Positions 1 to 64,000 of a stretch of 64,000 nt of DNA are shown here, in pieces (positions within the stretch are counted from its first letter, which is position 1; the number at the start of each line of letters is the position of its first letter). The position numbers were made by a program, and so were the translations under genes. Location of the stretch: the IMG/VR virus record IMGVR_UViG_3300023276_000008, positions 1-64,000 of that record. One strand, written 5' to 3'. A model generated the notes under the pieces. That model was not told where the DNA came from. It did no database searches and saw nothing but the letters and a program-made list of their open reading frames with translations. Origin of the DNA: a virus.

Positions 1-3
1 ATA

Positions 4-390
4 TTAAAATTCTCTTTCGTCGTAATCTTCTTCGTATTGATCACCTATTGTATGGATGAAAGCTTTGTTAGTTGCATCCACGAAATGGTGTTCAATGTTG
101 GTTAGGAGATAATTGTTACTTCTTCTTGTCGTTGTCGCTGTGTTGATAGTCGGGAAAACCAATTCCTTCTTACCGATATAGAGATCATACTCTGATTGGG
201 GGATTCTGTCAAGTTCATCTTTGATAAACTGAATCTTTTCTGCATCGTAAGCTATAACTTGGTCAATACAGAAGACAGCAACGCCTAGTGGATCACGAAA
301 CCTTGATTTTGCGCCCTTACGGACATAAAAACTAGCTTGCTTCCATTCATCATAGGTCATTGCAGTATCTTCTATACTAAATTCTTCCAT
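4..390 (-). CDS. hypothetical phage protein
   Basis: 128 aa ORF in a tightly packed minus-strand run. Confidence 0.7.
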   Translation of the reverse strand: MEEFSIEDTAMTYDEWKQASFYVRKGAKSRFRDPLGVAVFCIDQVIAYDAEKIQFIKDELDRIPQSEYDLYIGKKELVFPTINTATTTRRSNNYLLTNIEHHFVDATNKAFIHTIGDQYEEDYDEREF

Positions 391-686
391 TAATCTTCTA
401 GTGCTTCAATCTCCATAGGAGTCAGCTTTTTTCCTGTGTTCTTTGGTATTGCTTCTACAGCTCTCTCCAACTTAAATTTACCATGTGTTAAACGATCATC
501 CAATGGATAATCAACAGCTTCATAAGAGGCTTGTAACATGCGTTCTTCCCAATCCTTTAATCCATTATAAGAAGCTCTACGCTTAATCATCGAATGAATA
601 GTATCAATATATGCAGTACATACAAAATGTTGTTTCTCTTGCGCTTCTGTAAGAAGTACGAATTGTTCTAATGTTTTTTGAGTCAT
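390..686 (-). CDS. hypothetical protein
   Basis: 98 aa ORF; stop overlaps next start. Confidence 0.7.
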   Translation of the reverse strand: MTQKTLEQFVLLTEAQEKQHFVCTAYIDTIHSMIKRRASYNGLKDWEERMLQASYEAVDYPLDDRLTHGKFKLERAVEAIPKNTGKKLTPMEIEALED

Positions 687-687
687 G

Positions 688-993
688 TTAAGTGTGTGTT
701 TTAACTAGTGCCTTCATTTGTTTGACTGTATTCATATGATCTTTGATCATGGTTTCAATTGAGTCTGTGGCAAGATTACAATAAGATGCATCACATGACT
801 TAGGTTGCCCTCCACATGGTCTACCTTTATCATCACCTACTCGACTATATCTAAATAGCGGGTTGGGTGTGTGTAGTTTGGTTGATCCAAATGTTGTATA
901 AGGTTCTCTTTCTTCAATTTCATTTAAGATGAAGAATCCCTTATGACATGTAGTGATTAAGTCACCAATCTTCATTCCGTTATATGATTGCAT
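688..993 (-). CDS. hypothetical protein
   Basis: 101 aa ORF downstream of tRNA-Leu. Confidence 0.7.
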   Translation of the reverse strand: MQSYNGMKIGDLITTCHKGFFILNEIEEREPYTTFGSTKLHTPNPLFRYSRVGDDKGRPCGGQPKSCDASYCNLATDSIETMIKDHMNTVKQMKALVKTHT

Positions 994-1017
994 TTTATTA
1001 ATATTTTATTTTTAAGT

Positions 1018-1094
1018 TGGTACATCTGATAGGAGTCGAACCTACAACATTTGGAGCCTAAATCCAACGCCTCTACCAATTGGGCTACAGATGC
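1018..1094 (-). tRNA. tRNA-Leu(TAG), short variable loop
   Basis: GCATCTG/CAGATGT acceptor, TTGGA-TTTAGGC-TCCAA anticodon arm, GGTTCGACTCC T arm, ACCA end. Confidence 0.9.
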
Positions 1095-1319
1095 ATTTGA
1101 TATTTACCTTTCGTTAAAATAACAACAACGTCTTATGATTGATATATAGCACAAGAACTAAAAAGTGTTTTCGGGTGAGTGAGCCTAATAATCTATTTAG
1201 AGAAGTTTCGCTACTCAGTACACCCTAGTTAACTATACATACTCACCAGAGTTGAAGGAATCGAACCCATGTATACTCATTCAACTATAAGGTAATTAAT
1301 CCTATAGAGAATTATTAAT

Positions 1320-1405
1320 TGGTACTGATGACAGGATTTGAACCTGCATACTCCGAAGAGTGGGATGGCTTAAACATCCAGTGTATTCCGTTCCACCACA
1401 TCAGC
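1320..1405 (-). tRNA. tRNA-Leu(TAA)
   Basis: GGATG-TTTAAGC-CATCC anticodon arm, long variable arm ACTC-TTCG-GAGT, GGTTCAAATCC, CCA. Confidence 0.93.
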
Positions 1406-1516
1406 TTTTTATTATTGTTTAAATTGGAGACGATTTAGGACTTTTACCTCATTTTGATTAATAATGCCATCATCGGTAGCAACTATGTTTTCTCCTTGTC
1501 GATCAACTAAGGATGT

Positions 1517-1591
1517 TGGTACATGTGGGGAATTCCGAGATCCCGTCCTGACAATTATCGGTCGTCTGCTCTGCCTCTGAGCTACACATGT
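1517..1591 (-). tRNA. tRNA-Ile(GAT)
   Basis: ACATGTG/CACATGT acceptor, GACGA-CCGATAA-TTGTC, atypical T loop CTCGGAA, CCA. Confidence 0.85.
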
Positions 1592-1602
1592 ATTTTATTT
1601 TA

Positions 1603-1776
1603 TTATTCACTACTAATTCGTAGATTATCTGATGTATGATCCATATGTACACATGGTTGATCTAAACATTCTTGATGATTGTTGAATGCATCATCGCCAC
1701 CATCAAGGAGCCAATCAATAAACTGTTCTTTAAGAATTGGATTATCAAATGTAAGTAATACGTTATTTTCTTCCAT
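1603..1776 (-). CDS. small hypothetical protein (57 aa)
   Basis: MEENNVLLTFDNPILKEQFIDWLLDGG... read by hand; below ORF-track cutoff. Confidence 0.6.
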   Translation of the reverse strand: MEENNVLLTFDNPILKEQFIDWLLDGGDDAFNNHQECLDQPCVHMDHTSDNLRISSE

Positions 1777-1793
1777 AATTTTTTAATTCATCA

Positions 1794-1872
1794 TGGACAC
1801 TATCCTTACCGCTTAGTCTTAACGGATAGTGTCCCATACATATATTCGTGATGGTATAGCGGTGAATATATG
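1794..1872 (-). ncRNA. two-hairpin element with complementary loops (candidate kissing-loop RNA)
   Basis: stems CATATATTC/GAATATATG and GGACACTATCC/GGATAGTGTCC; loops carry ACCGCT and AGCGGT. Confidence 0.45.
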
Positions 1873-1876
1873 GTAT

Positions 1877-1951
1877 TGGTACAAGATGCAGATACCGATT
1901 CTGCGACCTATTGAGTGTAAACCAATTGCTCTACCATTGAGCTAATCTTGC
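1877..1951 (-). tRNA. tRNA-Val(TAC)
   Basis: GCAAGAT/ATCTTGT acceptor, ATTGG-TTTACAC-TCAAT, T loop ATCGGTA, CCA. Confidence 0.88.
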
Positions 1952-1958
1952 ATTTGAT

Positions 1959-2319
1959 GTTAATAGTCAGTGAGTATTGTACTGACACCTCACTGACTAT
2001 TAACTATGTAGTTTGTGACGTTATCCACACGCCCCCTTCATGATACTACAATCACTTGCTATGTCTTTTGCGGATTTGTAACATAGCTTCATTGTCCGAA
2101 CTGGTTCGCGCTAAGAAGAAGCGTTCCGAACTATCTTTGTTTAGTTTCGATGAATGTATTGGTTGAACGTATGTCAAGTTGCGCTTGACAGGTTCTGAAT
2201 AATTAATCCTCTATATTCATCTAGATTGTTTTTGTTCTATGTAATCTAATCACAGGCATCTTTTTGTTGATTTGTAGAATGCGTTCTCTCGACATACTGT
2301 ATTTGTTTTGTATACCGAG
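1959..2319 (-). ncRNA. multi-hairpin structured RNA between tRNA-Glu and tRNA-Val
   Basis: about nine consecutive helices including a perfect 16 bp stem (1959-1974/1989-2004); no ORF in the track. Confidence 0.55.
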
Positions 2320-2321
2320 CT

Positions 2322-2397
2322 TGGTATTCCCAATGGAACTCGAATCCATTTCTAGCGAGTGAAAGTCGCTTGATTTAACCATATAATCTATAGGAAC
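2322..2397 (-). tRNA. tRNA-Glu(TTC)
   Basis: GTTCCTA/TGGGAAT acceptor, AGCGA-CTTTCAC-TCGCT, T loop TTCGAGT, CCA. Confidence 0.9.
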
Positions 2398-2404
2398 ATT
2401 TATT

Positions 2405-2515
2405 TTATTTTTTGTAATCTATACCTAATTTAATACAACGCTTTCTTACTGCGTTGTCACTGACATTATAGTATTTTCCCACCTTAGTCAAGGGGATTCG
2501 GTCAATTACTACCAT
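2405..2515 (-). pseudogene. 36 aa HTH fragment, possible remnant of a homing endonuclease
   Basis: PLTKVGKYYNVSDNAVRKRC resembles HTH modules of phage HNH endonucleases. Confidence 0.45.
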
Positions 2516-2607
2516 TTTTTCCATAGAGCTGACACTCCAAGACATAATAGTTTACCTACTATACATCCTGCGACGAAGCACAGTATTGTTATGGTTTGCT
2601 CACTCAT
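2509..2607 (-). CDS. 32 aa single-TM peptide
   Basis: MSEQTITILCFVAGCIVGKLLCLGVSALWKKW, coupled to neighbours. Confidence 0.45.
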   Translation of the reverse strand: MSEQTITILCFVAGCIVGKLLCLGVSALWKKW

Positions 2608-2610
2608 TTT

Positions 2611-2838
2611 TTATAGGTTACTCTCTATTAGTTGAATTGCATCATCTGCCATGCCATTAATATGACTCATTACATCATTAGCACTCCATCCTTCAAATGC
2701 TACCCACTCATGATCCGAAAGAAATTCATCTTGATCTTCTTCTGACATATCACGCCAATCATCAGGAATGTGTTCAGTGAGAGCGTTTCCGCTCATTTTC
2801 TGTAGGACTTTGAATTTTTGCTCTTTAGTTAGTTTCAT
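2611..2838 (-). CDS. hypothetical protein
   Basis: 75 aa ORF directly behind early promoter repeat copy 1. Confidence 0.75.
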   Translation of the reverse strand: MKLTKEQKFKVLQKMSGNALTEHIPDDWRDMSEEDQDEFLSDHEWVAFEGWSANDVMSHINGMADDAIQLIESNL

Positions 2839-3545
2839 TTGCTTTGCTTGTTTGCGTTGGCAGATCCTAGCACGATTTGGGGGTCTTGGTCAAGCTCTTT
2901 CGGGTCTTTTTCTTCCTTTTTATTTGGTATTTGGTGAGGTTGCTTGATTCCGTGGTATAATCCCATTTCATCGCCCAATTTAACCTCTTTCCAATCAACA
3001 AACGGAAGATCCATTATACCAATAATAGCACCTTCTGCCTTTGCCACACTTGGAAATCTCAATTCATTAATAATGTCTTTATCGAATGTTTCATTCCACT
3101 TGTCTTGAGATATTGCATCTAATACCCATCTCTTCACGAAGAATGCTCCAAATGAAACTAAACCAATTGGGTCACATTCCATTCTACTAGCTTCTGACCA
3201 CCAGTTCCAATGTTGTCCCATTTTATAAACCCATTTTCCTGCAAGGTCTAAACCATATGGTAGTGATGGTAATTCTCCTTTCATTAGTGTGTCCCATTCA
3301 AAGATTGCGATAGTGTCACTATCAATACTCTGTCCATGAACCTTCCACCAATTACGAAGTTTCCTATCTCCATTCCGCCATGCTTCATCCCTTGAAATAG
3401 AATCATCAACATCTGAGATGATCTCTACTCGTACATCGGGATTATAAAATTCCAACCACTCTAAATGAGGTACAACTAATTCATTAGTTATATTGTCTCT
3501 ATGAGTAAGTATAAGAACTGTCGTTGGTTTATGGTTTATTATCAT
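2835..3545 (-). CDS. putative glycosyltransferase-like protein
   Basis: N-terminal VLILTH strand and IAIFEWD DxD-like motif; weak. Confidence 0.4.
   Translation of the reverse strand: MIINHKPTTVLILTHRDNITNELVVPHLEWLEFYNPDVRVEIISDVDDSISRDEAWRNGDRKLRNWWKVHGQSIDSDTIAIFEWDTLMKGELPSLPYGLDLAGKWVYKMGQHWNWWSEASRMECDPIGLVSFGAFFVKRWVLDAISQDKWNETFDKDIINELRFPSVAKAEGAIIGIMDLPFVDWKEVKLGDEMGLYHGIKQPHQIPNKKEEKDPKELDQDPQIVLGSANANKQSK
2864..2915 (-). promoter_or_regulatory. early promoter repeat copy 1
   Basis: CCCGAAAGAGC-TTGACC-N18(ending TGC)-TAGGAT. Confidence 0.8.
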
Positions 3546-3567
3546 TTGTTGTTGGTTGATGCGGCAG

Positions 3568-3620
3568 ATCTTAGCACGATTTGTTGCTCTTGGTCAAGCT
3601 CTTTCGGGCTTTTTCTTCGA
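3568..3620 (-). promoter_or_regulatory. early promoter repeat copy 2
   Basis: CCCGAAAGAGC-TTGACC-N18-TAAGAT, extended -10 TG. Confidence 0.8.
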
Positions 3621-3627
3621 AATAAAT

Positions 3628-3703
3628 TGGTGTGAATGATGGAAGTCGAATCCATGACCGTCAAATTAAAAGTTTGCTGCTCTACCCACTAAGCTACATT
3701 CAC
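3628..3703 (-). tRNA. tRNA-Lys(TTT)
   Basis: GTGAATG/CATTCAC acceptor, loop CTTTTAA, T loop TTCGACT, CCA. Confidence 0.92.
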
Positions 3704-3704
3704 A

Positions 3705-4358
3705 TTATTTAAGATATTTTTCTATATCTGGCATACCTTTGTACCAGTTAAATTGTTTTGCTGTTCGTTTTCTATGACAGTTGGCGCATCTTGTTTCGCA
3801 TTTATTCAACTCTTCTATAATTCGTTTCCAACTATATGATTCTCCGACCATCTCTGATATATTTTTAAATTTTGTATCTACATCTCTATGATCTGAATCT
3901 AATATGACTGGATTTGCTTCTCCGCAATCTATACAAGGGTTATCTAAATAGTAGTTAAATATTGAACGCATGTTCTCCATCCTAACCCTTTTATTTCTCT
4001 CTTGTACCGCTATCTTATGTTCTATTGGGTTCTCTTTATAGTATTGTCTAGATCTGATATTACTACACACTCTGCACATTGTGTTATACCCATCTGGTTT
4101 TGTCTTATTCTTATTGAAGGATTCTAATGATTTTATTTCTCCACACATAGAGCATGATTTTTCGAAGATATCCTTTTTAGATTCTTTCGCCAACATACTT
4201 TTATAGTTGGCAAAACATTGACTTGTGCAATAGTGTGTGTCGCCACCAGTCATGATAGATCTCTTCATTCTCTCAAATGAAATCCCGCAATGGTCACAAT
4301 TGATATCTATATAATCTCTATATTTGGCATTAGTTAGTTCATCCCTATTTGGTATCAT
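3705..4358 (-). CDS. HNH homing endonuclease with Zn-finger repeats
   Basis: CxxC repeats; CIDCGE...DSDH...CANCHRKRT. Confidence 0.8.
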   Translation of the reverse strand: MIPNRDELTNAKYRDYIDINCDHCGISFERMKRSIMTGGDTHYCTSQCFANYKSMLAKESKKDIFEKSCSMCGEIKSLESFNKNKTKPDGYNTMCRVCSNIRSRQYYKENPIEHKIAVQERNKRVRMENMRSIFNYYLDNPCIDCGEANPVILDSDHRDVDTKFKNISEMVGESYSWKRIIEELNKCETRCANCHRKRTAKQFNWYKGMPDIEKYLK

Positions 4359-4422
4359 ACCTATATTTAGTGTATGACTACCCTACTTTTAAGATAACCC
4401 TCTATTTAAAAACCGATTAAAA

Positions 4423-4653
4423 TTATAGATTATCAAACTCTGGATATCCACCATTTAGGGCATATTCAGCACCTAGTGAGTCTTCCCATTCATTGGGGGG
4501 TGATACTGCTTGTCGAACAAGATAATATACACCATTTCTAATTCCATACAGTCTTACAAAGACAGGATAGGTTCCCATTTTGTTCGTACATGGAATGATA
4601 ACGAAGTCATCAAACCGCCTGAATAATTTATAATATTTTAGTTTTGTTAACAT
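4423..4653 (-). CDS. hypothetical protein
   Basis: 76 aa ORF. Confidence 0.6.
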   Translation of the reverse strand: MLTKLKYYKLFRRFDDFVIIPCTNKMGTYPVFVRLYGIRNGVYYLVRQAVSPPNEWEDSLGAEYALNGGYPEFDNL

Positions 4654-4730
4654 TGTTTGTTTGTGTTAGTTGTACAAGATACGTTGTTTATTTCCAATAA
4701 TAATTTTAATAATTGCTGTATGTATCTTTA

Positions 4731-4806
4731 TGGCGGTCTGGACGGGGTATGATCCCGCAACCTCATGATTGACAATCATGTGATCTACCAATTGATCTAC
4801 CAAACC
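4731..4806 (-). tRNA. tRNA-Asp(GTC)
   Basis: GGTTTGG/CCAGACC acceptor, CATGA-TTGTCAA-TCATG, G73, CCA. Confidence 0.92.
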
Positions 4807-4812
4807 TTTTGT

Positions 4813-5097
4813 TTATAATAGTTTCTTTAATACTTCTAATTCATGGGCAGATAGTTTATCTACCATCTTCTTGATGCGCCTGTCATCTTCTTGCCTATGT
4901 TTATACCAGAATGGAGAAATTGCAATTTGTCCATTAGCCTCTGCATTTTCAATGAGTATACTTTGATCAATATTAGGATCATTTGTAATCTCAGTGAGTA
5001 ATGCACAAAGCATTGCCTCTAATACTGTATTTTTTGATTGCTCTTGTTGATAGTTTGAATAATAATCATCTTGGCATCGTGAGTCTGAACATGGCAT
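4813..5097 (-). CDS. hypothetical protein
   Basis: 94 aa ORF. Confidence 0.7.
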   Translation of the reverse strand: MPCSDSRCQDDYYSNYQQEQSKNTVLEAMLCALLTEITNDPNIDQSILIENAEANGQIAISPFWYKHRQEDDRRIKKMVDKLSAHELEVLKKLL

Positions 5098-5098
5098 A

Positions 5099-5275
5099 TT
5101 ATTTATCTTCTAGTTTAAATGTTTGAAATGTACCTACTGACTTATAGTTAGTAAGTGATTGGTATGCCGAAGCATTTGGATTGTTGTTTCGTGATACGAT
5201 TAGTGCTGTATTGATATATGTAAATATCGCTACGAGAGCTAGTAGTGTTCCGAAGTATTTGTTACTGATTTTCAT
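5099..5275 (-). CDS. 58 aa membrane protein
   Basis: MKISNKYFGTLLALVAIFTYINTALIV... read by hand; fills the gap between ORFs. Confidence 0.55.
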   Translation of the reverse strand: MKISNKYFGTLLALVAIFTYINTALIVSRNNNPNASAYQSLTNYKSVGTFQTFKLEDK

Positions 5276-5471
5276 TTGTTGTGCTGTTACTATTAATGAT
5301 TTCTTGGAGGTAATTCGTCAATCCTTCGATGTCTTGGTCATCCATGTAAGACTCAATAATTATATCTAACAAGCTAGTTGGATCAAAGTATTCAGAGGTT
5401 TTACAGAATTTATTAAAAATCTCTCTGTCGTGAGCCGTTGCTTGGTCAAAATGGTGATTGAATGTTTTCAT
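5262..5471 (-). CDS. hypothetical protein
   Basis: 69 aa ORF behind promoter repeat copy 3. Confidence 0.7.
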   Translation of the reverse strand: MKTFNHHFDQATAHDREIFNKFCKTSEYFDPTSLLDIIIESYMDDQDIEGLTNYLQEIINSNSTTNENQ

Positions 5472-5499
5472 TTATTTGTTGGTTGTTGTTGCTGGGGCT

Positions 5500-5552
5500 A
5501 GTCTAGCACACCTTTCGGGGTTTGGTCAAGCTCTTTCGGGCTTTTTCTTCGA
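5500..5552 (-). promoter_or_regulatory. early promoter repeat copy 3
   Basis: CCCGAAAGAGC-TTGACC-N18-TAGACT. Confidence 0.8.
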
Positions 5553-5558
5553 TTTCTT

Positions 5559-6119
5559 TTAAGATATATGATATGTTGGAATTTGATAACCCCTTCCGAC
5601 AGGAAGATTCATTGGCTGTACACCACATATTTCAGCAGGTCTTAATTCTGGAAATTTCATATTCTCTTTATAGAATATTTTCGTTCCTATAGTTTCCAAT
5701 GTTTCATATGTGGAAGCATCAATTGAATGGTCTTCATCCCACACTGCGAACCAATAAGGTTTAGTTCTTGGGTTGAATTCTAAATATTTGCGACATTGAG
5801 GCATATGTATTGTGGGAAACCCCTCTTTGAGATTCTTAACATCACGTTTCTTAAATTTAAGAGGGGTTCTAAACTTTGGCTCTTTAACAGCTTCCACCTT
5901 TACACTCTCACATTCAACCCATGCACATACTTTCTTATGCCCTCCTACGAAGATCTTCAATGCTGTTGTTGGTTGATTCCTAAGAAAGCAATTAGTCATA
6001 GTCACTGTATACAGGCTAGGATCGTAATACCTAACTGCACCGCTAGGATAAACTACTTTCCATTTCATATAGTTCTTACCTCTCGATAAGTTGAATCTGA
6101 CTTTTGCTAATCTTTTCAT
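5559..6119 (-). CDS. hypothetical protein
   Basis: 186 aa ORF. Confidence 0.75.
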   Translation of the reverse strand: MKRLAKVRFNLSRGKNYMKWKVVYPSGAVRYYDPSLYTVTMTNCFLRNQPTTALKIFVGGHKKVCAWVECESVKVEAVKEPKFRTPLKFKKRDVKNLKEGFPTIHMPQCRKYLEFNPRTKPYWFAVWDEDHSIDASTYETLETIGTKIFYKENMKFPELRPAEICGVQPMNLPVGRGYQIPTYHIS

Positions 6120-6120
6120 T

Positions 6121-6543
6121 TTAAATGATTTCTATTGGTGTTAGTGTTGCATCACTCGCTTCTGCTTCATCTACAAACACTACTGTATATTCCCATTTGT
6201 GGGGTATGATACATAAGTTCGTGAAAATATGAATTTGTTTTGCTTCTTCGTCTGTTTCTGCTTCCATCCTAATTTCTAGAACATCCCACCCACCATCAGA
6301 TTCATATGGCTCATGAACAAATCTAAGTATTGTAGACATTGGAGCCTTGCCCTCACCTTTCCATTCCGTTACTCTTTCGGAAGTGGAGCCATTTTTGTCA
6401 ACCGCTAAATATTTGTGGTTGATTGTGTCAAAATGCAACACTAATTCGCCCCTTTTATTAATACCAGTTTTTAGGTTGTTGATGATTATTTCGGCACTAT
6501 ATTCTGAATCACCTACTACACTATATCCTTTGAAGAATTTCAT
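6121..6543 (-). CDS. hypothetical protein
   Basis: 140 aa ORF. Confidence 0.75.
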   Translation of the reverse strand: MKFFKGYSVVGDSEYSAEIIINNLKTGINKRGELVLHFDTINHKYLAVDKNGSTSERVTEWKGEGKAPMSTILRFVHEPYESDGGWDVLEIRMEAETDEEAKQIHIFTNLCIIPHKWEYTVVFVDEAEASDATLTPIEII

Positions 6544-6564
6544 TATTTTATTATTTTATTATCT

Positions 6565-6640
6565 TGGCTCTAGTGGGAGGGTACGATCCTCCAACCCTTC
6601 GAGTAACAGTCGAATGCTCTACCAATTGAGCTACACTAGA
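6565..6640 (-). tRNA. tRNA-Asn(GTT)
   Basis: TCTAGTG/CACTAGA acceptor, TTCGA-CTGTTAC-TCGAA, G73, CCA. Confidence 0.92.
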
Positions 6641-6692
6641 TTTATGTTGTGTCGGAGTATGCTTAACACCCTCTCCGACTAGGGTAAATTGT

Positions 6693-6872
6693 TTACCAGT
6701 TAGTAACTATCCACTTTACCAATACATATGCTGCTACGAATGGAGCAAAGAATATCCATAAGACTAGATCTCGACCTGTGAAGTCTACTTTATGTAAGCC
6801 TAATATCATTATTGATAGAAGCCATATCATCAGTATGAACTCTGTTATTGTATTTGGTGGTTGTTGATTCAT
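6693..6872 (-). CDS. small two-TM membrane protein
   Basis: start moved to MNQQPP downstream of promoter copy 4; two hydrophobic segments. Confidence 0.65.
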   Translation of the reverse strand: MNQQPPNTITEFILMIWLLSIMILGLHKVDFTGRDLVLWIFFAPFVAAYVLVKWIVTNW

Positions 6873-6895
6873 TGGTTGGTTGTTTGCGTTGAGCG

Positions 6896-6941
6896 ATCTT
6901 AGCACCAAATCGGGGTCTTGGTCAAGCTCTTTCGGGCTTTT
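6896..6941 (-). promoter_or_regulatory. early promoter repeat copy 4
   Basis: CCCGAAAGAGC-TTGACC-N18-TAAGAT. Confidence 0.8.
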
Positions 6942-7365
6942 ATTTGCCTTTTAAGCAATTTAGCTCATTTTCCAGTTTGGAAATGCTGTTTCTAAGCTCT
7001 TTACGCCTTTTTGAATTCTTTTCTTTCTGTATAGCTACATTCTCAAGATATGATCTATTATCAGATAGATATTTTTCATATGTTTCTAATTGAATTTTAT
7101 ACACTCGCATAAACCCAGCCATTTCATCTTCAGTATATCGATCTGCTTCACCACATGCATATATGGTAGGTTGATCTCCTACATCATAACAATCTTCATT
7201 GTCTAGACCGAATGAAATATCTTCCATGTCAATGTCATATTCAACAGACAGGGCATCGGCTAACTCTATAATATCTTTCATTGATATTGTTTGATGGTCA
7301 AAGTCTGTGTCATGCTTGTTATAACGTGTTACTTTTGAATTTCTTGGTTCAGTTGGTTTTCTCAT
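6940..7365 (-). CDS. hypothetical protein, C-terminal coiled coil
   Basis: 141 aa ORF. Confidence 0.7.
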   Translation of the reverse strand: MRKPTEPRNSKVTRYNKHDTDFDHQTISMKDIIELADALSVEYDIDMEDISFGLDNEDCYDVGDQPTIYACGEADRYTEDEMAGFMRVYKIQLETYEKYLSDNRSYLENVAIQKEKNSKRRKELRNSISKLENELNCLKGK

Positions 7366-7400
7366 TTGTTTAATTGTTTAATTGTTTAATTGTTTAATTG
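7366..7400. repeat. 8 bp tandem repeat (TTGTTTAA)x4
   Basis: read directly; lies between tRNA-Ala CCA and the next ATG. Confidence 0.9.
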
Positions 7401-7478
7401 GTGGAGTGTGAGGGTACTGACCCCTATATTTTAACTTGATTGCAAATCAAGTGCAACACCCATGTTGCCACACACCCC
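7399..7478 (-). tRNA. tRNA-Ala(TGC), non-canonical 8/4 fold
   Basis: GGGGTGTG/CACACTCC with G3.U70, CTTGA-TTTGCAA-TCAAG, AGGG-GTCAGTA-CCCT, ACCA. Confidence 0.8.
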
Positions 7479-7487
7479 TATATATTT

Positions 7488-7922
7488 TTAGCTGTCATAA
7501 CTGAAAAGTTTATCCATATACTTATTATTGTCTGGTAATTGAGGTATTGTTTGTTTTTCATTTTTGGAAAGATCGTTAATAATCTGTTCTTTGAGTTTGT
7601 TATACTTCATTGGATCAAAGTCAGGATCTTCCAAATATACAAGAAGCTTCTCATTGATCTTTTCGAGTTTTTGGTTTTCGGTGTGTTCTATGTTATTGCG
7701 TTTAAGCATTGCATTAATACGTTTATCATTCCATCCAGCAATAAACATTAATATGTTTACTAATGGAAAGTAGCACATAAACACTGCTTCACCTTGCCTA
7801 TATATATCGTAATGAGATAAAGGTTTCTCAAAATCTTTCCTAACATTTAAGTGAAAACATACTGATACAATCACATGTGTTAGTGCTATACAGCTTACAA
7901 CGTATATCTCTGTGTTGGTCAT
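7488..7922 (-). CDS. membrane protein
   Basis: 144 aa, two hydrophobic segments. Confidence 0.7.
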   Translation of the reverse strand: MTNTEIYVVSCIALTHVIVSVCFHLNVRKDFEKPLSHYDIYRQGEAVFMCYFPLVNILMFIAGWNDKRINAMLKRNNIEHTENQKLEKINEKLLVYLEDPDFDPMKYNKLKEQIINDLSKNEKQTIPQLPDNNKYMDKLFSYDS

Positions 7923-7928
7923 GGGCTT

Positions 7929-7956
7929 ACCCTAGCGGATAGGCTCAGATTGTCAA
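7929..7956 (-). promoter_or_regulatory. sigma70-like early promoter
   Basis: TTGACA-N16-TAGGGT, ATG 6 nt downstream. Confidence 0.6.
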
Positions 7957-7975
7957 CGAGAAACTTTGTCTAAAT

Positions 7976-8050
7976 TGGGTGATCGACGGGATTCGAACCC
8001 GCGCAGACAAATTTCACAAATTTGGGCACTACCACTATGCTACGATCAAC
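7976..8050 (-). tRNA. tRNA-His(GTG)
   Basis: G-1, CAAAT-TTGTGAA-ATTTG, GGGTTCGAATCCC; acceptor end slightly irregular. Confidence 0.88.
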
Positions 8051-8076
8051 ATTTAAGTTTATACATCTTCATGTAT

Positions 8077-8150
8077 TGGAGTTTATAGAGAGAATCGAAC
8101 TCTCGTACCTAACATACCAAGCTAGTGTTCTACCATTGAACTATATAAAC
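8077..8150 (-). tRNA. tRNA-Thr(GGT)
   Basis: GTTTATA/TATAAAC acceptor, CTAGC-TTGGTAT-GTTAG, GAGAG-TTCGATT-CTCTC, CCA. Confidence 0.88.
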
Positions 8151-8155
8151 TTTGT

Positions 8156-8230
8156 TGGTTGGAAGTATGGGTAACGATCCCATCTATGCAATTTTTCAGA
8201 CTGCCACTAATCCATCTCAGTTAACTTCCA
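8156..8230 (-). tRNA. tRNA-Phe(GAA)
   Basis: TGGAAGT/ACTTCCA acceptor, GCAGT-CTGAAAA-ATTGC, T loop ATCGTTA, CCA. Confidence 0.88.
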
Positions 8231-8317
8231 ATTGGTGCGTTTATACATCGCCATGTATGTATAAGAGGAATGGTTAGATTTTTAAACGCACCCTCAAGGA
8301 TTGTCCATTCATTATAT

Positions 8318-8391
8318 TGGTCGGTGATGTCAGATTCGAACTGCATCTCAAGCTCCCAAAGCCCACGTGTTACCATTACACCACACCTCCG
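8318..8391 (-). tRNA. tRNA-Pro(TGG), irregular acceptor/T stem
   Basis: C1-G72, A73, TGGGC-TTTGGGA-GCTTG, T loop TTCGAAT, CCA. Confidence 0.85.
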
Positions 8392-9009
8392 TTATTTATA
8401 ACCCTTTCTATGTTGAAAGAGTCCTCTATTATTTCTATTATCAATTATATGTAAATTTTTACCACCCTTGTCCCCAATTTTATTTTTTCTTCTATATTCA
8501 GACGACTCACATTCACGAATTATACGCTCTTGTTGGCGACCTGTCAACTTTATATTTTCTAAATCTTTATACCAAATGTTACTTTTGGTGAATCCAGATA
8601 TTTTCTTCATTACAAATATCTGTGAATTTTTAATTCTATTTATAAGATTGTTTGGAATATGATGTTTAGTTCTCAGCCAAGAAGCATATTCTTTATATAC
8701 TTCGTCATCCAATATACCTTTTGTTATGGTCTTTATCAGATCAACGTCTCCATCTTTTGGAATATATTTATCGTCTATCGCCTTATGTATAAGGTTATGA
8801 CATTCTCTACACACTGGCAGTAAATCCGTCACCTTAATATCCACTAAATTTCTATATACCATATGATGCACATCTGTAGCTTTATCTCCACAACATTCAC
8901 AAACACAATGTAAATTCATTACCTGATTTCTTAAGGCTTTCCATTCATCACTTCTAAGATATTCTGTTCTATATTCATGTCTATTATACTTTACTTTATA
9001 TTCACTCAT
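8392..9009 (-). CDS. HNH endonuclease
   Basis: CECCG...DVHH..Y...LLPVCRECHNLIH; start may extend to 9033. Confidence 0.85.
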   Translation of the reverse strand: MSEYKVKYNRHEYRTEYLRSDEWKALRNQVMNLHCVCECCGDKATDVHHMVYRNLVDIKVTDLLPVCRECHNLIHKAIDDKYIPKDGDVDLIKTITKGILDDEVYKEYASWLRTKHHIPNNLINRIKNSQIFVMKKISGFTKSNIWYKDLENIKLTGRQQERIIRECESSEYRRKNKIGDKGGKNLHIIDNRNNRGLFQHRKGYK

Positions 9010-9138
9010 AATATTTTCTTCTATTAATTGCATACGTCACTCCTTGGCGTACCTGTTGCACAGTTTATATGATTTTAGCTCATATAAGCCTTCATATGTA
9101 TAGGTTTATCTCAACCACACAATCTAATTTTAGTCAAT

Positions 9139-9173
9139 AAAAAAGCTCCTTATCTTTCGAATAAGGAGCTTCT
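9139..9173 (-). terminator. intrinsic terminator (attenuator) upstream of tRNA array
   Basis: AAGCTCCTTAT-TCGAAAG-ATAAGGAGCTT with U6 tract. Confidence 0.9.
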
Positions 9174-9202
9174 TCATATGAAACAATCAAAACACTATTG
9201 AC

Positions 9203-9301
9203 TCATTCATCCACAGAAGCTCCTGTGAAACCATTAATATCTCCTAAGAGCGTATTGGGTTCCACGGCTTTATTCGCCTCAAATGTATGCACTGTTGTCA
9301 T
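9203..9301 (-). CDS. candidate attenuator leader peptide (32 aa)
   Basis: MTTVHTFEANKAVEPNTLLGDINGFTGASVDE; AAGGG 7 nt upstream; codons 26-29 complementary to terminator 5' arm. Confidence 0.65.
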   Translation of the reverse strand: MTTVHTFEANKAVEPNTLLGDINGFTGASVDE

Positions 9302-9312
9302 TGTCTTGCCCT

Positions 9313-9341
9313 TATTTATACTTTATTGTACTAAAAGTCAA
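9313..9341 (-). promoter_or_regulatory. promoter of tRNA-array leader
   Basis: TTGACT-N17-TAAATA; also a full T4-type late box TATAAATA. Confidence 0.7.
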
Positions 9342-9354
9342 ATTAAATCTTCAA

Positions 9355-9612
9355 TTATTTAAAATTATTATGTCTTCGACGCTTTTTTCTCTGAATTTTA
9401 TCTATTACACTAGCTACTAGATATAGGATTCCTCCTCCAATGGCTACTATAACAAATAAACCAAATATAATTGCTAATGGAATCCACATGGGTGACACCA
9501 CCCACCACCAACTCCATTCAATCACACTACATAGTTTAAGTGTGATGAATACGATTGTTAATAGACCGCAGAAACCTGCATTACCTGAACTTACTTGTGC
9601 ATTTTTGCTCAT
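9355..9612 (-). CDS. phage membrane protein
   Basis: hydrophobic, WSWWWVVSPMW motif, basic tail. Confidence 0.8.
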   Translation of the reverse strand: MSKNAQVSSGNAGFCGLLTIVFITLKLCSVIEWSWWWVVSPMWIPLAIIFGLFVIVAIGGGILYLVASVIDKIQRKKRRRHNNFK

Positions 9613-9628
9613 AATTTTATATTTGTTA

Positions 9629-10156
9629 TTACCACGTTTTATCTAAATTTTGCATATCTTTCAAGTGGTCGAAAGCATACATGTCTTCATACTGGCTTGC
9701 AACATCGACTAAGAGTATTTCCTTAACCTCTCCATCATTAACAATCTTATTTGCATAAGTTGTCAGTTGACTGATAAGATTCTTAATCATTTGAGTTGTC
9801 ATTTCCAACTTCAAGTCATAGTGGAACGTAATGTTCTCTCTAAACTTAGTTGGATCATCATCAATATAGCTGAGTTTTAAATCTGCCGTATTGAGGATAT
9901 TGATACTGGTTTCTTCATAAACCTCTCGAATTGCTGCCTCAAGCACTGTCTCATTCCAATCTACATAACCACAAGGGAAACATAATTTATCTTCGTGTGT
10001 CATATCTTCGCCTCGACGTAGTACAACATATCGTTTATTACCAGTTTCAATATTCTTGATTCCAATATGTACTGCTGCTGCCACTGATCGACTTAGGTAT
10101 ACTGTACGACCATCAGCAGTTTCAACACACTCGTTATCTTTATTTTTAAATTTCAT
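9629..10156 (-). CDS. Nudix hydrolase (ADP-ribose pyrophosphatase-like)
   Basis: Nudix box PCGYVDWNETVLEAAIREVYEETS. Confidence 0.9.
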   Translation of the reverse strand: MKFKNKDNECVETADGRTVYLSRSVAAAVHIGIKNIETGNKRYVVLRRGEDMTHEDKLCFPCGYVDWNETVLEAAIREVYEETSINILNTADLKLSYIDDDPTKFRENITFHYDLKLEMTTQMIKNLISQLTTYANKIVNDGEVKEILLVDVASQYEDMYAFDHLKDMQNLDKTW

Positions 10157-10161
10157 ATTTA

Positions 10162-11376
10162 TTAGTCTTCAAATTCGTTGATAGGACATTCGCTCTTGAA
10201 CACCATGAATAGTGTCTTTACGACAGAACCAATTGCGCTAAAGATGAATTCAAATGGTGTGAATATTTTAGTTCCAACTTTATTAAGTTTTGGTCCGACT
10301 TTATCATCAGGATCGATGAAGTTACACCATACAAATGCAACCAACCCACCTGCTAATACTACTCCAATACATCCTAAAATAAGCTTCCACGTAAAGTCTA
10401 GGAATGAGAAGATCCATGATCCAAACCAAGTACCTACTGCGCCAACATTTGTGAAGAATTGAATAAGTCCTATAATGATACCCAGTAATACTGTTACTAC
10501 ACCTACATTAAGAATTACTTTTGATATTGTTTGTCCCACCTTAGTAGTAATCATGCAAATCTTCTCAATACGCTTCCTCCTTGCATCATCCTTTACAAGA
10601 TCCAACATCACTTGTTTAATAATAGGATTATCTTCCTTATTAGGAACTTCGATATTTTTAAATGTTTCTTTCCAAGTATCTGCATTCTTACATATGAAAA
10701 TTCGCATGTATAGATGCATGATTGTGCTTGATGTGAGAGGATCAGACTGTATCATTGAAAACATTCTTTTGATATGTTCAAGCTCGTAAGAATATGCTCT
10801 TATAGATCCATTCTTAGCATTTTCTCTAATTGCATTAGGAAACTTAAATTCTCCATCTTCAAATGGTAGTGTGTGTTTCAAACACCTTCCATATATTCCT
10901 ATTCCAATTGTATCACTATCAAAATCCTTCCACCGATCAAATGATTCATTAAAATCACCACAATCATTCCACCAATATTTCTTCAGGTCATATGTAGTGA
11001 TATCTGTTTCATTGAAGAACTTTTCAATTGCATCAATTGCTTCAAGCTGTGTCATACCCTTTACTCGTTTCTTTGATGCTAGATCGGATACTTTGATTTT
11101 CTCTCCAAGATATTTGATAGGCTTAATAACATTCTTGATAGTGAATGTAAGAGGAAGTAATAGAATTGAAGCTGTGCTAACCATTGCCCAAGGACAACCA
11201 TTATTTCTTACAAAGGCTGGAACATTATCAATGTCGCCAAATGTATAAACCATTGAACGATATGCTGCTGAACTTCTCTTAGTTCGCATACCCCAAGGTC
11301 TAGGTGCAGTTTTGTCTTTAATTTCTGCCCCATAAACTTTTTTAAGTGGCTTAGTAACTAGTGATAATAGATTCAT
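10162..11376 (-). CDS. membrane protein
   Basis: 404 aa, C-terminal TM helices. Confidence 0.75.
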   Translation of the reverse strand: MNLLSLVTKPLKKVYGAEIKDKTAPRPWGMRTKRSSAAYRSMVYTFGDIDNVPAFVRNNGCPWAMVSTASILLLPLTFTIKNVIKPIKYLGEKIKVSDLASKKRVKGMTQLEAIDAIEKFFNETDITTYDLKKYWWNDCGDFNESFDRWKDFDSDTIGIGIYGRCLKHTLPFEDGEFKFPNAIRENAKNGSIRAYSYELEHIKRMFSMIQSDPLTSSTIMHLYMRIFICKNADTWKETFKNIEVPNKEDNPIIKQVMLDLVKDDARRKRIEKICMITTKVGQTISKVILNVGVVTVLLGIIIGLIQFFTNVGAVGTWFGSWIFSFLDFTWKLILGCIGVVLAGGLVAFVWCNFIDPDDKVGPKLNKVGTKIFTPFEFIFSAIGSVVKTLFMVFKSECPINEFED

Positions 11377-11951
11377 TTAATTTTATTTTTATTGTTGTTG
11401 TATATCTCCTCTACTGAGGGGTGGTTGTAATTTCCACTCTCTGCTTTCTCTCTGCGGAGTTGTGATGACGAAAGATTGCCATATTGTTCGGGGATGGTCA
11501 AGCTAAAACTTGCCTTATGTAGCAAATTAGGTTCAATCAGTAAATTATCCCTATAGCCTTCCCTTGCGAAAACAAGGAATTTGACTGGAATTAGAGAAAA
11601 GTCTCTGAAATCGTCCACGAAGCTATCGCCCCACTTTTGCCATACGTCACTACCAACTACGAATGTAATGCTGTCATACCCATCTGAGGCGTATTTAATG
11701 GCTTTATCTAGGTATTTGGGTGCAGTGTTTAAATGCACTGCAAAGGGTAACATACCAACACTATGTTTAATAGCCGCAATACGCTCTTTAAGGTCTTCTT
11801 TCTTGATTTTACCCTTAATAGGGTGTTCAGTTGATACTTCAAAAACTATGAGTTTTGCATCAGTGGCAATGAACGCCATATTAGCTACAAAATAGTGACC
11901 TACATGAAATGGGTCAAAACTTCCTGAATATAGTACGATGCTATTTTTCAT
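11373..11951 (-). CDS. NMN/NaMN adenylyltransferase-like (NadD family)
   Basis: SGSFDPFHVGH (HxGH), FVVGSD, LSSSQLR. Confidence 0.85.
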   Translation of the reverse strand: MKNSIVLYSGSFDPFHVGHYFVANMAFIATDAKLIVFEVSTEHPIKGKIKKEDLKERIAAIKHSVGMLPFAVHLNTAPKYLDKAIKYASDGYDSITFVVGSDVWQKWGDSFVDDFRDFSLIPVKFLVFAREGYRDNLLIEPNLLHKASFSLTIPEQYGNLSSSQLRREKAESGNYNHPSVEEIYNNNKNKIK

Positions 11952-12391
11952 TTTTTGAGTAATTTAGCTACATGATCCGCAATCAATGATTCATCAAGTG
12001 TTCTTGATGTATATGTTAGTTCGTCAGTGTCTATATTGACCTTCACTGGATCATAGTCCTTTGTCAAGTCTATATATCCAATGACATATCTATTCAATCT
12101 CCCCTTTCTCTGATTTGTTACGAATGTGGAAGCTGTGACTACAATAACTCTAAGGTCATCTTCACGCGCCTCTTCGTTATATGATACTCCTGCATGTATT
12201 AACGCGCCTTTAACCATAGCATAGGAAACATATTTGATGTTCTCCTCTGTAGGATCAAACCCTAGAAAATTGTCAATGGATTCCCTACTATACAGTATGT
12301 TGATTGAATCAAGATAATTTGATGACCCTTCACCCATAACAGCTTTGGGAACTTCTGATCCACACCCCATTGTTATAATTTTATTTTTCAT
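11948..12391 (-). CDS. CinA/PncC-like domain protein
   Basis: MGCGS...EGSSNYL...YSRE..NFLG...VS..M...TAS, resembling CinA-C/PncC fold motifs. Confidence 0.6.
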   Translation of the reverse strand: MKNKIITMGCGSEVPKAVMGEGSSNYLDSINILYSRESIDNFLGFDPTEENIKYVSYAMVKGALIHAGVSYNEEAREDDLRVIVVTASTFVTNQRKGRLNRYVIGYIDLTKDYDPVKVNIDTDELTYTSRTLDESLIADHVAKLLKK

Positions 12392-12662
12392 CGTATGGGG
12401 GTGGAGTCAACGTATATCCTTCCTTTATTTGGACAACCTGTAGTGTGAGATATGAATCACATAGATATGCATATTCAAATAATAACATATCAAAGCAATA
12501 TAGTAATAACTGATTCATATCTTCTTCATCAAGGGCAATTTTTTGTGCTGGGATTTTTATTACAGAATCCTTCACTCTATGATATATAGAACATTCTTTT
12601 AAGAGGTCTAGATCTACATAACCTACTTGTAGGTTCAATTCATTGTCGATAAGTAATTTCAT
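12381..12662 (-). CDS. hypothetical protein
   Basis: start moved to MKLLID. Confidence 0.6.
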   Translation of the reverse strand: MKLLIDNELNLQVGYVDLDLLKECSIYHRVKDSVIKIPAQKIALDEEDMNQLLLYCFDMLLFEYAYLCDSYLTLQVVQIKEGYTLTPPPYDEK

Positions 12663-12666
12663 AATA

Positions 12667-13116
12667 TTATAATTTTGGGGGTTCCTCTTCTTCAAGACAT
12701 TTACACGCAAAATAGTTTAATAGGTCGTGCCAATCTGTTTCTGGAAAGAATCCAGCTTTATCATCCAATATGACATTGGCATACATCTTTGTATCAAAGT
12801 CGCCCCATTGCACTTTACCTGCTACTTCTGGATTTTCGTTAATGTAGTCAAAGTGAATACCATCCTTCTTAAAGAATTCATTGTATATCTCTCTATCTTC
12901 TTTAGTTGAACATGTCCACATAATGAGAACTACATCTTCTCTCTTAGAGAGGTGTTGTAACACTGTTGGGGCTAGAGGATAATACTCATTGGCTATACCA
13001 TCATAATTAGGTAGGAGGATGGTATTATGTACATCGACTACCACATAAATCTTGTCCCATTTTCTATCCTTCATTGTCTGGAAGGCAGTTTCGAAAGTTT
13101 TTACTATTCTGTTCAT
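12667..13116 (-). CDS. HAD-superfamily hydrolase
   Basis: VVVDVHNTI, WTCS, DYINENP, ILDDKAG. Confidence 0.75.
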   Translation of the reverse strand: MNRIVKTFETAFQTMKDRKWDKIYVVVDVHNTILLPNYDGIANEYYPLAPTVLQHLSKREDVVLIMWTCSTKEDREIYNEFFKKDGIHFDYINENPEVAGKVQWGDFDTKMYANVILDDKAGFFPETDWHDLLNYFACKCLEEEEPPKL

Positions 13117-13122
13117 CTTTAT

Positions 13123-13401
13123 CTATTTTGTAATGTAAATGTAAATTTTATAATCAATCATGTGCTTTTCGTGTGCTTTTCCCATCTTACGGACTATTTT
13201 AATTACTGTATATTCAGAGTTTAAGGATTCATACTTTTCTAGCTTTGATGACATATTATATGTATCGTCATACCACAATAAAGTGTCTCCTACATTTGGT
13301 ACATGAAATGGTTCTCCACCAAATGACATTTTCTGTTCCCAAATCTTAGTTGGTTCTTCATCACTATCAATGTTGTATAGATATATTCCTTTGCAGCTCA
13401 T
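13123..13401 (-). CDS. hypothetical protein
   Basis: 92 aa ORF behind own promoter. Confidence 0.7.
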   Translation of the reverse strand: MSCKGIYLYNIDSDEEPTKIWEQKMSFGGEPFHVPNVGDTLLWYDDTYNMSSKLEKYESLNSEYTVIKIVRKMGKAHEKHMIDYKIYIYITK

Positions 13402-13420
13402 GATCGGTTGGTTTGTCGTT

Positions 13421-13456
13421 AGGGGGCTACTCTACCAAGAATAACCCCCTTGTCAA
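13421..13456 (-). promoter_or_regulatory. early promoter with overlapping inverted repeat
   Basis: TTGACA-N16-TAGAGT; AGGGGGTTA/TAGCCCCCT stem. Confidence 0.7.
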
Positions 13457-13497
13457 CGTCTTTTTTTGCTCTATTTCGAGTTTTTTTTTTCGAATAT

Positions 13498-14463
13498 CTA
13501 TATCTTGAGAAATTTTTGCATTTTTCTTTTCCAGTTTTTATCATCATATCTTATCTCCAAAAGAGGTATGTTATTTTCCTCACAAAAATCTCTCTTAATT
13601 TGATCTTTTTTCTGCCTACCCAATAAAGCATCTTCGCCGCCAAAATGATCTATTGATATATAATGTTGAATTCCTTGAAATTCTATCAATTTATTATTGA
13701 TGAAGAAATCAAATTTTAGAGATCTTTTATCTATACAACCATCAAAAGTTTTTTGTTCTTCAAATATCATACCACATTCATTAAAATAATTTCTGATTTT
13801 TTTCTCCCCTTTAGAAGATCTACACTTAGGGCAACCTCCACCATTTAAGTGTAATTGAGGGGTTTGTGCAAATTCTCCATGTTTTGTGCATTCTATTTTA
13901 ACCTTTTCTTTAATTTTTTTATAGTCTACTTGATTGTACTCATATAAATCGCCATGAACACATTTTGCCTTTTCTAGAAACCAATTAGTATCCTTAGTCT
14001 TCGATTTAAATCTCTTTTCTTGTCCACATATATAACACCCCTTGCCCCGAATATGTTCAATTCCTTTCTGCATAAATTCCCCATGCACAGGACATGTTAT
14101 TACTATATGATCTGATGTTCCTGTGTATGAATCTCTATCATATACATAATAATCTCCATGAGTGTGTAAAGCTTTCTCTTCAAATTCATCAAAAGAAATT
14201 GTATTTTTTATAGAAGCTCTATGCCTCGAACATTTTTTACAGCCCCGACCCATTAAATGAGAATTAGGTATTTGTAAAAATGCCCCATGAAGAGGGCATA
14301 CTATTTCCACTTTTTGTTTACTTTTTTCATACACAACCCTCGAATAATCGAATGTGTTGCCATGGACTTCTATAGCCTTTAATATAAACTCCTCGGTGGT
14401 TAATGTCTTAAATAATCCATCTGAGGAGTTTATATTTTTTGATTGCGAATCTCTCTGTGTCAT
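13498..14463 (-). CDS. freestanding homing endonuclease (DUF723-like Zn repeats plus PD-(D/E)XK domain)
   Basis: three CPxHGxF.Q...H..G.GC repeats; SKGE, KFDFF, IEFQGIQHY. Confidence 0.8.
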   Translation of the reverse strand: MTQRDSQSKNINSSDGLFKTLTTEEFILKAIEVHGNTFDYSRVVYEKSKQKVEIVCPLHGAFLQIPNSHLMGRGCKKCSRHRASIKNTISFDEFEEKALHTHGDYYVYDRDSYTGTSDHIVITCPVHGEFMQKGIEHIRGKGCYICGQEKRFKSKTKDTNWFLEKAKCVHGDLYEYNQVDYKKIKEKVKIECTKHGEFAQTPQLHLNGGGCPKCRSSKGEKKIRNYFNECGMIFEEQKTFDGCIDKRSLKFDFFINNKLIEFQGIQHYISIDHFGGEDALLGRQKKDQIKRDFCEENNIPLLEIRYDDKNWKRKMQKFLKI

Positions 14464-14485
14464 GAGAGTATTTAGTATAACACTA

Positions 14486-15916
14486 CTAAATATCCCAAAC
14501 TATTTTCTTTATTTCTTCAAAACTCTGATCTCTCAGAAGAACACCATCCTTATAGACAGGTTCTAGATAATCTCTCTCTGGAGAATCTTCATCTAGTTGG
14601 GGGACAGTTACGAGAATTCCATTTCTTTTAACAGTTGAGAATTTTCCAGATAGACTACGTTTAAATGCCTCTGTGGTTTTCTTCTTAACATCTCTCCACA
14701 CTCCAAAGAATTTTTGGCAACTAGCTTTGAACGCAGTTGCCAATACATCTCTATGGAAATCACGTTGAAGTAATCCACCCCCCATACCAACTAACATATT
14801 CTCAGCACTCCATCCATTATCAATGAGTGTTTGATACACTTCCGTAATGTCATTTTGTGTTAATGAATCTCCATAAATGGCTCCGATACATGGATGCAGT
14901 ACATTATACCCTTTATCATTTTGGGTAAACCCGAATATTTCGCCAAGTTCTTCTACAAGCCACAAACATTGCTTTGCTGGGGTATCCCCTTCAAATCTTT
15001 TTGAATCTGGTCGAATAACAGTCTTATTAACAAGACCTTTTCCATTTTTCCAATGAGCAATAATATCTTCTTTGAGAATTGGTAGTTTATCCATGACAAA
15101 TTGGACAATTCCATTAGTGTCTGCTACAAAGGACTTAATACCATTTGGGTGTTTCTTGAGAATGTTTCTAACATATGATAATTCACCCACACCCTCCCCA
15201 TAAGGGGTACTGACTGCATGTTCAGTGGCTCGAACTGATTTAAGTAAATTGGTCACATCTGCATTATAGTAATTTACTGCATATGGGACTGCCATCATTG
15301 AATCGGATGAAATTGTATTAAGTAATACGCTCATTCCTCCAAGACCAGCTTGTTCCATACATGTAGTGCCCCTCTGTCCAAAATCCACAAGACTATATTG
15401 ATAGAGCCATTCATTATCTGAACTCTCATCCATAAATCCCTTAATACCCTTCACAATCTCATGTGATCTTGTAGCACACTGCATTGTATACCAGCCAGTT
15501 TGAATGACTGTCTCAAGTGCAGACGATAACCATCCATAACCATCTTTCGTGGCTTCCACAGTAACTAAACAAGTTAGTTTTCTTGTTTTACTGCCTTCTG
15601 GAATAGCCTTAATAAGAACTGGGAGTTTGCCTCCCATTTCGTCAATAATCTTCTGCCAAGACTCATGATTAATACATGAATCATCACCAAATGCATGAAT
15701 GGCAAATTCCTTTGCTTCATTGAGCATGGCTTGTGTTACAACAGGAATGAGCCATTTCTTGATGATGCCTTGCAGCCCGAAGAAAATTGATTCTTTGTGT
15801 GTTTCATCACTTCGACACACCATATATGAATAACTATTCTCAAATCCTTCTGGATAGAGACTTTCGTGATCCCATTTATATGCGTCTAGTGTAAAAATTA
15901 AATTATTAGTGATCAT
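14486..15916 (-). CDS. nadV: nicotinamide phosphoribosyltransferase
   Basis: DAYK..H...YP, FFGLQ, DFGQRG, ATEH, IRPDS, GGGLLQ. Confidence 0.92.
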   Translation of the reverse strand: MITNNLIFTLDAYKWDHESLYPEGFENSYSYMVCRSDETHKESIFFGLQGIIKKWLIPVVTQAMLNEAKEFAIHAFGDDSCINHESWQKIIDEMGGKLPVLIKAIPEGSKTRKLTCLVTVEATKDGYGWLSSALETVIQTGWYTMQCATRSHEIVKGIKGFMDESSDNEWLYQYSLVDFGQRGTTCMEQAGLGGMSVLLNTISSDSMMAVPYAVNYYNADVTNLLKSVRATEHAVSTPYGEGVGELSYVRNILKKHPNGIKSFVADTNGIVQFVMDKLPILKEDIIAHWKNGKGLVNKTVIRPDSKRFEGDTPAKQCLWLVEELGEIFGFTQNDKGYNVLHPCIGAIYGDSLTQNDITEVYQTLIDNGWSAENMLVGMGGGLLQRDFHRDVLATAFKASCQKFFGVWRDVKKKTTEAFKRSLSGKFSTVKRNGILVTVPQLDEDSPERDYLEPVYKDGVLLRDQSFEEIKKIVWDI

Positions 15917-15943
15917 ATTATAGTATTTTGTTAAAGTTCTTAG

Positions 15944-16498
15944 TTATCGTGTTGGAAGTTGATATACAACGAATTCAATATCTCCATAGTATTGATCATC
16001 ATTTTCCATATCTGTAAGAATACGTTTCACTGTTGACCAAGATCCTCCTGCCCTACAACATCCCACATTATAAGGTACACCAATCTTAATTGGTTCAGTT
16101 TGAATATATCTATTTCTATTAATTGTTTTATGTAGATCGTCCATACCAAACAAAGCGTTTTGTAGGAATGAATCAAGGGCTGTATAAAACGCATATTCTG
16201 AGAATGGTACAGTTGGTTGTGTCTCAATACCACTGTCCATTGGATTAGAACCGACTCCAAGATGGGTCATTGCGTATAGGTTAGCAATGACTTTTTTATC
16301 ATCTCCAATTCCATATGTATATGTTCCAATCTTATCTTCAATTGTCATATCCTTAGTTTTAAGATCAGCTTCATAAGCTTGTGGATATTTGTTCTTGATA
16401 GGAATTACGATTCCACTCCCCCAAATATTGAAGGGGTTGCATACTTGGATCATTGCGTCCCAATCTCCTTCGAATATGTCTTGTACTATATGTTTCAT
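15944..16498 (-). CDS. macrodomain protein
   Basis: DIF...QVCN...WGSGI, ANLY, PYNVGCCRAGGSW. Confidence 0.85.
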   Translation of the reverse strand: MKHIVQDIFEGDWDAMIQVCNPFNIWGSGIVIPIKNKYPQAYEADLKTKDMTIEDKIGTYTYGIGDDKKVIANLYAMTHLGVGSNPMDSGIETQPTVPFSEYAFYTALDSFLQNALFGMDDLHKTINRNRYIQTEPIKIGVPYNVGCCRAGGSWSTVKRILTDMENDDQYYGDIEFVVYQLPTR

Positions 16499-16540
16499 TT
16501 TATTATATTTTATTTTATTTTAATTGATAAAAATGGAATA

Positions 16541-16873
16541 TTAATCAATATACCATGCAATACGCTCCCTATAAACCTTTTGAGTTCTTTGGGGCATTTT
16601 ATCCCATTCTTCGTTGTGAATGAGTTGTTTTGTTTTTCTGCGATTTCTTCTATTAAGAAAGTTTGTATAATACACTCTTGATGCACTACCATATTGGCAG
16701 TATTTTACGTCTTGATAATATGTATAAATCTTTCTAGGAGAAACTTCTTCGCAATGCGTTCCATTCCACGTTTCGTAGATTTTGTCATCAATAATAACAA
16801 ATCGAGTGTATGTCTGATTCTCATTATTGAGAAACGAAATCATGTTTTTAATATTCTGGATATTCATAATCAC
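16541..16873 (-). CDS. hypothetical protein
   Basis: 110 aa ORF. Confidence 0.65.
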   Translation of the reverse strand: MIMNIQNIKNMISFLNNENQTYTRFVIIDDKIYETWNGTHCEEVSPRKIYTYYQDVKYCQYGSASRVYYTNFLNRRNRRKTKQLIHNEEWDKMPQRTQKVYRERIAWYID

Positions 16874-16903
16874 TCATATAGAGTGATAATATCATATGTA
16901 ATT

Positions 16904-17248
16904 TTATTCTTCATTATTTGGATTTTCTCCTTTTGCTCCGTAGGTGAGGAAGTGTTCCACCTCAATCTCGTCAAACAGATCCTCCACTATATCGAAATAT
17001 TTGTCAATCTCTTTCGTCAATAAAAAGATCTTTTCTTCTAAACTAGGTATGATGATTGGAGATTGATCGCGCATTTTCTCCAATTTCAAGAGCTTGTTTG
17101 TCAGCTCCAATCCCTCAATATTAATAGATGCAACCTTAGTAGCCAAATCATCTATAGATTGTTGAGCTACTTCATATTCATCATATAGTCCATCCAGACC
17201 TACATTTATATTATTACCCATTAAGAAGATATAGATCCAGTAAGACAA
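16904..17248 (-). CDS. hypothetical coiled-coil protein
   Basis: 114 aa; true start probably 17221. Confidence 0.65.
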   Translation of the reverse strand: MSYWIYIFLMGNNINVGLDGLYDEYEVAQQSIDDLATKVASINIEGLELTNKLLKLEKMRDQSPIIIPSLEEKIFLLTKEIDKYFDIVEDLFDEIEVEHFLTYGAKGENPNNEE

Positions 17249-17706
17249 GAATTTCTAGTATCTAAAACTCGTCTTGATTCTATGATTAGGTTTATTAGGT
17301 CATATCGACAATGTGTTCCAATTACAACTTCATTACCTAATGATGTTGTATTGACTGCCTCCCAATTATTACTATCGTTATAGAATGCATTCCATCGATC
17401 ATTGCCAATGATCGCACTATAGAAACCAACATTATTGACACGCATAAATTCCCACTGAACTTTTTCTTCAGGTAATGTCAAGTTGATGCCAGTCATATTA
17501 CCATCCGTATCAACCTCAATAACACCTTTATCAATTAAGTCATTGAATATGTGAGTAATACTGCTGTCACTATTACTACTGAATCGCTCTTTTATAGTTG
17601 TGTGGTCGGGAATAGTAATAAAGGCGGAAATCAATGCAATCTCTCGCATAGTAAGACCTAATTTATTATCATATAATTCTTTGAATAATTCTTCTCTATT
17701 TTCCAT
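17221..17706 (-). CDS. hypothetical protein, N-terminal winged-helix-like
   Basis: LTMREIALI...IFNDLIDKGVIEV. Confidence 0.55.
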   Translation of the reverse strand: MENREELFKELYDNKLGLTMREIALISAFITIPDHTTIKERFSSNSDSSITHIFNDLIDKGVIEVDTDGNMTGINLTLPEEKVQWEFMRVNNVGFYSAIIGNDRWNAFYNDSNNWEAVNTTSLGNEVVIGTHCRYDLINLIIESRRVLDTRNSCLTGSISS

Positions 17707-18602
17707 TATTTTGCTAATTTTGCTATTTTGTATGTTGTTCCAAAAACACCCTTCAGCTTTTCGAAGAATGTTTGTGTGTCAGTGGTGATATAACCATCTC
17801 TACCCTTTGTTTTGATTACTTTATCTTCGACTAAATATTCAATGGCTTTGTTTATCACATCTTCGCTGAATGGAGTCTTATTATGAATAAGTTTAGTAGT
17901 TACCTTCTTATAATTATTCTTGAACAACTTCAAGATAGGTTTTCTTGCTGAACGTACCTCTCTAATAAGGTCTTTGTCAGTCCATGTGATTCTTGGTTGA
18001 ATTAAATTCATGCCAAGGGAAGTCATTTCCAATAATGCATTGATCCTTGCACCATATCGATCTTTAACAACCTTGAAGATTACTTGATTGGGATTAAGTA
18101 TAGATCTGTCCATTGACCATACTGCACTAACCATATGACTTCCGTGCGTACCACCCTTTGGGGTATTGGCAGAGGTTCGTTGATTAATGATAAAGATTGT
18201 CTTATTATGTTCAACCGCTAATTGCGTAATCTTATCAAATAGTTTATTAAGATTGTATCTTCTATTAGTGATCTGTACTACGTTGATTGAGTCAATTACA
18301 ATAAGATCAGAATCTTCATTATCAATATGATGCATTAATTCTTCATCAGTGGACAATGAGTGAATTTGTACATTTCCAAGGCTACCATTATTAATTCTAC
18401 TATAGGTCTTCGCAACATTTTCTTCGGATTCCTCAAACGTCAAGTATTTTGCGTTTGGGGATTTGGAACCCCTACTATTCACATGTAACCAATTAAGGAG
18501 AAGAGTTGTTTTGCCTGTACCTGCTGCTGCATGTAATAATACTGTTTGTCCTCTCTCAACTTGATTATCTGTAAGTAGTCCAAAATCTAAATAGCTTAAC
18601 AT
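17706..18602 (-). CDS. RadA/Sms-like RecA-family ATPase
   Basis: AGTGKTT Walker A, FEES, IVIDS Walker B, HMVSAV, KDRYG (KNRFG-like). Confidence 0.8.
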   Translation of the reverse strand: MLSYLDFGLLTDNQVERGQTVLLHAAAGTGKTTLLLNWLHVNSRGSKSPNAKYLTFEESEENVAKTYSRINNGSLGNVQIHSLSTDEELMHHIDNEDSDLIVIDSINVVQITNRRYNLNKLFDKITQLAVEHNKTIFIINQRTSANTPKGGTHGSHMVSAVWSMDRSILNPNQVIFKVVKDRYGARINALLEMTSLGMNLIQPRITWTDKDLIREVRSARKPILKLFKNNYKKVTTKLIHNKTPFSEDVINKAIEYLVEDKVIKTKGRDGYITTDTQTFFEKLKGVFGTTYKIAKLAK

Positions 18603-18613
18603 AATTTATATTT

Positions 18614-18808
18614 CTATTGATTATCCATCATCCAATAGGACAACTCTGTATGGAACTCTTTTTCATCTTTAATCTCTTTATCGAGTGTGATGATTTCATC
18701 TGAAATTGAATCTTTGTCATATGTCCCCATATAAACGTGGATTTGTGTCATATTTTCATCATAGACAACGAATGTCTTTTCAACTACCTTTGTTTCGTAT
18801 TTTACCAT
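18614..18808 (-). CDS. hypothetical protein
   Basis: 64 aa behind own promoter. Confidence 0.65.
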   Translation of the reverse strand: MVKYETKVVEKTFVVYDENMTQIHVYMGTYDKDSISDEIITLDKEIKDEKEFHTELSYWMMDNQ

Positions 18809-18836
18809 TTTTTTATCTGTTTAAGTCCGTAGACAA

Positions 18837-18870
18837 GACAGACCCTACCCGATTGGATAGGGTCTGTCAA
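18837..18870 (-). promoter_or_regulatory. early promoter embedded in 11 bp inverted repeat
   Basis: TTGACA-N17-TAGGGT; GACAGACCCTA/TAGGGTCTGTC. Confidence 0.75.
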
Positions 18871-18881
18871 GCCCTCAATTG

Positions 18882-20024
18882 CTAGACTTTGATTTCTTTT
18901 CCAAGAGTCGTGGAAAGCGCACGATTTCCATTAATATGTACTTGTTCCACTGCTACATCAACATCATTATAATGAATGATGGAAAATCCATTCTGCCAAT
19001 CAGGTGCAGATGCATATACAGGACTCATATCACACATACATCCATTTTCATAGGCAATGTGTCTTGCTTCTGGACGACCACCAATACTTGGTACGCGACG
19101 AGATGTAGAACCCATTCTATGAGTATGATTACACATGACACTTGCATTCCACTTATCAATAAGACCCATAGCTGACGCTCCTGCTTTAGCACGTACTACA
19201 TCACCATGAACAATGTTAAAGTCAGCACCTAATGTTACAGTATCGACAAGTTCCATATCAAATCCTTTTGGTAGGAAGAGATTTTCGTAGGAAAGTTTCT
19301 CTCTTACTTCTGGAATTGATGCAAGTTCACCTAAACGTGTACTTAGGTATCTCCACCAACGTCCATCAATGGAATCGCCAGAGTGATTAGCATTAGTTTC
19401 TACAATACGTGAGTTTGGTGAGATCTGCGCAATGTTAAATAGTAGATCGTGATATGCAGTACGTTCTTGTTGCAAGTTGTAACTTGAACGAATATCTTTC
19501 GGATATGTACTAAGCGCAAACATGTCCAAGGTATCACCATTAAGAATGATTTGGTCTGGTTGAAGTTCACGAATTACCTCATAGAAGATGTTAATACTGT
19601 TATAGCACTCATGTCCAAAGTGGAAATCTCCCGCACATACAGCCACTTTATTGTCCCTACTAATTGTGGGTGTAGAAATGGTTTGGGTAGAAACCTCAAA
19701 TTTATTCGGAGCAAGTGACTCGATAAATTCAAGAAATCCTTCAAGGTTTTCATCAACCTGCTTTGGTGTAAGCTTAGGTTGTTTTGGATTAAGTGCTTTG
19801 TCGGGTAGACGTTTAAAATTCTTATTTACATGAGCTACACAGTTAGCTTCTTCAGTTTTTGCTGATGTACAAATCGGATCTTTGGACTCTGTAAGTTTAT
19901 CGAACCATCGACCTAGTGTTCTAGGTGAGATTCCGTATTCTTCTGCGACTTGGACTTTGGATTTTCCGTTAACCCATGCCATATATGCTTGTTGTTCTAG
20001 TTTCATAATTATTAATTGTTTCAT
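18882..20024 (-). CDS. HTH plus calcineurin-like metallophosphoesterase
   Basis: VAEEYGISPRTLGRW; GDFH, NGDTLD, ANH, HGD, HTHR. Confidence 0.85.
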   Translation of the reverse strand: MKQLIIMKLEQQAYMAWVNGKSKVQVAEEYGISPRTLGRWFDKLTESKDPICTSAKTEEANCVAHVNKNFKRLPDKALNPKQPKLTPKQVDENLEGFLEFIESLAPNKFEVSTQTISTPTISRDNKVAVCAGDFHFGHECYNSINIFYEVIRELQPDQIILNGDTLDMFALSTYPKDIRSSYNLQQERTAYHDLLFNIAQISPNSRIVETNANHSGDSIDGRWWRYLSTRLGELASIPEVREKLSYENLFLPKGFDMELVDTVTLGADFNIVHGDVVRAKAGASAMGLIDKWNASVMCNHTHRMGSTSRRVPSIGGRPEARHIAYENGCMCDMSPVYASAPDWQNGFSIIHYNDVDVAVEQVHINGNRALSTTLGKEIKV

Positions 20025-21016
20025 TGACCTTTGTAGTATGCTACATAGTGTTTAACTATTTCATCAATAGCATCCTCATATGGAACGGTTTCAAAACCAC
20101 GTAAATAGTATTTTGAAGTGATAGCATAGATCTTATCATGACCTTTTCTATCATCTACAAATTCAACACTATTTACCATAGTTTTTTCACTTTCAGGCAC
20201 TAGCTTATTATAAGCCGTCAATATGTCCTGAACCAATTCCAAATTATTCTTAGGTGTGCCTCCCGAAATGTTGTGAACACCTCTTGTGTGCTCTCCTGCG
20301 ATCTCTAAGATAGACTTGCAGTGGTCATCAACATGAATCCACTCTCTAATGTTGTCTCCTTCTCCATAAACAGGGATTTTCTCACCTGCAACCAACTTTG
20401 AAATGATAGTTGGAATAAATTTTTCTGTACGTTGGTAAATACCAAAGTTATTAGTACATCTTGTCACCAATACATCAATGTCATATGTACTTACATATGC
20501 CTCACACATAAGGTCTGCTGCTGCTTTTGATGCAGCGTATGGATTCCTTGGTTGTAATTGAGAATCTTCAGTATGGGGCTTTGCACTTGTAGTTAGGTGG
20601 TGTCCATACACTTCATCTGTACTGATTTGAATCATTTGGATATTATGCCCTTTCTCCTTTTCACACACTACATGATTTAGTAGTGCCATAGTGGATGTTA
20701 GGTTTGTTGCGAATGTTAGTGGATCTGAGATAGAACGATCAACATGTGATTCGGCAGCAAAATTGAAGATAACATCATATCTATCTACGTCTGGAGAAAA
20801 TGCATAGCGTTCAATGCGTGTATGACTCAAATCTACTATCTTGTTATCGTAGAATTCTTTCGAAAAATGTTGCCTAAGATTGAAGGCGGGGGCGTAGTCC
20901 ATACACATCACCAATCCAATGTTTGGATACATTCCTTCCAACGTGGCTAAGAAGTTTTGGGCTATAAATCCGCTAGTGCCAGTTATTAGCACTCGTTTTC
21001 CGTTTAGGTCGATCAT
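20021..21016 (-). CDS. rmlB: dTDP-glucose 4,6-dehydratase
   Basis: GTSGFIA, FAAESHVDRSI, ISTDEVYG, YAASKA, DRKGHD. Confidence 0.93.
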   Translation of the reverse strand: MIDLNGKRVLITGTSGFIAQNFLATLEGMYPNIGLVMCMDYAPAFNLRQHFSKEFYDNKIVDLSHTRIERYAFSPDVDRYDVIFNFAAESHVDRSISDPLTFATNLTSTMALLNHVVCEKEKGHNIQMIQISTDEVYGHHLTTSAKPHTEDSQLQPRNPYAASKAAADLMCEAYVSTYDIDVLVTRCTNNFGIYQRTEKFIPTIISKLVAGEKIPVYGEGDNIREWIHVDDHCKSILEIAGEHTRGVHNISGGTPKNNLELVQDILTAYNKLVPESEKTMVNSVEFVDDRKGHDKIYAITSKYYLRGFETVPYEDAIDEIVKHYVAYYKGQ

Positions 21017-21022
21017 TGAAGA

Positions 21023-21051
21023 AATTTAGCACGATTGCGGGTAATGGTCAA
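21023..21051 (-). promoter_or_regulatory. early promoter of rmlB
   Basis: TTGACC-N17(ending ATCGTGC)-TAAATT; ATG 6 nt downstream. Confidence 0.7.
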
Positions 21052-21097
21052 GTAAATAGTTGTAATTATCTTACAAACCAACTAAATATAAGGGATT

Positions 21098-21631
21098 ATG
21101 AGTGATGATATCCTTTCCGAATTTGACGACCTTGATTCTAAAGACCTTGAGAATCCAGAGAATATTGTGAATGTCTTGATGGGTAGTGCAACATTTCCGT
21201 CCGATTCAACACCTTCTAGAAAAACTATGAATGTTGAAGACTTGGATGAATCTGATATTGATGAGTATGTCGTAAAACAAACTGCTACTATTATTGAGAA
21301 TGTAATGGGTGTTGTTGAAAGTATGTCAGAGAATCCAGATTCATTTACTTATGATGCAAAGGCACTGGAAGGTTATAATGGTTTAGTTAATGCTGCCACA
21401 AGTGCAGTTGCATCTCTTAATAAGATTAAATTGGAGAAATCTAAATTGAAACAACAAAAAGAACTCAAACAAATTGATATTAATAGTAGAGAGAAAATTG
21501 CTCTTAATAGAGAAGAGAATAATAAACAAACTATTAAGTTAACAAGAGAAGAGTTTATTGCATTAATGAGTGATAAAAATGATAATACTGATAATACTGA
21601 TAATGATAGTATTAAAACAATAGATGTATAA
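21098..21631 (+). CDS. putative terminase small subunit (gp16-like)
   Basis: helical 177 aa late protein; AKALEGYNGLV segment plus coiled coil; weak. Confidence 0.4.
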   Translation: MSDDILSEFDDLDSKDLENPENIVNVLMGSATFPSDSTPSRKTMNVEDLDESDIDEYVVKQTATIIENVMGVVESMSENPDSFTYDAKALEGYNGLVNAATSAVASLNKIKLEKSKLKQQKELKQIDINSREKIALNREENNKQTIKLTREEFIALMSDKNDNTDNTDNDSIKTIDV

Positions 21632-21653
21632 TTATATAATATTATTATAACTA

Positions 21654-22565
21654 TTATACATCTAAAGCACCATCAGTAGTATGTATTAAATACTCTTTAT
21701 TTTCTTCTTCTGTTTCTATTGTAAGCTTGAATGATCTTCTGTCAAGATTATCTTTCAAAAATCTCAAAATACTGTATTCTAAGTAATTCTCTGACTCCTT
21801 TAAAACCTTTATACCCATTGACACTACTGACGTTGACGTGTTATGTTCTTCATCATATGGGTTATATATCCTATCGTCAAGATATAACCTATATGCCTCA
21901 TCACCAAGATAACTCTTGACAATATCTAAAATATCGTCCACTATGGCACTAGATACGTTTTTATAGTATGATACATCAGTAACAGAATAACTTCCATGTG
22001 CCTCATCATTAAGTTCTCCTTCAATTTTGTTATATCTTGGGTTCTTATCAACCTCATTTAATGTATTATCATAACCAACTTTAGAAAGAATAGATCTCTT
22101 ATGTACATCAGACACCATCTCTTCTGCATTAACTACCATATCATAAACAGGCACAGTCATCATCCTAAACATGTCTGGATGTGTTGGGGATAATTGGGGG
22201 GAATTTAATACAGGTTCAGTATTTGATTGTGTTCTAGGTGTTCTTGTTACAGACCCCAGTAATACAGAAGCAGGTTTGAAATACTTACTATCCGTAGTAA
22301 GGTCAGCTAATAATTTACCAAATGGACCACTCTGTAGATTGTCCATATAATATTTAATAGTGAATTCGTCTAGATCTTTTCCATCAGACTCAAGCTTCTC
22401 AAGAAATTCCTTCAGCTTAGTAATTCCCATCTCATACACCTTCTTAAACTCAACAATGAATTCAACATCAACATCTTTAACATCCCATGATTTAGGAATA
22501 TCTAGACGATCCATATCATCTTCAATGCGTACTAAGGCTCTTAATATTTCAACTTTATTTCTCAT
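21654..22565 (-). CDS. hypothetical protein in baseplate operon
   Basis: 303 aa, coupled to upstream gene. Confidence 0.7.
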   Translation of the reverse strand: MRNKVEILRALVRIEDDMDRLDIPKSWDVKDVDVEFIVEFKKVYEMGITKLKEFLEKLESDGKDLDEFTIKYYMDNLQSGPFGKLLADLTTDSKYFKPASVLLGSVTRTPRTQSNTEPVLNSPQLSPTHPDMFRMMTVPVYDMVVNAEEMVSDVHKRSILSKVGYDNTLNEVDKNPRYNKIEGELNDEAHGSYSVTDVSYYKNVSSAIVDDILDIVKSYLGDEAYRLYLDDRIYNPYDEEHNTSTSVVSMGIKVLKESENYLEYSILRFLKDNLDRRSFKLTIETEEENKEYLIHTTDGALDV

Positions 22566-23908
22566 TATTCTGCGCTATCTGACGGTTTGGATTCGGGGTG
22601 GACATATGTTTTCACACCGACTATATCGGTGGCATAGTTATCATTTGAGTATGTATGTATTACTTCTGTAAGCAACCATCTACCCAATGCTTTATCATCG
22701 AATTTAAATTCCTCTTCACCCTTCTGTGGCACATACGCTGTCGCTCTTGCAACATCAAAAAACTTTCCTGATTGTCTAACTGGGTTGCCCTTCTTCGTGA
22801 AGTTGCAGTTTATGTTGTGGAAGGTCAATATGTTGTTTATTTCTGACTCAACCATTCTCTTACATATAATAAGATCATATGGCATTGTATATGATACGTG
22901 GCGTTTCTTAGATTTCTTATTCTCGGAGATAAATCCAGAAACCTCGCCATCTTGTAGTTTAAATGGTTTCACAAACAATTCTTCCCAATTCTTCTTAATA
23001 TCATCCAATTTGATAATACCTTGTTCGTGGCTACCCAATACTCTATTATATGCATTGATTATCCATTTATGAGTATTCATAATACTCATAAATCCGTGTT
23101 GGGGTGTTGATATGTTGAAGTGTAGTAGATCTGAGTCATACTCCATTGCTGGTGTTGACGATACATCAGGATTCTTACCATACACAAATCCACCTGTACC
23201 ACCCAACCCACCTTGATCACCCCCCAATGAGAAAGCCTCAATAACATTATCTTTATTCTTATCAAACAATTCACTTATCTTTGTGAAATTATATACAGAC
23301 TCTTTTCTATCCCATAATAAAAAACATTTTATATATGTGCTACCCTCTGCAACATAATTCTTCTGTAGTATATCTTCCAACAGATCCATATATGTCCAAT
23401 TTATTGACGGTATGGCAGTGTAGAGTAAGTCGGTCTTCTCAAATGTGCCTTTGTAATCGGGTAGCAATTCATCAAATAGCTCCTCCAATACTTCACCACA
23501 ATATCCTGAAAATGTTCGGTTATATGGTATGGTTTCGTTGAATGGTAAAGACTTCTTATCAGCCAACACAAATGTCTTAGAGCGCACATCAACATTAGCT
23601 GGAGAATATACATTCGACTCATCAAATAGAATGAATGTCTCTTCAATTGTTTCAGTTATATCCTTCTCGTCAGAAGGTTTCATCATAACACTAAACTCAT
23701 CTCTTCCATCACCCCTATATGAATATAATGACTCAAACACATAAAACCCATCAACAAACTGAACTAATCCAGTCTTGAATGGGTTATACATTGAATCTTT
23801 GATAGATAGTGATTTAATTGCCTGATGAGAAACATCTACTTCTCCATCAGGACCAGTTAATTTGAATTCAGTATCAAATGCTACTTCATTTATGAAATGT
23901 GTTGCCAT
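22565..23908 (-). CDS. putative baseplate hub (gp27-like)
   Basis: LSIKDSMYNPFKTG, GNP.RQSG, GRWLLTEVIH. Confidence 0.6.
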   Translation of the reverse strand: MATHFINEVAFDTEFKLTGPDGEVDVSHQAIKSLSIKDSMYNPFKTGLVQFVDGFYVFESLYSYRGDGRDEFSVMMKPSDEKDITETIEETFILFDESNVYSPANVDVRSKTFVLADKKSLPFNETIPYNRTFSGYCGEVLEELFDELLPDYKGTFEKTDLLYTAIPSINWTYMDLLEDILQKNYVAEGSTYIKCFLLWDRKESVYNFTKISELFDKNKDNVIEAFSLGGDQGGLGGTGGFVYGKNPDVSSTPAMEYDSDLLHFNISTPQHGFMSIMNTHKWIINAYNRVLGSHEQGIIKLDDIKKNWEELFVKPFKLQDGEVSGFISENKKSKKRHVSYTMPYDLIICKRMVESEINNILTFHNINCNFTKKGNPVRQSGKFFDVARATAYVPQKGEEEFKFDDKALGRWLLTEVIHTYSNDNYATDIVGVKTYVHPESKPSDSAE

Positions 23909-24306
23909 TAAAAATGCTTGTTATCGTATATTGTTTGATTGGTTATATCCGCATGTATGAGGGATAAATATTCTGGTTTTATATACTTAATTTGTGTGCC
24001 CGATTCAATCAAAAAAGGAGCACCCTCAAATTTGTCTACATTACATAGATATATTACCCACCAGAGCTTTATATCATTATATAATCTATATGCAATAGTT
24101 GGTAGCGCAGTTGGAGCCTTTATTGTTTCCAATTCAATGAATTCCCCATCAATATCACCAAAATCCAATTTATTTAATATATTATAAACATTGAATTCTT
24201 TATCTTCGATTGAATATTTATACACCTTGAATATTCGATCATAATGCGATAGGGACACATTATCTATACCATCTACATCGTTTCTAAATTTTCCTACTTC
24301 TGTCAT
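23908..24306 (-). CDS. baseplate wedge gp53-like (LysM-like)
   Basis: IAYRLYNDIKLWWVIYLCN. Confidence 0.7.
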   Translation of the reverse strand: MTEVGKFRNDVDGIDNVSLSHYDRIFKVYKYSIEDKEFNVYNILNKLDFGDIDGEFIELETIKAPTALPTIAYRLYNDIKLWWVIYLCNVDKFEGAPFLIESGTQIKYIKPEYLSLIHADITNQTIYDNKHF

Positions 24307-25109
24307 TATTTTATGAGGCTTGAATCTTCTGTTATTAGGGGTGTGAACACCATCTGCAATTGATATGCTTCTGGCAATATACCAGAACCTACCATACGCT
24401 GAGTACCTAATCCATTAAGCGAAAAGTTACTGCAATATGCCCAAGGAAGATCTCTATATCCTGGGATTTTGATCTTACATATTCTACTTGGCTCCATAAA
24501 TATAGAAGTCTTTCTAGTTGGTTTATTAATTCTTGCTAACTCTCTCACTAAGTCAATATTTTTATCATATCCTTTAGTTGAGCTAGTGTTTAATAATGTG
24601 AATGTCACTGTTATATCACTTGCCTTTTTTCCAAATTGTTGATATTGAGGTGTCTCTGGATATATAGTTCTACTTTGATCCGATAGACTCTCAAGGGCTG
24701 ATAGATTTTTTGACCTTACTGCTCCAGCAATTACACCACCAAGTTCTCCCATGAATCTAAATTCAGAATGAATATCAGATAACTTATCTCCAATTGCAGC
24801 AAGACCTTGCCCATTACCAACATTTCCCATTAAATTATCACTAAATGAATTTGAATAACTAATGTAGTTTGTGTCAAAGAATGGAAATGTATATGTATCT
24901 TCCTTTTCCGTATCATATAGACTATCATAGAAGGCTTTACCTGCTTCTGTGTTAACACCCTGTTTGATCAGATTCCTAGCCTTTCGAACAACACCCAAAT
25001 CTTTCATTCGATGAAATTGTATGTGAATTTTGGGACAATCCTTCAGTAGTTCAGTATCATTAGTATTGATACACCACGGAAAGTCCTTAATTACGTCAAC
25101 GGTAGCCAT
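24306..25109 (-). CDS. putative baseplate tail-tube cap (gp48-like)
   Basis: tube-like beta fold (ITVTFTLLNT, PEAYQLQMVF) and synteny. Confidence 0.5.
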   Translation of the reverse strand: MATVDVIKDFPWCINTNDTELLKDCPKIHIQFHRMKDLGVVRKARNLIKQGVNTEAGKAFYDSLYDTEKEDTYTFPFFDTNYISYSNSFSDNLMGNVGNGQGLAAIGDKLSDIHSEFRFMGELGGVIAGAVRSKNLSALESLSDQSRTIYPETPQYQQFGKKASDITVTFTLLNTSSTKGYDKNIDLVRELARINKPTRKTSIFMEPSRICKIKIPGYRDLPWAYCSNFSLNGLGTQRMVGSGILPEAYQLQMVFTPLITEDSSLIK

Positions 25110-25117
25110 ATATTTAT

Positions 25118-26989
25118 TTAGTAACTGTAAGGGCTGTTGGAATAACTATCTCTATTATTATTGGCAGCTAATTGAGCCACATTAGATTCCTTTGGTGCTG
25201 GGAGAGACATTGGAACAATTGCTGCACCACCACCACTATTTTCTTTTTCTGCAATTATTTTAGTATATTGTAATAATATATTCATCTGCTCAATTTGCTT
25301 CATTAAAATCTTATTGGTTCTTTGTACATGGACTACAGCATTACCACCTTTAGCACCTTCCATAACTTGTTGAAATGCTCCCCCTGTCTTCATACCAACA
25401 ACTTCATCTTTATTGCTGAAGGGATATACATTATCTCCTTTAACAATAAAGTCTTGCATCTCTTTCTTAGGAGTAGCCATCTTAGATATTACATGTGAAC
25501 CAAACCCACTAACCATTTTTTTAGATAAAAAGTTATTAACCAACATACCACCAGCTTTTTTGCCAGCGATGTCGCCAAATACCCCACCTAGAATAGCACC
25601 AATGGCGTTACCTGCCACTGGAACCACTGAGCCTAATGCTCCACCCAACACAGCACCCAAACCTGCTCCAGCTATACCAGTCACACCCTTAACAACTCTA
25701 GTACCTGCTCTCAGATTCAGTTGCTTAGTATCAATTTCGCCATTTGCGTGTTGTTGCTTTAGTTTCTTTAAATCATTGTGAGTTAATAAGCTTTCAATTA
25801 AAGTCCCTATTAATGGCACACGTCTAGCAATACCACCTAAAAGTTTTGATGGATTTTTTGATACAACACCAAGTGCCTTTTTAAATAATTTCTGCGCAGG
25901 ACCAAATGCCATCTTTCCAACTGATTTAACACCTTTTACTGCCGCCCCACCAACTACCTTTATGCCTTTTGCTGCTGTCCCACCAACTGCCTTAGCAGTA
26001 GACATAGCTTTACCACCAACTGCCTTAGCAGTAGACATAGCTTTACCACCAACTGCCTTAGCAGCGTTCCAAACACCCTTCGCTGGGTTCTTCACAAACT
26101 CAACAGCCCTTTTTACAACCTTCTCAGCTTTATCTTTAAGACCTATAATAGAATCAATAATCCCATTAATAACCTTACCAATACTACCAGTGAGCTTGCC
26201 AATAGATTTTACCAATGCTGTTGCAGAAGGTAATTTTCCCAATACTTTGGCAACCACTGCACCTATCTTCTTACCTAGACTAATAATTTTACCAACAACT
26301 TTATTGAAAATACCTTTAATGGTTTTCCATAACGATGCTATCTTCTCTCCTATAACTTTGAGATATGGTTTTGCCCATTCTGAGATTCTTCCGAATATTT
26401 TGGCAACAAATTTACCAAATCTCTTCATGAATCCCCATATCTTGGTGAATACCTTAACTAACACATCCTTAATCTTAGTAAACACTGTTTTAAGTGTACT
26501 GGATATAGACTTAGCCATTTTGATAATTGACTTACCAAGTTTACTGTTCTTAAAGATCTTCCAGACCTTTTTAGCCATTGGTATAATCTTTCCAGATACA
26601 GCCATTAATGCAGCTATGATTGAACCAAGACCTAATCCTTGGGCGACATCTTTCACCACACCACCAACCTTACCACTTCCTTTAGAGGTAGATTTCTTTT
26701 TAGTAGTTTTAGCTTTGAGGAATGTATCCTTTTGGGACTTCTTCATCATGTCCACATATTTTGCAGCAAATATATCCGCAACAACAGCTATATCAGTCTT
26801 ATCACGACTCGATATGGATTTTCTACCCTTCTTTGTATCAAAGGAACTTCCCTCACTACTTTTTACAATATTTTTGTCTACAAGTTTAGACCCACCAGAG
26901 CTATCTGAGTCTTTATATGCCTCAGACAACTTCTCAGTAGCCTGTGTTTGTCCTTGCAACACTTCAAGTAATTTAGCAGTAATGTCCAT
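25118..26989 (-). CDS. putative tape-measure protein
   Basis: 623 aa G/A/K-rich amphipathic 11-residue repeats. Confidence 0.6.
   Translation of the reverse strand: MDITAKLLEVLQGQTQATEKLSEAYKDSDSSGGSKLVDKNIVKSSEGSSFDTKKGRKSISSRDKTDIAVVADIFAAKYVDMMKKSQKDTFLKAKTTKKKSTSKGSGKVGGVVKDVAQGLGLGSIIAALMAVSGKIIPMAKKVWKIFKNSKLGKSIIKMAKSISSTLKTVFTKIKDVLVKVFTKIWGFMKRFGKFVAKIFGRISEWAKPYLKVIGEKIASLWKTIKGIFNKVVGKIISLGKKIGAVVAKVLGKLPSATALVKSIGKLTGSIGKVINGIIDSIIGLKDKAEKVVKRAVEFVKNPAKGVWNAAKAVGGKAMSTAKAVGGKAMSTAKAVGGTAAKGIKVVGGAAVKGVKSVGKMAFGPAQKLFKKALGVVSKNPSKLLGGIARRVPLIGTLIESLLTHNDLKKLKQQHANGEIDTKQLNLRAGTRVVKGVTGIAGAGLGAVLGGALGSVVPVAGNAIGAILGGVFGDIAGKKAGGMLVNNFLSKKMVSGFGSHVISKMATPKKEMQDFIVKGDNVYPFSNKDEVVGMKTGGAFQQVMEGAKGGNAVVHVQRTNKILMKQIEQMNILLQYTKIIAEKENSGGGAAIVPMSLPAPKESNVAQLAANNNRDSYSNSPYSY
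25980..26064. repeat. 33 bp tandem repeat (2.6 copies) encoding KAVGGKAMSTA
   Basis: identical DNA units read directly. Confidence 0.9.
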
Positions 26990-27004
26990 TACTTGTATTT
27001 AGTA

Positions 27005-27730
27005 TTAATCCTCTCGTTCGAAGAATAATGTCTCAAAATCAACTAACTTGCCCTTAACAGTAAGGAGCTTTTCATCATAATCACGAATAGTGGACACAAA
27101 TTCATGTATATCATCAGTGACAGAGGATGGTAGAGTTTCTATAATTTTCATAGTAGTATCAATTGGAATCTCATCGATGATAATATCTTCTCCATTGAAT
27201 GTGATGCTCTCTACAAATTTAGGTAATTCATATGCTAGAATGATACCAGTACATTTACCAATATCATCTTCCCCAACTTTATCAAACTCACGAATGGAAG
27301 ATTTGTGATATCTAACATCAGTATCTAGTGTGGGAATTCTGAGTTTGATCTCATATGCATCATATTCGAGAGTTTGTGGTTCAATAACAGCTTTTGAAAA
27401 ATTATCTCGCAATGCTCCAAGAGTAACTTCCTCGTCTACCTTAAAGTCTGCCCCCTTCTCAATAAGTTTCATCTGGATTACAATAGGAATCCTATCAAGG
27501 ATTGTAATATTGCTCGTACTTCCAGTAACATTTTCTTGAATGAGTTTATCAACTTCTAACATGAATTTGTTAATAGATGTGATCCCTTCAAGTGTGCTGG
27601 TTACAAGAGTCTTCTGCTGTCCAAATGAAATTTGGCTCACCTCTAAGCTATCTGAATAATTGCATTCGAATGTGGATGTGGCAACATCTTGCTTGATTGT
27701 TGCTAGGAACTGTTTAACTGTATCGCTCAT
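27005..27730 (-). CDS. baseplate hub assembly protein (gp26-like)
   Basis: ISFGQQKTLV, ITILDR, IKLRIPTL; start moved to MSDTVK. Confidence 0.55.
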   Translation of the reverse strand: MSDTVKQFLATIKQDVATSTFECNYSDSLEVSQISFGQQKTLVTSTLEGITSINKFMLEVDKLIQENVTGSTSNITILDRIPIVIQMKLIEKGADFKVDEEVTLGALRDNFSKAVIEPQTLEYDAYEIKLRIPTLDTDVRYHKSSIREFDKVGEDDIGKCTGIILAYELPKFVESITFNGEDIIIDEIPIDTTMKIIETLPSSVTDDIHEFVSTIRDYDEKLLTVKGKLVDFETLFFERED

Positions 27731-27734
27731 AGTA

Positions 27735-28499
27735 TTATATAGTTGAATTGGTCTGTGTTGCAAGCTCATTTTCCCTATCTGACAGTATAATATCCAATTC
27801 TCTTGGAGTTCTAGTCATGACATAATTGGAGTCAGGCATTTGTTTTGATATTCCATATACAATGGACGCTAGGCTCTGATAATCATATATATTGAATATT
27901 GGTACAATAAATTCAAATATGTCATTTGTATATGGGTTGATTGTTTGGGACTCGATTTGAGGGTGATTAAAAACAACACATTTACTCACTTCTTGTGTTA
28001 TATAATTGTCGATGGATCTGATAACATCTGATGGTATTGCGTCAACTGAGGTTATATCTTCTCTACCAATCTTCTTGGATTCATTATCTTCTAAATGGAT
28101 GCTTTCTATAGCATCTCTATATACCTCATCAACATTGTCGCTATATAATGTATCTGCTGGTTTGATGGTGTACACATATCCTGAATGGATTATAGTAGTT
28201 GAATAGTCATCAGATATGTGTTCCTTTAAATTGTTGAGTATTAACGATATAAGAACCTTCTTTTGTGTTCCTGTCACTGACACCATGTTGATACTGTGGT
28301 CGATGAAATCACTTGCTCCTTTCAACAGGGCATATAACTTCTTCATCTTAGTATCACATCCAAATAGCTTGTCTTCCAGATACTCTACAATCATTGGATA
28401 ACAACTATCTTCGTATAGTAGACTAAGGTTCCTACAGTCTGTGAGAGTAAATTCCTCCATACCAAATACCTCCCCATTTATAATTGTAACACTCTTCAT
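27735..28499 (-). CDS. hypothetical baseplate-associated protein
   Basis: synteny; start moved to MKSVT. Confidence 0.6.
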   Translation of the reverse strand: MKSVTIINGEVFGMEEFTLTDCRNLSLLYEDSCYPMIVEYLEDKLFGCDTKMKKLYALLKGASDFIDHSINMVSVTGTQKKVLISLILNNLKEHISDDYSTTIIHSGYVYTIKPADTLYSDNVDEVYRDAIESIHLEDNESKKIGREDITSVDAIPSDVIRSIDNYITQEVSKCVVFNHPQIESQTINPYTNDIFEFIVPIFNIYDYQSLASIVYGISKQMPDSNYVMTRTPRELDIILSDRENELATQTNSTI

Positions 28500-28500
28500 A

Positions 28501-29100
28501 TTAATACACTGAGTAATTTTCGTAACCAAAGGTGACTGATTTTATGCGCAGTGTGGAATCGTCGGTATCATAGTTCAATGACTGTGCTTCTACAGCATGA
28601 GGAAACACTCCTGTGTATTTAAAAGTCTTACGAAGACCTCCATTGGTATTATATTGTTTAATAACAACATCTCCTTTGAGATCGTTGTCTGTAATCAACC
28701 CCTTGCGTCCAATAGCAATTGTCCATAGTCTAAAATAAGTATCAACAATATCTACTTCAGTCTCAATGAAGTTTATAGCTAAACTCATAAATCCAGTACT
28801 TCGTTGGGCAAGACCATATCCTGCTAAATATCCACCAGAATTTCCATTTGGAGATACTTCGAATGCTGATACATCAATTTGTTCTTCTGGTATATTAACA
28901 GATTGCGCCAAATACCTAGAACTGGATGACACTGAGCCGCCATTAAACACTCCAGCTTGTCCATACATAGGAGGGACGAGATTGGATGTAATATTTGGAG
29001 CTTTTATAAAGGTGACTTCAAATAATGATTCTAGGGGGATGAAGAAGGATGGATCATTACTGAATCTATCTAAAAACTGTTGTGCGCTCGGAGTTGACAT
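28501..29100 (-). CDS. tail-tube initiator/tube paralog (gp54-like)
   Basis: AQSVNIP, INFIET, YFRLW, GVFP, VTFGY. Confidence 0.6.
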   Translation of the reverse strand: MSTPSAQQFLDRFSNDPSFFIPLESLFEVTFIKAPNITSNLVPPMYGQAGVFNGGSVSSSSRYLAQSVNIPEEQIDVSAFEVSPNGNSGGYLAGYGLAQRSTGFMSLAINFIETEVDIVDTYFRLWTIAIGRKGLITDNDLKGDVVIKQYNTNGGLRKTFKYTGVFPHAVEAQSLNYDTDDSTLRIKSVTFGYENYSVY

Positions 29101-29124
29101 CAATTCTATTTAGTGGGGCAGTAT

Positions 29125-29163
29125 AAAAAAGGGAAGAGTAATATTGCTATTACCCTCCCCTTT
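29125..29163 (-). terminator. intrinsic terminator after tail tube gene
   Basis: GGGGAGGGTAATA-GCAA-TATTACTCTTCCC then U6. Confidence 0.85.
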
Positions 29164-29186
29164 ATGCATCGCGCTGTGTTAAAATC

Positions 29187-29720
29187 TTATGAAAAGTCTT
29201 CGTAGAAGTGATATGCGAATGTACATGGGAAGTTTTTAATCTCACCTGTACCATCAGCAATTTGATAATCGATCTCACCTACGTTACGAATACCAACACC
29301 GATAAGCTTAATTGTCTCGACAGTAGCTAGTTCTTTATCAATGACCTCTAGGATCATATAACTATCTCTACCAGCCATACCGTATTCACCAGTTGTTGTT
29401 TCGTTATTAAATACTGCTCTTGATGCACCTTCGAGTTTCCTACGAAGATCCATTTGTTCATCTACATAGAACTCAATCGTATATGCTTCAGAATTTGGGT
29501 ATGAGGAAGAACCTGCTACGTTGAAGTTCTGTCCTGCGTAGTTAGCGTTCTTGTTTGAGATCTCTCTAGCTGGAAGTGCTGCACTTCTTGCATAGATTAG
29601 GTCATCTTCTCCAGAGAATGATGCACCTTCGATAACAATTTGCTTTACTCGAAAGTGGAAATCGCGTGAGAATTGCTTCATGACGGCTTGGTTGAAAAAG
29701 TTTTCGATAGTCGTTGCCAT
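29187..29720 (-). CDS. tail tube protein (gp19-like)
   Basis: ARSAALP, YAGQNFNVAG, YTIEFY, CTFAYHF; next to sheath. Confidence 0.85.
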   Translation of the reverse strand: MATTIENFFNQAVMKQFSRDFHFRVKQIVIEGASFSGEDDLIYARSAALPAREISNKNANYAGQNFNVAGSSSYPNSEAYTIEFYVDEQMDLRRKLEGASRAVFNNETTTGEYGMAGRDSYMILEVIDKELATVETIKLIGVGIRNVGEIDYQIADGTGEIKNFPCTFAYHFYEDFS

Positions 29721-29724
29721 ACAC

Positions 29725-30582
29725 TTATTTAGCTATTAGGTTGGATATTTTATCATAAATATCACGATAAGATTCATTATATTTTAATATAAGTAAATTC
29801 TTTTTATATATACAACAATATTGGCGTTTGAGTGAGTCATTCTCCATCTGCCTATGAAATGAAGATATTCCCCCAAAAAACTCAATTGGTTCATAATGTT
29901 GTCTTCCGTTATATTCTATGCATATATTATAGTCTGGTATGTAGAAATCAAATCTAAGAAGTCTTTCATTTCTACAATCCTTGAAGGTGTATTCTTCTAT
30001 ATAATCAATATCAATAGAATTTAAAATATTTCTTACCAATAATTCTCCATTTGATTTAGTATCACATCCACAGGTGGTTCTCTTATCATATAATACGTGA
30101 TGCATCAACCTACCAAATTTATTACCACATTTACATTGGAATGTGTGAGATTTATGAGATCCTTTATAATCATCTACAAGAGATACGTTTAACTTTTCTA
30201 ATCTTTCATGAATATCATTTATATTCTTCAAACACCCACATGATGATACTTCACCAGACCAAATATTATTTATTTTAGATTCGAATTCAACACCACAAAA
30301 ACACATAAACTTATGGCTATTTTTACTTTGAGTATATGGAGATAGTAATATTATACCAATATCCAATGTTTTGCCTTCGGCATCTTTTTGTGTAATGGTA
30401 TTGACACACCCACATGATGTAGTATGACCATTCCATATACTACTTATTCTAGAACTAAATACCGCACCACAATGACATTGAATGTCATGGATATTCTTAC
30501 TAGAAGTGTATTTAGATATTAACTCAAACCCTAGATTTTCGCATCTATTTTTTGCAATATCTTGTGTAATTATTTTACCCAT
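29725..30582 (-). CDS. freestanding homing endonuclease (Zn repeats plus PD-(D/E)XK)
   Basis: CxCG...SCGC repeats; SNGE, RFDFY, IEYNGRQHY. Confidence 0.8.
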   Translation of the reverse strand: MGKIITQDIAKNRCENLGFELISKYTSSKNIHDIQCHCGAVFSSRISSIWNGHTTSCGCVNTITQKDAEGKTLDIGIILLSPYTQSKNSHKFMCFCGVEFESKINNIWSGEVSSCGCLKNINDIHERLEKLNVSLVDDYKGSHKSHTFQCKCGNKFGRLMHHVLYDKRTTCGCDTKSNGELLVRNILNSIDIDYIEEYTFKDCRNERLLRFDFYIPDYNICIEYNGRQHYEPIEFFGGISSFHRQMENDSLKRQYCCIYKKNLLILKYNESYRDIYDKISNLIAK

Positions 30583-30622
30583 CGAGCCATATACTTATTT
30601 AGTTATTGGTCATGTATTATTA

Positions 30623-30904
30623 CTAAGCTTCAGGCACATTACCTACATCACCTTGCATCATAGCTTGGAAATCTGCATAGTCTTCAACAATGTCTGTGCC
30701 AAAGTTATATACTGCTATATCTTTCTTCCCCGATTCATCAGTATTCCAGATATATAGATACCAATTATCCCTATGTTTAAATGGTGCTTCACCAGTCATT
30801 AGTTCATGAGGATATTCAAAACCTTTATCCCAACCATGAGGTGCTTCCATTGAAGACTCTACTAGTAGAGACATGGCTTGTTTGTTTTTGTCATATTTGT
30901 TCAT
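30623..30904 (-). CDS. hypothetical late protein
   Basis: 93 aa with own TAAATA. Confidence 0.7.
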   Translation of the reverse strand: MNKYDKNKQAMSLLVESSMEAPHGWDKGFEYPHELMTGEAPFKHRDNWYLYIWNTDESGKKDIAVYNFGTDIVEDYADFQAMMQGDVGNVPEA

Positions 30905-30927
30905 CTTAATGATATTTAGTGTTTATG

Positions 30928-31716
30928 TTACATCAACTGGTCAGAATAAGGCTTATCATCGTAGTTATCATCATATTCAAGGGGTTCCACATAGATGTAT
31001 GGTTCTCCAGAGAAAATTGCAGCTTGAGTTCTATGATTACCATCTCGCATTATAGCCCATATTGCACCTAAGTCTCCATCTCCATCTTCTTCAGCCTCTT
31101 TCAATCTCTGTAAAATATCCTGCAACTCTGCATACTCAGCTTCATGTTGTTCTACGATATCGTTAAACTCTTCAATATCATCTTCATACAACTCCTCTTG
31201 TAATCTAGGTAAATCTAAAGTATAATCATCATTCAAATACTCTCCCGAATATATCATAATATCTCCTATCGCATCATCCCCATTAGCTAGGAATTGATCC
31301 AATTCTTCGTCTCCAGTGGTGAACGATCTTGAAATGCCCATATAGTCTGGATTGTGTTGAGATGTTTTTACATCATCTAAATCGATATGTCTCACATCTG
31401 CGTCAGATGTTCTAAATACCACCCTATCGTCATGATCTCTGATATAATTAGCCAATACTTTCGCTTTATCATAGTCAAAAATATTATCTTCTCTAGATGT
31501 AACATATTCTGAGGGTATTTTTAAAGTTTTACCTGTGTTACCTATCCATATTACATTACGCCCATAATATTCATCTTCATACTCATATGCTTCAGGTTTT
31601 TTTCCAGAATAATGATCTTCAAATTCTCCATCTCCTTCACTATCGGAAATAGCTTGTTTATGATATTCGTTGAACTCTTCTGAAACGAGTTTGTTGTAGT
31701 TTTTTAATGATATCAT
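30928..31716 (-). CDS. acidic protein with ParB/Srx-like motif
   Basis: IMRDGNHRTQAA; start moved to MISLK by TAAATA-N5-ATG. Confidence 0.55.
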   Translation of the reverse strand: MISLKNYNKLVSEEFNEYHKQAISDSEGDGEFEDHYSGKKPEAYEYEDEYYGRNVIWIGNTGKTLKIPSEYVTSREDNIFDYDKAKVLANYIRDHDDRVVFRTSDADVRHIDLDDVKTSQHNPDYMGISRSFTTGDEELDQFLANGDDAIGDIMIYSGEYLNDDYTLDLPRLQEELYEDDIEEFNDIVEQHEAEYAELQDILQRLKEAEEDGDGDLGAIWAIMRDGNHRTQAAIFSGEPYIYVEPLEYDDNYDDKPYSDQLM

Positions 31717-31737
31717 ATGTCTATTTAGTACAGACAT

Positions 31738-31770
31738 AAAAAAAGCACTAGGCTTTTATACCTAGTGCTT
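31738..31770 (-). terminator. intrinsic terminator after sheath gene
   Basis: AAGCACTAGG/CCTAGTGCTT then U tract. Confidence 0.85.
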
Positions 31771-31791
31771 GAAATTTTTCTTTATGTCAAC

Positions 31792-34092
31792 TTATCGGAT
31801 GATCTCTTCGAAGTTAGCATCAGTTCTTGTTGCCACAAACTCAACGATGATGAACTCGGCAGATCTTGTTGGCTTGAGTAACACTGTTGCTCTCAATTCG
31901 TTGTTATCAATTACTTCAGGAGTGTTAACTCTTTCGTCGGCAATAATCTGATAATCATAAACACCACCGTTTTGCTTTGCATATTCCATGATAGGAATCA
32001 AAGTGTTTTCGAATCGTGTTCTTGTGAACTCAGTGTTTGGCTCGAATAGGAAGTATTTGGAAACCTTCTTAGTTGGTCGCTCAAGTGTTAAGAACAATCT
32101 ACGAACGTTAACTCTATCAAACGCACTTGGCTTTCTGCTTAGAGTCTTCTGTCCCATTACCACAACACCATCTGCTCTTGAGAAGAAGATTGGGTTTAGG
32201 TTAGACTTATAAAGTTCGTCACGCTGCTTCTGGTTGGGTTTAACAGCAATGTCTAGTACGTTACGCATAAGACCTCTATTAAAGCCAGCAGGGGCTATCC
32301 ACGGGAATTCGTTGGCATCTGTTTGTGCATAGATAGATCCTAAATGTGCAGAAAGTGGTGTCCAAATCTTTTGTCCTGTGAATTCATCATAAATCTTACC
32401 CCAGTTTGCATAAGCCGCAGCATATGAAGTGTTCTGGAATTCGAATTGGTGACGAGTTGCCCAGTAAATGTCCAATTGGAAATTACGTTGCTTGTTATCA
32501 ATAATCTTATTATCTCTACCAGTTACATAGATGTGTCTTAGTGGATCTGCAATGAACATACAGTCACCACGACCACCAGTATTACTTGGTAGGTTACAGA
32601 AATTCTCAAACTTATTAAAGATTGTATTATAGTCTTCAATTAGATCAGAACTAACTTCCTTAGAAGTACGAATCTTATCAACTGCGTCCTTTAGAACTGT
32701 TCCATATGCGAATTCGTCATAAGTAACATCACCAGTAACACTTGCACTACCACTTGAAGCTGCCCAAATTGTACCTAGCCCTGCTTCAACCAATACATCA
32801 ATGTCATAAACTTCGTCGTTCTTAATTGATTCCAACGCTCTAGTAACTTTATCTGGCATAATACCAAGTTTTTTGTCTGTAGTGTTTGATACGTTATAGT
32901 TACCTAATGCGTACATATTATCACTGAAACCAACTGCTGCTCCTACTGAGGAGAGAGCTGAATATGTAACTCCGTCAAGAGCTTCACCTGTTGCTGATAC
33001 TGAACCATAGTTAGTAAGTAGTTCCTCAGTCATAACACGAATCTTCTTAGCTGGCACTCCATCAACTGCTGGGTTAAAGTTGTTAGCAATATATTCGTTA
33101 ACATGAACTTCAATGTTTCTGTTGTCTGAGTCTACATATTCAAGGAATAGAGGTATTGAAGGTCCGCCATTTGGATTAAGTTCTTGTCTGTTTGGATCGA
33201 TTGAACCAACAAATGCTGAGTCAAGAGTGTAATCAATCTTGAATGCTTCATTAGCATATTGAGATCTCTTCAACTTGAAGACACCAACACTTAGAAGATC
33301 ATCATCTGTTCTTCCATCAATGTTGTAGTCAGTCACATTATCCATGATTTCTGAAATACTATTTGAAACTCCACCACTATCAGCGGTGAGGTTAAATTGA
33401 AGTGTGCCTTGTGGAACATCAGTATAAACATCTGACCCCGCTTGGGTCAATGCTTTAACCTGTGTGATGGACTTGTGATCAACTGAAGGATCAACCAATG
33501 TATTGTCAGATACACCAATGTAGAAACCTTCAAACTTCTCATTTACAGTAGTTTGAGCCTTATCGATGACAACCAATGCTGCTCCTGACAATGCTGATAC
33601 TGCGCTAAATGATGTACCTGCTGTTGAACCCCACTCAAAACCACCTTCTTTGATAGCATCATACTCATCTTCTGTGATGGACATGTGTGATGGCTCACCA
33701 AGAACAATAGTACCTTCTGCAATCGAGAGGTCTGTTGATGCTGATACTGCACCACTTTCAATACTTCTTGCAGGATATGCAAGAATGCTATAGTTTGAGC
33801 CGAATCCATCGCCACTATCTTCTCCATAAGGAAGACGATATGTGTAAATCTGTGCTGGTGAATCAATAAGTTCTAAAATTGAGTGATAGAAATATCTTTC
33901 AGCACTGTTTTTTGGAACACCGTATATGCTCTCAAGTTCACCCTTCGACGTAATTTTAATTACCTCGTCGATTGGTCCTTGGTCTGCATAACCTGTCAAG
34001 AATATATTAGTTCCTACGTTCTGAGGAGCTATGAGAGAGAGATCTCTCTCACGAATCTCTACCGCTGGACTGTTAAAAGTTCTAGTTGCCAT
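31792..34092 (-). CDS. tail sheath protein (gp18-like)
   Basis: SPAVEIRERDLS, PWIAPAGFNRG, SAFDRVNVRRLF, KPTRSAEFI. Confidence 0.95.
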   Translation of the reverse strand: MATRTFNSPAVEIRERDLSLIAPQNVGTNIFLTGYADQGPIDEVIKITSKGELESIYGVPKNSAERYFYHSILELIDSPAQIYTYRLPYGEDSGDGFGSNYSILAYPARSIESGAVSASTDLSIAEGTIVLGEPSHMSITEDEYDAIKEGGFEWGSTAGTSFSAVSALSGAALVVIDKAQTTVNEKFEGFYIGVSDNTLVDPSVDHKSITQVKALTQAGSDVYTDVPQGTLQFNLTADSGGVSNSISEIMDNVTDYNIDGRTDDDLLSVGVFKLKRSQYANEAFKIDYTLDSAFVGSIDPNRQELNPNGGPSIPLFLEYVDSDNRNIEVHVNEYIANNFNPAVDGVPAKKIRVMTEELLTNYGSVSATGEALDGVTYSALSSVGAAVGFSDNMYALGNYNVSNTTDKKLGIMPDKVTRALESIKNDEVYDIDVLVEAGLGTIWAASSGSASVTGDVTYDEFAYGTVLKDAVDKIRTSKEVSSDLIEDYNTIFNKFENFCNLPSNTGGRGDCMFIADPLRHIYVTGRDNKIIDNKQRNFQLDIYWATRHQFEFQNTSYAAAYANWGKIYDEFTGQKIWTPLSAHLGSIYAQTDANEFPWIAPAGFNRGLMRNVLDIAVKPNQKQRDELYKSNLNPIFFSRADGVVVMGQKTLSRKPSAFDRVNVRRLFLTLERPTKKVSKYFLFEPNTEFTRTRFENTLIPIMEYAKQNGGVYDYQIIADERVNTPEVIDNNELRATVLLKPTRSAEFIIVEFVATRTDANFEEIIR

Positions 34093-34120
34093 AAATGTAT
34101 TTAATCATTTTCGATTAAAA

Positions 34121-34723
34121 TTAAGGATGTTCCTTAAATAACTCCTCAGACAACAATTCAACGTGCATTTGTGAGAATAGAAAGTCGAATCCTGATATGA
34201 TACGCATATCTCCCTCTGCTTGTTGATCAAATGTCAATCCTTTCAATGTTGTTGGAAATGCTTTAGTGAATGTCCACTTAATTCTCTTCTTACCAAACTC
34301 ATCTAACCCGAAAATAGTAATGTTAGTTTGGTAATCTGAATATGATTGATCTACTGGCAAATTATCACTATTGTACTGTCCAGTCTTCTGATCATGTAGC
34401 AAGTTGATCCACTTGAATATACACCAATAGTTATTATATCCATTATCCACGGCAAAATCCACTGAAGTTGGCGGGAATGAATCTTTACTATGTGTGGAAA
34501 GATATAAGGTACTACCTACATTTCTAACTTCCACGCCTTTGACAGTGACATCTGGAATAGCTGTTTTAAATAGAGAATATTGCACACTGTCTGGAATAAC
34601 TGTGGAATTCTTCCTATTATATTGCGTTTGGTCATCTTTGAGGATTACAGGTATATCAAACACCATCAAGAATTTGTCTTGAGTGGCTTGATTAAAATAG
34701 CTTTGCTTTACTTCCGTAGACAT
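34121..34723 (-). CDS. tail completion / tube terminator (gp3-like)
   Basis: FAVDNGYNNY..IFKW, FTKAFPTTL.GL.F. Confidence 0.7.
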   Translation of the reverse strand: MSTEVKQSYFNQATQDKFLMVFDIPVILKDDQTQYNRKNSTVIPDSVQYSLFKTAIPDVTVKGVEVRNVGSTLYLSTHSKDSFPPTSVDFAVDNGYNNYWCIFKWINLLHDQKTGQYNSDNLPVDQSYSDYQTNITIFGLDEFGKKRIKWTFTKAFPTTLKGLTFDQQAEGDMRIISGFDFLFSQMHVELLSEELFKEHP

Positions 34724-34727
34724 ATAT

Positions 34728-35465
34728 CTATTTATCAGTTAAACATATATTACCTTCAATATCAAAGATGTTATATGAATCCCCATTTATTTCAGCATTG
34801 TGGGCAATTTGTAGATTTGTGTACGACTCGACATCGGGAATAATTTTTTTAACTGTCGGATCAGTATATACCTCTTGTCCAGATGATCTATATTCATCTG
34901 TTGCAGAGCAATGATAATTAACTCCAGTCCACCCATATACAAAACTTGGTATATCTGAGTCTCTCAATAGTATTTTATTGGGATCAATCTTATTTTGAAA
35001 CTCTTGATCTTCACCATTATTGCAGTCTAGAGCATATCCACCAACATCAAACCATAAACTCCTTCGAAATGACCAATTTCCCAAAGCTTGTTGATTGGGG
35101 CATAATTTCTCACAATACAAGGAGTGCATATTTTTATCTCTAATGAACTCAACATGTTTACTTTTTTTATATATTTCCATGTGACTCTTAATATAATTTG
35201 GCAGCATGATACAATCGTCATCTAATGTGAAAATTATGTCATGATATCCAAACTGAACCCCTAGATTTCTCTTATGGGGTAACAGAATTTTTTCGCTAAT
35301 ATTCATTATGCGAACATTAGGTACATCACACTCAATAGATAAATTCTTCTGATCGTTTATTATCAATAATTCTACTTCATCATATGTCTGTTCTATGAAT
35401 GATTGAACCACTCTACCCAAATATTCTACTCTATCGTATGTAGGAACTACAATCAATGCTCGCAT
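34728..35465 (-). CDS. glycosyltransferase family 2
   Basis: IVVPTYDR, LIIND, RNLG, LDDD, GED. Confidence 0.88.
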   Translation of the reverse strand: MRALIVVPTYDRVEYLGRVVQSFIEQTYDEVELLIINDQKNLSIECDVPNVRIMNISEKILLPHKRNLGVQFGYHDIIFTLDDDCIMLPNYIKSHMEIYKKSKHVEFIRDKNMHSLYCEKLCPNQQALGNWSFRRSLWFDVGGYALDCNNGEDQEFQNKIDPNKILLRDSDIPSFVYGWTGVNYHCSATDEYRSSGQEVYTDPTVKKIIPDVESYTNLQIAHNAEINGDSYNIFDIEGNICLTDK

Positions 35466-35565
35466 GACCATATTTAGTCGGGAACTACCTCCCTATAGGT
35501 GAATATTGAACATTTGCTAAGTTTATCTCTACCAAATCTGAGAGGTATATAGATGTATCCTAATA

Positions 35566-36852
35566 TTATCTCTCTTGTATTCTGATGAAGCTTAGTCCTT
35601 CAACTGTGACGTTGGTTGTATCTGAGTCATTTGAAACCCTCCAGTACATAATGTCGTTAGTGTCTAACTCTACACCCACATTGATGACGAAGAACGCAAC
35701 ATCACGACCACCTTGGAAGTTATTCACTGGTCGCCTCTGTAATGTGTAATCTAACTCTACCTCAGAACTTGTTGAGTCATCCCACTTGAATACTTTTATT
35801 GATAGTTCGTCGTTTGCACCTCCGTCGATATTTAGGTTAGCTGTAACCTCAAACTCTCGCGGTGTGTCTCCTACGTGCTTCAATCCCCCACCAGCAGGTA
35901 TCATCTCGAAATGCTGTAAGTCTCTCCCTAGCCATGTTCCATTTAATGGGTAGTATGCCCCAGATGTGGAAATGGTGGTTTGAGCCTCTAAAACTATCAA
36001 AGCTGTACCCCCAACATAGGTATTTGGGATTCCGTTGTTACCTTTCCAATAACAGGGTAGATCTGAGTTTAACAAGTTTGGTGAAACATTAGTATCACTG
36101 GCATCATACCCACCATCTCTAGTTATCTCACAACCTTTTAATTGCATTGTGCCAGAGTTTGGGAAGTTGATAGGCTTGAAATCTATGAGTGGCGCAAGTG
36201 TTGGGAGGTCGCAGTTAATATCCGTTATGAATCTGGAGTTCATTTGAAACAACGTGCCTTCTTTGAATAGAGGCTCTGTCATCGTTCCAGCAAGTGCGCG
36301 AACGATTGAGGTTGTGATTCTGAAGCCGCCTAACCATGTACCATGAAGAGTTAAGGAAGGAGAGCCACCGAAACGCCCTGTGCCATCTTCTAGTCCTTGT
36401 CTGTATTCGTAAATATCACCCAAACTTGTGCAGTCAATATAGTTGACGCGCAACAACTCGAAAGCATTGAAGCCTGTCGCATCATAAAGTTCGTAGACTT
36501 TAGAACCTGCGCCATCTGCCGTGATCTTTAGATCTTTCATTAAAAGATTGCCACTGCCGATAGCGATGGATTCAGATACAAACATGGTGTAGGCATCCTC
36601 AGATGATACCAAACCCGAAACATCAAAAGTGTCTCCAATGATAGATAGTCCAGTTGTAGGAACCGTGATTGACTGGTTGCCCATGTTGATAATCCCATCT
36701 AGCTTGTAAACTTTCGTGCTGTCTAAAACTCCGCTCAAGTCTGCTGCTGTCTTAACTAAGACTATATATTCTTGGTGTAGTTCTTCTAGAGTCACCCCAG
36801 AGTTTTTGATACTGTTGCCGCCTGCGCCTAATACTATTTCATTGTCGTTCAT
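35566..36852 (-). CDS. hypothetical virion/fibre-like protein
   Basis: 428 aa beta-rich; visibly more GC at third codon positions than neighbours. Confidence 0.7.
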   Translation of the reverse strand: MNDNEIVLGAGGNSIKNSGVTLEELHQEYIVLVKTAADLSGVLDSTKVYKLDGIINMGNQSITVPTTGLSIIGDTFDVSGLVSSEDAYTMFVSESIAIGSGNLLMKDLKITADGAGSKVYELYDATGFNAFELLRVNYIDCTSLGDIYEYRQGLEDGTGRFGGSPSLTLHGTWLGGFRITTSIVRALAGTMTEPLFKEGTLFQMNSRFITDINCDLPTLAPLIDFKPINFPNSGTMQLKGCEITRDGGYDASDTNVSPNLLNSDLPCYWKGNNGIPNTYVGGTALIVLEAQTTISTSGAYYPLNGTWLGRDLQHFEMIPAGGGLKHVGDTPREFEVTANLNIDGGANDELSIKVFKWDDSTSSEVELDYTLQRRPVNNFQGGRDVAFFVINVGVELDTNDIMYWRVSNDSDTTNVTVEGLSFIRIQER

Positions 36853-37020
36853 TTATGTTTCTATTTGGGGGTTTCCGAGTTCGTCGAATTGGATGTTTCC
36901 TAGTGTGTCAGTAATGTAATTATCAAATAATACTGGGGGTAATAAACTAGGATTTAGAACACCAGTTATACCCCACGGGGATGATGTGTTAATACTCGAT
37001 ATATTTGGTATAAGATTCAT
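36853..37020 (-). CDS. 55 aa hypothetical protein
   Basis: MNLIPNISS...ITDTLGNIQFDELGNPQIET; TAAATA upstream; stop abuts next ATG. Confidence 0.6.
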   Translation of the reverse strand: MNLIPNISSINTSSPWGITGVLNPSLLPPVLFDNYITDTLGNIQFDELGNPQIET

Positions 37021-37086
37021 TACTATACATTATTTAGTTGATCACACACATTATTTATAATGCGCATCATTTTGATAAATATTAAT

Positions 37087-37386
37087 ATGTCAAATTATGA
37101 ACATACAGATGACCCAAAATCATTCAAACAAGAACTCACCACAACTTTCACACAATTGAGTGCTCACGCATGTAGCGAGGTGTTAATTCTCAATAGGGCT
37201 GGAGGCAGCATTATGGTATTTGATAATAATAATTTTGGTGCAGATAATCACATCCTTCTATTAAATGGAGAGAGTATCATACTTCGTGGACTCAATAACT
37301 CTAATGAAGTAAGTGCTCAGACGTTAACTGCTACAGGTGATATCTACTATAGAGCAAATTACTTTAGTAACACGCCTTCACGTTAA
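37087..37386 (+). CDS. hypothetical late protein
   Basis: TAAATA-N5-ATG start. Confidence 0.7.
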   Translation: MSNYEHTDDPKSFKQELTTTFTQLSAHACSEVLILNRAGGSIMVFDNNNFGADNHILLLNGESIILRGLNNSNEVSAQTLTATGDIYYRANYFSNTPSR

Positions 37387-40247
37387 AGGAAATACTTTTC
37401 CATTGCTGGATCATATTCTTCCCAACCAGAGTCTAATCCTTCAACACCGCCAGCTACTGGAACCCATCCTGCATCAACCATTGATTCATACTCAGTGTCA
37501 GATTCTGACGATTGTGTAAACATCACTGGCTGCACTGTAGGGTCTGATGTTCCATCCAAATCATTGTATAAAGAATTACTGACCATATAATCACCAAGTC
37601 CCATATCAATATCCGTTATTTCTAGAGGTTTTCCGTGATCATCCAACTTCTCGATTTCGAAGTATTCTTCAGTAATTTCATTATGTAGTATCATCAATGC
37701 CCATATCACAGACATAACTCTATCATCGTGTTTACCTTCTTCAGCTTTCCATGATCCATTCTTAGATCTGGCGAATGTTTTGAATTCTTCCAGAGTCTCA
37801 ATATCTCTAAATGTAACTGCTCGTAATTCATTGATATAATATCTCTGATTGACAACACCCTTATATTTTGAGTTCTGGTTAGCTCTAATACCCATTGTAC
37901 CAGCAGTACCTTTTGCATTTGCAGAATCTGCACCCCATGCAACTAATTTAGGGTATTTGTAATCGTAAAATAGACGCTCTACGACACCTACACCAGCAGC
38001 ATTACGCTCAACTAGTGCTGGTGGTAGACCCCACTGTTCAAGGATCTCGTAGCATACATCAGCGAACTCATATGGAGATATTCTATTGTTGTGATATATG
38101 GCGACCTGTTCAATTTCCCTAAGATCTGTAATATCGAAAATTTGTATAACTGAAGCGTCTCTACCAACACCTTCAGCAATGTCTACGCCAGCAACATATA
38201 ATCTATCTTGAGGTGCTGCACTTTTCCAGACTTTATAACAGTCATCCATGAAGAAACCTTTTGGTGGTAAACATTTCATCTTCATCTCTGCAAATAGTTC
38301 TTCATTCAATGTAGAGGACCCATCATCAAGGAATGTATTATCAAATTCTTGTAAAAATGATCTTAGACTTCCAAGAGCTGCAATTTGTTCTTCTCTCCAT
38401 TCTTCATCACGTCCTGGGATATCATTCCATTCTATTCGATGAGGGTAGAAGCCATTTGTACCTGCAAGCGCATCTGCATAAAGTTTGTAGAAGAGATTAC
38501 CTTTTCCATTTGGAGTGGATGCAACAACTACTTTTGATTTACTTGATCTTGAAATTGTTGGATATACAGCCTTCCAGAATTCATCAACAATGTGAGAATC
38601 GAGGAATGCCATCTCGTCAATAATCAACATGTTAAGTGATTTACCACGAATAGCGTTTGTTGTTGTGGCTGTGATACCAATAGATGAACCATTCCCAAAT
38701 GTAGCAGATGTTTTCTGATATTCTACTGTGGCTGGCTTCAACCAGTTGGGAAGTTCTTCATATGCAAGACGAACACGTTTAAATATCTCCGCAGCAGTTG
38801 CTTCTTTGTTCGCAGCAATGATGATTGATTTATGATTGAAGAAACATGCTTCATGTAGTGCTGCAATAGTCATCAAGGTTGTATTTGAGGTAGGGATATG
38901 AGTTTTTCCCACCAAATATAAACTATCTGGAGAATCAACTGTAATACAACGCATTGGCACAGATTTACATGGTCTTATATCTTTAATATAATGCCATTGA
39001 TTTCTTTTATTGTTTTCTGGATATGTTATGTCGTTGACCTCTATACGATCTGATTTATGGGATAAATATGCCACTTTCTCTCTTGGGTAGAATGAGACGT
39101 AAGAACACATTCCATATTCCTTATCCCCTATCTTAGCCATCTTTTGTCTAAATGTTGCCTTATATCCTAATGTGATGGCAAGTTCTTGTACTTGCCTAGC
39201 AAGCATTTCATTCATTTGAGAGAATACACATTCTCCTCTTGGCGATACATCTCCATCAGAATCAATAAGACCTCTCATTAATTCTAAGCGTTGATCTCTT
39301 GAAGCAAGAAGATATATGTCTGGAATATGTTTATTATTATATAGATTTTCCTCCTTTAATAATGTAATCCGCGGTAGTAGAGTTTTATCATGTTTGGACG
39401 ATAATCTAATAATACCACATCTATCAGGAGACGTTTTCCCTTTATATACATTTAGGTGAGGATTTCTCTCAGACAACATCAATAATTGTTCATCTATGTG
39501 TATATTATCTACGGAGATTGACATGCCATCTGAATTTCCATCCCCCAACCATAATCCAAAGGTATATGGTTCTATTGGTAGGGAGTCATCATAAACCCCA
39601 GACACCCCATTAACACATGATGGTATTCTATAGAATGGTTCAGGATTCTTGGTATTGGTCATGAAATTTGAGAACATTTCTTCTGTAGTATATTTCTCTC
39701 CACGATATGTATATAATTCCTCTTCTGTTGGTGTGGAACCCTTTCTCCTAATCCATCTAAGTTTTTCTCTATGTGTTTTTGTCTGAGCAAACCATAAATG
39801 TTCTGAACAAGCTTTCATAACAACACCATTATCAAATTCAATTTCATATGTCGGAGAATCTTCTACGATGTCCCACGCTTTAACAACATTGCACGGATTT
39901 CCATCTTGACCATAGATCACATCTCCATCTTTAAGATCTCCATTCCTAAGATATCCAGATGGTGATGGTATAAGTTCATCACAATCTAAACGCTTACCAG
40001 CCTGACGAGGACTTAGGAGAATATTGAATCTATTATCATTACAACCTGCAAGGATCTTCTTCTGAACATCATATAGATTGATATTTACCTTACCTTCATC
40101 AGGATCAATGATGTAGAAATAGTTCTCTGCAAAATATAACATGGAAGCTTTACACTTCTCAATCTCTTCATATTGTTCGGGTGTATATTCGAAGGTAGCA
40201 TCTATTGTAGGGAGATGCTTATTACCCATATATCCTTGTTCAGCCAT
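37383..40247 (-). CDS. terminase large subunit (gp17-like), intein-containing
   Basis: PRQAGK|TT Walker A split by intein, LIIDEMAF, STPNG, GVDIAEG, HDDRVM. Confidence 0.95.
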   Translation of the reverse strand: MAEQGYMGNKHLPTIDATFEYTPEQYEEIEKCKASMLYFAENYFYIIDPDEGKVNINLYDVQKKILAGCNDNRFNILLSPRQAGKRLDCDELIPSPSGYLRNGDLKDGDVIYGQDGNPCNVVKAWDIVEDSPTYEIEFDNGVVMKACSEHLWFAQTKTHREKLRWIRRKGSTPTEEELYTYRGEKYTTEEMFSNFMTNTKNPEPFYRIPSCVNGVSGVYDDSLPIEPYTFGLWLGDGNSDGMSISVDNIHIDEQLLMLSERNPHLNVYKGKTSPDRCGIIRLSSKHDKTLLPRITLLKEENLYNNKHIPDIYLLASRDQRLELMRGLIDSDGDVSPRGECVFSQMNEMLARQVQELAITLGYKATFRQKMAKIGDKEYGMCSYVSFYPREKVAYLSHKSDRIEVNDITYPENNKRNQWHYIKDIRPCKSVPMRCITVDSPDSLYLVGKTHIPTSNTTLMTIAALHEACFFNHKSIIIAANKEATAAEIFKRVRLAYEELPNWLKPATVEYQKTSATFGNGSSIGITATTTNAIRGKSLNMLIIDEMAFLDSHIVDEFWKAVYPTISRSSKSKVVVASTPNGKGNLFYKLYADALAGTNGFYPHRIEWNDIPGRDEEWREEQIAALGSLRSFLQEFDNTFLDDGSSTLNEELFAEMKMKCLPPKGFFMDDCYKVWKSAAPQDRLYVAGVDIAEGVGRDASVIQIFDITDLREIEQVAIYHNNRISPYEFADVCYEILEQWGLPPALVERNAAGVGVVERLFYDYKYPKLVAWGADSANAKGTAGTMGIRANQNSKYKGVVNQRYYINELRAVTFRDIETLEEFKTFARSKNGSWKAEEGKHDDRVMSVIWALMILHNEITEEYFEIEKLDDHGKPLEITDIDMGLGDYMVSNSLYNDLDGTSDPTVQPVMFTQSSESDTEYESMVDAGWVPVAGGVEGLDSGWEEYDPAMEKYFL
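38883..39992 (-). mobile_element. 370 aa class 3-type intein with LAGLIDADG endonuclease
   Basis: RLDCDELIPSPSG block A, SEHLW block B, GLWLGDG/GLIDSDG, MRCITV block F, PTSN|T. Confidence 0.9.
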
Positions 40248-40250
40248 AAT

Positions 40251-40742
40251 CTATTTTCTCATTTCTACCACGTAACCTTTTTTGGTTAGAAGTTTATATG
40301 TAGTAGTTGATCCAGACTCATAGATTCCAATTATCTTATAGTCTTCAACAGTATCAAAAAATCCCGCAGTATCTATATTTAGAGGAATTTTGAAATAATT
40401 TGTGTTTCCATTACTATATGTAATAAGAGCTTGTATGATTGTTGATAGAGAACTAGCCTCTGAATGAGGGTATATTACATGGTCATATAGTTGTCTAGCG
40501 AACGCAGATTCCTTCCCTCCGACAATACTCGGTATGACATTATTTGAGCCTAATATTTCACTAGCCTCAAACTCTTCAATAATCCCATCACCCCAGTCAA
40601 TAACTAATGTGGTTGGTGGTATAGTCTCGTCAATACCACTCAAAGATATCCCAACAGTAGTGATATCATTTAAAGATATCTCTGGAAGTGTTTCTACATG
40701 GTTTGAGGAATTAGATGATAGTAATATTGTGTAAGTATTCAT
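40251..40742 (-). CDS. PKD-like virion protein
   Basis: IDWGDG motif. Confidence 0.65.
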   Translation of the reverse strand: MNTYTILLSSNSSNHVETLPEISLNDITTVGISLSGIDETIPPTTLVIDWGDGIIEEFEASEILGSNNVIPSIVGGKESAFARQLYDHVIYPHSEASSLSTIIQALITYSNGNTNYFKIPLNIDTAGFFDTVEDYKIIGIYESGSTTTYKLLTKKGYVVEMRK

Positions 40743-43576
40743 TAGATGATTAATATACCTCCTTGTGTTGATAATGGGGAGGATGATAATGTTATAGTTG
40801 TCGCAACTGACTGATAATCAGCGAAGAACATGGAATTCATACTATCGGTCGGTTTGTGAAGTTCATACTCAATGAAATCCACATCTGGGTATAAATTAAA
40901 TTTATAATCGTGTAGATGGGGCATTCCATTCAAATCTTTTAGTAATGTAGTTAACGTAAATCTATTTGTGTGGGGAGAGAAGTTCATGTACACATCTGAG
41001 CAGTTGATATATTTAGTGGAAGTTTGTAATACTTCGAACTCATCTACATTTGATGAATTTAATGGGAATATCAATTCATTTGTGTTGCTAGGTATATTGT
41101 ATTTAAATATAATAGGAACTGCTGAGAAATCGTTACCACTTATCTCGGTTGAGTTGGTGCTTAATGTGGAAAAATATACATCTCCTCCAAGTCTGAAGGT
41201 ATTTGACAATTTATCAAACTCCCCAACATTCTCTCTTAATACAACTGGTGTAGTTCCACCCAAAATAAACGTGTCATCTATGGATAGGCTAATCTTATCG
41301 ATTATTAGATAATTTCTAGTCTTGATGAATATAGTATCACTATAGATACTGAAATCAACCACATCGTTCGCAATTTCAACTGATGGGGCATATACCACAT
41401 CTCCATTGTCTTTAACGATCTCAGTCATGCCAGTATCTTCTCCTTGATTACCATAAGAGTAATTAACTACTGTTGAAGGATATCTTGAAACATAGTTTGT
41501 GAATATATCGGTAAATCTGTGAACCTCACCATCTTTGATGGTTTTTATCCACAACACACCCCCAGTTTCTTTACGGATAAATAATTCATCAGTAGGGTTG
41601 GATGAGGTAGACTCATACGTGGTGACTGCCTCACTCGCAGGTATATATAGATAATCTGGCTCGAATTCGATTAGACCTGATCCTATTTCAGTATTAATAT
41701 CTACGAACCCAAATTTATCAAGTATCCATCCACCATCATACACATTAACATTATTAGTTGGAGTATTTCTTGGAGATATGGTTAGATCACCATCCAATCC
41801 AGATAGAGGCACTATTCGTGTGCCTCCAGTTAATTCTGTATATGAGGAAACGCCTCCCTCTGCCACAGTGTCGTAATATGTACTTGCTGTTATTGGACCA
41901 TTGACAGGTGTTGTTGGATCATCTGACGATACCAATTCCACTAAGGGATTCCCTAAACTATCTACGAATGAAATACCATCCAATATAACCTCGTTTATCA
42001 CTAATACTGGATCAGTGGGGTCTATTGGTTGGTTGTCATCCTTGAATGTCAAAAAGTTTAATGTATAGTGTCCAGATAGAGGATCGAAATCTTCTGTTAA
42101 TGAGGATAATCCAGACCTATGCAGTTCATCATATGTCAATATATCAGATACACTATAATCAAATGAAGAACCTTCTGTAAAAAGAGTATCATAATAGGCA
42201 TAACCATCCAATATTAGATTTTTTGTGATTGGGGTATTTGAAAACGAATCTTCGAAGGATTTTGTGAAATCCTGTGAATTTGATAATAGGGAGAACATGT
42301 TTCCATATATATCATACTTTGAATCTTTGACTGCTCCCTCGTTGAAAAGATTATCGACAAATTTCTTCGTCTCTGGGGTGATATTAGATGTATATCCATG
42401 TGTTGATATATCCATCTTACCGAGTATTGGCTCATCTGCTATTAATCCAGATGTGCCATTCCTTTTAACAAAATTTAAATCAAAAAAGAATGAGAGTACA
42501 GGATTAGCGTTTCCTGTCACATTTGGATCTGGGAAATAATATATTGAATCTGGTAATAGTTTACTAGTGTCTACTTCATAGCTATTAGTTTTACCCTCCA
42601 CAAATAGTAGAGATGTGTTGGATGGTCGGAAGAACCCCATTTCTTCAACTGTATCGAATATAGTTGGAGCTGTTGCTACATTAGTAGGATTATATATATT
42701 TTGGTAGTCATTATAATCGTTCACACCCTTATCAAAAAGTGCTCCTGATACATACTCAGTACCTGTTGAGTTTGTGCTAAGATAATGAAACTCTGTTCCA
42801 ATATACTTCTTAGACATCGATCTCTGATTATCTAACAAATCATCAACTTCTTTCAGACTTTTTAGCTCGTCCGACATATCGCCAAATAATTCTTCAATTA
42901 TTACCGAATTATCTTTTAGGAAAATATCTGCTCCATAATCAAGACTCTTGGCATCATAGACAGCAGCATCGTAGGGAAGATTGAATGAATAGTCGTTAGT
43001 GTATAGTTCACGAATATCGACGAATATTTTCTCCTTGATCCTTTCAACATCATATATGATACGAGAATCTTGCACGTTTTCGATATAATTTATTATATTT
43101 TCAATTATAGCTCGTTCAAGACCAAACGAAGTCCCCTTTATCTTTCTCTCAGTTATTCCATTCTTAATCAACTCTCGTTGATTATTGTAGTACCCCACAA
43201 TTTCTTTCAACTTGCGTGTGAATATTGGTGTTGCTAATTCCAATTCGAGGGGGTTGGTGTAATCTAAATTGCTTAGATATTCTCTCTCTTCAATCGTGGT
43301 ATAGTTTATAGATAGATCTTTGATAAAATCTCTATACAGTTGAGTAATAATCACCTTTGAATCCACCGACGAAGTTTGTGTGGTAGTAGCCCAAGCCTTT
43401 AGATAGAAACTATAATAATTTTTAATAGTTTCTGGTTCAAAGGTTACTTTGATTAACTTAATGAATTCTAGGAACCCAAATGGGGAATGTTGATCTAAAA
43501 CATCAACATCCTTAACATTTTGGTTTGTTATTGATCTTGATACTGGAGGGTATCCTATTTGACTGGCTTGTGACAT
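40742..43576 (-). CDS. large baseplate-associated protein
   Basis: 944 aa in gp25-gp6 operon; KIKGTSFGLE. Confidence 0.65.
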   Translation of the reverse strand: MSQASQIGYPPVSRSITNQNVKDVDVLDQHSPFGFLEFIKLIKVTFEPETIKNYYSFYLKAWATTTQTSSVDSKVIITQLYRDFIKDLSINYTTIEEREYLSNLDYTNPLELELATPIFTRKLKEIVGYYNNQRELIKNGITERKIKGTSFGLERAIIENIINYIENVQDSRIIYDVERIKEKIFVDIRELYTNDYSFNLPYDAAVYDAKSLDYGADIFLKDNSVIIEELFGDMSDELKSLKEVDDLLDNQRSMSKKYIGTEFHYLSTNSTGTEYVSGALFDKGVNDYNDYQNIYNPTNVATAPTIFDTVEEMGFFRPSNTSLLFVEGKTNSYEVDTSKLLPDSIYYFPDPNVTGNANPVLSFFFDLNFVKRNGTSGLIADEPILGKMDISTHGYTSNITPETKKFVDNLFNEGAVKDSKYDIYGNMFSLLSNSQDFTKSFEDSFSNTPITKNLILDGYAYYDTLFTEGSSFDYSVSDILTYDELHRSGLSSLTEDFDPLSGHYTLNFLTFKDDNQPIDPTDPVLVINEVILDGISFVDSLGNPLVELVSSDDPTTPVNGPITASTYYDTVAEGGVSSYTELTGGTRIVPLSGLDGDLTISPRNTPTNNVNVYDGGWILDKFGFVDINTEIGSGLIEFEPDYLYIPASEAVTTYESTSSNPTDELFIRKETGGVLWIKTIKDGEVHRFTDIFTNYVSRYPSTVVNYSYGNQGEDTGMTEIVKDNGDVVYAPSVEIANDVVDFSIYSDTIFIKTRNYLIIDKISLSIDDTFILGGTTPVVLRENVGEFDKLSNTFRLGGDVYFSTLSTNSTEISGNDFSAVPIIFKYNIPSNTNELIFPLNSSNVDEFEVLQTSTKYINCSDVYMNFSPHTNRFTLTTLLKDLNGMPHLHDYKFNLYPDVDFIEYELHKPTDSMNSMFFADYQSVATTITLSSSPLSTQGGILII

Positions 43577-43602
43577 CGATTATATTTATTGTAATAATAT
43601 GA

Positions 43603-45756
43603 TTATTCAACAACTCTTGTTGATAAAACATCAGTTAATGTATCGTACATGATTACATCGAACAAATTGTATTGACCTTCCTTCTTAGACTTGAACTCAT
43701 CGTGTGATACACTTGTCTGTTCAAACTCGAAATTAATGTTTCCTCCAAGAATGGTATCATCGTATTCTGGAGTAAACTCAAAGAATCTATAGAATTTAGG
43801 AATATCGTCCAAAGTGTTAGAATCGTTTAGTACCAACCCCCATCCGAAATCCTCATTATATGAACTTAGTGGATATTGAGAAGCACTCAATGATTCAGTT
43901 GGTTGGTAAGTATTCAATCTCATGTATTCTCCACTGAATTTCTCTAACGCTACAATATCTATACCCGCAGAGCATTCATAGGTATATAAGTCGATCTCAT
44001 CACCCAAATTTTTACCATAAGTCAATCTGTCTGTATGTCCTCTAGAATCGAAATTCTCTTGGAATTTATTCTTATACCCAATTAAACCTCCATCATCTAT
44101 AGAGAACATATTAACGTGTCTTGATATGGTATCTGGAAAATTCATAATGCTAGAATCAAATACGTTGATTGTTTTACCAACCATATTATTAGCAGAGTTG
44201 AGTGCGAATATATCACACTTATCAACATTCACATTATTATCCACGAAGTTTGTTATTTTTTCGTGGGTTTTTACCCCGAAATTATTATTAACATCCCCGC
44301 CAGCGTCCCCCATAATAGATCCGATGAATTCATCAAATAATACTGGTTGATTTAGCATAGACTCTTGGAAAGTGAGGCTTTTGATAGTTTCTATAGGTGA
44401 AAATTCTTCGCCATATTTATAAAGTTTGTAGGGATTCTCATTATATACTCTAAGCTCGACATGTTCTCCCGATACACTGGCAGATGACATATTATATCCT
44501 GATATAGTAATATCCGCATATTCCCCACTAAGTTGATTAAACTTTAAAGTATATCTATGTGCCCACACATTTTCAGTATCAATTGCTCCACTTAGAGGAA
44601 CCTGAGTGAGTTCATATAACTCAACAGGAACTGCGCCACCAGCAGAGTATGATATAACGATTTCTGGTGTAAATTCTAGAGGATTAGATACCGCGCCAAT
44701 GTCTGCTGGATTCCCCCCGACATCATATAACTCATCTACATATTTTATAGTGTATGGGAAATTAGGGTTTCTGCCAGTTACCATAAATTGGAATGGGGTG
44801 TTAATGTACTTGATATCAGATACTTGGAATGTGTCAACGCCCAGACCCTCACCTAACATGCCATTAGATGATATCCCGATGGTTACATCCCCATCAGACT
44901 CATATGCTAATGAATTATATACATTTATCCCTATTTTTAAGAATGTTGTATTATGTACGTTTGACTCTACTCCATAGGACTCACTGAATACATATTGATC
45001 ATTGTCATAATATAGAGACAGTGTTAGATCTTCTTGAGGTGTGTCGTGACTAAGATAGACATCTTGTGATGCGGTCATCCCTGCATAGAATGAGGAATCT
45101 ACGAATTCGCTAGATTGTACAACCTCGCCTGAATCGTCCATAATCACATAAACTGGATCATATACAAATTCGATATAATCAACCTTATCGTATTGATGGG
45201 TTGCTAAAATATTATTATATATCTTCTTGTGTAGTGTGTAGAATAGGTCTAAATGCGCATACGGAGTGCTCTTTATGTCTCTCCATGCTTTACAATCTTC
45301 GCTATTGTCAATATGATAATTAACATTGATTGCCGTTTGATAATGGGGTACAGTTGTTGTGATGGTGAGAGCGTCTGATATAATAGCAGCAGATAATGTT
45401 TCTATGGAAGTAGTATCTCCAGTAGTGAAATTGAGTGGTATAAAATCAAGTATAACCACCTCCTGTGTGTATGTGGAGTATATCACCTTATTGCCACAAC
45501 CATACACCACAAGCTGAACCAAATAGCTTCCAGCCCTATCGTAGTGCTTTATGGGAGAGAAATCATTGGAAGTGGTTCCATCACCAAATATCCATTCGAT
45601 ATTGCCTCTATATTTCTCATTAGCGTTTGGGATAAATTTTAAAAACGTTTGTTCGAAGCTATACGCACTTAACGTAGGTGATCCTGTGTGATCCTCTACC
45701 TCAAATGTGATTAAGTCTATATTTATACCTTCTGTTTGTTGGTCTGTGTTACTCAT
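43603..45756 (-). CDS. PKD-domain baseplate-associated protein
   Basis: WIFGDGTTS...HYDRAGSYLVQL. Confidence 0.7.
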   Translation of the reverse strand: MSNTDQQTEGINIDLITFEVEDHTGSPTLSAYSFEQTFLKFIPNANEKYRGNIEWIFGDGTTSNDFSPIKHYDRAGSYLVQLVVYGCGNKVIYSTYTQEVVILDFIPLNFTTGDTTSIETLSAAIISDALTITTTVPHYQTAINVNYHIDNSEDCKAWRDIKSTPYAHLDLFYTLHKKIYNNILATHQYDKVDYIEFVYDPVYVIMDDSGEVVQSSEFVDSSFYAGMTASQDVYLSHDTPQEDLTLSLYYDNDQYVFSESYGVESNVHNTTFLKIGINVYNSLAYESDGDVTIGISSNGMLGEGLGVDTFQVSDIKYINTPFQFMVTGRNPNFPYTIKYVDELYDVGGNPADIGAVSNPLEFTPEIVISYSAGGAVPVELYELTQVPLSGAIDTENVWAHRYTLKFNQLSGEYADITISGYNMSSASVSGEHVELRVYNENPYKLYKYGEEFSPIETIKSLTFQESMLNQPVLFDEFIGSIMGDAGGDVNNNFGVKTHEKITNFVDNNVNVDKCDIFALNSANNMVGKTINVFDSSIMNFPDTISRHVNMFSIDDGGLIGYKNKFQENFDSRGHTDRLTYGKNLGDEIDLYTYECSAGIDIVALEKFSGEYMRLNTYQPTESLSASQYPLSSYNEDFGWGLVLNDSNTLDDIPKFYRFFEFTPEYDDTILGGNINFEFEQTSVSHDEFKSKKEGQYNLFDVIMYDTLTDVLSTRVVE

Positions 45757-47566
45757 CTACAATCTCAATTTTATTAATTAGTGCGTTTGGTGCATATAGG
45801 TATGGGAATTTGAAGAAGTCTAATGTGGTGGTCTGATTCAATAGATTTATGTCAGATCCTTCAAAAACTGGATTCCATGTGATGAAGCTCAAACCTTCAA
45901 ACGTGATAGATTCGTCAGTATTTGTAGTTACTATTTTCTTAACCCCCTCCAATGATAATATAGAGGATACCAAATCGGTTAATTGAATTGTACCTCCTAA
46001 AGTATTATTAGATGATTTAAAAAACTCCGTTATTAGGTTATATATACTACCTTTTAGGTTTTCTTTGGAAATTTTGTTGTTCCTCTCTCTAGTCACCCTA
46101 ATCACTGAGTAGTCCTTACTAGTCGTATCATCAGCAACGTTGGTAAACCCAACATCGAATGCTATATAGATGGGATCTCTTGGAACAACCTCATGGCTAA
46201 GTATCTTCTTATCTAAAGAAGATGTCTTTATGACAGATTTGAAGTTGTTGCTAAGAAATTCGGGGTATTGTCCATCCACAGTGTTTGTGAATGCTGGTAC
46301 ACAGAACACGTTCACATTATTATAGTCGCATGAGTCTGCATAATTGACTTGGTTCAATAAAACTCTATTGACTTTATTTGGATCTACACATATGTCATAG
46401 AAGTATTGTATGTAAGAGGCTTGGAATGTGGTATTATCGACAACCTTAACATCGTTTAGGACTGATGGCATAGTCTTCTTGTAAAATGCTTCATAGTCTT
46501 CAGTTGTTACTAATCGTAGTTGGTTGCTTAAGAATAGAGATGCATTATCACGAATATCATCCACACCTTCTTCATCAGAAGGTACTGTTGAATTTGTCGT
46601 ATTGTTGAATAATATATTGTTTGATATGGTGTTATCAATTGATATATCATTATCGAGATTGATATCATCATATATCTCAGTGAATCTGGATGTGTTGTAT
46701 TGAAAGATTTTCTTGCCACTTAGTGCATTCTTACTAATTATGCCCTTTTGGTTGTCACTGAGAATATAGTATATAGCAACTTCATCATCTGTAGATAATT
46801 GTCTACCAAATGTGCCATTACCAAACTTGATTACATAGTGACCATGTTCGTTCAACCTAATTTCATAACTGCGTCCTTTAATCTCAGATAGGTATAGGGA
46901 ATCCACTTCATCATATTGTCTCCATGCACCAGTCTCCTTCTCCTTAACATATACAACTACGCTACCGTGGGATATGAACCTATCATCAGCATTATCTACT
47001 ATATTATCAACAGCTATAGTCACCTTCTCGAATGTTTCTCCTTCAGCAACATATGTTGGATATTCTCCAATCTTACCCTGTTGCAAAATAGTATTATTTG
47101 ATACGCTATCTATATATTGCTCCCCTGTCGCGGTTTTCTCAAAGGATACATCATCCTCTAAAGTGTATTGAATATTATCAATAAGGAAATATGAAAATTT
47201 TCGAAGCTTATACGCCCCGATATCCAATGAAGCCTTGGCTGTAGCCTCTAGCGGTATAATTGATGTCTGCTTACCTGTTGGTTTATAGTCAATCAACTTC
47301 ACGATATTATTCATGTTCTCGTATAGAGAAGATTGGGAGAATAAACTTTCTGATGATGTTTGGTTTAGGTAGAATAGAAGGGTGTGGTTATAATACCCCA
47401 ATATTTCAATTATTGCGTTTAGGTTACTACCTGCATATACTTGATCGGTAAAGTCAGTGTTGTTACTGAGCTGTTCGATCATAAAATCCCTCAATGAAAT
47501 TGCATCGAAGTTCGCATACGCATTCTGAGGTAATTTATATTCTAAAGATTGATTTTCTATACTCAT
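45749..47566 (-). CDS. baseplate wedge subunit (gp6-like)
   Basis: FTDQVYAGSNL, FGNGTFG, RLVTTEDYE. Confidence 0.88.
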   Translation of the reverse strand: MSIENQSLEYKLPQNAYANFDAISLRDFMIEQLSNNTDFTDQVYAGSNLNAIIEILGYYNHTLLFYLNQTSSESLFSQSSLYENMNNIVKLIDYKPTGKQTSIIPLEATAKASLDIGAYKLRKFSYFLIDNIQYTLEDDVSFEKTATGEQYIDSVSNNTILQQGKIGEYPTYVAEGETFEKVTIAVDNIVDNADDRFISHGSVVVYVKEKETGAWRQYDEVDSLYLSEIKGRSYEIRLNEHGHYVIKFGNGTFGRQLSTDDEVAIYYILSDNQKGIISKNALSGKKIFQYNTSRFTEIYDDINLDNDISIDNTISNNILFNNTTNSTVPSDEEGVDDIRDNASLFLSNQLRLVTTEDYEAFYKKTMPSVLNDVKVVDNTTFQASYIQYFYDICVDPNKVNRVLLNQVNYADSCDYNNVNVFCVPAFTNTVDGQYPEFLSNNFKSVIKTSSLDKKILSHEVVPRDPIYIAFDVGFTNVADDTTSKDYSVIRVTRERNNKISKENLKGSIYNLITEFFKSSNNTLGGTIQLTDLVSSILSLEGVKKIVTTNTDESITFEGLSFITWNPVFEGSDINLLNQTTTLDFFKFPYLYAPNALINKIEIVDE

Positions 47567-47581
47567 TGGATCTATTTAATG

Positions 47582-48067
47582 TTAAATGACGGCATATCCA
47601 GCAGAATTCAATTTACTTTTGATTGATAGACCATATATGTTCAAAGTTGGTATGTTTAGCTGCATTACGATGTATATTTCGTTTTTGTCAGGATCAGCAG
47701 ATACCAACACTTCATCTACAGTCACTCTAGGTTCAAATCTAGGTAATTCTCGAAGAATATCTGATTCAATTGCGAATAATGTGGAATCGTTGATAGGTTC
47801 GAACAAATAACTCCTCAGATCGACCCCATATTCAGGTTCTAATATCTTTTCCCCCTTAGCTGTGGTGAATGCTGTTCCAATACTCACTAATATTGATTCT
47901 TTGTCGTACTGCGCCTGCACATCCTCCAATTTCTGAGATTGGTTGAGGTGTGCAGAAAAACGAGTCTGATTGTTTAAATCAAGAAGAATATCTTTGTATA
48001 AAAAATCAGACTCGATGCTTTTTTCGGTCTTTTTTGACTTACTGATAGATTTAATTTTGATTGCCAT
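47582..48067 (-). CDS. baseplate wedge subunit (gp25-like)
   Basis: TAKGEKILEPEYG, LFEP, FEPRV. Confidence 0.9.
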   Translation of the reverse strand: MAIKIKSISKSKKTEKSIESDFLYKDILLDLNNQTRFSAHLNQSQKLEDVQAQYDKESILVSIGTAFTTAKGEKILEPEYGVDLRSYLFEPINDSTLFAIESDILRELPRFEPRVTVDEVLVSADPDKNEIYIVMQLNIPTLNIYGLSIKSKLNSAGYAVI

Positions 48068-48094
48068 CAGTAGTATTTAGGAGTTTGGTTAAAT

Positions 48095-49570
48095 CTATAC
48101 TCTCTTAGTAATTTTTTTATTGGCTTTGAGGCTTTCACACACTTGCATCAGATCTAGAGTCATATCATCTACATCTAGGTTATGAATATTAGACATATAG
48201 CTTTCCGCGATTGAATCAAATGATTCTTCCAATTCATATGGAATCTGAGCCTTACCAAATAAGTTATTTGGATCTCTTGTATATGCCAAGGATTTTATGT
48301 GTTTGATGTGGTGGGGTTGCAACCTACCATCTGATTCTGATCCTGCTCCACCCATCACATCAGCGTTCTTTAAAAACGAAACTATGTTATTCATAGCATC
48401 ATTGTGATCTTTGGGGCTATTGTAATAGTCCTCATAGTCTAGTAATATATCTTCGAGGGATATACTGGCTAATACTGCTTCTTTTCCTAATAGAGCATCA
48501 AATTCTGCATTCATCTCCTCTGCCTTTGCAGTTAAATCCTCACTATCACGAATTGCTTTCTTTGCTACCCCACTAGGTTTAGCTGATCTCCCCTTAATAC
48601 CCAGAGCACTAGTTAACGCTTTATTGCTTTTTTTATCAACAATAGATTGTTTAAGTTTATCTAATCGACCTTTTGCTTTTCCAGAGTTGTTGATGATTTT
48701 ACCATATAGACTAGTTACAAAATTTTCCGCATTGAATCTGTTCATCACCCTTGAAATACCATTCATGCTGCCACTATCTTCAGTATTCCATAGATAATCT
48801 TTAAATGAATCTAATTTGTCTTTAACGTCTTCTTTAGATAATTTCATAATCCAATTAAGTGGATTTCTAGAATCTTCATACTCATATTCAAGAATGTTTC
48901 TGATGATAGGTGTCATACTGGATGGGTCGGAACTTAGGTATTTAAACAACTCTTTATTATCCATGTTCTCCAGTTTATCCATTATACCAGCATGTCTATC
49001 CAACTCTGCTTGAACCATTGCAGCTTCTCCATCATCAAGCCCTTCTAAACTTCCACCTAATGCTAAAGCATTCTTGGCAGAATCGCTTAACTCCATGTTA
49101 TCAATATCATCTTCTAATGTACTTGCCAGTTCAGAAGTCATGTTATCAACTGCTTTGGAAATTTCTTCCTGTAGATAAGTCCAGTGAGTATTTAGGAGAA
49201 TATCATAATTTCTCTCCCAGTGGTTTTTTGAAATATTATCCGCAGTAGATTGCATTGCTCCGTCTACACTAGCTCCCAATGCATCCATTTCTCGTTCTGT
49301 GGCAGACACTTCCTTCTCTTCTCCTTTACCTTGTGAAATGGTTCTATCAACTTCATCACTCAATGTACCTAATACATATTGAGGATTCTCAGAAGGGTCA
49401 ATATGTTTAGCTATATTATTAACAAATTCCTTATCAGCGGCTAATAATTCCACTGCGAACTGCTGAATGCCTTGTCGGTCCTTTTCCATACCTAATGCAC
49501 TATTATCATTCAGCCCACGCTTATGATATCTTTCATCAGTTGCTTCTGCTATTAATTTATTCAAGCTCAT
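48095..49570 (-). CDS. helical late protein, candidate internal head protein
   Basis: N-terminus MSLNKLIAE; TAAATA-N5-ATG. Confidence 0.65.
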   Translation of the reverse strand: MSLNKLIAEATDERYHKRGLNDNSALGMEKDRQGIQQFAVELLAADKEFVNNIAKHIDPSENPQYVLGTLSDEVDRTISQGKGEEKEVSATEREMDALGASVDGAMQSTADNISKNHWERNYDILLNTHWTYLQEEISKAVDNMTSELASTLEDDIDNMELSDSAKNALALGGSLEGLDDGEAAMVQAELDRHAGIMDKLENMDNKELFKYLSSDPSSMTPIIRNILEYEYEDSRNPLNWIMKLSKEDVKDKLDSFKDYLWNTEDSGSMNGISRVMNRFNAENFVTSLYGKIINNSGKAKGRLDKLKQSIVDKKSNKALTSALGIKGRSAKPSGVAKKAIRDSEDLTAKAEEMNAEFDALLGKEAVLASISLEDILLDYEDYYNSPKDHNDAMNNIVSFLKNADVMGGAGSESDGRLQPHHIKHIKSLAYTRDPNNLFGKAQIPYELEESFDSIAESYMSNIHNLDVDDMTLDLMQVCESLKANKKITKRV

Positions 49571-49575
49571 ATCCC

Positions 49576-49601
49576 TATTTAATGAATTAAAAAGGTAAAT
49601 A
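49576..49601. promoter_or_regulatory. back-to-back divergent late promoters
   Basis: TAAATA on each strand, each 5 nt from an ATG. Confidence 0.8.
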
Positions 49602-49606
49602 TAGGT

Positions 49607-50152
49607 ATGACTTCCAAATTCAATGAATTATACGAATCTTACTCAAAGCGATACGAGCTTGGAGGCTTTTTAGTTGGCGATTTCGTGGTATTCAGACCAG
49701 ATTATAAAAACAATGAATCTTATAAGGCTATGAATAGTGTTATGAAGACACATGTTGACCAAGTAGTTGATTCAGGTGTACCACTTCGAGTTAGTGGACT
49801 AGGTAATAAGTATGGCACTAATACCAACTTAGAGCGTTATATCAAGCCCGATGATGCAGTAGTTACTGTGTCTGTCGATGAAGGTGGTGGACGCTGGTTA
49901 GGTAAGATTTCAGTAGGTGCTGGTATGTTAGACATTGCAACCAACACAAGATTTTGTGGGGTTGGTGATGAAAACAAAAAACCTCTTAAAAAAGGAGAAA
50001 CTTGGACACATGGTGAATATGAAGTTGATGAAGACCACATTACTCGCCAAACCGATAAAGGTAATGGCAAAAACTCTAAAACAAATATTAAGTTGGAACA
50101 CACTTCTGACTTAAATGACATCGTAACCAATTTATTAAACGAAAAAGTATAA
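49607..50152 (+). CDS. late protein, candidate internal head protein
   Basis: MTSKFNELYES N-terminus. Confidence 0.7.
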   Translation: MTSKFNELYESYSKRYELGGFLVGDFVVFRPDYKNNESYKAMNSVMKTHVDQVVDSGVPLRVSGLGNKYGTNTNLERYIKPDDAVVTVSVDEGGGRWLGKISVGAGMLDIATNTRFCGVGDENKKPLKKGETWTHGEYEVDEDHITRQTDKGNGKNSKTNIKLEHTSDLNDIVTNLLNEKV

Positions 50153-50160
50153 ATACTGAT

Positions 50161-50847
50161 ATGTATAAGAGAAATTCGTACAAGTTACTTTCAGAGCAAT
50201 ATGATGTGATGCTCCTTAAAGAATCCGCGCCATCATTAAATATTTATGAACTACAATCTAAGATTGGGTACATGAATTTGTCTGAAGCTACGTGGACTGC
50301 TGAATTCTCCGAAAAGATTCTTAATGAATTCTTTGGTGGTGGTGTAAAAGCTCTTGGTAAAGGTATTGGTGGTGCAATTGGCGGTGCTGCAAAAAAGGCT
50401 GGTGGGAAGCTTAGACAAGCTGGAGCAGATAAAGCAGCAGATTTGGCTGGAAAAGCTAAGGCTGGCGCACAAGCTGGAATGGATAAACTCCAAGCAGGTG
50501 CAGATGCAGTTAAAGGCAAAGTTCAGGATGGTGCTGACGCAGTTAGAGATGGTATCGACAATGTTAAGGATCGTGCTGGTAATATGATGGATGATGTTAA
50601 AGATGTTTATCAACAAGGTGGACATGAAGCACAACTTCAGAAAGCACAACAACGAGCTGAGAAGACAGTTGGCGATCTTATGTCAATCCTTCAAATGGCA
50701 GAACAGGAATATGGTCTTGCATTCAGTGGTCCAGTTGAACAACTCCCACTTGGTGAAGTTGTTAGTGAGCTAGTCAATGCGGCTAAGGGTGCTGGAAATA
50801 TTAAACGTTCCGCACAAAGAAAACTAGGTAAGTTTGGAGCTAGATAA
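50161..50847 (+). CDS. G/A/K-rich repeat protein, candidate internal head protein
   Basis: 11-mer LEA-like repeats; TATAAATA-N5-ATG. Confidence 0.7.
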   Translation: MYKRNSYKLLSEQYDVMLLKESAPSLNIYELQSKIGYMNLSEATWTAEFSEKILNEFFGGGVKALGKGIGGAIGGAAKKAGGKLRQAGADKAADLAGKAKAGAQAGMDKLQAGADAVKGKVQDGADAVRDGIDNVKDRAGNMMDDVKDVYQQGGHEAQLQKAQQRAEKTVGDLMSILQMAEQEYGLAFSGPVEQLPLGEVVSELVNAAKGAGNIKRSAQRKLGKFGAR

Positions 50848-50858
50848 ATAAGTTTAAC

Positions 50859-50895
50859 AAAAAGGGCGAGGTTTAATAACCTCGCCCTTTTTTTT
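50859..50895. terminator. bidirectional intrinsic terminator
   Basis: A5-GGGCGAGGTT/AACCTCGCCC-T8 between convergent genes. Confidence 0.9.
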
Positions 50896-50909
50896 GTCGC
50901 TGTATTAGT

Positions 50910-51848
50910 CTATTCCATTAAACTTTTCTCCATATTGAGTATACAGGCATAGCAGTTGATCTCCTTATTGAGAACAACCTCATGTTTCTCCATATGTTGA
51001 GCAACTATCATCATTAGAGACTTTTTATAGTGTTCTTGTATAGCATTGTCGCTATATATCACCTCAAACATATCATCCATTAGCTTTCTATAGTCATTGG
51101 AGAACATATCAGTAGAATCCTTGATAATACCTCTAAGATGTTCCATTTTGCCAGTGATCACACTATTTATAATTTGTTTAGCTAGAGATGAATCATCCAC
51201 AGCAGCTTTATTGAGAAGTATGTTACCTGTAGCACACACTTTCTGCAATTCGTTGATTACTTTACGAAAATCGGGCATATGTCTCTTAATCAACGCTCCC
51301 AACGATTTGAGATCGTCTGCGGTATAACTAATACCTTCCTCCTTAAGTATTTTATCACATCTTCTAAGACAATCGTTCAAAGGGTTCTTAATGTTGACTG
51401 CTACACATCTAGAAGCAATAGCATCTTGAATTTTGTGTTGAAAATTCCCTGTGATGATAAATCTGATATTTGATTGAGCATTCTCCATCAAATTACGAAG
51501 ACATTTCTGTCCATCAACAGTAGTTCCATCGAATTCATCTAATATAGCCACTTTAATACCACCATTGGAACTTCGAGTCTTGGCAAACTTCATTACCTTG
51601 TCTCGAATGGTATCAATTCCGTTTTCGTCAGAGGCATTGATATATAGATGGTCACATTTCATGATATCATCCACAATTATCCTCGCTAACGAGGTTTTTC
51701 CTATACCTGCTGTACCCACCAACATTAAATGGGGTATACACACTTCTTCCGAGAAGGTTTCGAGATATGTCCTTGATGCATCATCAAGGATTAGATCGTC
51801 TAAACATTTCGGTCTATATTTCTCAGTCCATAATTCACTATATTTCAT
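50910..51848 (-). CDS. sliding clamp loader large subunit (gp44/RFC-like)
   Basis: WTEKYRP, GIGKT, INASDENG, LDEFD, SRC. Confidence 0.93.
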   Translation of the reverse strand: MKYSELWTEKYRPKCLDDLILDDASRTYLETFSEEVCIPHLMLVGTAGIGKTSLARIIVDDIMKCDHLYINASDENGIDTIRDKVMKFAKTRSSNGGIKVAILDEFDGTTVDGQKCLRNLMENAQSNIRFIITGNFQHKIQDAIASRCVAVNIKNPLNDCLRRCDKILKEEGISYTADDLKSLGALIKRHMPDFRKVINELQKVCATGNILLNKAAVDDSSLAKQIINSVITGKMEHLRGIIKDSTDMFSNDYRKLMDDMFEVIYSDNAIQEHYKKSLMMIVAQHMEKHEVVLNKEINCYACILNMEKSLME

Positions 51849-52564
51849 ATTTGGATATTTGTTCTTGTTTTGTACGCTGCAACTAGATTTGCGCAGTCTA
51901 AAAGACTATCAAACGTACCAACGTCGAACCACATCCTATCATCCACGTTCACAATGTCAACCTTTTCTTTCGTAGACATGGCGTTAATCACATCGACAAT
52001 CTCAACCTCACCTCGTTCAGATGGGAGGACGTTTTTTGCGATTTCAACACAGCTATTTGTGAATGAATATAGACCAACTACAGCCTGTGTAGATATAAAT
52101 TCTTGAGGCTTCTCAACTACACAATCTAATGTCCCATCGTCGCTAAATTTAGCAACCCCATATCGATTTGGATCATTGACGGAGTATGTATATATAGTAT
52201 TAGCCTGTAGATCGAATTCATTCTGCAAAAAGATGTTATCGCCCAATATTAGAGTCACGTCATCATCCCCAATGAATGTTTCTCCAATGATAAATGCTTC
52301 AGCTAGACCCTTTGGATCTTGTTGTAGCGCATATTCGAGTTTAACACCCCATTTATCCCCATTACCAAGATATTCTTTAAGCATTGGCAACCCATCTAAG
52401 GATGAGATGATTAGAATCTCAGTAATTCCTGATTTAATGAGTGTTTGTAGAGGATAATAGATGATTGGTCTATCGTATAGAGGTAATAGTTGTTTAACTA
52501 TACCGAATTCTGTTAATGGGTAAAGCCTAGTTGCTTTACCTCCTGCTAAAATGATTCCTTTCAT
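51845..52564 (-). CDS. rmlA: glucose-1-phosphate thymidylyltransferase
   Basis: GIILAGG.ATRLYPLT, KQLLP.YD.P, LGDNIF, SERGEVEI. Confidence 0.93.
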   Translation of the reverse strand: MKGIILAGGKATRLYPLTEFGIVKQLLPLYDRPIIYYPLQTLIKSGITEILIISSLDGLPMLKEYLGNGDKWGVKLEYALQQDPKGLAEAFIIGETFIGDDDVTLILGDNIFLQNEFDLQANTIYTYSVNDPNRYGVAKFSDDGTLDCVVEKPQEFISTQAVVGLYSFTNSCVEIAKNVLPSERGEVEIVDVINAMSTKEKVDIVNVDDRMWFDVGTFDSLLDCANLVAAYKTRTNIQI

Positions 52565-52565
52565 A

Positions 52566-53390
52566 TTATTTGCTCAGTAGGTCTAAAAGTGCGTCCTTTT
52601 CTGATCGTAAAGGATATACTGTGAGTGCTTTAATGTTGTTCAGTTGACAATTACTACGAGGTGCAACTATATCAAGGTCTGATAAAGGTACGAATTTCCA
52701 GTTTGGGTTATTATACCCACACTCCTGCATGATATCAACTACTGACGATGTATATAAAGGGTCGCCATTGACTACATTATAAATATCTTGTCCGTTTGGA
52801 ATCATTTCTTTATCAATTAAGGTCTTTATGAATAAAGAAACATCTTCTGTACTACTCTTGGAGTTTTTATAATCAATTAGGTTGTCATATTTGTGTATTT
52901 TGGTCAAATATGATCTCTCATCCCCCACTTTACTAAATGGCATCCGTAACCGCAATATAAAAAGCTTATTGCGTCTAGTTACAAGCTCAAACATGTGTTT
53001 TGACTTGGAATATGTTGATGATTGGTCATATATACCGAAATCTGGTTTATCCTCTTCGGTATATACTCGTCCATATCCACTATAAATGCATCCAGAACTC
53101 AAATGAATTAGTGTCACACCAACCTCATCACATACATCTGCTACCATTTTGGGTGATACCACATTCAGATACATACACTCATCCACTTTATGTTCAGCTT
53201 CATCTACATTTGGTCTACCTGTAAACCCGCTACAGTTTATTACATGGGTGTATTGACCCACATATAATAAATTTTGGAGCACTTTGGGGCAATGGTAATT
53301 ATATGCCGAACTGCTAATTATTCTAGCTTCTGGTATATATTGCTTGATTTCATTAGCCATATACCCATTTCCAAGTATAATTACTTTCAT
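52566..53390 (-). CDS. NDP-4-keto-6-deoxyglucose reductase (RmlD/UER1-like)
   Basis: LGNGYM, GFTGRPNVD, SSGCIY, YSKSK, LRLRMP. Confidence 0.85.
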   Translation of the reverse strand: MKVIILGNGYMANEIKQYIPEARIISSSAYNYHCPKVLQNLLYVGQYTHVINCSGFTGRPNVDEAEHKVDECMYLNVVSPKMVADVCDEVGVTLIHLSSGCIYSGYGRVYTEEDKPDFGIYDQSSTYSKSKHMFELVTRRNKLFILRLRMPFSKVGDERSYLTKIHKYDNLIDYKNSKSSTEDVSLFIKTLIDKEMIPNGQDIYNVVNGDPLYTSSVVDIMQECGYNNPNWKFVPLSDLDIVAPRSNCQLNNIKALTVYPLRSEKDALLDLLSK

Positions 53391-53611
53391 TATCCAGCCT
53401 CCTCTTCGAGTGATTCAACGTGATATTCAATAATATCTTGTAATTCTTGTAATTCTTCCTCCTCTAGTAGAGTAGTTACCACTTCTTTAAAATTTTCAAA
53501 ACTTTGTGAGATGTTATCATCCTCATAATCTAGAATTTTATCATATAATACGTCAATTGCTTGATATATACTATTTTTAATTTTTGCTATTTCTTTAATT
53601 TCTTTCGACAT
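53390..53611 (-). CDS. small acidic protein
   Basis: start moved to MSKEIK. Confidence 0.6.
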   Translation of the reverse strand: MSKEIKEIAKIKNSIYQAIDVLYDKILDYEDDNISQSFENFKEVVTTLLEEEELQELQDIIEYHVESLEEEAG

Positions 53612-53657
53612 GACTAAATATTTGATAGTATATAGTATATCAAACCACACAAATCCA

Positions 53658-53984
53658 ATGAAAACTTTCAAAAAATTTATATTAGAATATCGCGCTAATC
53701 TAGAAGACGGCACTCCCAAACCATCAGTTCAAGTACATAATGGAAAAAATCCCAATAGGATGAATAAAAAGAAGCTTCATACAGTTGGGGATTATCAGCC
53801 TGTGAATGGAGATGCCCATAAAGTGGGTAAGATGCTAACTGGTGCAGAATTAGACAACCTATTAACTGATCATGGATTTGATTTTATCGATGGAGAGACT
53901 CATGGTATTAATAATTCGGGAAATGCTCTATATATGTACTCAGTAAATGGACAAAAGATCGGTAAGATCGTTGATAATAAGTAA
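53658..53984 (+). CDS. candidate internal head protein
   Basis: MKTFKKFILE resembles the T4 capsid-targeting sequence MKTYQEFIAE. Confidence 0.65.
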   Translation: MKTFKKFILEYRANLEDGTPKPSVQVHNGKNPNRMNKKKLHTVGDYQPVNGDAHKVGKMLTGAELDNLLTDHGFDFIDGETHGINNSGNALYMYSVNGQKIGKIVDNK

Positions 53985-53992
53985 ATATTAAT

Positions 53993-54898
53993 ATGGATAA
54001 CCACTGCCCAACGACACCACTTTCTTGTTTAGAACCTAGTAATATTTTTGCAGGTGTTTATAAAAAGGAATGTTCAAATTTTGCAAATCCAAATAATTTT
54101 CAAGCAGAAAGATCTATTTTCAATAGCTTAATTAATGAGAAAATTAACAATTTTGGTATAGATATAGACTATTATGTACACACATACAATTTATCAAGTG
54201 CTGATAACTTCTATGGAGAAGACCTAGATGCTCCATATTATGGACCTATTTCTCTTCGTGTTGAGAAGGATTATACATTCTCAGGAGTCCCATTAGGTAT
54301 TCATGGGTTTGATTCAAATGACGAAATTACTTTTTATGTGACGTTTGATACCTTTGAGGAGGCATTTGGCGACCATAGGGTTCATGAAGAGAGTGGGCAA
54401 CGAATTGAGCCGAAGGCAGATGATATGTTCATCATCAAAACTTGGGGATGTGATAGACCTAATGGTAGAACTGCTAAGAAATTTGTGGTTACTGAGGCTA
54501 TAGATGAAGATCCAGAGGATTTGAATGTATTGATGGGGCACTATGTTTGGAAAGTGACTGCTCGACGTTATGACTACTCCTACGAAGCTAATATTCCAGC
54601 TAGTGATGACAAATACCAAGTTTATGATAATACATTCTCAGGAGTATTAACTAGCGATATATCTATAAAGGGTCCATTGGAAGGATTAGTAGATAGTGAA
54701 GGAGATTTATTGATCGGGTTTGGTGGGGAGACTTTAGTTACCCAAACTACTAGTCAACAATTATCTTCTGACGACAAACCATATGATTATGATGTGGATG
54801 TCGAGGTTGAGGATGAGATATATGATCAGAGTATTAATGATCAACGAATCTACGGAAACACTGACCAAGATTCATCTCCTTATGGAGACTACTACTAG
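53993..54898 (+). CDS. neck protein (gp14-like)
   Basis: LINEKINNFGIDIDYY, FYGED, EPKADD, HYVWKVTARRYDYSYE. Confidence 0.75.
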   Translation: MDNHCPTTPLSCLEPSNIFAGVYKKECSNFANPNNFQAERSIFNSLINEKINNFGIDIDYYVHTYNLSSADNFYGEDLDAPYYGPISLRVEKDYTFSGVPLGIHGFDSNDEITFYVTFDTFEEAFGDHRVHEESGQRIEPKADDMFIIKTWGCDRPNGRTAKKFVVTEAIDEDPEDLNVLMGHYVWKVTARRYDYSYEANIPASDDKYQVYDNTFSGVLTSDISIKGPLEGLVDSEGDLLIGFGGETLVTQTTSQQLSSDDKPYDYDVDVEVEDEIYDQSINDQRIYGNTDQDSSPYGDYY

Positions 54899-54922
54899 TA
54901 GTTATTCATTTTTATATTTAAC

Positions 54923-54962
54923 AAAAAAAAAGCGTGATCTTAATCGATCACGCTTTTTTTTT
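54923..54962. terminator. bidirectional intrinsic terminator
   Basis: A9-GCGTGATC/GATCACGC-T9. Confidence 0.9.
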
Positions 54963-54982
54963 GTTAAATTGTGTGTGGATTA

Positions 54983-55468
54983 TTATGAGAAGAACTCTTG
55001 ACCAGCCTTGAGCTTGCCAACTTTGTTCTGCTTACCGTTATCGATATTCTCTTTACCCTTTTCAGTACCAGTTTTATCAGTATACTTGCTATCTGCTGTG
55101 CGCTTCTTAGGCTTCACTTTGCCTTTAACTAGCATATCTTTATTCTTAGCAACTACATCAGTGTCAGCAACTTCTTCTTCATCTTCTTCAAAATCAAGAC
55201 CAAATTCATCACCTTCTTCTTCGCCACCTTCTTCACCGAATTCGTCTTCTGATTCTTCTTCACCGCCAACAGCAGCTTGGATTACCTCAAGAAGTTTTTC
55301 AGCAGTAGCCTTATCAAGAGTGAGAGTAACCTCATCACCTTCTTCATCACCAAAGTCTTCACCTAAGTCGAAGTCATCACTATCTTCTACACCAAGTGCA
55401 TCTAGTTCTTCTTCTTCTCCGAATGATTCTTTGAATACTTTTTTATAAATTGCGTTGAAACTATCCAT
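54983..55468 (-). CDS. highly acidic late protein (prohead core-like)
   Basis: E/D/G-rich with basic tail; TAAATA-N5-ATG start. Confidence 0.65.
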   Translation of the reverse strand: MDSFNAIYKKVFKESFGEEEELDALGVEDSDDFDLGEDFGDEEGDEVTLTLDKATAEKLLEVIQAAVGGEEESEDEFGEEGGEEEGDEFGLDFEEDEEEVADTDVVAKNKDMLVKGKVKPKKRTADSKYTDKTGTEKGKENIDNGKQNKVGKLKAGQEFFS

Positions 55469-55551
55469 ACATCTATTTAGTATTATTGAAAATAAAATCA
55501 AGTTTTTGTAGAAATAATTTCACAATCACTCTCATTGGATTAAATAAAATT

Positions 55552-57780
55552 GTGAACAAAGTCGTATCATCATTTTCAGATCTACATCCAGTGCCTTTAA
55601 AGGATCATGGGAATTATACATTCAAACAATTCCAACGCTCTTATAGTGGTGGTTACTCTATGAATTTTGCCAACGCTTTATCTGGAGTTGTCGATAGCAA
55701 GACTAAGAATAGTTCCGAAGTTAATATCAGCAACTTCTATAAACTCACAGATATAATTAATATCGACAACGATACAGCCAAACCTAGTATATATAAAACA
55801 ACCTTATCTCTTGGTGATAAATATGTGAGATTTTATGAGATTGACCCCACCCCCTATATAATAAATGATATTAGTAGAGACGCACTATTATATGGAGCTA
55901 TTGGATTATCGTTAGATGGTGATATAGACACATTGTTTGAAATTGAATATATTGATGTTAATGTGGCAACTATATCATTCACTAACGGGTTGGGGGAGAG
56001 ATTTTTACTTTGTTCAACCTCTGACATAAAGTTAGCCTTTGTGTTGGAAGATGAATTAATATTAGATAATGTGATATTCCGCCCCCAACATTTCCTTTAT
56101 AATTACAATCCGTTGGTGAATGGAATCACATTATCTAAACCCGATGATTATGTGGTTATAGTTGAGGGAGATTCCCTTTTATTGAGACAATATGGTAGTG
56201 GCATGTCTCAGATTATAAAAAACAACACCTTTATACTTTCTAGAAATGTCACCGACCAAAATACCTATCATAATATGAACTCATCATTCATCACATACAC
56301 AGACAGTTCTCTGGCGACAGATGTAGATGGCATTGTATATGATAAGAGTAATAATTTTGTTATACATAGATCATTGGAAGACGATAGGGCTTCCATTGTG
56401 TTCGCTAAAAATAGGTTAGATGAGAATGGGACATCCTTCACCTTCCAAACCTCAGATAGTTTCACAAATAATTTGAATGGAGACAATCTAAACAATCATA
56501 GGGTATATTCTGCCATATTTCAGGACATAGATACTAAGGAAGATGATACCCTCAATCTTGGGTATGTGACATATGATCGTGCATACCCCATCAAAACTGG
56601 TTATACCCCATTCAGGACACCAACATCAATGTATCCCTATACATCGATTGACATCAACGACACCTCATTCTCAAAGACTGGAGCATTCTATAGTGATAGT
56701 CCTATATATGCAGATAAGATAAGAACTGATATAGTTCCTACCGAAGACGGTTACCAATATGCATGTACTTGGCTCAGTGGCAACTTTGTGGATGATGCTG
56801 TGTGGGTAGATAGATATTATTATCCTAATTACATTCAGAAGGAAGAAGCTATTTCACTCAACAGCGCATTACTAGTAACGTATAATGAGTATGTTGAAGA
56901 TTTAATCAGAAATAACTCCAACTTCAGAGATGAGATTATCAAATCCACTATTTTTGACAAGAGGAGTGATATGAATATATTACCAGACACTGAATATGTA
57001 TATGATAGACTAACTTTATTGGACGAAGATATTCATCCTGAATGTATTGAGCTATTAGACATGTATAAGGCAGTAAATAACTCTAATGCAATGTCAATGG
57101 ATTTTACTTTCTATGGATCTAATGACGATTGGGTATTAAAGAGTGATAGGAATGATATCGATGCAGGTATCACTATTACCAAGAGTGGAACTACTATCAA
57201 ATTTGAGTATGTAGTTTATATAAGGACTTCTGGCACATATGATACTTATGTAGTGGAGGAATCATATGATCGCTTCTCTGATAATTTATTTGCATTTACG
57301 TTTAATAGTAAAAATGGTCTTGGTTATGTGGTACTCAATAACAAAATCATACTTGAATTGAATCTGAATCCGTATAAATATGGACAGGATAGGTTATTGC
57401 AGGGGGATTTTCTATTCGATGGCGAATTCTTCACAGGTAGTAATGATTATATCAAAACCTTCATCCTCGAAGATAAATCTATCACAAAATCAAGAATATC
57501 TATACTGTCATACATAAGAGGAATCACGGCTGCTAACGATATGTCTATATATATACCTTGTGGACAAGTAAATATGACTGATTCAGTTGGACAACTACAC
57601 ACTCTATGTGGTAATAAGGGTAGTAAGAGTGATAATATTACAATTGGTGTTGGCAATCTTCATATTGAAAACAATGAAAGTCTGACAAACGCCATCTCTG
57701 GTGTTATTATTAACACATTTGCCGACAACACACCTCTAAACTCCTCTCTCAATAACATTACATTCAACAATTACGATTAA
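55552..57780 (+). CDS. large virion structural protein
   Basis: TAAATA-N5-GTG in-frame start; beta-rich. Confidence 0.7.
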   Translation: MNKVVSSFSDLHPVPLKDHGNYTFKQFQRSYSGGYSMNFANALSGVVDSKTKNSSEVNISNFYKLTDIINIDNDTAKPSIYKTTLSLGDKYVRFYEIDPTPYIINDISRDALLYGAIGLSLDGDIDTLFEIEYIDVNVATISFTNGLGERFLLCSTSDIKLAFVLEDELILDNVIFRPQHFLYNYNPLVNGITLSKPDDYVVIVEGDSLLLRQYGSGMSQIIKNNTFILSRNVTDQNTYHNMNSSFITYTDSSLATDVDGIVYDKSNNFVIHRSLEDDRASIVFAKNRLDENGTSFTFQTSDSFTNNLNGDNLNNHRVYSAIFQDIDTKEDDTLNLGYVTYDRAYPIKTGYTPFRTPTSMYPYTSIDINDTSFSKTGAFYSDSPIYADKIRTDIVPTEDGYQYACTWLSGNFVDDAVWVDRYYYPNYIQKEEAISLNSALLVTYNEYVEDLIRNNSNFRDEIIKSTIFDKRSDMNILPDTEYVYDRLTLLDEDIHPECIELLDMYKAVNNSNAMSMDFTFYGSNDDWVLKSDRNDIDAGITITKSGTTIKFEYVVYIRTSGTYDTYVVEESYDRFSDNLFAFTFNSKNGLGYVVLNNKIILELNLNPYKYGQDRLLQGDFLFDGEFFTGSNDYIKTFILEDKSITKSRISILSYIRGITAANDMSIYIPCGQVNMTDSVGQLHTLCGNKGSKSDNITIGVGNLHIENNESLTNAISGVIINTFADNTPLNSSLNNITFNNYD

Positions 57781-57783
57781 CCG

Positions 57784-59439
57784 ATGAATATATACTTTAA
57801 ATACACAGCGGGGGAGTCTTTTACCCTAAATTCCGAAGATTATGTTGGATATTTCCACGTAATTGATGGAATAGCTTATACAGGTAGGGGGAATGATGTA
57901 AATTCGTCAACTCTCACCCCAAAACAGACATTTTTGACCGAATTTTACCTAAAGGAGTTGGATTTTAGTTATGATAGTGATAATTTACCTATTTTGGAGT
58001 ATATTCCTATATCTAGAATGGATATTATGGATGAGTCTAAGCTACTAGAAGTATTAGAGGTTCTAAACTATAATAATTTACAGATATATTCTTATTTGTT
58101 CCGACCCAGTATTCAGAATTTGGCAATGACTCCCACAAATACTTACTTTTATGGAGTATCATCCAGTCCTGTAGATAGCAGAAATGATGATATTCCTACT
58201 GGTAAGAATACTTATACTCATATAGATCCGCTATCATACTATCCACCTCTTGACTTCTTAGATGATTGTAGACCTTTGAACCTATTAGTCAACGAAGACG
58301 AGACTTTCTACTACACTTGCGCATCAGACACTACACAATACTCTCTTACTGGGTCATTTGTAGATAAAGAGGAACCTTTAACGCTCGTTGATCAAGAAGA
58401 TGATATTGTTTTGATCGATTCATTCTTTGATACAGAGTTTAATTATCTAATTCTTCGAGATATCGACAAGATTAGTATATATGATTACACAGATTTTCAT
58501 ATTTGTCAAACTAAATTCTTGATTGACAGCTTCGATATGGACCCACAGATTCAATTATCGTTTGGTAATAGATATAGAGGCGAGATATTAGGTGATATAC
58601 TCACAGTTAAACAAAAATATACCAACGTTATCACTCACCAATACAATTTAAGCAAATATAATATAGGTGAAGTAGTTGCGATGGACGTTAGATCATCAGA
58701 TGATGCCATTATCATGGTGGACGATAGTGGACAATTCATATATTCCAACCTAGATACTTTTGAGGAGGAGTTAACTATACAGACTATCGATGATATTGAC
58801 CCAGCCAGCATAGAATACATACAATTCTACACTCTAGACTCCAATATTTTCACAATTAGGTTTGATGATGATATTAGATATAGATATATTAAGGATGTTG
58901 ATGTTTATATACCTGTCCCTGTTCGCAATAAAACACTATATTACCTCGATGACTACATATATAATGATGTTTTTGAGAAACATAACAAGATTCCGATTAA
59001 ACACAACTCAAATAACATGTTGTCCAACACTTATACCAATAATGGCATCATTGAAGTACCTAGAGGAGAGCATATTTATCGCATAACACATAACATTGGG
59101 CGTATTTATATGACTTCTGATGAATTAATAGCCGCAGTTGGTATAGTATCAGACTCAGTTTATAAGAAATACCTCTCAAAAATCTCTTGTGAGAAGTCAT
59201 CTATAGGATTTTCCATCAATATGGAGGTTAAGAAGGTCATGGATGACGTATTAACACTATATAAAACATGTGCAGCCATCCCACAATACTCTGAGGATGG
59301 ATTCTCCCTCAAGGTAGTGCCTGAATTTGATGTTGATTTGCTTAATACTAAGTTGCACGAGAATGAGGGTATTAATGTTTCTACATTAGAACGAATATTT
59401 TATTCAATTTTCAGTTTACAGAAACAGTTTTTTGATTAA
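57784..59439 (+). CDS. virion structural protein
   Basis: 551 aa; YVGYFH...AYTG N-terminal motif. Confidence 0.7.
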   Translation: MNIYFKYTAGESFTLNSEDYVGYFHVIDGIAYTGRGNDVNSSTLTPKQTFLTEFYLKELDFSYDSDNLPILEYIPISRMDIMDESKLLEVLEVLNYNNLQIYSYLFRPSIQNLAMTPTNTYFYGVSSSPVDSRNDDIPTGKNTYTHIDPLSYYPPLDFLDDCRPLNLLVNEDETFYYTCASDTTQYSLTGSFVDKEEPLTLVDQEDDIVLIDSFFDTEFNYLILRDIDKISIYDYTDFHICQTKFLIDSFDMDPQIQLSFGNRYRGEILGDILTVKQKYTNVITHQYNLSKYNIGEVVAMDVRSSDDAIIMVDDSGQFIYSNLDTFEEELTIQTIDDIDPASIEYIQFYTLDSNIFTIRFDDDIRYRYIKDVDVYIPVPVRNKTLYYLDDYIYNDVFEKHNKIPIKHNSNNMLSNTYTNNGIIEVPRGEHIYRITHNIGRIYMTSDELIAAVGIVSDSVYKKYLSKISCEKSSIGFSINMEVKKVMDDVLTLYKTCAAIPQYSEDGFSLKVVPEFDVDLLNTKLHENEGINVSTLERIFYSIFSLQKQFFD

Positions 59440-59457
59440 ATACCTCTATATACTATT

Positions 59458-60123
59458 ATGACACCGAATCCACCAGAAGATAAATCAAATATAGGGTCTG
59501 AATCATTAACTGACCAGTTCATTGCAGACACCTATTATGGGGAACTGCATACGAAGAACGTTCCTATAACAGGAGAGAGATTTCCGCATGTTTTTGATGG
59601 CTATGGAAACCAATCAAGTCTACAAATGGGCGTAAGTTCTATAAAGGTGAATGGTTTAGAGTTTCCTCAAGCATTTATCGACATGTTATATCCAGTAGGT
59701 GCAATATATCTGTCTTCAGACGACATAAACCCAAGCAACCATATACCATACACCTCATGGGTGAGAGTTTCCCAAGGTAGATTTTTGGCTGGAGTTGGTA
59801 GTGCTATAGATGCAGACTCCAAATCACAGTCAATTGGATCTGGAGATGATAATGTGGGAGTTTATAATCAGACGATGACTGTGGATGAGATGCCATCACA
59901 TAGACATGACCCAGACACTGAGAAATCAGACTTCAAATACTTCGTAACATGGTATAAAGAGGGTCGTGTAGCCAGACAAGAGGCTGGTGGGGATGATAAT
60001 AGCTCATATAGTTTCCCCGATAAACCTTTTTATACAGGTGGGATGACTCAAGAAGGTGGGGGTGAAGCACACAACAACCTCCCGCCAACATTTGGCATAT
60101 ATGTGTGGAAAAGAATAAATTAA
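59458..60123 (+). CDS. baseplate/tail-collar protein (gp10 C-terminal-like)
   Basis: YPVGAIYLS, QGRFLAG, EMPSHRH, HNNLPP...WKR. Confidence 0.75.
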   Translation: MTPNPPEDKSNIGSESLTDQFIADTYYGELHTKNVPITGERFPHVFDGYGNQSSLQMGVSSIKVNGLEFPQAFIDMLYPVGAIYLSSDDINPSNHIPYTSWVRVSQGRFLAGVGSAIDADSKSQSIGSGDDNVGVYNQTMTVDEMPSHRHDPDTEKSDFKYFVTWYKEGRVARQEAGGDDNSSYSFPDKPFYTGGMTQEGGGEAHNNLPPTFGIYVWKRIN

Positions 60124-60126
60124 GAC

Positions 60127-61242
60127 ATGGCAGATATTAAAATAGCTAAAATTAAGATAAGGAGAGGTCTAGATGCGGATAGAAAAACTGTAATTTTCGA
60201 TCAAGGGGAACCTGTGTATTCGCAGGACACTGATAGATTATATATTGGAGATGGTGTTAGTGCTGGAGGATTACATATTAGCAACAAAACTCACCCACCC
60301 ATACTAAATGTGCAATCCTTAACAGCATTAAACGCAGAGAGGGGAGATATTTGTTATGCTGATGGGATCATTTATCAATTAACTGCTGCCGACTCACAAA
60401 TATTTACAAATTGGTCCAACATATCCCCTAGGTTGGATGATAATACTGTCATATATAATGGATCATCCACTATTAGTATTGCTCCTAGTGGTGTCGGATT
60501 AGCTCAGATAGATCCACTTTCATTTGATAGAGGAATTGAGCATATTGGAACTAGTATTAGGTTAAAACATTCCACATCATTCAATTCCTCTTCAGCAAAT
60601 ACTCTCATGTTATCCGATGGTGGTGTTGATGAGATGCATTTAACCTCAACCATAACTAATGGTGTTATTGTTGGTGGTGCTGGTGATAAAATAGAATTAA
60701 ATTATGATTCTACATACTTTTTAGAGAACACTGCTGGAGAATTGACACTTGTGGATACTCCATCCTTCGGATATCCTGATATGGACCCAAATTTATATGG
60801 TGTTGGTTTCTATTTCAATAATGTAGCCGAAACAATCAACCATTACATCAACGATGTCAAAGACACTGGATCTATTGTTAAGGATGGTAATTATAATATC
60901 GATTTAGAAACATTATATTTATCTTCAAACAATTCTGCTCCATTCTCTGACATATCTGTTGATGTGTATGGGCGTGTCTCTGGGTTAAGCACCTCAATTA
61001 ATGACACTTTGAGTGCGTTAAGTGCCGCAGACTCCTCAACACACTTTAATGGAACTCCAAACCAGACTGTGGAAGGATATCCCATAACTGATCTCACTCA
61101 GGTAACAGGATTATCCTCAAATGGGGTCACAAGTGTCTCTGTGGAACTATCTAGTGCTGGATTTATCACATTTGATGGAGAAGTTGATGCCAAAAGCGGT
61201 AAAACTATCCCAAGATTCGCAATTCCTATATACACATTCTAA
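60127..61242 (+). CDS. tail fibre-like protein
   Basis: KIRRG...GEP.Y..DT.RLYIGDG fibre N-terminal (Mtd_N-like) motif. Confidence 0.7.
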   Translation: MADIKIAKIKIRRGLDADRKTVIFDQGEPVYSQDTDRLYIGDGVSAGGLHISNKTHPPILNVQSLTALNAERGDICYADGIIYQLTAADSQIFTNWSNISPRLDDNTVIYNGSSTISIAPSGVGLAQIDPLSFDRGIEHIGTSIRLKHSTSFNSSSANTLMLSDGGVDEMHLTSTITNGVIVGGAGDKIELNYDSTYFLENTAGELTLVDTPSFGYPDMDPNLYGVGFYFNNVAETINHYINDVKDTGSIVKDGNYNIDLETLYLSSNNSAPFSDISVDVYGRVSGLSTSINDTLSALSAADSSTHFNGTPNQTVEGYPITDLTQVTGLSSNGVTSVSVELSSAGFITFDGEVDAKSGKTIPRFAIPIYTF

Positions 61243-61257
61243 ATATAACTACTAAAC

Positions 61258-62790
61258 ATGAATTCAATTAACATATTAGAAGATACTATTCTCAAATTAA
61301 TAGTTCGACAAGGGGCTGATGCAGATCGTTTAGCCACTGTATTAGATAGTGGTGAGCTTGGCTACACATCAGACACCAAAAGACTCTTTGTGGGTGATGG
61401 TGTGAGTGCTGGTGGGGTTCTTATAGGAAATAAGTTCCTAGGTAGTGCTATGGATGTAACTACACTATCTCCTGCTGAAGTAGGTGACTGCGTATTTGAC
61501 GAAAATACTAACAACCTTTTGATATTATCTACAAATACTGGATCTGTATTAACGGATTGGAGTCCTGTAGGTGGATTATATACTCCTACAGATGGGAGTA
61601 TTGTCGTATCAGCTAGTAATGGTGTATCTGTGGGTAGTTTATCTGCTGGACATGTATCTGAAGACCTTCTAGGGAGTAATTTTACATTAGATGTTGGTGA
61701 AAGGATCACATTGACAGACACAATCTCAGTTACTACTATCCAAGGAACAAATTCGGACCCTCTTATAATTGAAGGTAAAGTAAATCTTGGTGGTCTAACA
61801 TATACATATCCCACAACTAGAAGTAATGACGGATATCTACAGACAGATGGTGTTGGAAACCTTGTTTGGGACACTTTAAAGGCTGAAGCTACATATTTTG
61901 TGGCTAATAGTGCTGGTTCTTTGCCGATTGGTACGATTACCGCCACCGTGTCTAATACTATAGGCTCTAAATGGCTACTATGTGATGGGTCATCATATGA
62001 TACTAGTGTATATGCTGATCTTTTTGCGGAAATTGGATACACTTATGGTGGATCTGGTTCTAATTTCAATGTACCAGACTACGCAAATAGTATATTATAT
62101 GGCGATGATGGAGGGTCAACAGTTTATGACCTATTGGCAGACCTTGGACCGAGTGCGTTTACAGTTGTCCCGACTAATTACTTCATTAAGAGTGAAGCTG
62201 ATGATGTATTCGAGAGTACGTGGACATTTGAAGCTCCTCTTTCGGCTACTATAGGCGGTGTTGATGTTACTGGAACTACAATCAACCCACTTTCAGGAGA
62301 TTTAGTAGTTTCTATGCCAGATTCTACATCAATTAAAGCTAACGTATCCTTCAATCAAGAAGGCACGGTAATTAAAGGATATAATGTAACATCGGTTGCG
62401 TTGACAAGCAGGTCTGTCGCAAATACTGAGATATTTCTCCCATATGGATCAGTATTCGAAGAATATGATGTCGTTACTCCCTCTATATATTATGATGGTA
62501 GTGGTTATACTGGAGCATACATACTTAATCTCACAGAACCTTTGTCCAATCCAGATACCGCAGTTATAGATATTGCAGCATATAATTATTATCCCGAATC
62601 TATGGATGTTCCTACGACTAACACATTCCAAAAGTTTGATTATGTAGTCTTGGATGACACTACTATATTGGTAACAATATCAAATACTCATCGTATAGTT
62701 GGTGAAAGTGTGAATAGGGTGTTTTTGGATTCTGGTTATGACTATAATTCACTTATTAGTGGTACAAGATTCAATGTGACCATTAAATAG
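61258..62790 (+). CDS. tail fibre protein with tail-collar domain
   Basis: GELGYTSDTKRLFVGDG; PIGTI..WLLCDG..YADLF.EIGYTYGG..FNVPD. Confidence 0.8.
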   Translation: MNSINILEDTILKLIVRQGADADRLATVLDSGELGYTSDTKRLFVGDGVSAGGVLIGNKFLGSAMDVTTLSPAEVGDCVFDENTNNLLILSTNTGSVLTDWSPVGGLYTPTDGSIVVSASNGVSVGSLSAGHVSEDLLGSNFTLDVGERITLTDTISVTTIQGTNSDPLIIEGKVNLGGLTYTYPTTRSNDGYLQTDGVGNLVWDTLKAEATYFVANSAGSLPIGTITATVSNTIGSKWLLCDGSSYDTSVYADLFAEIGYTYGGSGSNFNVPDYANSILYGDDGGSTVYDLLADLGPSAFTVVPTNYFIKSEADDVFESTWTFEAPLSATIGGVDVTGTTINPLSGDLVVSMPDSTSIKANVSFNQEGTVIKGYNVTSVALTSRSVANTEIFLPYGSVFEEYDVVTPSIYYDGSGYTGAYILNLTEPLSNPDTAVIDIAAYNYYPESMDVPTTNTFQKFDYVVLDDTTILVTISNTHRIVGESVNRVFLDSGYDYNSLISGTRFNVTIK

Positions 62791-62795
62791 ATGTA

Positions 62796-63587
62796 ATGAA
62801 GGCTACGGGATTTATAGATAGTACAAAATTATACACATCACCACACGATATCGTGTGGTCGTTTGATTATAATCTTGTTGGTGTGGGAGATGATTATGCT
62901 ATTGGCACATATCTAGTACCCGCTGTATCTATTCCGATATATACCCTACATGAGTTGGAAAATCTATCAATAACATCTATTGATGGTGATGTGTTTCTCC
63001 TTGATGATAATACATCTGAGATGTTAACGGACGAGAGTGGTAATCTGTTAATACAGGAAGAAGAAACCAATACTCCTCTAATTTCCATAATTTTTGACTC
63101 CACTGGGTATAACGCACTATCTAGCGTGGATAAGGATGGTGTTGGGGTGAATTCTATTAAATCTGATAGTTTAATTGTTAGGGGTCCAAGTAACAATCTA
63201 CTATATAATGAGTCATTGAGTGCGATACATGATGATTTTATAATACCAACCCCAGAAGATGTGTTCAAATCGTTGAGATTTAAATATTCTAACGTGGGTA
63301 AACTATTAACTATATCTCAGGGATATGGTTCTGAATATGTTACCATGATTGAATTGGTATTAGACACCAACGAGGTTCCATTAGGTCATTGTTATCCAGC
63401 ATTTGCATACACTTCCCCAGTTTCTTCTACAGACACAGGTGATCAAGGAATGTCCATATCTAAATTACAATCAGTTGGTGATGTGAATGCATATACGACA
63501 CACGTTAACGACTTTGTTCCCCTATCATCAGATATAGATGCATTATTCACCACTATTTCTGGTATATCTGCTGATATATTAGTTTAA
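62796..63587 (+). CDS. hypothetical virion protein
   Basis: 263 aa; TAAATA-N6-ATG. Confidence 0.7.
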   Translation: MKATGFIDSTKLYTSPHDIVWSFDYNLVGVGDDYAIGTYLVPAVSIPIYTLHELENLSITSIDGDVFLLDDNTSEMLTDESGNLLIQEEETNTPLISIIFDSTGYNALSSVDKDGVGVNSIKSDSLIVRGPSNNLLYNESLSAIHDDFIIPTPEDVFKSLRFKYSNVGKLLTISQGYGSEYVTMIELVLDTNEVPLGHCYPAFAYTSPVSSTDTGDQGMSISKLQSVGDVNAYTTHVNDFVPLSSDIDALFTTISGISADILV

Positions 63588-63626
63588 ATGTATATCATCC
63601 AATTAATAACTTAACTAAATATATTT

Positions 63627-64000
63627 ATGGCTGTATGTACTGATTGTTATCCCGATGAATTGATATGTGGTGGTTGGTGGGACGGATATTATGGAGGTGA
63701 TGTCAACATACAAAATGTTCGATTTGATGTTCCTATATTTCCTACTGGAGCGACTTCCTATTATGGGGAAGAAATATACGGTAGTATGGGGGATTCATTC
63801 CTTGATGGTGTTCGAGTTAAATGTAATGCATATTTGTACGACAATTTCGGGACAAATGCATGGTTTATTACAGTAACCGTTGAATCGCTTGATGAATTTG
63901 GGTCTATTATATATACAGAAGTAAAAGATCATAGTGCAGATCGAGTTATTGATTTTGGACCACCTGTGGTAACTGACGCTTGTTACCCTGATATGAATAC
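63627..64000 (+). CDS. hypothetical late protein, truncated by window end
   Basis: TAAATA-N5-ATG, MAVCTDCYPDELICGGWW..., open to the end. Confidence 0.7.
   Translation, partial: MAVCTDCYPDELICGGWWDGYYGGDVNIQNVRFDVPIFPTGATSYYGEEIYGSMGDSFLDGVRVKCNAYLYDNFGTNAWFITVTVESLDEFGSIIYTEVKDHSADRVIDFGPPVVTDACYPDMN

Follow-up and report, generated by a model that had tools for sequence, protein, structure and literature searches.

Spacers of tRNA operons are known to serve as sRNA sponges, and the 3' external transcribed spacer of the Escherichia coli glyW-cysT-leuZ operon is one of them: a short, cellular RNA that pairs with RyhB and RybB. In phages, the large, ornate RNAs GOLLD and ROOL are often found near tRNA genes. 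Bacteriophage T4 makes two stable RNAs from its tRNA cluster, RNAC and RNAD, whose role, in the sections of PMC3014915 and PMC9697503 that treat them, has gone without explanation for decades. They follow tRNA-Arg in the T4 annotation, rnaD at a distance of 1 nt and rnaC 6 nt beyond rnaD. A further relevant system is CrcZ of Pseudomonas, an RNA of 407 nt in which, as PMC4063720 describes it, six A-rich stretches sequester Hfq.

The stretch of DNA analysed here (the window, 64,000 nt) belongs to an 84,951-nt contig with a T4-type terminase and sheath and baseplate genes, and its source is an uncultured marine T4-like myovirus. Between two of its tRNA genes lies a spacer of 370 nt (1952-2321, minus strand; 38.9% A on the RNA strand), which is proposed to be a non-coding RNA gene. 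The spacer runs from the first base after the encoded CCA of tRNA-Glu(UUC) (2322-2397, minus strand; found by ARAGORN, and by Rfam at 57.2 bits) to the last base before tRNA-Val (1880-1951, minus strand; Rfam 57.4 bits). The latter has an unusual T loop and was detected by Rfam only, being missed by ARAGORN; its anticodon, UAC, was read from the Rfam alignment. The RNA would be read from the minus strand, the strand that also carries every neighbouring gene, tRNA and promoter-like repeat. The nearest upstream sigma-70-like promoter match on that strand (2864-2893; TTGACC and TAGGAT separated by 18 nt with TG) sits within a 77-nt repeat (family D1) that is present in four copies, and is probably where the transcript containing the RNA begins. 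No minus-strand terminator was predicted between 900 and 3700. A promoter or terminator belonging to the spacer itself was sought and rejected, as it contained only weak 9-of-12 matches and fewer matches overall than its shuffles. Two traces of homing endonucleases occur nearby: ORF 2405-2545 is a 46-codon remnant (PHROG HNH, E 0.00034), and ORF 3705-4358 is an HNH homing endonuclease gene (E 2.8e-30).

The spacer is non-coding in character, and the evidence supports an RNA of no described family. No Rfam 15 family, 6S and IMES RNAs among them, reached its gathering score in 1952-2321; at E values up to 10 the sole overlap was mir-181, a chance match on the other (plus) strand that scored 16.3 bits where gathering requires 45.5. 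No tmRNA was found by ARAGORN or Rfam and no RNase P RNA by Rfam, in agreement with the earlier note, which had seen the hallmarks of neither. By the same comparison the RNA is no relative of GOLLD or ROOL. A tRNA remnant was also rejected, there being no tRNA match up to the same E value. All six reading frames are closed by several stops each, and they yielded no protein family, the best E being 0.031 in Pfam and 0.2 in PHROG, and no paralogue among the 296 ORFs of the contig; a decayed paralogue or a known protein family was rejected on these grounds. The 53-codon ORF, whose start lies inside tRNA-Glu, had no relative among 5.8 billion proteins.

Searches for homologues outside the immediate lineage returned nothing that aligned with the spacer. 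When 1400-2900 was compared with 50,697 phage records by blastn in its distant mode, nine records matched, all over the tRNA at 1520-1591 only, and within its own contig the spacer matched only itself and its own hairpin. Exact patterns searched in IMG/VR gave 12 loci for a 16-mer, all of them chance matches of 16-17 nt, and none for two 20-mers; two patterns searched in GTDB genome contigs gave none. A pattern for the 3' end of tRNA-Glu found two loci, the L016 contig and L027, where coding sequence follows the tRNA. The neighbouring 236-aa protein has 15 relatives (38-97% identity), of which the three closest, at 97, 72 and 64%, are encoded on ENA contigs, and its alignment led to 11 viral and 20 metagenome loci (28-46% identity), which with L026 and L027 make 33. 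Among these distant relatives the spacer had no nhmmer match and a best blastn E of 3.1, and their inter-tRNA spacers hold zero to three copies of ACAAA. The two that were folded gave z = -1.00 (L016) and z = -1.16 (L021). A pairwise MAFFT alignment with the L016 spacer showed scattered identities only and was unsupported by nhmmer or blastn. The variants compared with the window are near-identical ones from one lineage. No description of the RNA was found in the main texts of the literature searched; the candidate list of PMC10690425 may include the region.

The spacer is covered by contigs from RNA libraries of two studies. In cDNA run X14 (13 million letters) a 272-nt contig with a depth of 239.2 lies over 2017-2268, and in oligo-dT run X12, from another study, a 343-nt contig with a depth of 35.9 lies over 1989-2268; contigs of this kind give no strand, ends or level, and their depth cannot rank genes. 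Covering the whole 84,951-nt contig 239-fold would need 20 million letters, more than the entire X14 run, so the depth is not carry-over of phage DNA. The X12 and X14 contigs extend 46 and 16 nt further toward 2321, in diverged sequence, without reaching into any tRNA or ORF; the absence of X12 and X14 cover over the flanks (1500-1988 and 2317-2815) carries no weight as evidence. The X12 contig ends against an Illumina adapter at 1989, inside the terminal hairpin described below rather than at 1952, a weak hint that the RNA may have a different 3' end. No joint suggestive of a circle or of splicing was reported in these two RNA runs. Four further RNA runs, X15, X18, X19 and X20, matched with small shares. 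With the closed frames and the lack of any Rfam, Pfam or PHROG match, this cover supports the proposal of the earlier note that the spacer encodes a novel non-coding RNA.

Both RNA contigs carry the same variant. It departs from the window by four substitutions, lacks 2 nt at one place and has 6 nt inserted at another, and over its 5' 50 nt its likeness to the window is below 80%. Three of the substitutions fall at positions unpaired in the minimum free energy (MFE) structure and the fourth turns a G-C pair into G-U, so that all four are compatible with that structure but too few to serve as a test of it. The insertion is a duplication within a hairpin loop, and the deletion, at a helix junction, puts the 41-codon ORF out of frame. 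By eye, the 3' arm of the first helix is altered in the variant; its partner arm lies outside the view. The spacer is conserved in the manner of a module: in a 1309-nt contig from DNA run X6, the 384 nt corresponding to 1947-2330 are identical, with no other letter, and both flanks are replaced, 284 other letters standing in place of 2331-2815 on one side and the order of the window being left at 1947 on the other.

One pentamer is in clear excess. ACAAA occurs eight times on the minus strand of the spacer, against 1.99 ± 1.27 in dinucleotide shuffles, and none of 5000 shuffles reached eight; 49 of the 5000 reached eight with any 5-mer, which leaves about 1% after correction for the choice of word. 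When the minus strand was scanned in 1273 sliding windows of 370 nt, only one reached eight copies, and the spacer is the densest ACAAA site of the whole 84,951-nt contig. The excess is strand-specific, the maximum per window being eight on the minus strand and four on the plus strand. All eight copies fit (A/U)ACAAA(A/U). On the minus strand, copies 1 and 2 (2307-2311 and 2302-2306) are in the hairpin of the first helix, copies 3 and 4 (2271-2275 and 2263-2267) lie between the arms GCATT and GATGC, and copy 5 (2231-2235) lies between the arms TAGATT and AATCTA. Copy 6 is at 2136-2140, copy 7 (2075-2079) is in the loop of GCTATGT/ACATAGC, and copy 8 (2012-2016) overlaps the 3' arm of the helix TGTAGT/ACTACA by one base.

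The earlier note had ACAAA recurring in unpaired loops; the recurrence is real, but the display in loops is at chance level. When the motifs were fixed in place and the remainder of the sequence was shuffled (n = 400), the three copies of eight that fall in MFE hairpin loops compared with 1.57 ± 1.15 in the controls (78 of 400 reached three), and the unpaired fraction of 0.85 with 0.78 ± 0.10 (116 of 400 reached 0.85). Words bound by familiar sponge targets are not enriched. An Hfq (ARN)n sponge was rejected because (ARN)3 occurs three times against 3.31 ± 2.00 expected and (ARN)2 11 times against 16.21 ± 3.33. The proposed analogy with CsrB fell, and a CsrA sponge with it, because GGA is at chance (4 against 3.72 ± 1.40). 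The MazF idea gained no help from plain ACA: its 18 copies compare with 15.69 ± 2.07 when dinucleotides are preserved in the shuffling (567 of 3000 reached 18) and with 10.43 ± 2.92 in mononucleotide shuffles (35 of 3000), and a plain-ACA decoy was not supported by the first comparison. The word AANAANAA, counted as a further mark of a CrcZ-type Hfq sponge, occurs three times against 0.91 ± 1.05, a count reached by 241 of 3000 shuffles. Mimicry of translation start regions was likewise rejected, for ACAAA is enriched 2.5-fold upstream of genes but not above other A-rich words.

Hairpins stand at both ends of the spacer on the minus strand. The terminal hairpin (1959-2004) has 16 perfect base pairs, its arms 1959-1974 and 1989-2004 being fully complementary as the earlier note had read them, and a 14-nt loop. 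It lies 7 nt from the next tRNA, has no U tail, is one of 10 perfect hairpins of at least 12 bp in the 84,951-nt contig and is likely to block 3' exonucleases. The 5' hairpin (helix 1, 2288-2319) pairs 2310-2319 with 2288-2297 over 10 bp, is present in the MFE and centroid structures, and has a 12-nt loop containing two ACAAA. Every one of the nine helices named earlier was located where it had been placed, for example GCTATGT/ACATAGC at 2081-2087 with 2058-2064, and only some of them are included in the MFE structure. The nine alone amount to -55.65 kcal/mol and, when enforced in the fold, to -82.6, compared with an MFE of -88.4 kcal/mol for the whole spacer. That MFE corresponds to z = -4.58, none of 100 minus-strand shuffles being as low, but with the terminal hairpin removed (2007-2321) z was -1.38, while 29 other minus-strand windows had a mean z of -0.72 (sd 1.44). 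Most of the folding signal comes from the terminal hairpin. The ornate multi-hairpin fold that had been proposed is, outside the terminal stem, no better than chance; the A-rich middle between the two end hairpins is not demonstrably structured.

We consider it somewhat likelier to be right than wrong that the spacer is the gene for a stable non-coding RNA of about 370 nt that is freed from a tRNA precursor and may act as an ACAAA sponge. The minus-strand transcript would carry tRNA-Glu, the RNA and tRNA-Val in that order; the RNA would receive its 5' end from 3' processing of tRNA-Glu and its 3' end from the RNase P cut at the 5' end of tRNA-Val. Release by processing of the flanking tRNAs, as first suggested in the earlier note, fits the layout and agrees with both RNA contigs stopping short of the tRNAs; the ends given here are predicted rather than mapped. 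The 10-bp hairpin would begin 2 nt from the 5' end and could shield the RNA from 5'-end-dependent RNase E, and the 16-bp hairpin would stop 7 nt from the 3' end and could shield it from 3' exonucleases. Such shielding may let the RNA accumulate far above neighbouring mRNA.

The possible action of the RNA is a more tentative matter. It may titrate a sequence-specific single-strand RNA-binding protein or endoribonuclease, of host or phage, by serving as a multivalent single-stranded platform in the manner of CrcZ or CsrB with a different word, ACAAA; we regard this decoy function as possible, though well short of an even chance. The more specific proposal, that an abundant sponge RNA uses eight single-stranded (A/U)ACAAA(A/U) sites to bind and withhold a single-strand RNA-binding factor of the infected host, is distinctly unlikely as it stands. 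Candidate factors would be a toxin RNase of the ACA class from a defence system or, in a host whose translation starts do not depend on Shine-Dalgarno pairing, ribosomal protein S1.

The RNA might have no function at all, being a by-product of leftover inter-tRNA DNA, such as a decayed insertion in a region rich in homing endonuclease genes, that accumulates through tRNA processing and the 16-bp hairpin. We think this rather unlikely, but the ordinary fold outside the terminal hairpin and the chance-level loop display of ACAAA agree with it, as do the homing endonuclease gene and 46-codon remnant beside the spacer and the unrelated spacers that occupy a similar place in distant relatives (for example, the 332 nt after tRNA-Glu in L016, with z = -1.00). 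It accounts poorly for 384 nt that are identical in a strain with replaced flanks, for the fourfold excess of one pentamer, for six frames with no trace of a protein family and no paralogue, and for the very high depth in a small RNA run. In the mosaic strain the conserved block has its limits within 5-9 nt of the tRNA edges, which could be a trace of recombination at the ends of tRNAs and would then suit an element acting in cis or at the DNA level rather than a trans-acting RNA. It might be a module for processing or decay control of the tRNA transcript, with RNase III or RNase E entering at the long stem, or else a site of recombination or replication built of inverted repeats and repeated 5-mers. 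The end of the X12 contig inside the hairpin and the plus strand of the spacer, which also folds better than its shuffles (z = -2.98), lean the same way. Such an element is nevertheless quite improbable, given that the deep material in RNA libraries is the RNA itself, that the ACAAA excess is confined to one strand, and that a processing site needs no 300 nt of conserved A-rich sequence.

The motif could also act by base pairing, as UUUGU, its exact complement, might be offered by the anticodon loop of a tRNA-Thr(UGU) with U32 or by a host mRNA or sRNA, for which the RNA would be a sponge. The RNA itself is free of UUUGU because the plus strand of the spacer lacks ACAAA, which counts in favour of this reading, and the tRNA-operon sponges provide a precedent. 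Pairing over five nucleotides is weak, however, and no phage target was found, the best complementarity across the 84,951-nt contig spanning 14 nt (E 0.096) within the tail sheath gene; pairing is very improbable on this evidence, and an antisense regulator of a phage gene was rejected on the same match. Least probable of all is a messenger for a micro-protein, for which the best candidate is the 23-codon ORF at 2021-2092 on the minus strand, which encodes four Cys and lies in the part where the window and the RNA-run variant agree. Shine-Dalgarno sequences are rare in this phage (4 of 66 genes), so the absence of one here is no counterargument. The 20 nt before this ORF, however, are G+C-rich and paired in the MFE structure, whereas real starts are preceded by 45-60% A; the 41-codon ORF loses its frame in the natural variant through the 2-nt deletion, the 53-codon ORF begins in tRNA-Glu and is without relatives, and there is no Pfam or PHROG match.

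The stable RNA proposed here lies in the same kind of place as the T4 RNAs, is unrelated to them in sequence, and is represented deeply in ocean RNA from two studies, which suggests that large phages often deliver other stable RNAs through their tRNA transcripts. Its repeated pentamer is a concrete handle for pull-down, which the T4 RNAs lack. Were a host factor titrated, the RNA would be an RNA-based tool of takeover or counter-defence and would account for some of the RNA in marine metatranscriptomes that has no assignment. If the sponge reading is true, this would be a phage-encoded, protein-titrating RNA and the first function for a class of stable RNAs from tRNA clusters that is 50 years old.

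Set against the described systems, the spacer RNA resembles GOLLD and ROOL as a large phage non-coding RNA adjoining tRNA genes, but it is shorter, has no Rfam match to E 10 and folds in an ordinary way outside one hairpin. With the leuZ 3' spacer it would share release of a functional RNA from a tRNA precursor by tRNA processing, although no pairing partner for it was found in the phage contig. The idea of one motif shown repeatedly on a multi-hairpin RNA recalls CsrB and RsmZ, from which it differs in its chance-level GGA and in having no Rfam match. With CrcZ it shares a similar length, a short A-rich word that recurs six to eight times in single-stranded parts, and the titration proposed; unlike CrcZ, it is not enriched in the (A-R-N)n word of the Hfq distal face, does not match the Rfam CrcZ family, and would come from a phage tRNA transcript rather than from its own regulated promoter. 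In position the RNA resembles the T4 RNAs. Like rnaC and rnaD, the spacer RNA has no Rfam family and belongs to a T4-type phage, in whose tRNA cluster it lies on the same strand, abutting a tRNA; it is placed between two tRNAs, whereas the T4 pair stands at the end of its array, and it is about three times longer than RNAC (species 1, 139 nt) or RNAD (species 2, 119 nt). The sequences show no likeness (no nhmmer match, best blastn E 8.4), neither rnaC nor rnaD contains ACAAA, and the 3' end of rnaC reads as a tRNA-like T arm whereas the spacer RNA has no tRNA match. T4 yields stable RNAs; here short and deep contigs, which carry no information on ends, strand or stability, cover the spacer alone in the RNA libraries of two studies.

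The reading of the 370-nt spacer at 1952-2321 (minus strand) as a non-coding RNA gene is well founded. It is one of just two stretches of at least 250 nt in the contig that lack an ATG-ORF of at least 45 codons, and each of its six frames is interrupted several times by stop codons. Translated with X at the stops, the frames matched no family in PHROG or Pfam (best E values 0.031, for a plus-strand frame, and 0.2), and the only one of the contig's 296 ORFs with any likeness to the spacer is the ORF that overlaps it. As for shorter coding possibilities, a 53-codon ORF starting inside the upstream tRNA has no relative among 5.8 billion proteins, a 41-codon ORF is frameshifted by a 2-nt deletion in a natural variant, and a 23-codon ORF (2021-2092), which might still be coding, is preceded by a stretch that is G+C-rich and paired, unlike the real starts of the phage. 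A tRNA-like remnant was also sought, and none was found in the spacer at Rfam E values up to 10.

The earlier note had proposed a novel non-coding RNA, and this held when the Rfam check was run: no Rfam 15 family reached its gathering score, the frames are closed, and contigs from RNA libraries cover the spacer. Up to an E value of 10 the sole overlap was mir-181 on the other strand, which is a chance match. The absence of tmRNA hallmarks was likewise borne out, no tmRNA being found. Nothing like the spacer was present in 50,697 phage records, in 33 loci from distant relatives or in T4 rnaC and rnaD; nor was any likeness returned by scans of IMG/VR (three exact words) and of 185,579 species genomes (two exact words), which detect only near-identical copies. 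Among the distant relatives, locus L016 carries a 332-nt spacer (14976-15307) directly after a tRNA-Glu(UUC), near a neighbouring protein that is 37% identical; this spacer has no Rfam match, is dissimilar to the window RNA and folds with z = -1.00. In locus L021, tRNA-Met and tRNA-Trp are separated by 376 nt (20080-20455), and this gap contains several pieces that resemble T arms and acceptors, all ending in CCAATTT; they are probably unconventional tRNAs missed by ARAGORN and Rfam.

The region 1500-3000 is present, at least partly, in 24 listed runs from 20 studies; six of these runs are RNA libraries. Contigs were examined in four runs. A cDNA run (X14) yielded a single 272-nt contig of depth 239.2 over 2017-2268, and an oligo-dT RNA run from a different study (X12) a single 343-nt contig of depth 35.9 over 1989-2268. 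Both consist of spacer and enter no tRNA or ORF, and the remaining contigs of these runs on 1500-3000 have depths of 4 to 16; such contigs tell neither strand, ends nor rank, and RNA libraries can contain DNA. The X14 run totals 13 million letters, and 239-fold cover of the 84,951-nt contig would need about 20 million; the depth is therefore local, which fits RNA. By arithmetic the spacer contig makes up about 0.5% of that run, and the spacer RNA probably abounds in the ocean.

The variant is the same in both contigs: it has four substitutions, lacks 2 nt at 2107 and has gained 6 nt behind 2203. Past 2268 they continue for a further 16 nt (X14) and 46 nt (X12) below the 80% threshold; judged by eye, this is homologous to the 5' part, with about three quarters of the positions identical. 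On the minimum free energy (MFE) structure three substitutions are unpaired and one turns G-C into G-U, the insertion duplicates six bases within a hairpin loop, and the deletion falls at a helix junction. These changes are compatible with the predicted fold but far too few to test it. All five ACAAA copies of the aligned part are unchanged; by eye, the diverged 5' part has lost one. In a DNA run (X6), a 1309-nt contig is identical to the window over 1947-2330, its flanks differing on both sides: 2331-2815 is replaced by 284 other letters, and the window's order is abandoned at 1947. What stays intact is therefore the spacer with a few adjoining bases from either tRNA; mosaicism in the array reaches down to single cassettes.

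The source is a T4-type myovirus, marine and uncultured. The IMG/VR contig (84,951 nt, the window being its first 64 kb) has a completeness rating of 41%, with PHROG matches to a large terminase carrying an insert, a tail sheath and a baseplate wedge; no cultured phage has a terminase more than 34% identical to it, the closest being Synechococcus phages B3 and B23. The tRNA array occupies 1-9,000 on the minus strand, interspersed with small ORFs and homing endonuclease genes. Upstream of the spacer lies tRNA-Glu(UUC) (2322-2397, minus; CCA encoded), and downstream a tRNA with its anticodon read as UAC (Val) (1880-1951, minus; Rfam 57.4 bits). ARAGORN misses the latter, as it does a tRNA at 1520-1591 (minus; Rfam 43 bits), and both have an unusual T loop. 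Just upstream of tRNA-Glu, a 46-codon ORF (2405-2545, minus) has a match to an HNH homing endonuclease PHROG (E 0.00034) that is confined to the family's C-terminal part (138-176 of 183) and, from this match, looks like a homing endonuclease remnant; a full HNH gene lies at 3705-4358. The word AATAAAATAAA occurs at 1594-1604 and 2399-2409 (minus), at most 3 bases from the 5' ends of the tRNA at 1520-1591 and of tRNA-Glu. The word may act as a promoter or as a signal for processing; with up to one mismatch it has 16 matches in the window against 9.6 +/- 3.1 expected.

A 77-nt repeat occurs four times (2844-2920, 3548-3624, 5480-5556 and 6876-6952, minus strand). The copies are 62-82% alike and carry a TTGACC-type -35 element and a short GC hairpin, and a promoter scan found an extended -10 element in two of them (2844-2920 and 3548-3624). 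On these repeats, which are probably early promoters for the array of tRNAs and micro-genes, contigs from several strains accumulate, in RNA as well as DNA runs. The spacer would be transcribed on the minus strand from the sigma-70-like promoter in the repeat at 2844-2920, or from a nearer one; no terminator is predicted in between. RNase P cleavage at tRNA-Val and 3' maturation of tRNA-Glu would then free the RNA, and its end hairpins may shield it. Across the whole window, a Shine-Dalgarno-like core precedes only 4 of 66 crude gene calls, and regions upstream of genes are 45-60% A, with TAAATA-type words, a T4-late-promoter-like signal, enriched up to 8-fold. This suggests that the host initiates translation without Shine-Dalgarno pairing and points, as a lead rather than as evidence, to S1-type recognition of A-rich leaders being important in that host.

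All nine helices previously listed were found in place. The terminal hairpin (1959-2004) has 16 perfect pairs and a 14-nt loop, and is one of ten perfect hairpins of at least 12 bp in the contig. Four of the others are flanked by A and T runs; the terminal hairpin has none around it and so lacks the look of a terminator. Two-way terminators are suggested by perfect hairpins of 15 bp (50859-50892) and 24 bp (54916-54969), which are situated between convergent or divergent genes and have runs of A and T on their flanks. One hairpin starts 2 nt from the start of the spacer RNA, and 7 nt separate the 16-bp hairpin from the downstream tRNA. Folding of the full 370 nt gives -88.4 kcal/mol (z = -4.58); among 29 other minus-strand windows of the contig, one has z below -4. 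The ornate multi-hairpin fold envisaged earlier was not upheld: once the terminal hairpin is removed, z is only -1.38, against a mean of -0.72 (sd 1.44) in those 29 windows.

ACAAA occurs 8 times on the RNA strand against 1.99 +/- 1.27 in dinucleotide shuffles, none of 5000 reaching 8; corrected for word choice, some 5-mer reached at least 8 in 49 of 5000. Of 1273 minus-strand sliding windows just one attains this count, the spacer being the densest ACAAA site in the whole contig, and six of the eight copies read (A/U)ACAAA(A/U). The recurrence of the word thus stands, but its proposed display in loops lies within controls in which the motifs were fixed and the rest shuffled: at least 3 motifs fell in MFE hairpin loops, as in the real sequence, in 78 of 400, and the motifs were at least as unpaired in 116 of 400. 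Their A-richness accounts for the single-stranded state of the words. The non-coding spacer thus shows a pentamer excess on one strand only, and it is conserved like a cassette. As for function, its RNA might serve as a multivalent platform of single-stranded sites, titrating an RNA binder or RNase that recognises a specific single-stranded sequence; this is the function chosen here, at rather long odds. Of the known sponge words, (ARN)n, GGA and, in dinucleotide shuffles, ACA are all at chance in the spacer, and the decoy role suggested earlier drew no support from the tests run. No phage RNA target stands out by complementarity (best 14 nt, E 0.096).

Analogies to the window RNA are offered by GOLLD, ROOL and the leuZ 3' spacer sponge; kinship with GOLLD or ROOL is excluded by Rfam. 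The nearest model for the proposed action is CrcZ, a 407-nt RNA described as sequestering Hfq through six A-rich stretches (PMC4063720, in the part consulted), although its defining word is not enriched in the spacer. The nearest precedent is provided by T4 RNAC and RNAD, two stable RNAs of the T4 tRNA cluster whose role is given as unknown in the parts consulted of PMC3014915 and PMC9697503, and which the T4 annotation places directly after tRNA-Arg. They share with the window RNA their place and likely route of release, but differ from it in sequence, size and ACAAA words, and the spacer RNA lacks the tRNA-like end read in RNAC. The spacer RNA is a new sequence family, probably belonging to the tRNA-cluster stable RNAs of T4-type phages.

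Follow-up and report, generated by a model that had tools for sequence, protein, structure and literature searches.

The enterobacterial attenuators trpL, hisL, pheL, leuL and thrL combine a short ORF with an antiterminator and a terminator that have a strand in common, and their stop codon lets a terminating ribosome mask the 5′ strand of the antiterminator. The phage element described here is alike in both respects. In Salmonella, the leaders mgtL and mgtP sense proline or Mg2+, and mgtA works through Rho. PMC3641672 states that translation of the leader ORF at mgtA and mgtCBR (mgtL and mgtP) picks between two stem-loops, and our element is alike in that ORF translation would select alternative stem-loops. 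Both are host virulence or transport operons, unlike the phage element. For the uORF attenuator of whiB7 (wblC), found in mycobacteria and other actinobacteria, PMC10274678 reports that stalling is believed to cause antitermination, and that the attenuator responds to translation stress in general, such as a lack of amino acids, tRNAs or tRNA synthetases. With its short upstream ORF before a terminator, whiB7 is the best functional analogue; the likeness is one of function. whiB7 is, however, a host transcription-factor gene, whereas the element lies in a phage, before tRNA genes. Moreover, the whiB7 uORF is enriched in Ala and conserved across species, whereas neither enrichment nor conservation could be shown for the ORF studied here. 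Lastly, the trn operon of Anabaena is an extra tRNA array that is turned on under translational stress (PMC8421152, PMC10272220), its control being assigned to the transcriptional repressor TrcR (PMC10272220). That operon is cellular and repressor-controlled, whereas the element studied here is a phage switch made of a leader ORF and a terminator.

Discussions of phage tRNA genes usually cast them as aids to codon usage or as substitutes for degraded or cleaved host tRNAs and, to our knowledge, the control of their expression is largely unknown. Among the matches listed by literature searches, covered as titles and the first lines of abstracts, there was no account of a ribosome-dependent terminator for phage tRNA supply.

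The element lies on the minus strand of the 84951 bp genome of an uncultured marine T4-like myovirus (IMGVR_UViG_3300023276_000008), at the border of a NAD-salvage gene block and a tRNA region. The window, meaning the whole stretch of DNA that was analysed, comprises positions 1 to 64,000. All of the sequence elements described in the initial annotation are present on the minus strand, at the coordinates listed here. Its interpretation stood in part: the two exclusive hairpins, the role of the ORF end and the stalling geometry survived in silico, whilst the trp architecture and the reading of a '-10' hexamer did not. The features are as follows.

9341-9336, minus strand: TTGACT, which resembles a -35 hexamer but whose relevance is uncertain (from sequence only)
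9320-9313, minus strand: TATAAATA, a T4-type late-promoter motif holding the TAAATA first taken for a '-10' (from the motif and its recurrence before ORFs)
9313-9309, minus strand: AAGGG, 7 nt ahead of the ATG at 9301 (from sequence)
9301-9203, minus strand: candidate leader-peptide ORF of 32 codons followed by TGA at 9205-9203 (open reading frame)
9277-9248, minus strand: rare-codon patch, codons 9-18, with GCG, GCC, CCC, ACG and CTC (from codon usage)
9224-9164, minus strand: antiterminator hairpin (from folding)
9177-9136, minus strand: intrinsic terminator, with core hairpin 9171-9143, A-tract 9177-9172 and T-run 9144-9139 followed by ATT (from sequence and folding)
9117-8257, minus strand: HNH homing-endonuclease cassette, with the HNH ORF at 9033-8392 and tRNA-Pro at 8391-8318 (from phrog_144 and a variant contig)
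8547-8519, minus strand: sigma-70 consensus TTGACA-17-TATAAT within the HNH ORF and ahead of tRNA-Pro (12/12 matches, the best site in 1-14000)
8391-7977, minus strand: first tRNA block, Pro(TGG), Phe(GAA), Thr(GGT) and His(GTG) (from ARAGORN, Rfam and anticodon reading)

The strong terminator noted at 9173-9139 is borne out. Its 12-bp core (9171-9160 with 9154-9143) runs into six T at 9144-9139 and folds at -14.9 kcal/mol, or -19.2 kcal/mol with the A/U extension, a stability equalled by 0/200 shuffles. Upstream, AGGAGCTTCT (9224-9215) is indeed the exact reverse complement of AGAAGCTCCT (9173-9164) over 10 nt. These two segments form the base of the antiterminator hairpin, which continues through a 4x4 internal loop, 5 bp, a 2x2 loop and 6 bp to a 7-nt loop. 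The last 7 codons of the ORF and the stop codon fall in the 5′ half of this 21-bp hairpin, and its computed energy is -26.7 kcal/mol (z -5.34; 0/200 shuffles as stable; ensemble frequency 0.57). Both hairpins use strand 9173-9164 and are mutually exclusive. As the RNA grows, its MFE structure is the antiterminator from the synthesis of 9164 until the RNA end reaches 9143; for RNAs ending at 9143-9150 the antiterminator state lies at -45.9 kcal/mol versus -42.3 to -45.1 kcal/mol for the terminator state. In the folding model the antiterminator would form first, and at the decision point its energy would be close to that of the terminator. The barrier to refolding is about 6.8 kcal/mol, low enough that the antiterminator might simply be displaced, and at full length the MFE structure is closed and includes the terminator (-53.1 kcal/mol, z -4.33). 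The leader body (9307-9179) has no more structure than its shuffles (z -0.66).

The trpL/hisL architecture proposed in the initial annotation does not hold. Compared with a trp-type attenuator, the terminator (3:4) and an exclusive antiterminator (2:3) are present, whereas the 1:2 hairpin and a codon cluster are absent. The third local hairpin proposed to sequester the antiterminator does exist (-8.0 kcal/mol, 2/200 shuffles as stable), but it appears in no nascent MFE structure. No competitive anti-antiterminator was found, and the naked nascent RNA takes the antiterminator fold; therefore untranslated RNA should read through. A control fold of untranslated E. coli trpL RNA gave 1:2 plus terminator, whereas the untranslated RNA studied here gave the antiterminator. 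Moreover, the longest perfect complement in trpL is 5 nt, in contrast to a perfect 10-bp helix within a 21-bp hairpin here.

Turning to the ORF, the AAGGG and the 32 codons at 9301-9203 are there as first described. Stop-free frames of 32 codons are common in this phage's DNA, and the ORF alone is not beyond chance. Gene calls on 9 contigs include it, each time with the same peptide, and among 1.84 billion representatives the peptide has no homologue but itself; a 458-aa sigma-54-like protein in its 90% cluster was taken as a clustering artefact. Its CAI-like value, 0.687, ranks at the 22nd percentile of gene windows and falls inside the gene range. Each of the five codons named for the patch at codons 9-18 is rare, defined as at most 6.0 per 1000 in the phage's long ORFs. 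Five rare codons in a 10-codon window were seen in 0/692 in-frame gene segments and in 46/934 off-frame, stop-free segments. It is plausible that codons 9-18 are a slow patch for the ribosome; given the off-frame count, the patch fits a non-coding RNA equally well. The duplex of AAGGG with the anti-Shine-Dalgarno sequence (-5.0 kcal/mol) is stronger than that of 91% of 69 long ORFs and is matched by 12% of random ATGs, and Shine-Dalgarno sequences are missing from most of the phage's genes. From the predicted late start (below), the ORF would have a 6-nt leader without a Shine-Dalgarno sequence and may go untranslated. The peptide holds no codon runs for a regulated amino acid or acids. Of its residues, 23/31 fall within the tRNA set versus an expected 0.584 (P 0.052), and its 15 distinct residues are ordinary, being reached by 49% of 688 windows. 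The match to the tRNA set is thus marginal (P 0.052 and 0.033), with no clear mirroring, and under standard wobble rules none of the five Thr codons (four ACA and one ACG) is read by tRNA-Thr(GGT).

Folding under a ribosome-footprint constraint, which the initial annotation had put forward as a check, showed the antiterminator to be sterically possible with the P-site at codons 1-21 and blocked at codons 22-33. The claim that stalling in roughly the first 20 codons frees the antiterminator agrees with this in silico limit of codon 21. The companion claim, that a ribosome finishing the leader masks it, fits the blocked positions, which run from codon 22 to the stop codon. For RNAs ending at 9145 or 9143 the energy difference between the two states runs from -4.0 to +3.6 kcal/mol, whereas in the full-length RNA the terminator state is favoured at every ribosome position, by 1.2-9.1 kcal/mol. 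These scans describe equilibrium folding only, and since the terminator is favoured at full length wherever the ribosome stands, any switch must be kinetic, acting through what we infer to be trapping of the antiterminator. The rare-codon patch falls within the permissive window of P-site codons 1-21.

The sequences, the two structures and their energies, their statistical rarity and the geometry of the ribosome footprint are best explained by a ribosome-gated conditional intrinsic terminator. This is the most likely reading of the element, known from one sequence, and we adopt it tentatively. A ribosome at about codon 22 onward, or at the stop codon, whilst the terminator is transcribed would prevent the antiterminator from forming, and transcription would stop. 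Were the ORF untranslated, or the ribosome lagging at, for example, codons 9-18, the antiterminator would form first and the polymerase would read on. Read-through would enter the HNH gene in the studied genome, and almost directly the tRNA genes in a variant that lacks HNH. Such a logic, termination upon completed translation, would be a negative feedback on translation capacity and not the four-segment trp design. Purely by inference, the switch might be tied to tRNA depletion or to anticodon nucleases.

A wider interpretation, which we offer as speculation and consider unlikely, is that a lytic phage gauges translation capacity via a tiny ORF heading its tRNA region. The element would then act as a homeostatic control of tRNA supply, a terminator dependent on ribosomes whose default is opposite to that of the trp attenuator. 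On-time ribosomes would bring about termination, whilst slow or absent ribosomes, as late in infection or upon tRNA loss, would leave the antiterminator standing and the phage tRNA genes transcribed. If true, a ribosome-gated terminator before a tRNA array would represent phage feedback control of translation capacity, and leader-ORF attenuation would reach beyond amino-acid and stress genes, to tRNA genes. For the ribosome-gated terminator in general, whose default fold is opposite to that of trpL, a start-codon knockout should also act oppositely, giving more read-through and not less, a clear and cheap prediction that sets the element apart from the trp design.

TTGACT (9341-9336) and TAAATA (9318-9313) are separated by a 17-nt spacer, and the letters of the promoter first proposed here are correct; its sigma-70 reading, taken alone, is not beyond chance. 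TAAATA stands 5 or 6 nt ahead of the first ATG in 21/95 ORFs of at least 100 aa, versus 46/3923 (1.2%) of all ATGs. The motif at 9320-9313 thus precedes the unit and recurs before late genes, as a T4-type late promoter should, and the 12 bases ending in it are the same as those before the gene at 50161. Enrichment was found only for the 6-mer TAAATA at fixed spacing to ATG; enrichment of TATAAATA as an 8-mer was rejected (14 seen versus about 18 expected, by our own arithmetic). The hexamer at 9318-9313 is better read as a late-promoter motif than as a sigma-70 -10. It is absent from the list of our consensus scan because it has no T at position 6; the scan lists TTGAAG-18-TACAAT at 9354-9325 instead (9/12 matches), and it found promoter-like sites no more often than shuffles (63 versus 65.6 expected). 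A promoter just past the terminator (TTGACT 9137-9132) was rejected, there being no acceptable -10 by eye.

PMC1524935 places T4 late promoters at -13 to -6. With that geometry the transcript is predicted from the motif to start near 9307, giving a 6-nt leader ahead of the ATG at 9301, and AAGGG would then fall upstream of the transcript start. The phage appears to use leaderless late mRNAs, judging from the motif lying 5-6 nt from the ATG and from Shine-Dalgarno sequences being nearly absent; in contrast, the distance from motif to ATG at the element is 11 nt. Leaderless late mRNAs bear on host identity and on the translation of phage ORFs, the leader ORF included. The element shares its motif with T4-type late promoters (PMC1524935), and resembles terminator-guarded homing endonuclease genes in having an HNH gene right behind the terminator. 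Two other HNH genes in the genome have the late motif 5 nt ahead of their ATG.

With such a promoter the block could instead be a self-contained late unit, encoding a 32-residue protein or a small RNA of ~170 nt, whose terminator ends both the unit and the upstream operon. The upstream complement would then serve the RNA's own structure or stability, without control of read-through. This best-surviving alternative strikes us as rather unlikely. It agrees with the late motif, with the identical peptide on 9 contigs, with codon adaptation inside the gene range, with the closed full-length fold and with the bounds of the block at 9117-9360, which in a natural variant are variable or replaced DNA, as expected for a module. 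Against it, the peptide has no homologue, the rare-codon patch is unlike any in-frame gene segment, the motif is 11 nt and not 5-6 nt from the ATG, and the leader body, once the terminator is left out, shows no more structure than its shuffles. Moreover, it gives no reason why a hairpin of -26.7 kcal/mol should use exactly the 5′ arm of the terminator.

Downstream, the HNH gene of the initial annotation is confirmed (phrog_144, E 1.8e-12), as is the Pro-Phe-Thr-His block, in which ARAGORN calls tRNA-Pro, Thr and His and Rfam calls tRNA-Phe (8230-8159, 41.9 bits, anticodon GAA read by ourselves). In the studied genome the HNH cassette with its sigma-70 promoter stands between the switch and the tRNAs; that predicted promoter can drive Pro-Phe-Thr-His without the switch. 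A natural variant lacks the cassette: in a contig from run X15 the 859 letters between 9117 and 8257 are replaced by 131 others, and in run X11 there is a loose end at 9117. Position 8257 falls between tRNA-Pro and tRNA-Phe, and the element of the variant is 131 letters from it. The contig covers the Nudix 3′ end, leader, terminator and tRNA side; we rejected it as a sign of transcription, read-through or RNA ends, these being Logan contigs of an oligo-dT RNA library. Across the four runs compared, no variable sites were listed in 9117-9360, and stretches of the window without cover in runs X9-X11 are uninformative. Between 9117 and 9360 the X15 contig differs at 1 position, and neighbouring stretches of 434 and 222 letters hold 3 and 8 differences. 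We rejected the idea that the leader is specially conserved, as the neighbourhood is nearly invariant too (0.7-3.6% differences).

In a second alternative the terminator is conditional but controlled by something other than the ribosome, for which the candidates are an RNA-binding protein, RNase III cleavage, or early versus late RNA polymerase. In its RNase III form the long hairpin would be cut in read-through precursors, parting mRNA from pre-tRNA. The competition of two hairpins would itself suit such control, as would the processing that tRNA precursors need, and the antiterminator is a 21-bp irregular duplex of about two helical turns, which may resemble phage RNase III sites. However, no candidate binding motif was found, and no family of Rfam 15 reached its gathering threshold. 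T-box gave no match, and the best scores, all driven by hairpins, were rejected (Yfr10 24.9 bits versus 43, PyrR 23.5 versus 54, BTnc201 23.1 versus 105). Control of this kind also leaves unexplained the exact placement of the stop codon inside the hairpin, and we regard it as improbable.

Relatives of the locus were sought in several collections. Megablast of 8300-9700 against 50,697 phage records gave no match, and blastn gave 8 records, each matching only ~100 nt of an 85-aa membrane-protein gene; two of them have no tRNA synteny. The 404-aa neighbour had no tblastn match in the phage records. The Nudix protein found 2 loci in IMG/VR (35-37% identity, without tRNAs or synteny) and 2 loci among metagenome contigs (35-37%, without synteny), and the HNH protein had no match in IMG/VR. 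A DNA pattern of both complementary 10-mers hit 9 loci in IMG/VR, none similar by blastn; a degenerate pattern built on codons 1-12 gave 0 matches there, and a self-search of the genome found no second copy. No relative turned up in the phage records, IMG/VR or metagenome contigs, and the candidate switch is known from this one sequence only.

Chance was assessed by shuffling and by comparison within the genome. When the 100, 130 or 170 nt upstream were shuffled by dinucleotides 20000 times, a stretch pairing perfectly with 10 nt or more of the 18-nt 5′ arm arose 20, 9 and 9 times, respectively, so the complement is not due to chance. As a control set we used 21 terminator-like hairpins from our own whole-genome scan (84951 bp). 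The upstream complement at the element is 9 nt in the arm as the scan cut it and 10 with the extension, whereas the other 20 hairpins have 0-6 nt. The chance per terminator is 0.0005-0.001, or by our arithmetic ~0.01-0.02 after allowing for the 21 hairpins. The weakest alternative, a plain strong operon-end terminator beside an ORF, promoter-like motifs and a 10-nt complement that are coincidences picked by eye from 64 kb, agrees with how common stop-free 32-codon frames and TAAATA (142 in the genome) are, with promoter-like sites no commoner than in shuffles and with the lack of comparative support, but these chances, the coincidence of stop codon, complement and inner hairpin, and the loss of this hairpin to a competitor make it improbable. 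At the decision point the MFE retains 19/21 hairpins, the exceptions being the studied terminator and a weak hairpin at 7473; in the folding model the studied terminator is the sole strong hairpin of the 21 to be beaten by a competitor. The weak hairpin at 7473 sits within a tRNA-like stretch.

The window covers bases 1-64000 of a viral contig from IMG/VR that is 84951 bases long and whose completeness is rated at about 41%. The same or near-identical DNA is present in 20 or more studies on seawater or marine material. Judged by its genes, the phage is a myovirus and a distant relative of the T4-like phages. Its tail sheath matches phrog_23 (E 8.7e-64) and its large terminase phrog_36964 (E 1.9e-81), the latter being 31-34% identical to the terminases of Synechococcus phages B3/B23 and E. 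coli T4-like phages. A minus-strand NAD-salvage gene block leads into the element under study, and past the HNH gene that follows lies a tRNA region with further HNH genes scattered among the tRNAs. The initial annotation had proposed a trpL/hisL-like attenuator heading this tRNA array, and a check of the sequence found all of the elements it listed in their places.

Features of the element and its neighbourhood
Minus strand, NAD-salvage block: NAMPT gene (phrog_448)
Minus strand, same block: cytidylyltransferase-like gene, Nudix gene and 85-aa membrane-protein gene
9341-9336 and 9318-9313, minus strand: TTGACT and TAAATA
9313-9309, minus strand: AAGGG
9301-9203, minus strand: 32-codon ORF
9224-9215, minus strand: 10-nt complement, pairing with 9173-9164
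9171-9160 / 9154-9143, minus strand: terminator core, with T-run 9144-9139
9033-8392, minus strand: HNH endonuclease gene directly downstream of the element (phrog_144, E 1.8e-12)
8391-8318, minus strand: tRNA-Pro
8159-8230, minus strand: tRNA-Phe(GAA) (Rfam 41.9 bits; missed by ARAGORN)
1880-1951, minus strand: tRNA (Rfam 57.4 bits; missed by ARAGORN)

The terminator is strong, its 12-bp core folding at -14.9 kcal/mol (-19.2 with the A/U extension) and 0/200 shuffles equalling it. The statistically meaningful component of the element is the 10-nt complement to the terminator 5′ arm, which exceeds chance in both shuffle and genome-wide tests. It arises in 20, 9 and 9 of 20000 dinucleotide shuffles for the 100, 130 and 170 nt upstream, respectively. 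A simple finder of our own, which required a stem of 7 bp or more and a T-rich tail, returned 21 terminator-like hairpins in the whole genome, the other 20 of which have upstream complements of 0-6 nt; by our rough arithmetic the family-wise chance after 21 tries is ~0.01-0.02.

This complement forms the base of a larger hairpin, the antiterminator (9224-9164), built of a 10-bp helix, a 4x4 internal loop, a 5-bp helix, a 2x2 loop and a 6-bp helix capped by a 7-nt loop. At -26.7 kcal/mol (z -5.34; none of the shuffles folds equally well) it is more stable than the terminator that it excludes. When minimum free energy (MFE) folds were computed for successively longer transcripts, the antiterminator became the MFE once 9164 was made (-44.5 vs -28.7 kcal/mol sixteen bases before) and remained so for RNA 3′ ends from 9155 to 9143. 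RNA ending at 9150-9143 approximates that outside the polymerase at the decision point, with the polymerase on the T-run; here the antiterminator state stands at -45.9 vs -42.3 to -45.1 kcal/mol for the terminator state, with an estimated refolding barrier of ~6.8 kcal/mol. At full length the terminator prevails (-53.1 vs -49.0 to -49.7 kcal/mol), and does so only with T-run pairing allowed. As a control all 21 hairpins were folded at the decision point: 19/21 keep all hairpin pairs in the MFE, the element's terminator has 0/12 pairs, and the other hairpin losing pairs is a weak one (-6.6 kcal/mol) at 7473, within a tRNA-like stretch. Therefore, the element is the genome's only strong terminator with a built-in competitor. 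At the level of sequence the alternative-structure switch is real, and chance very unlikely to have produced it.

The switch does not have the trpL/hisL architecture. When the E. coli K-12 trpL region was put through the same folding script as a control, the naked nascent RNA formed the 1:2 hairpin and then the terminator, the antiterminator never forming, whereas the naked phage RNA takes the antiterminator. In trpL perfect complementarity to the terminator arm extends over 5 nt at most; in the phage it reaches 10 nt. The sole 1:2 candidate in the phage element is a local hairpin that had been thought to sequester the complement; it exists (-8.0 kcal/mol), but is absent from every nascent MFE, and the leader body 9307-9179 shows no excess of structure over its shuffles (z -0.66; 44/200 fold equally well). 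The untranslated default would therefore be the antiterminator, and termination would need completed translation. The nearest published logic that we found is the whiB7 uORF attenuator, where uORF stalling is believed to cause antitermination and which responds when tRNAs or synthetases are lost (PMC10274678). Among the listed titles and opening lines of abstracts we found no description of a leader-ORF attenuator before phage tRNA genes; the nearest such items deal with Anabaena, where translational stress induces tRNA arrays and a repressor is involved.

A ribosome was then modelled as a 28-nt footprint, from -12 to +15 around the P-site codon. Footprint-constrained folding leaves the antiterminator sterically possible with the P-site at codons 1-21, where the two states lie within -4.0 to +3.6 kcal/mol at the decision point, and makes it impossible from codon 22 to the stop; ORF codons 26-32 and the TGA fall inside the hairpin. 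A ribosome at codon 22 or later would mask the antiterminator, in line with the masking suggested for a ribosome that finishes the leader. At full length the terminator is favoured for all ribosome positions, by 1.2-9.1 kcal/mol, and therefore any regulation must be kinetic. It would exploit the antiterminator 3′ strand being made about 20 nt ahead of the terminator 3′ arm. Because the ORF end and stop codon lie inside the antiterminator, a ribosome-gated terminator is the best single explanation, held tentatively and at somewhat less than an even chance. We infer that such a switch might sense tRNA depletion or anticodon nucleases.

A search of 1.84 billion representatives gave no homologue of the ORF peptide besides itself, and gene calls on 9 contigs gave the identical peptide. 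Its 90% identity cluster also includes a sigma-54-like protein of 458 aa, from an unrelated contig of 3368 bases, an inclusion that we took for a clustering artefact. Codon adaptation of the ORF (0.687) ranks at the 22nd percentile among in-frame windows of 31 codons and exceeds 88% of off-frame stop-free windows. Within codons 9-18 there are five codons each used at most 6.0 times per 1000, a density seen in 0/692 gene segments, 46/934 off-frame stop-free segments and 14% of composition-matched shuffles. This patch speaks against an ordinary small protein gene; it fits either a deliberate slow patch, a stall at which frees the antiterminator, or a frame without coding selection. The peptide shows no clear mirroring of the tRNA set, with 23/31 residues matching the ten tool-confirmed tRNA identities vs 0.584 expected (P 0.052), and 27/31 (P 0.033) with the unconfirmed Ile and Ala of the initial annotation added. 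Its 15 distinct residues are ordinary, and its five Thr codons (ACA x4, ACG) are not read by the GGT anticodon under standard wobble rules.

The proposed promoter is present as TTGACT and TAAATA, but its -10 has no T at position 6, is unlisted by a sigma-70 consensus scan and better fits a phage late-promoter motif; the scan itself is non-discriminating here (63 sites vs 65.6 expected). TAAATA lies at most 25 nt upstream of the first ATG in 27/95 ORFs of at least 100 aa, and in 21/95 (mostly as CTAAATA or TTAAATA) exactly 5 or 6 nt before it, compared with 46/3923 ATGs overall (1.2%) that have TAAATA ending 3-7 nt upstream. Among the ORFs bearing it are two HNH genes and structural genes, those for sheath and tail included.

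Late-motif genes
34092, 29720, 26989, 47566, 49570, 50161, 62796: examples of ORFs with TAAATA 5-6 nt upstream (whole-genome count)
13498-14463, minus strand: HNH endonuclease gene, late motif 5 nt before the ATG
3705-4358, minus strand: HNH endonuclease gene, late motif 5 nt before the ATG

The HNH gene at 9033 is without the late motif and is placed behind the terminator. In T4, late promoters have TATAAATA at -13 to -6, and in Aeh1 they have CTAAATA (PMC1524935). With T4 geometry, a TAAATA 5-6 nt from the ATG implies that late mRNAs of this T4-like phage would start at or next to the ATG and be leaderless. Consistent with this, the Shine-Dalgarno (SD) signal is essentially absent (median anti-SD duplex 0.1 kcal/mol, not above random ATGs; 69 ORFs of at least 150 aa), which also hints at a host initiating without SD; upstream regions of long ORFs are A-rich. 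The element carries gTATAAATA, the same 12 bases preceding the gene at 50161, and its ATG lies 11 nt past the motif, vs 5-6 nt elsewhere. A late start is predicted near 9307, giving a 6-nt leader and leaving AAGGG outside the late transcript, so that AAGGG would be present only in transcripts entering from the upstream operon. Within 9187-9224 (minus strand), a 7-codon mini-ORF starts at an ATG (9210) and ends at 9187; AGGAG in the antiterminator 5′ strand lies 9 nt ahead of this ATG, a possible second ribosome entry site inside the switch. The terminator 3′ arm repeats AAGGAGCTT; the anti-SD duplex is at -6.6 kcal/mol.

With its late motif, short ORF and terminator, the element may instead be a self-contained late small-RNA or small-protein unit; we consider this unlikely, the rare codons counting against the small-protein form. 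Less probable again is a switch that some other factor reads, or a hairpin serving in processing, the stop codon inside the antiterminator favouring the ribosome. Coincidence, set against the excess of the 10-nt complement over chance, is the least probable reading.

If the terminator is ribosome-gated, what it gates depends on the DNA downstream. Exceptionally for this phage, the HNH gene at 9033 carries a strong AAGGAG, 7 nt ahead of the start codon. A 12/12 sigma-70 consensus (TTGACA-17-TATAAT, 8547-8519, minus strand) lies towards the 3′ end of the HNH ORF and shortly before tRNA-Pro. By our own arithmetic, 14 kb would contain one such site by chance with a probability of ~2-3%. This putative promoter can drive Pro-Phe-Thr-His independently, and the HNH cassette may bring its own promoter for downstream tRNAs. 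Further internal promoters belong to a four-copy family of 77-nt repeats, which have on the minus strand a short GAAA-loop hairpin abutting TTGACC-N18-TA(A/G)(G)A(T/C)T, with TG before, and on the plus strand a hairpin then a T-run.

Copies of the 77-nt cassette within the tRNA region (identity to the reference copy 62-82%)
2844-2920
3548-3624
5480-5556
6876-6952

In line with the earlier caution that direct control would be limited, the switch would therefore directly gate mainly the HNH gene in this genome.

Lastly, contigs from four marine runs were aligned to the locus. One contig of run X15 (758 letters) matches 9721-9500 with 8 differences and 9360-9117 with 1 difference; between these two matches, 9500-9360 is replaced by 141 other letters. 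After the second match, 131 other letters replace the 859 bases 9117-8257, and the contig rejoins at 8257-8238. A contig from run X11 diverges at the same point, 9117. The HNH gene and this tRNA-Pro allele therefore behave as a mobile cassette, and 8257-9117 looks like a mobile homing-endonuclease cassette with a co-converted flank. Without it, no more than about 150 nt separate the switch from the array at its tRNA-Phe side, which supports a position at the head of the tRNAs as the underlying arrangement; in the present genome the HNH gene, with the putative promoter inside it, intervenes. X15 is an RNA library whose contigs cannot show transcription or RNA ends, and near-invariance of the leader carries no inference because nearby coding DNA is equally near-invariant. 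The second replaced segment, 9360-9500, encodes the C-terminal half of the membrane protein of 85 aa (phrog_1374, Tmemb_185A-like) and is unalignable in X15 between flanks that are <4% different.
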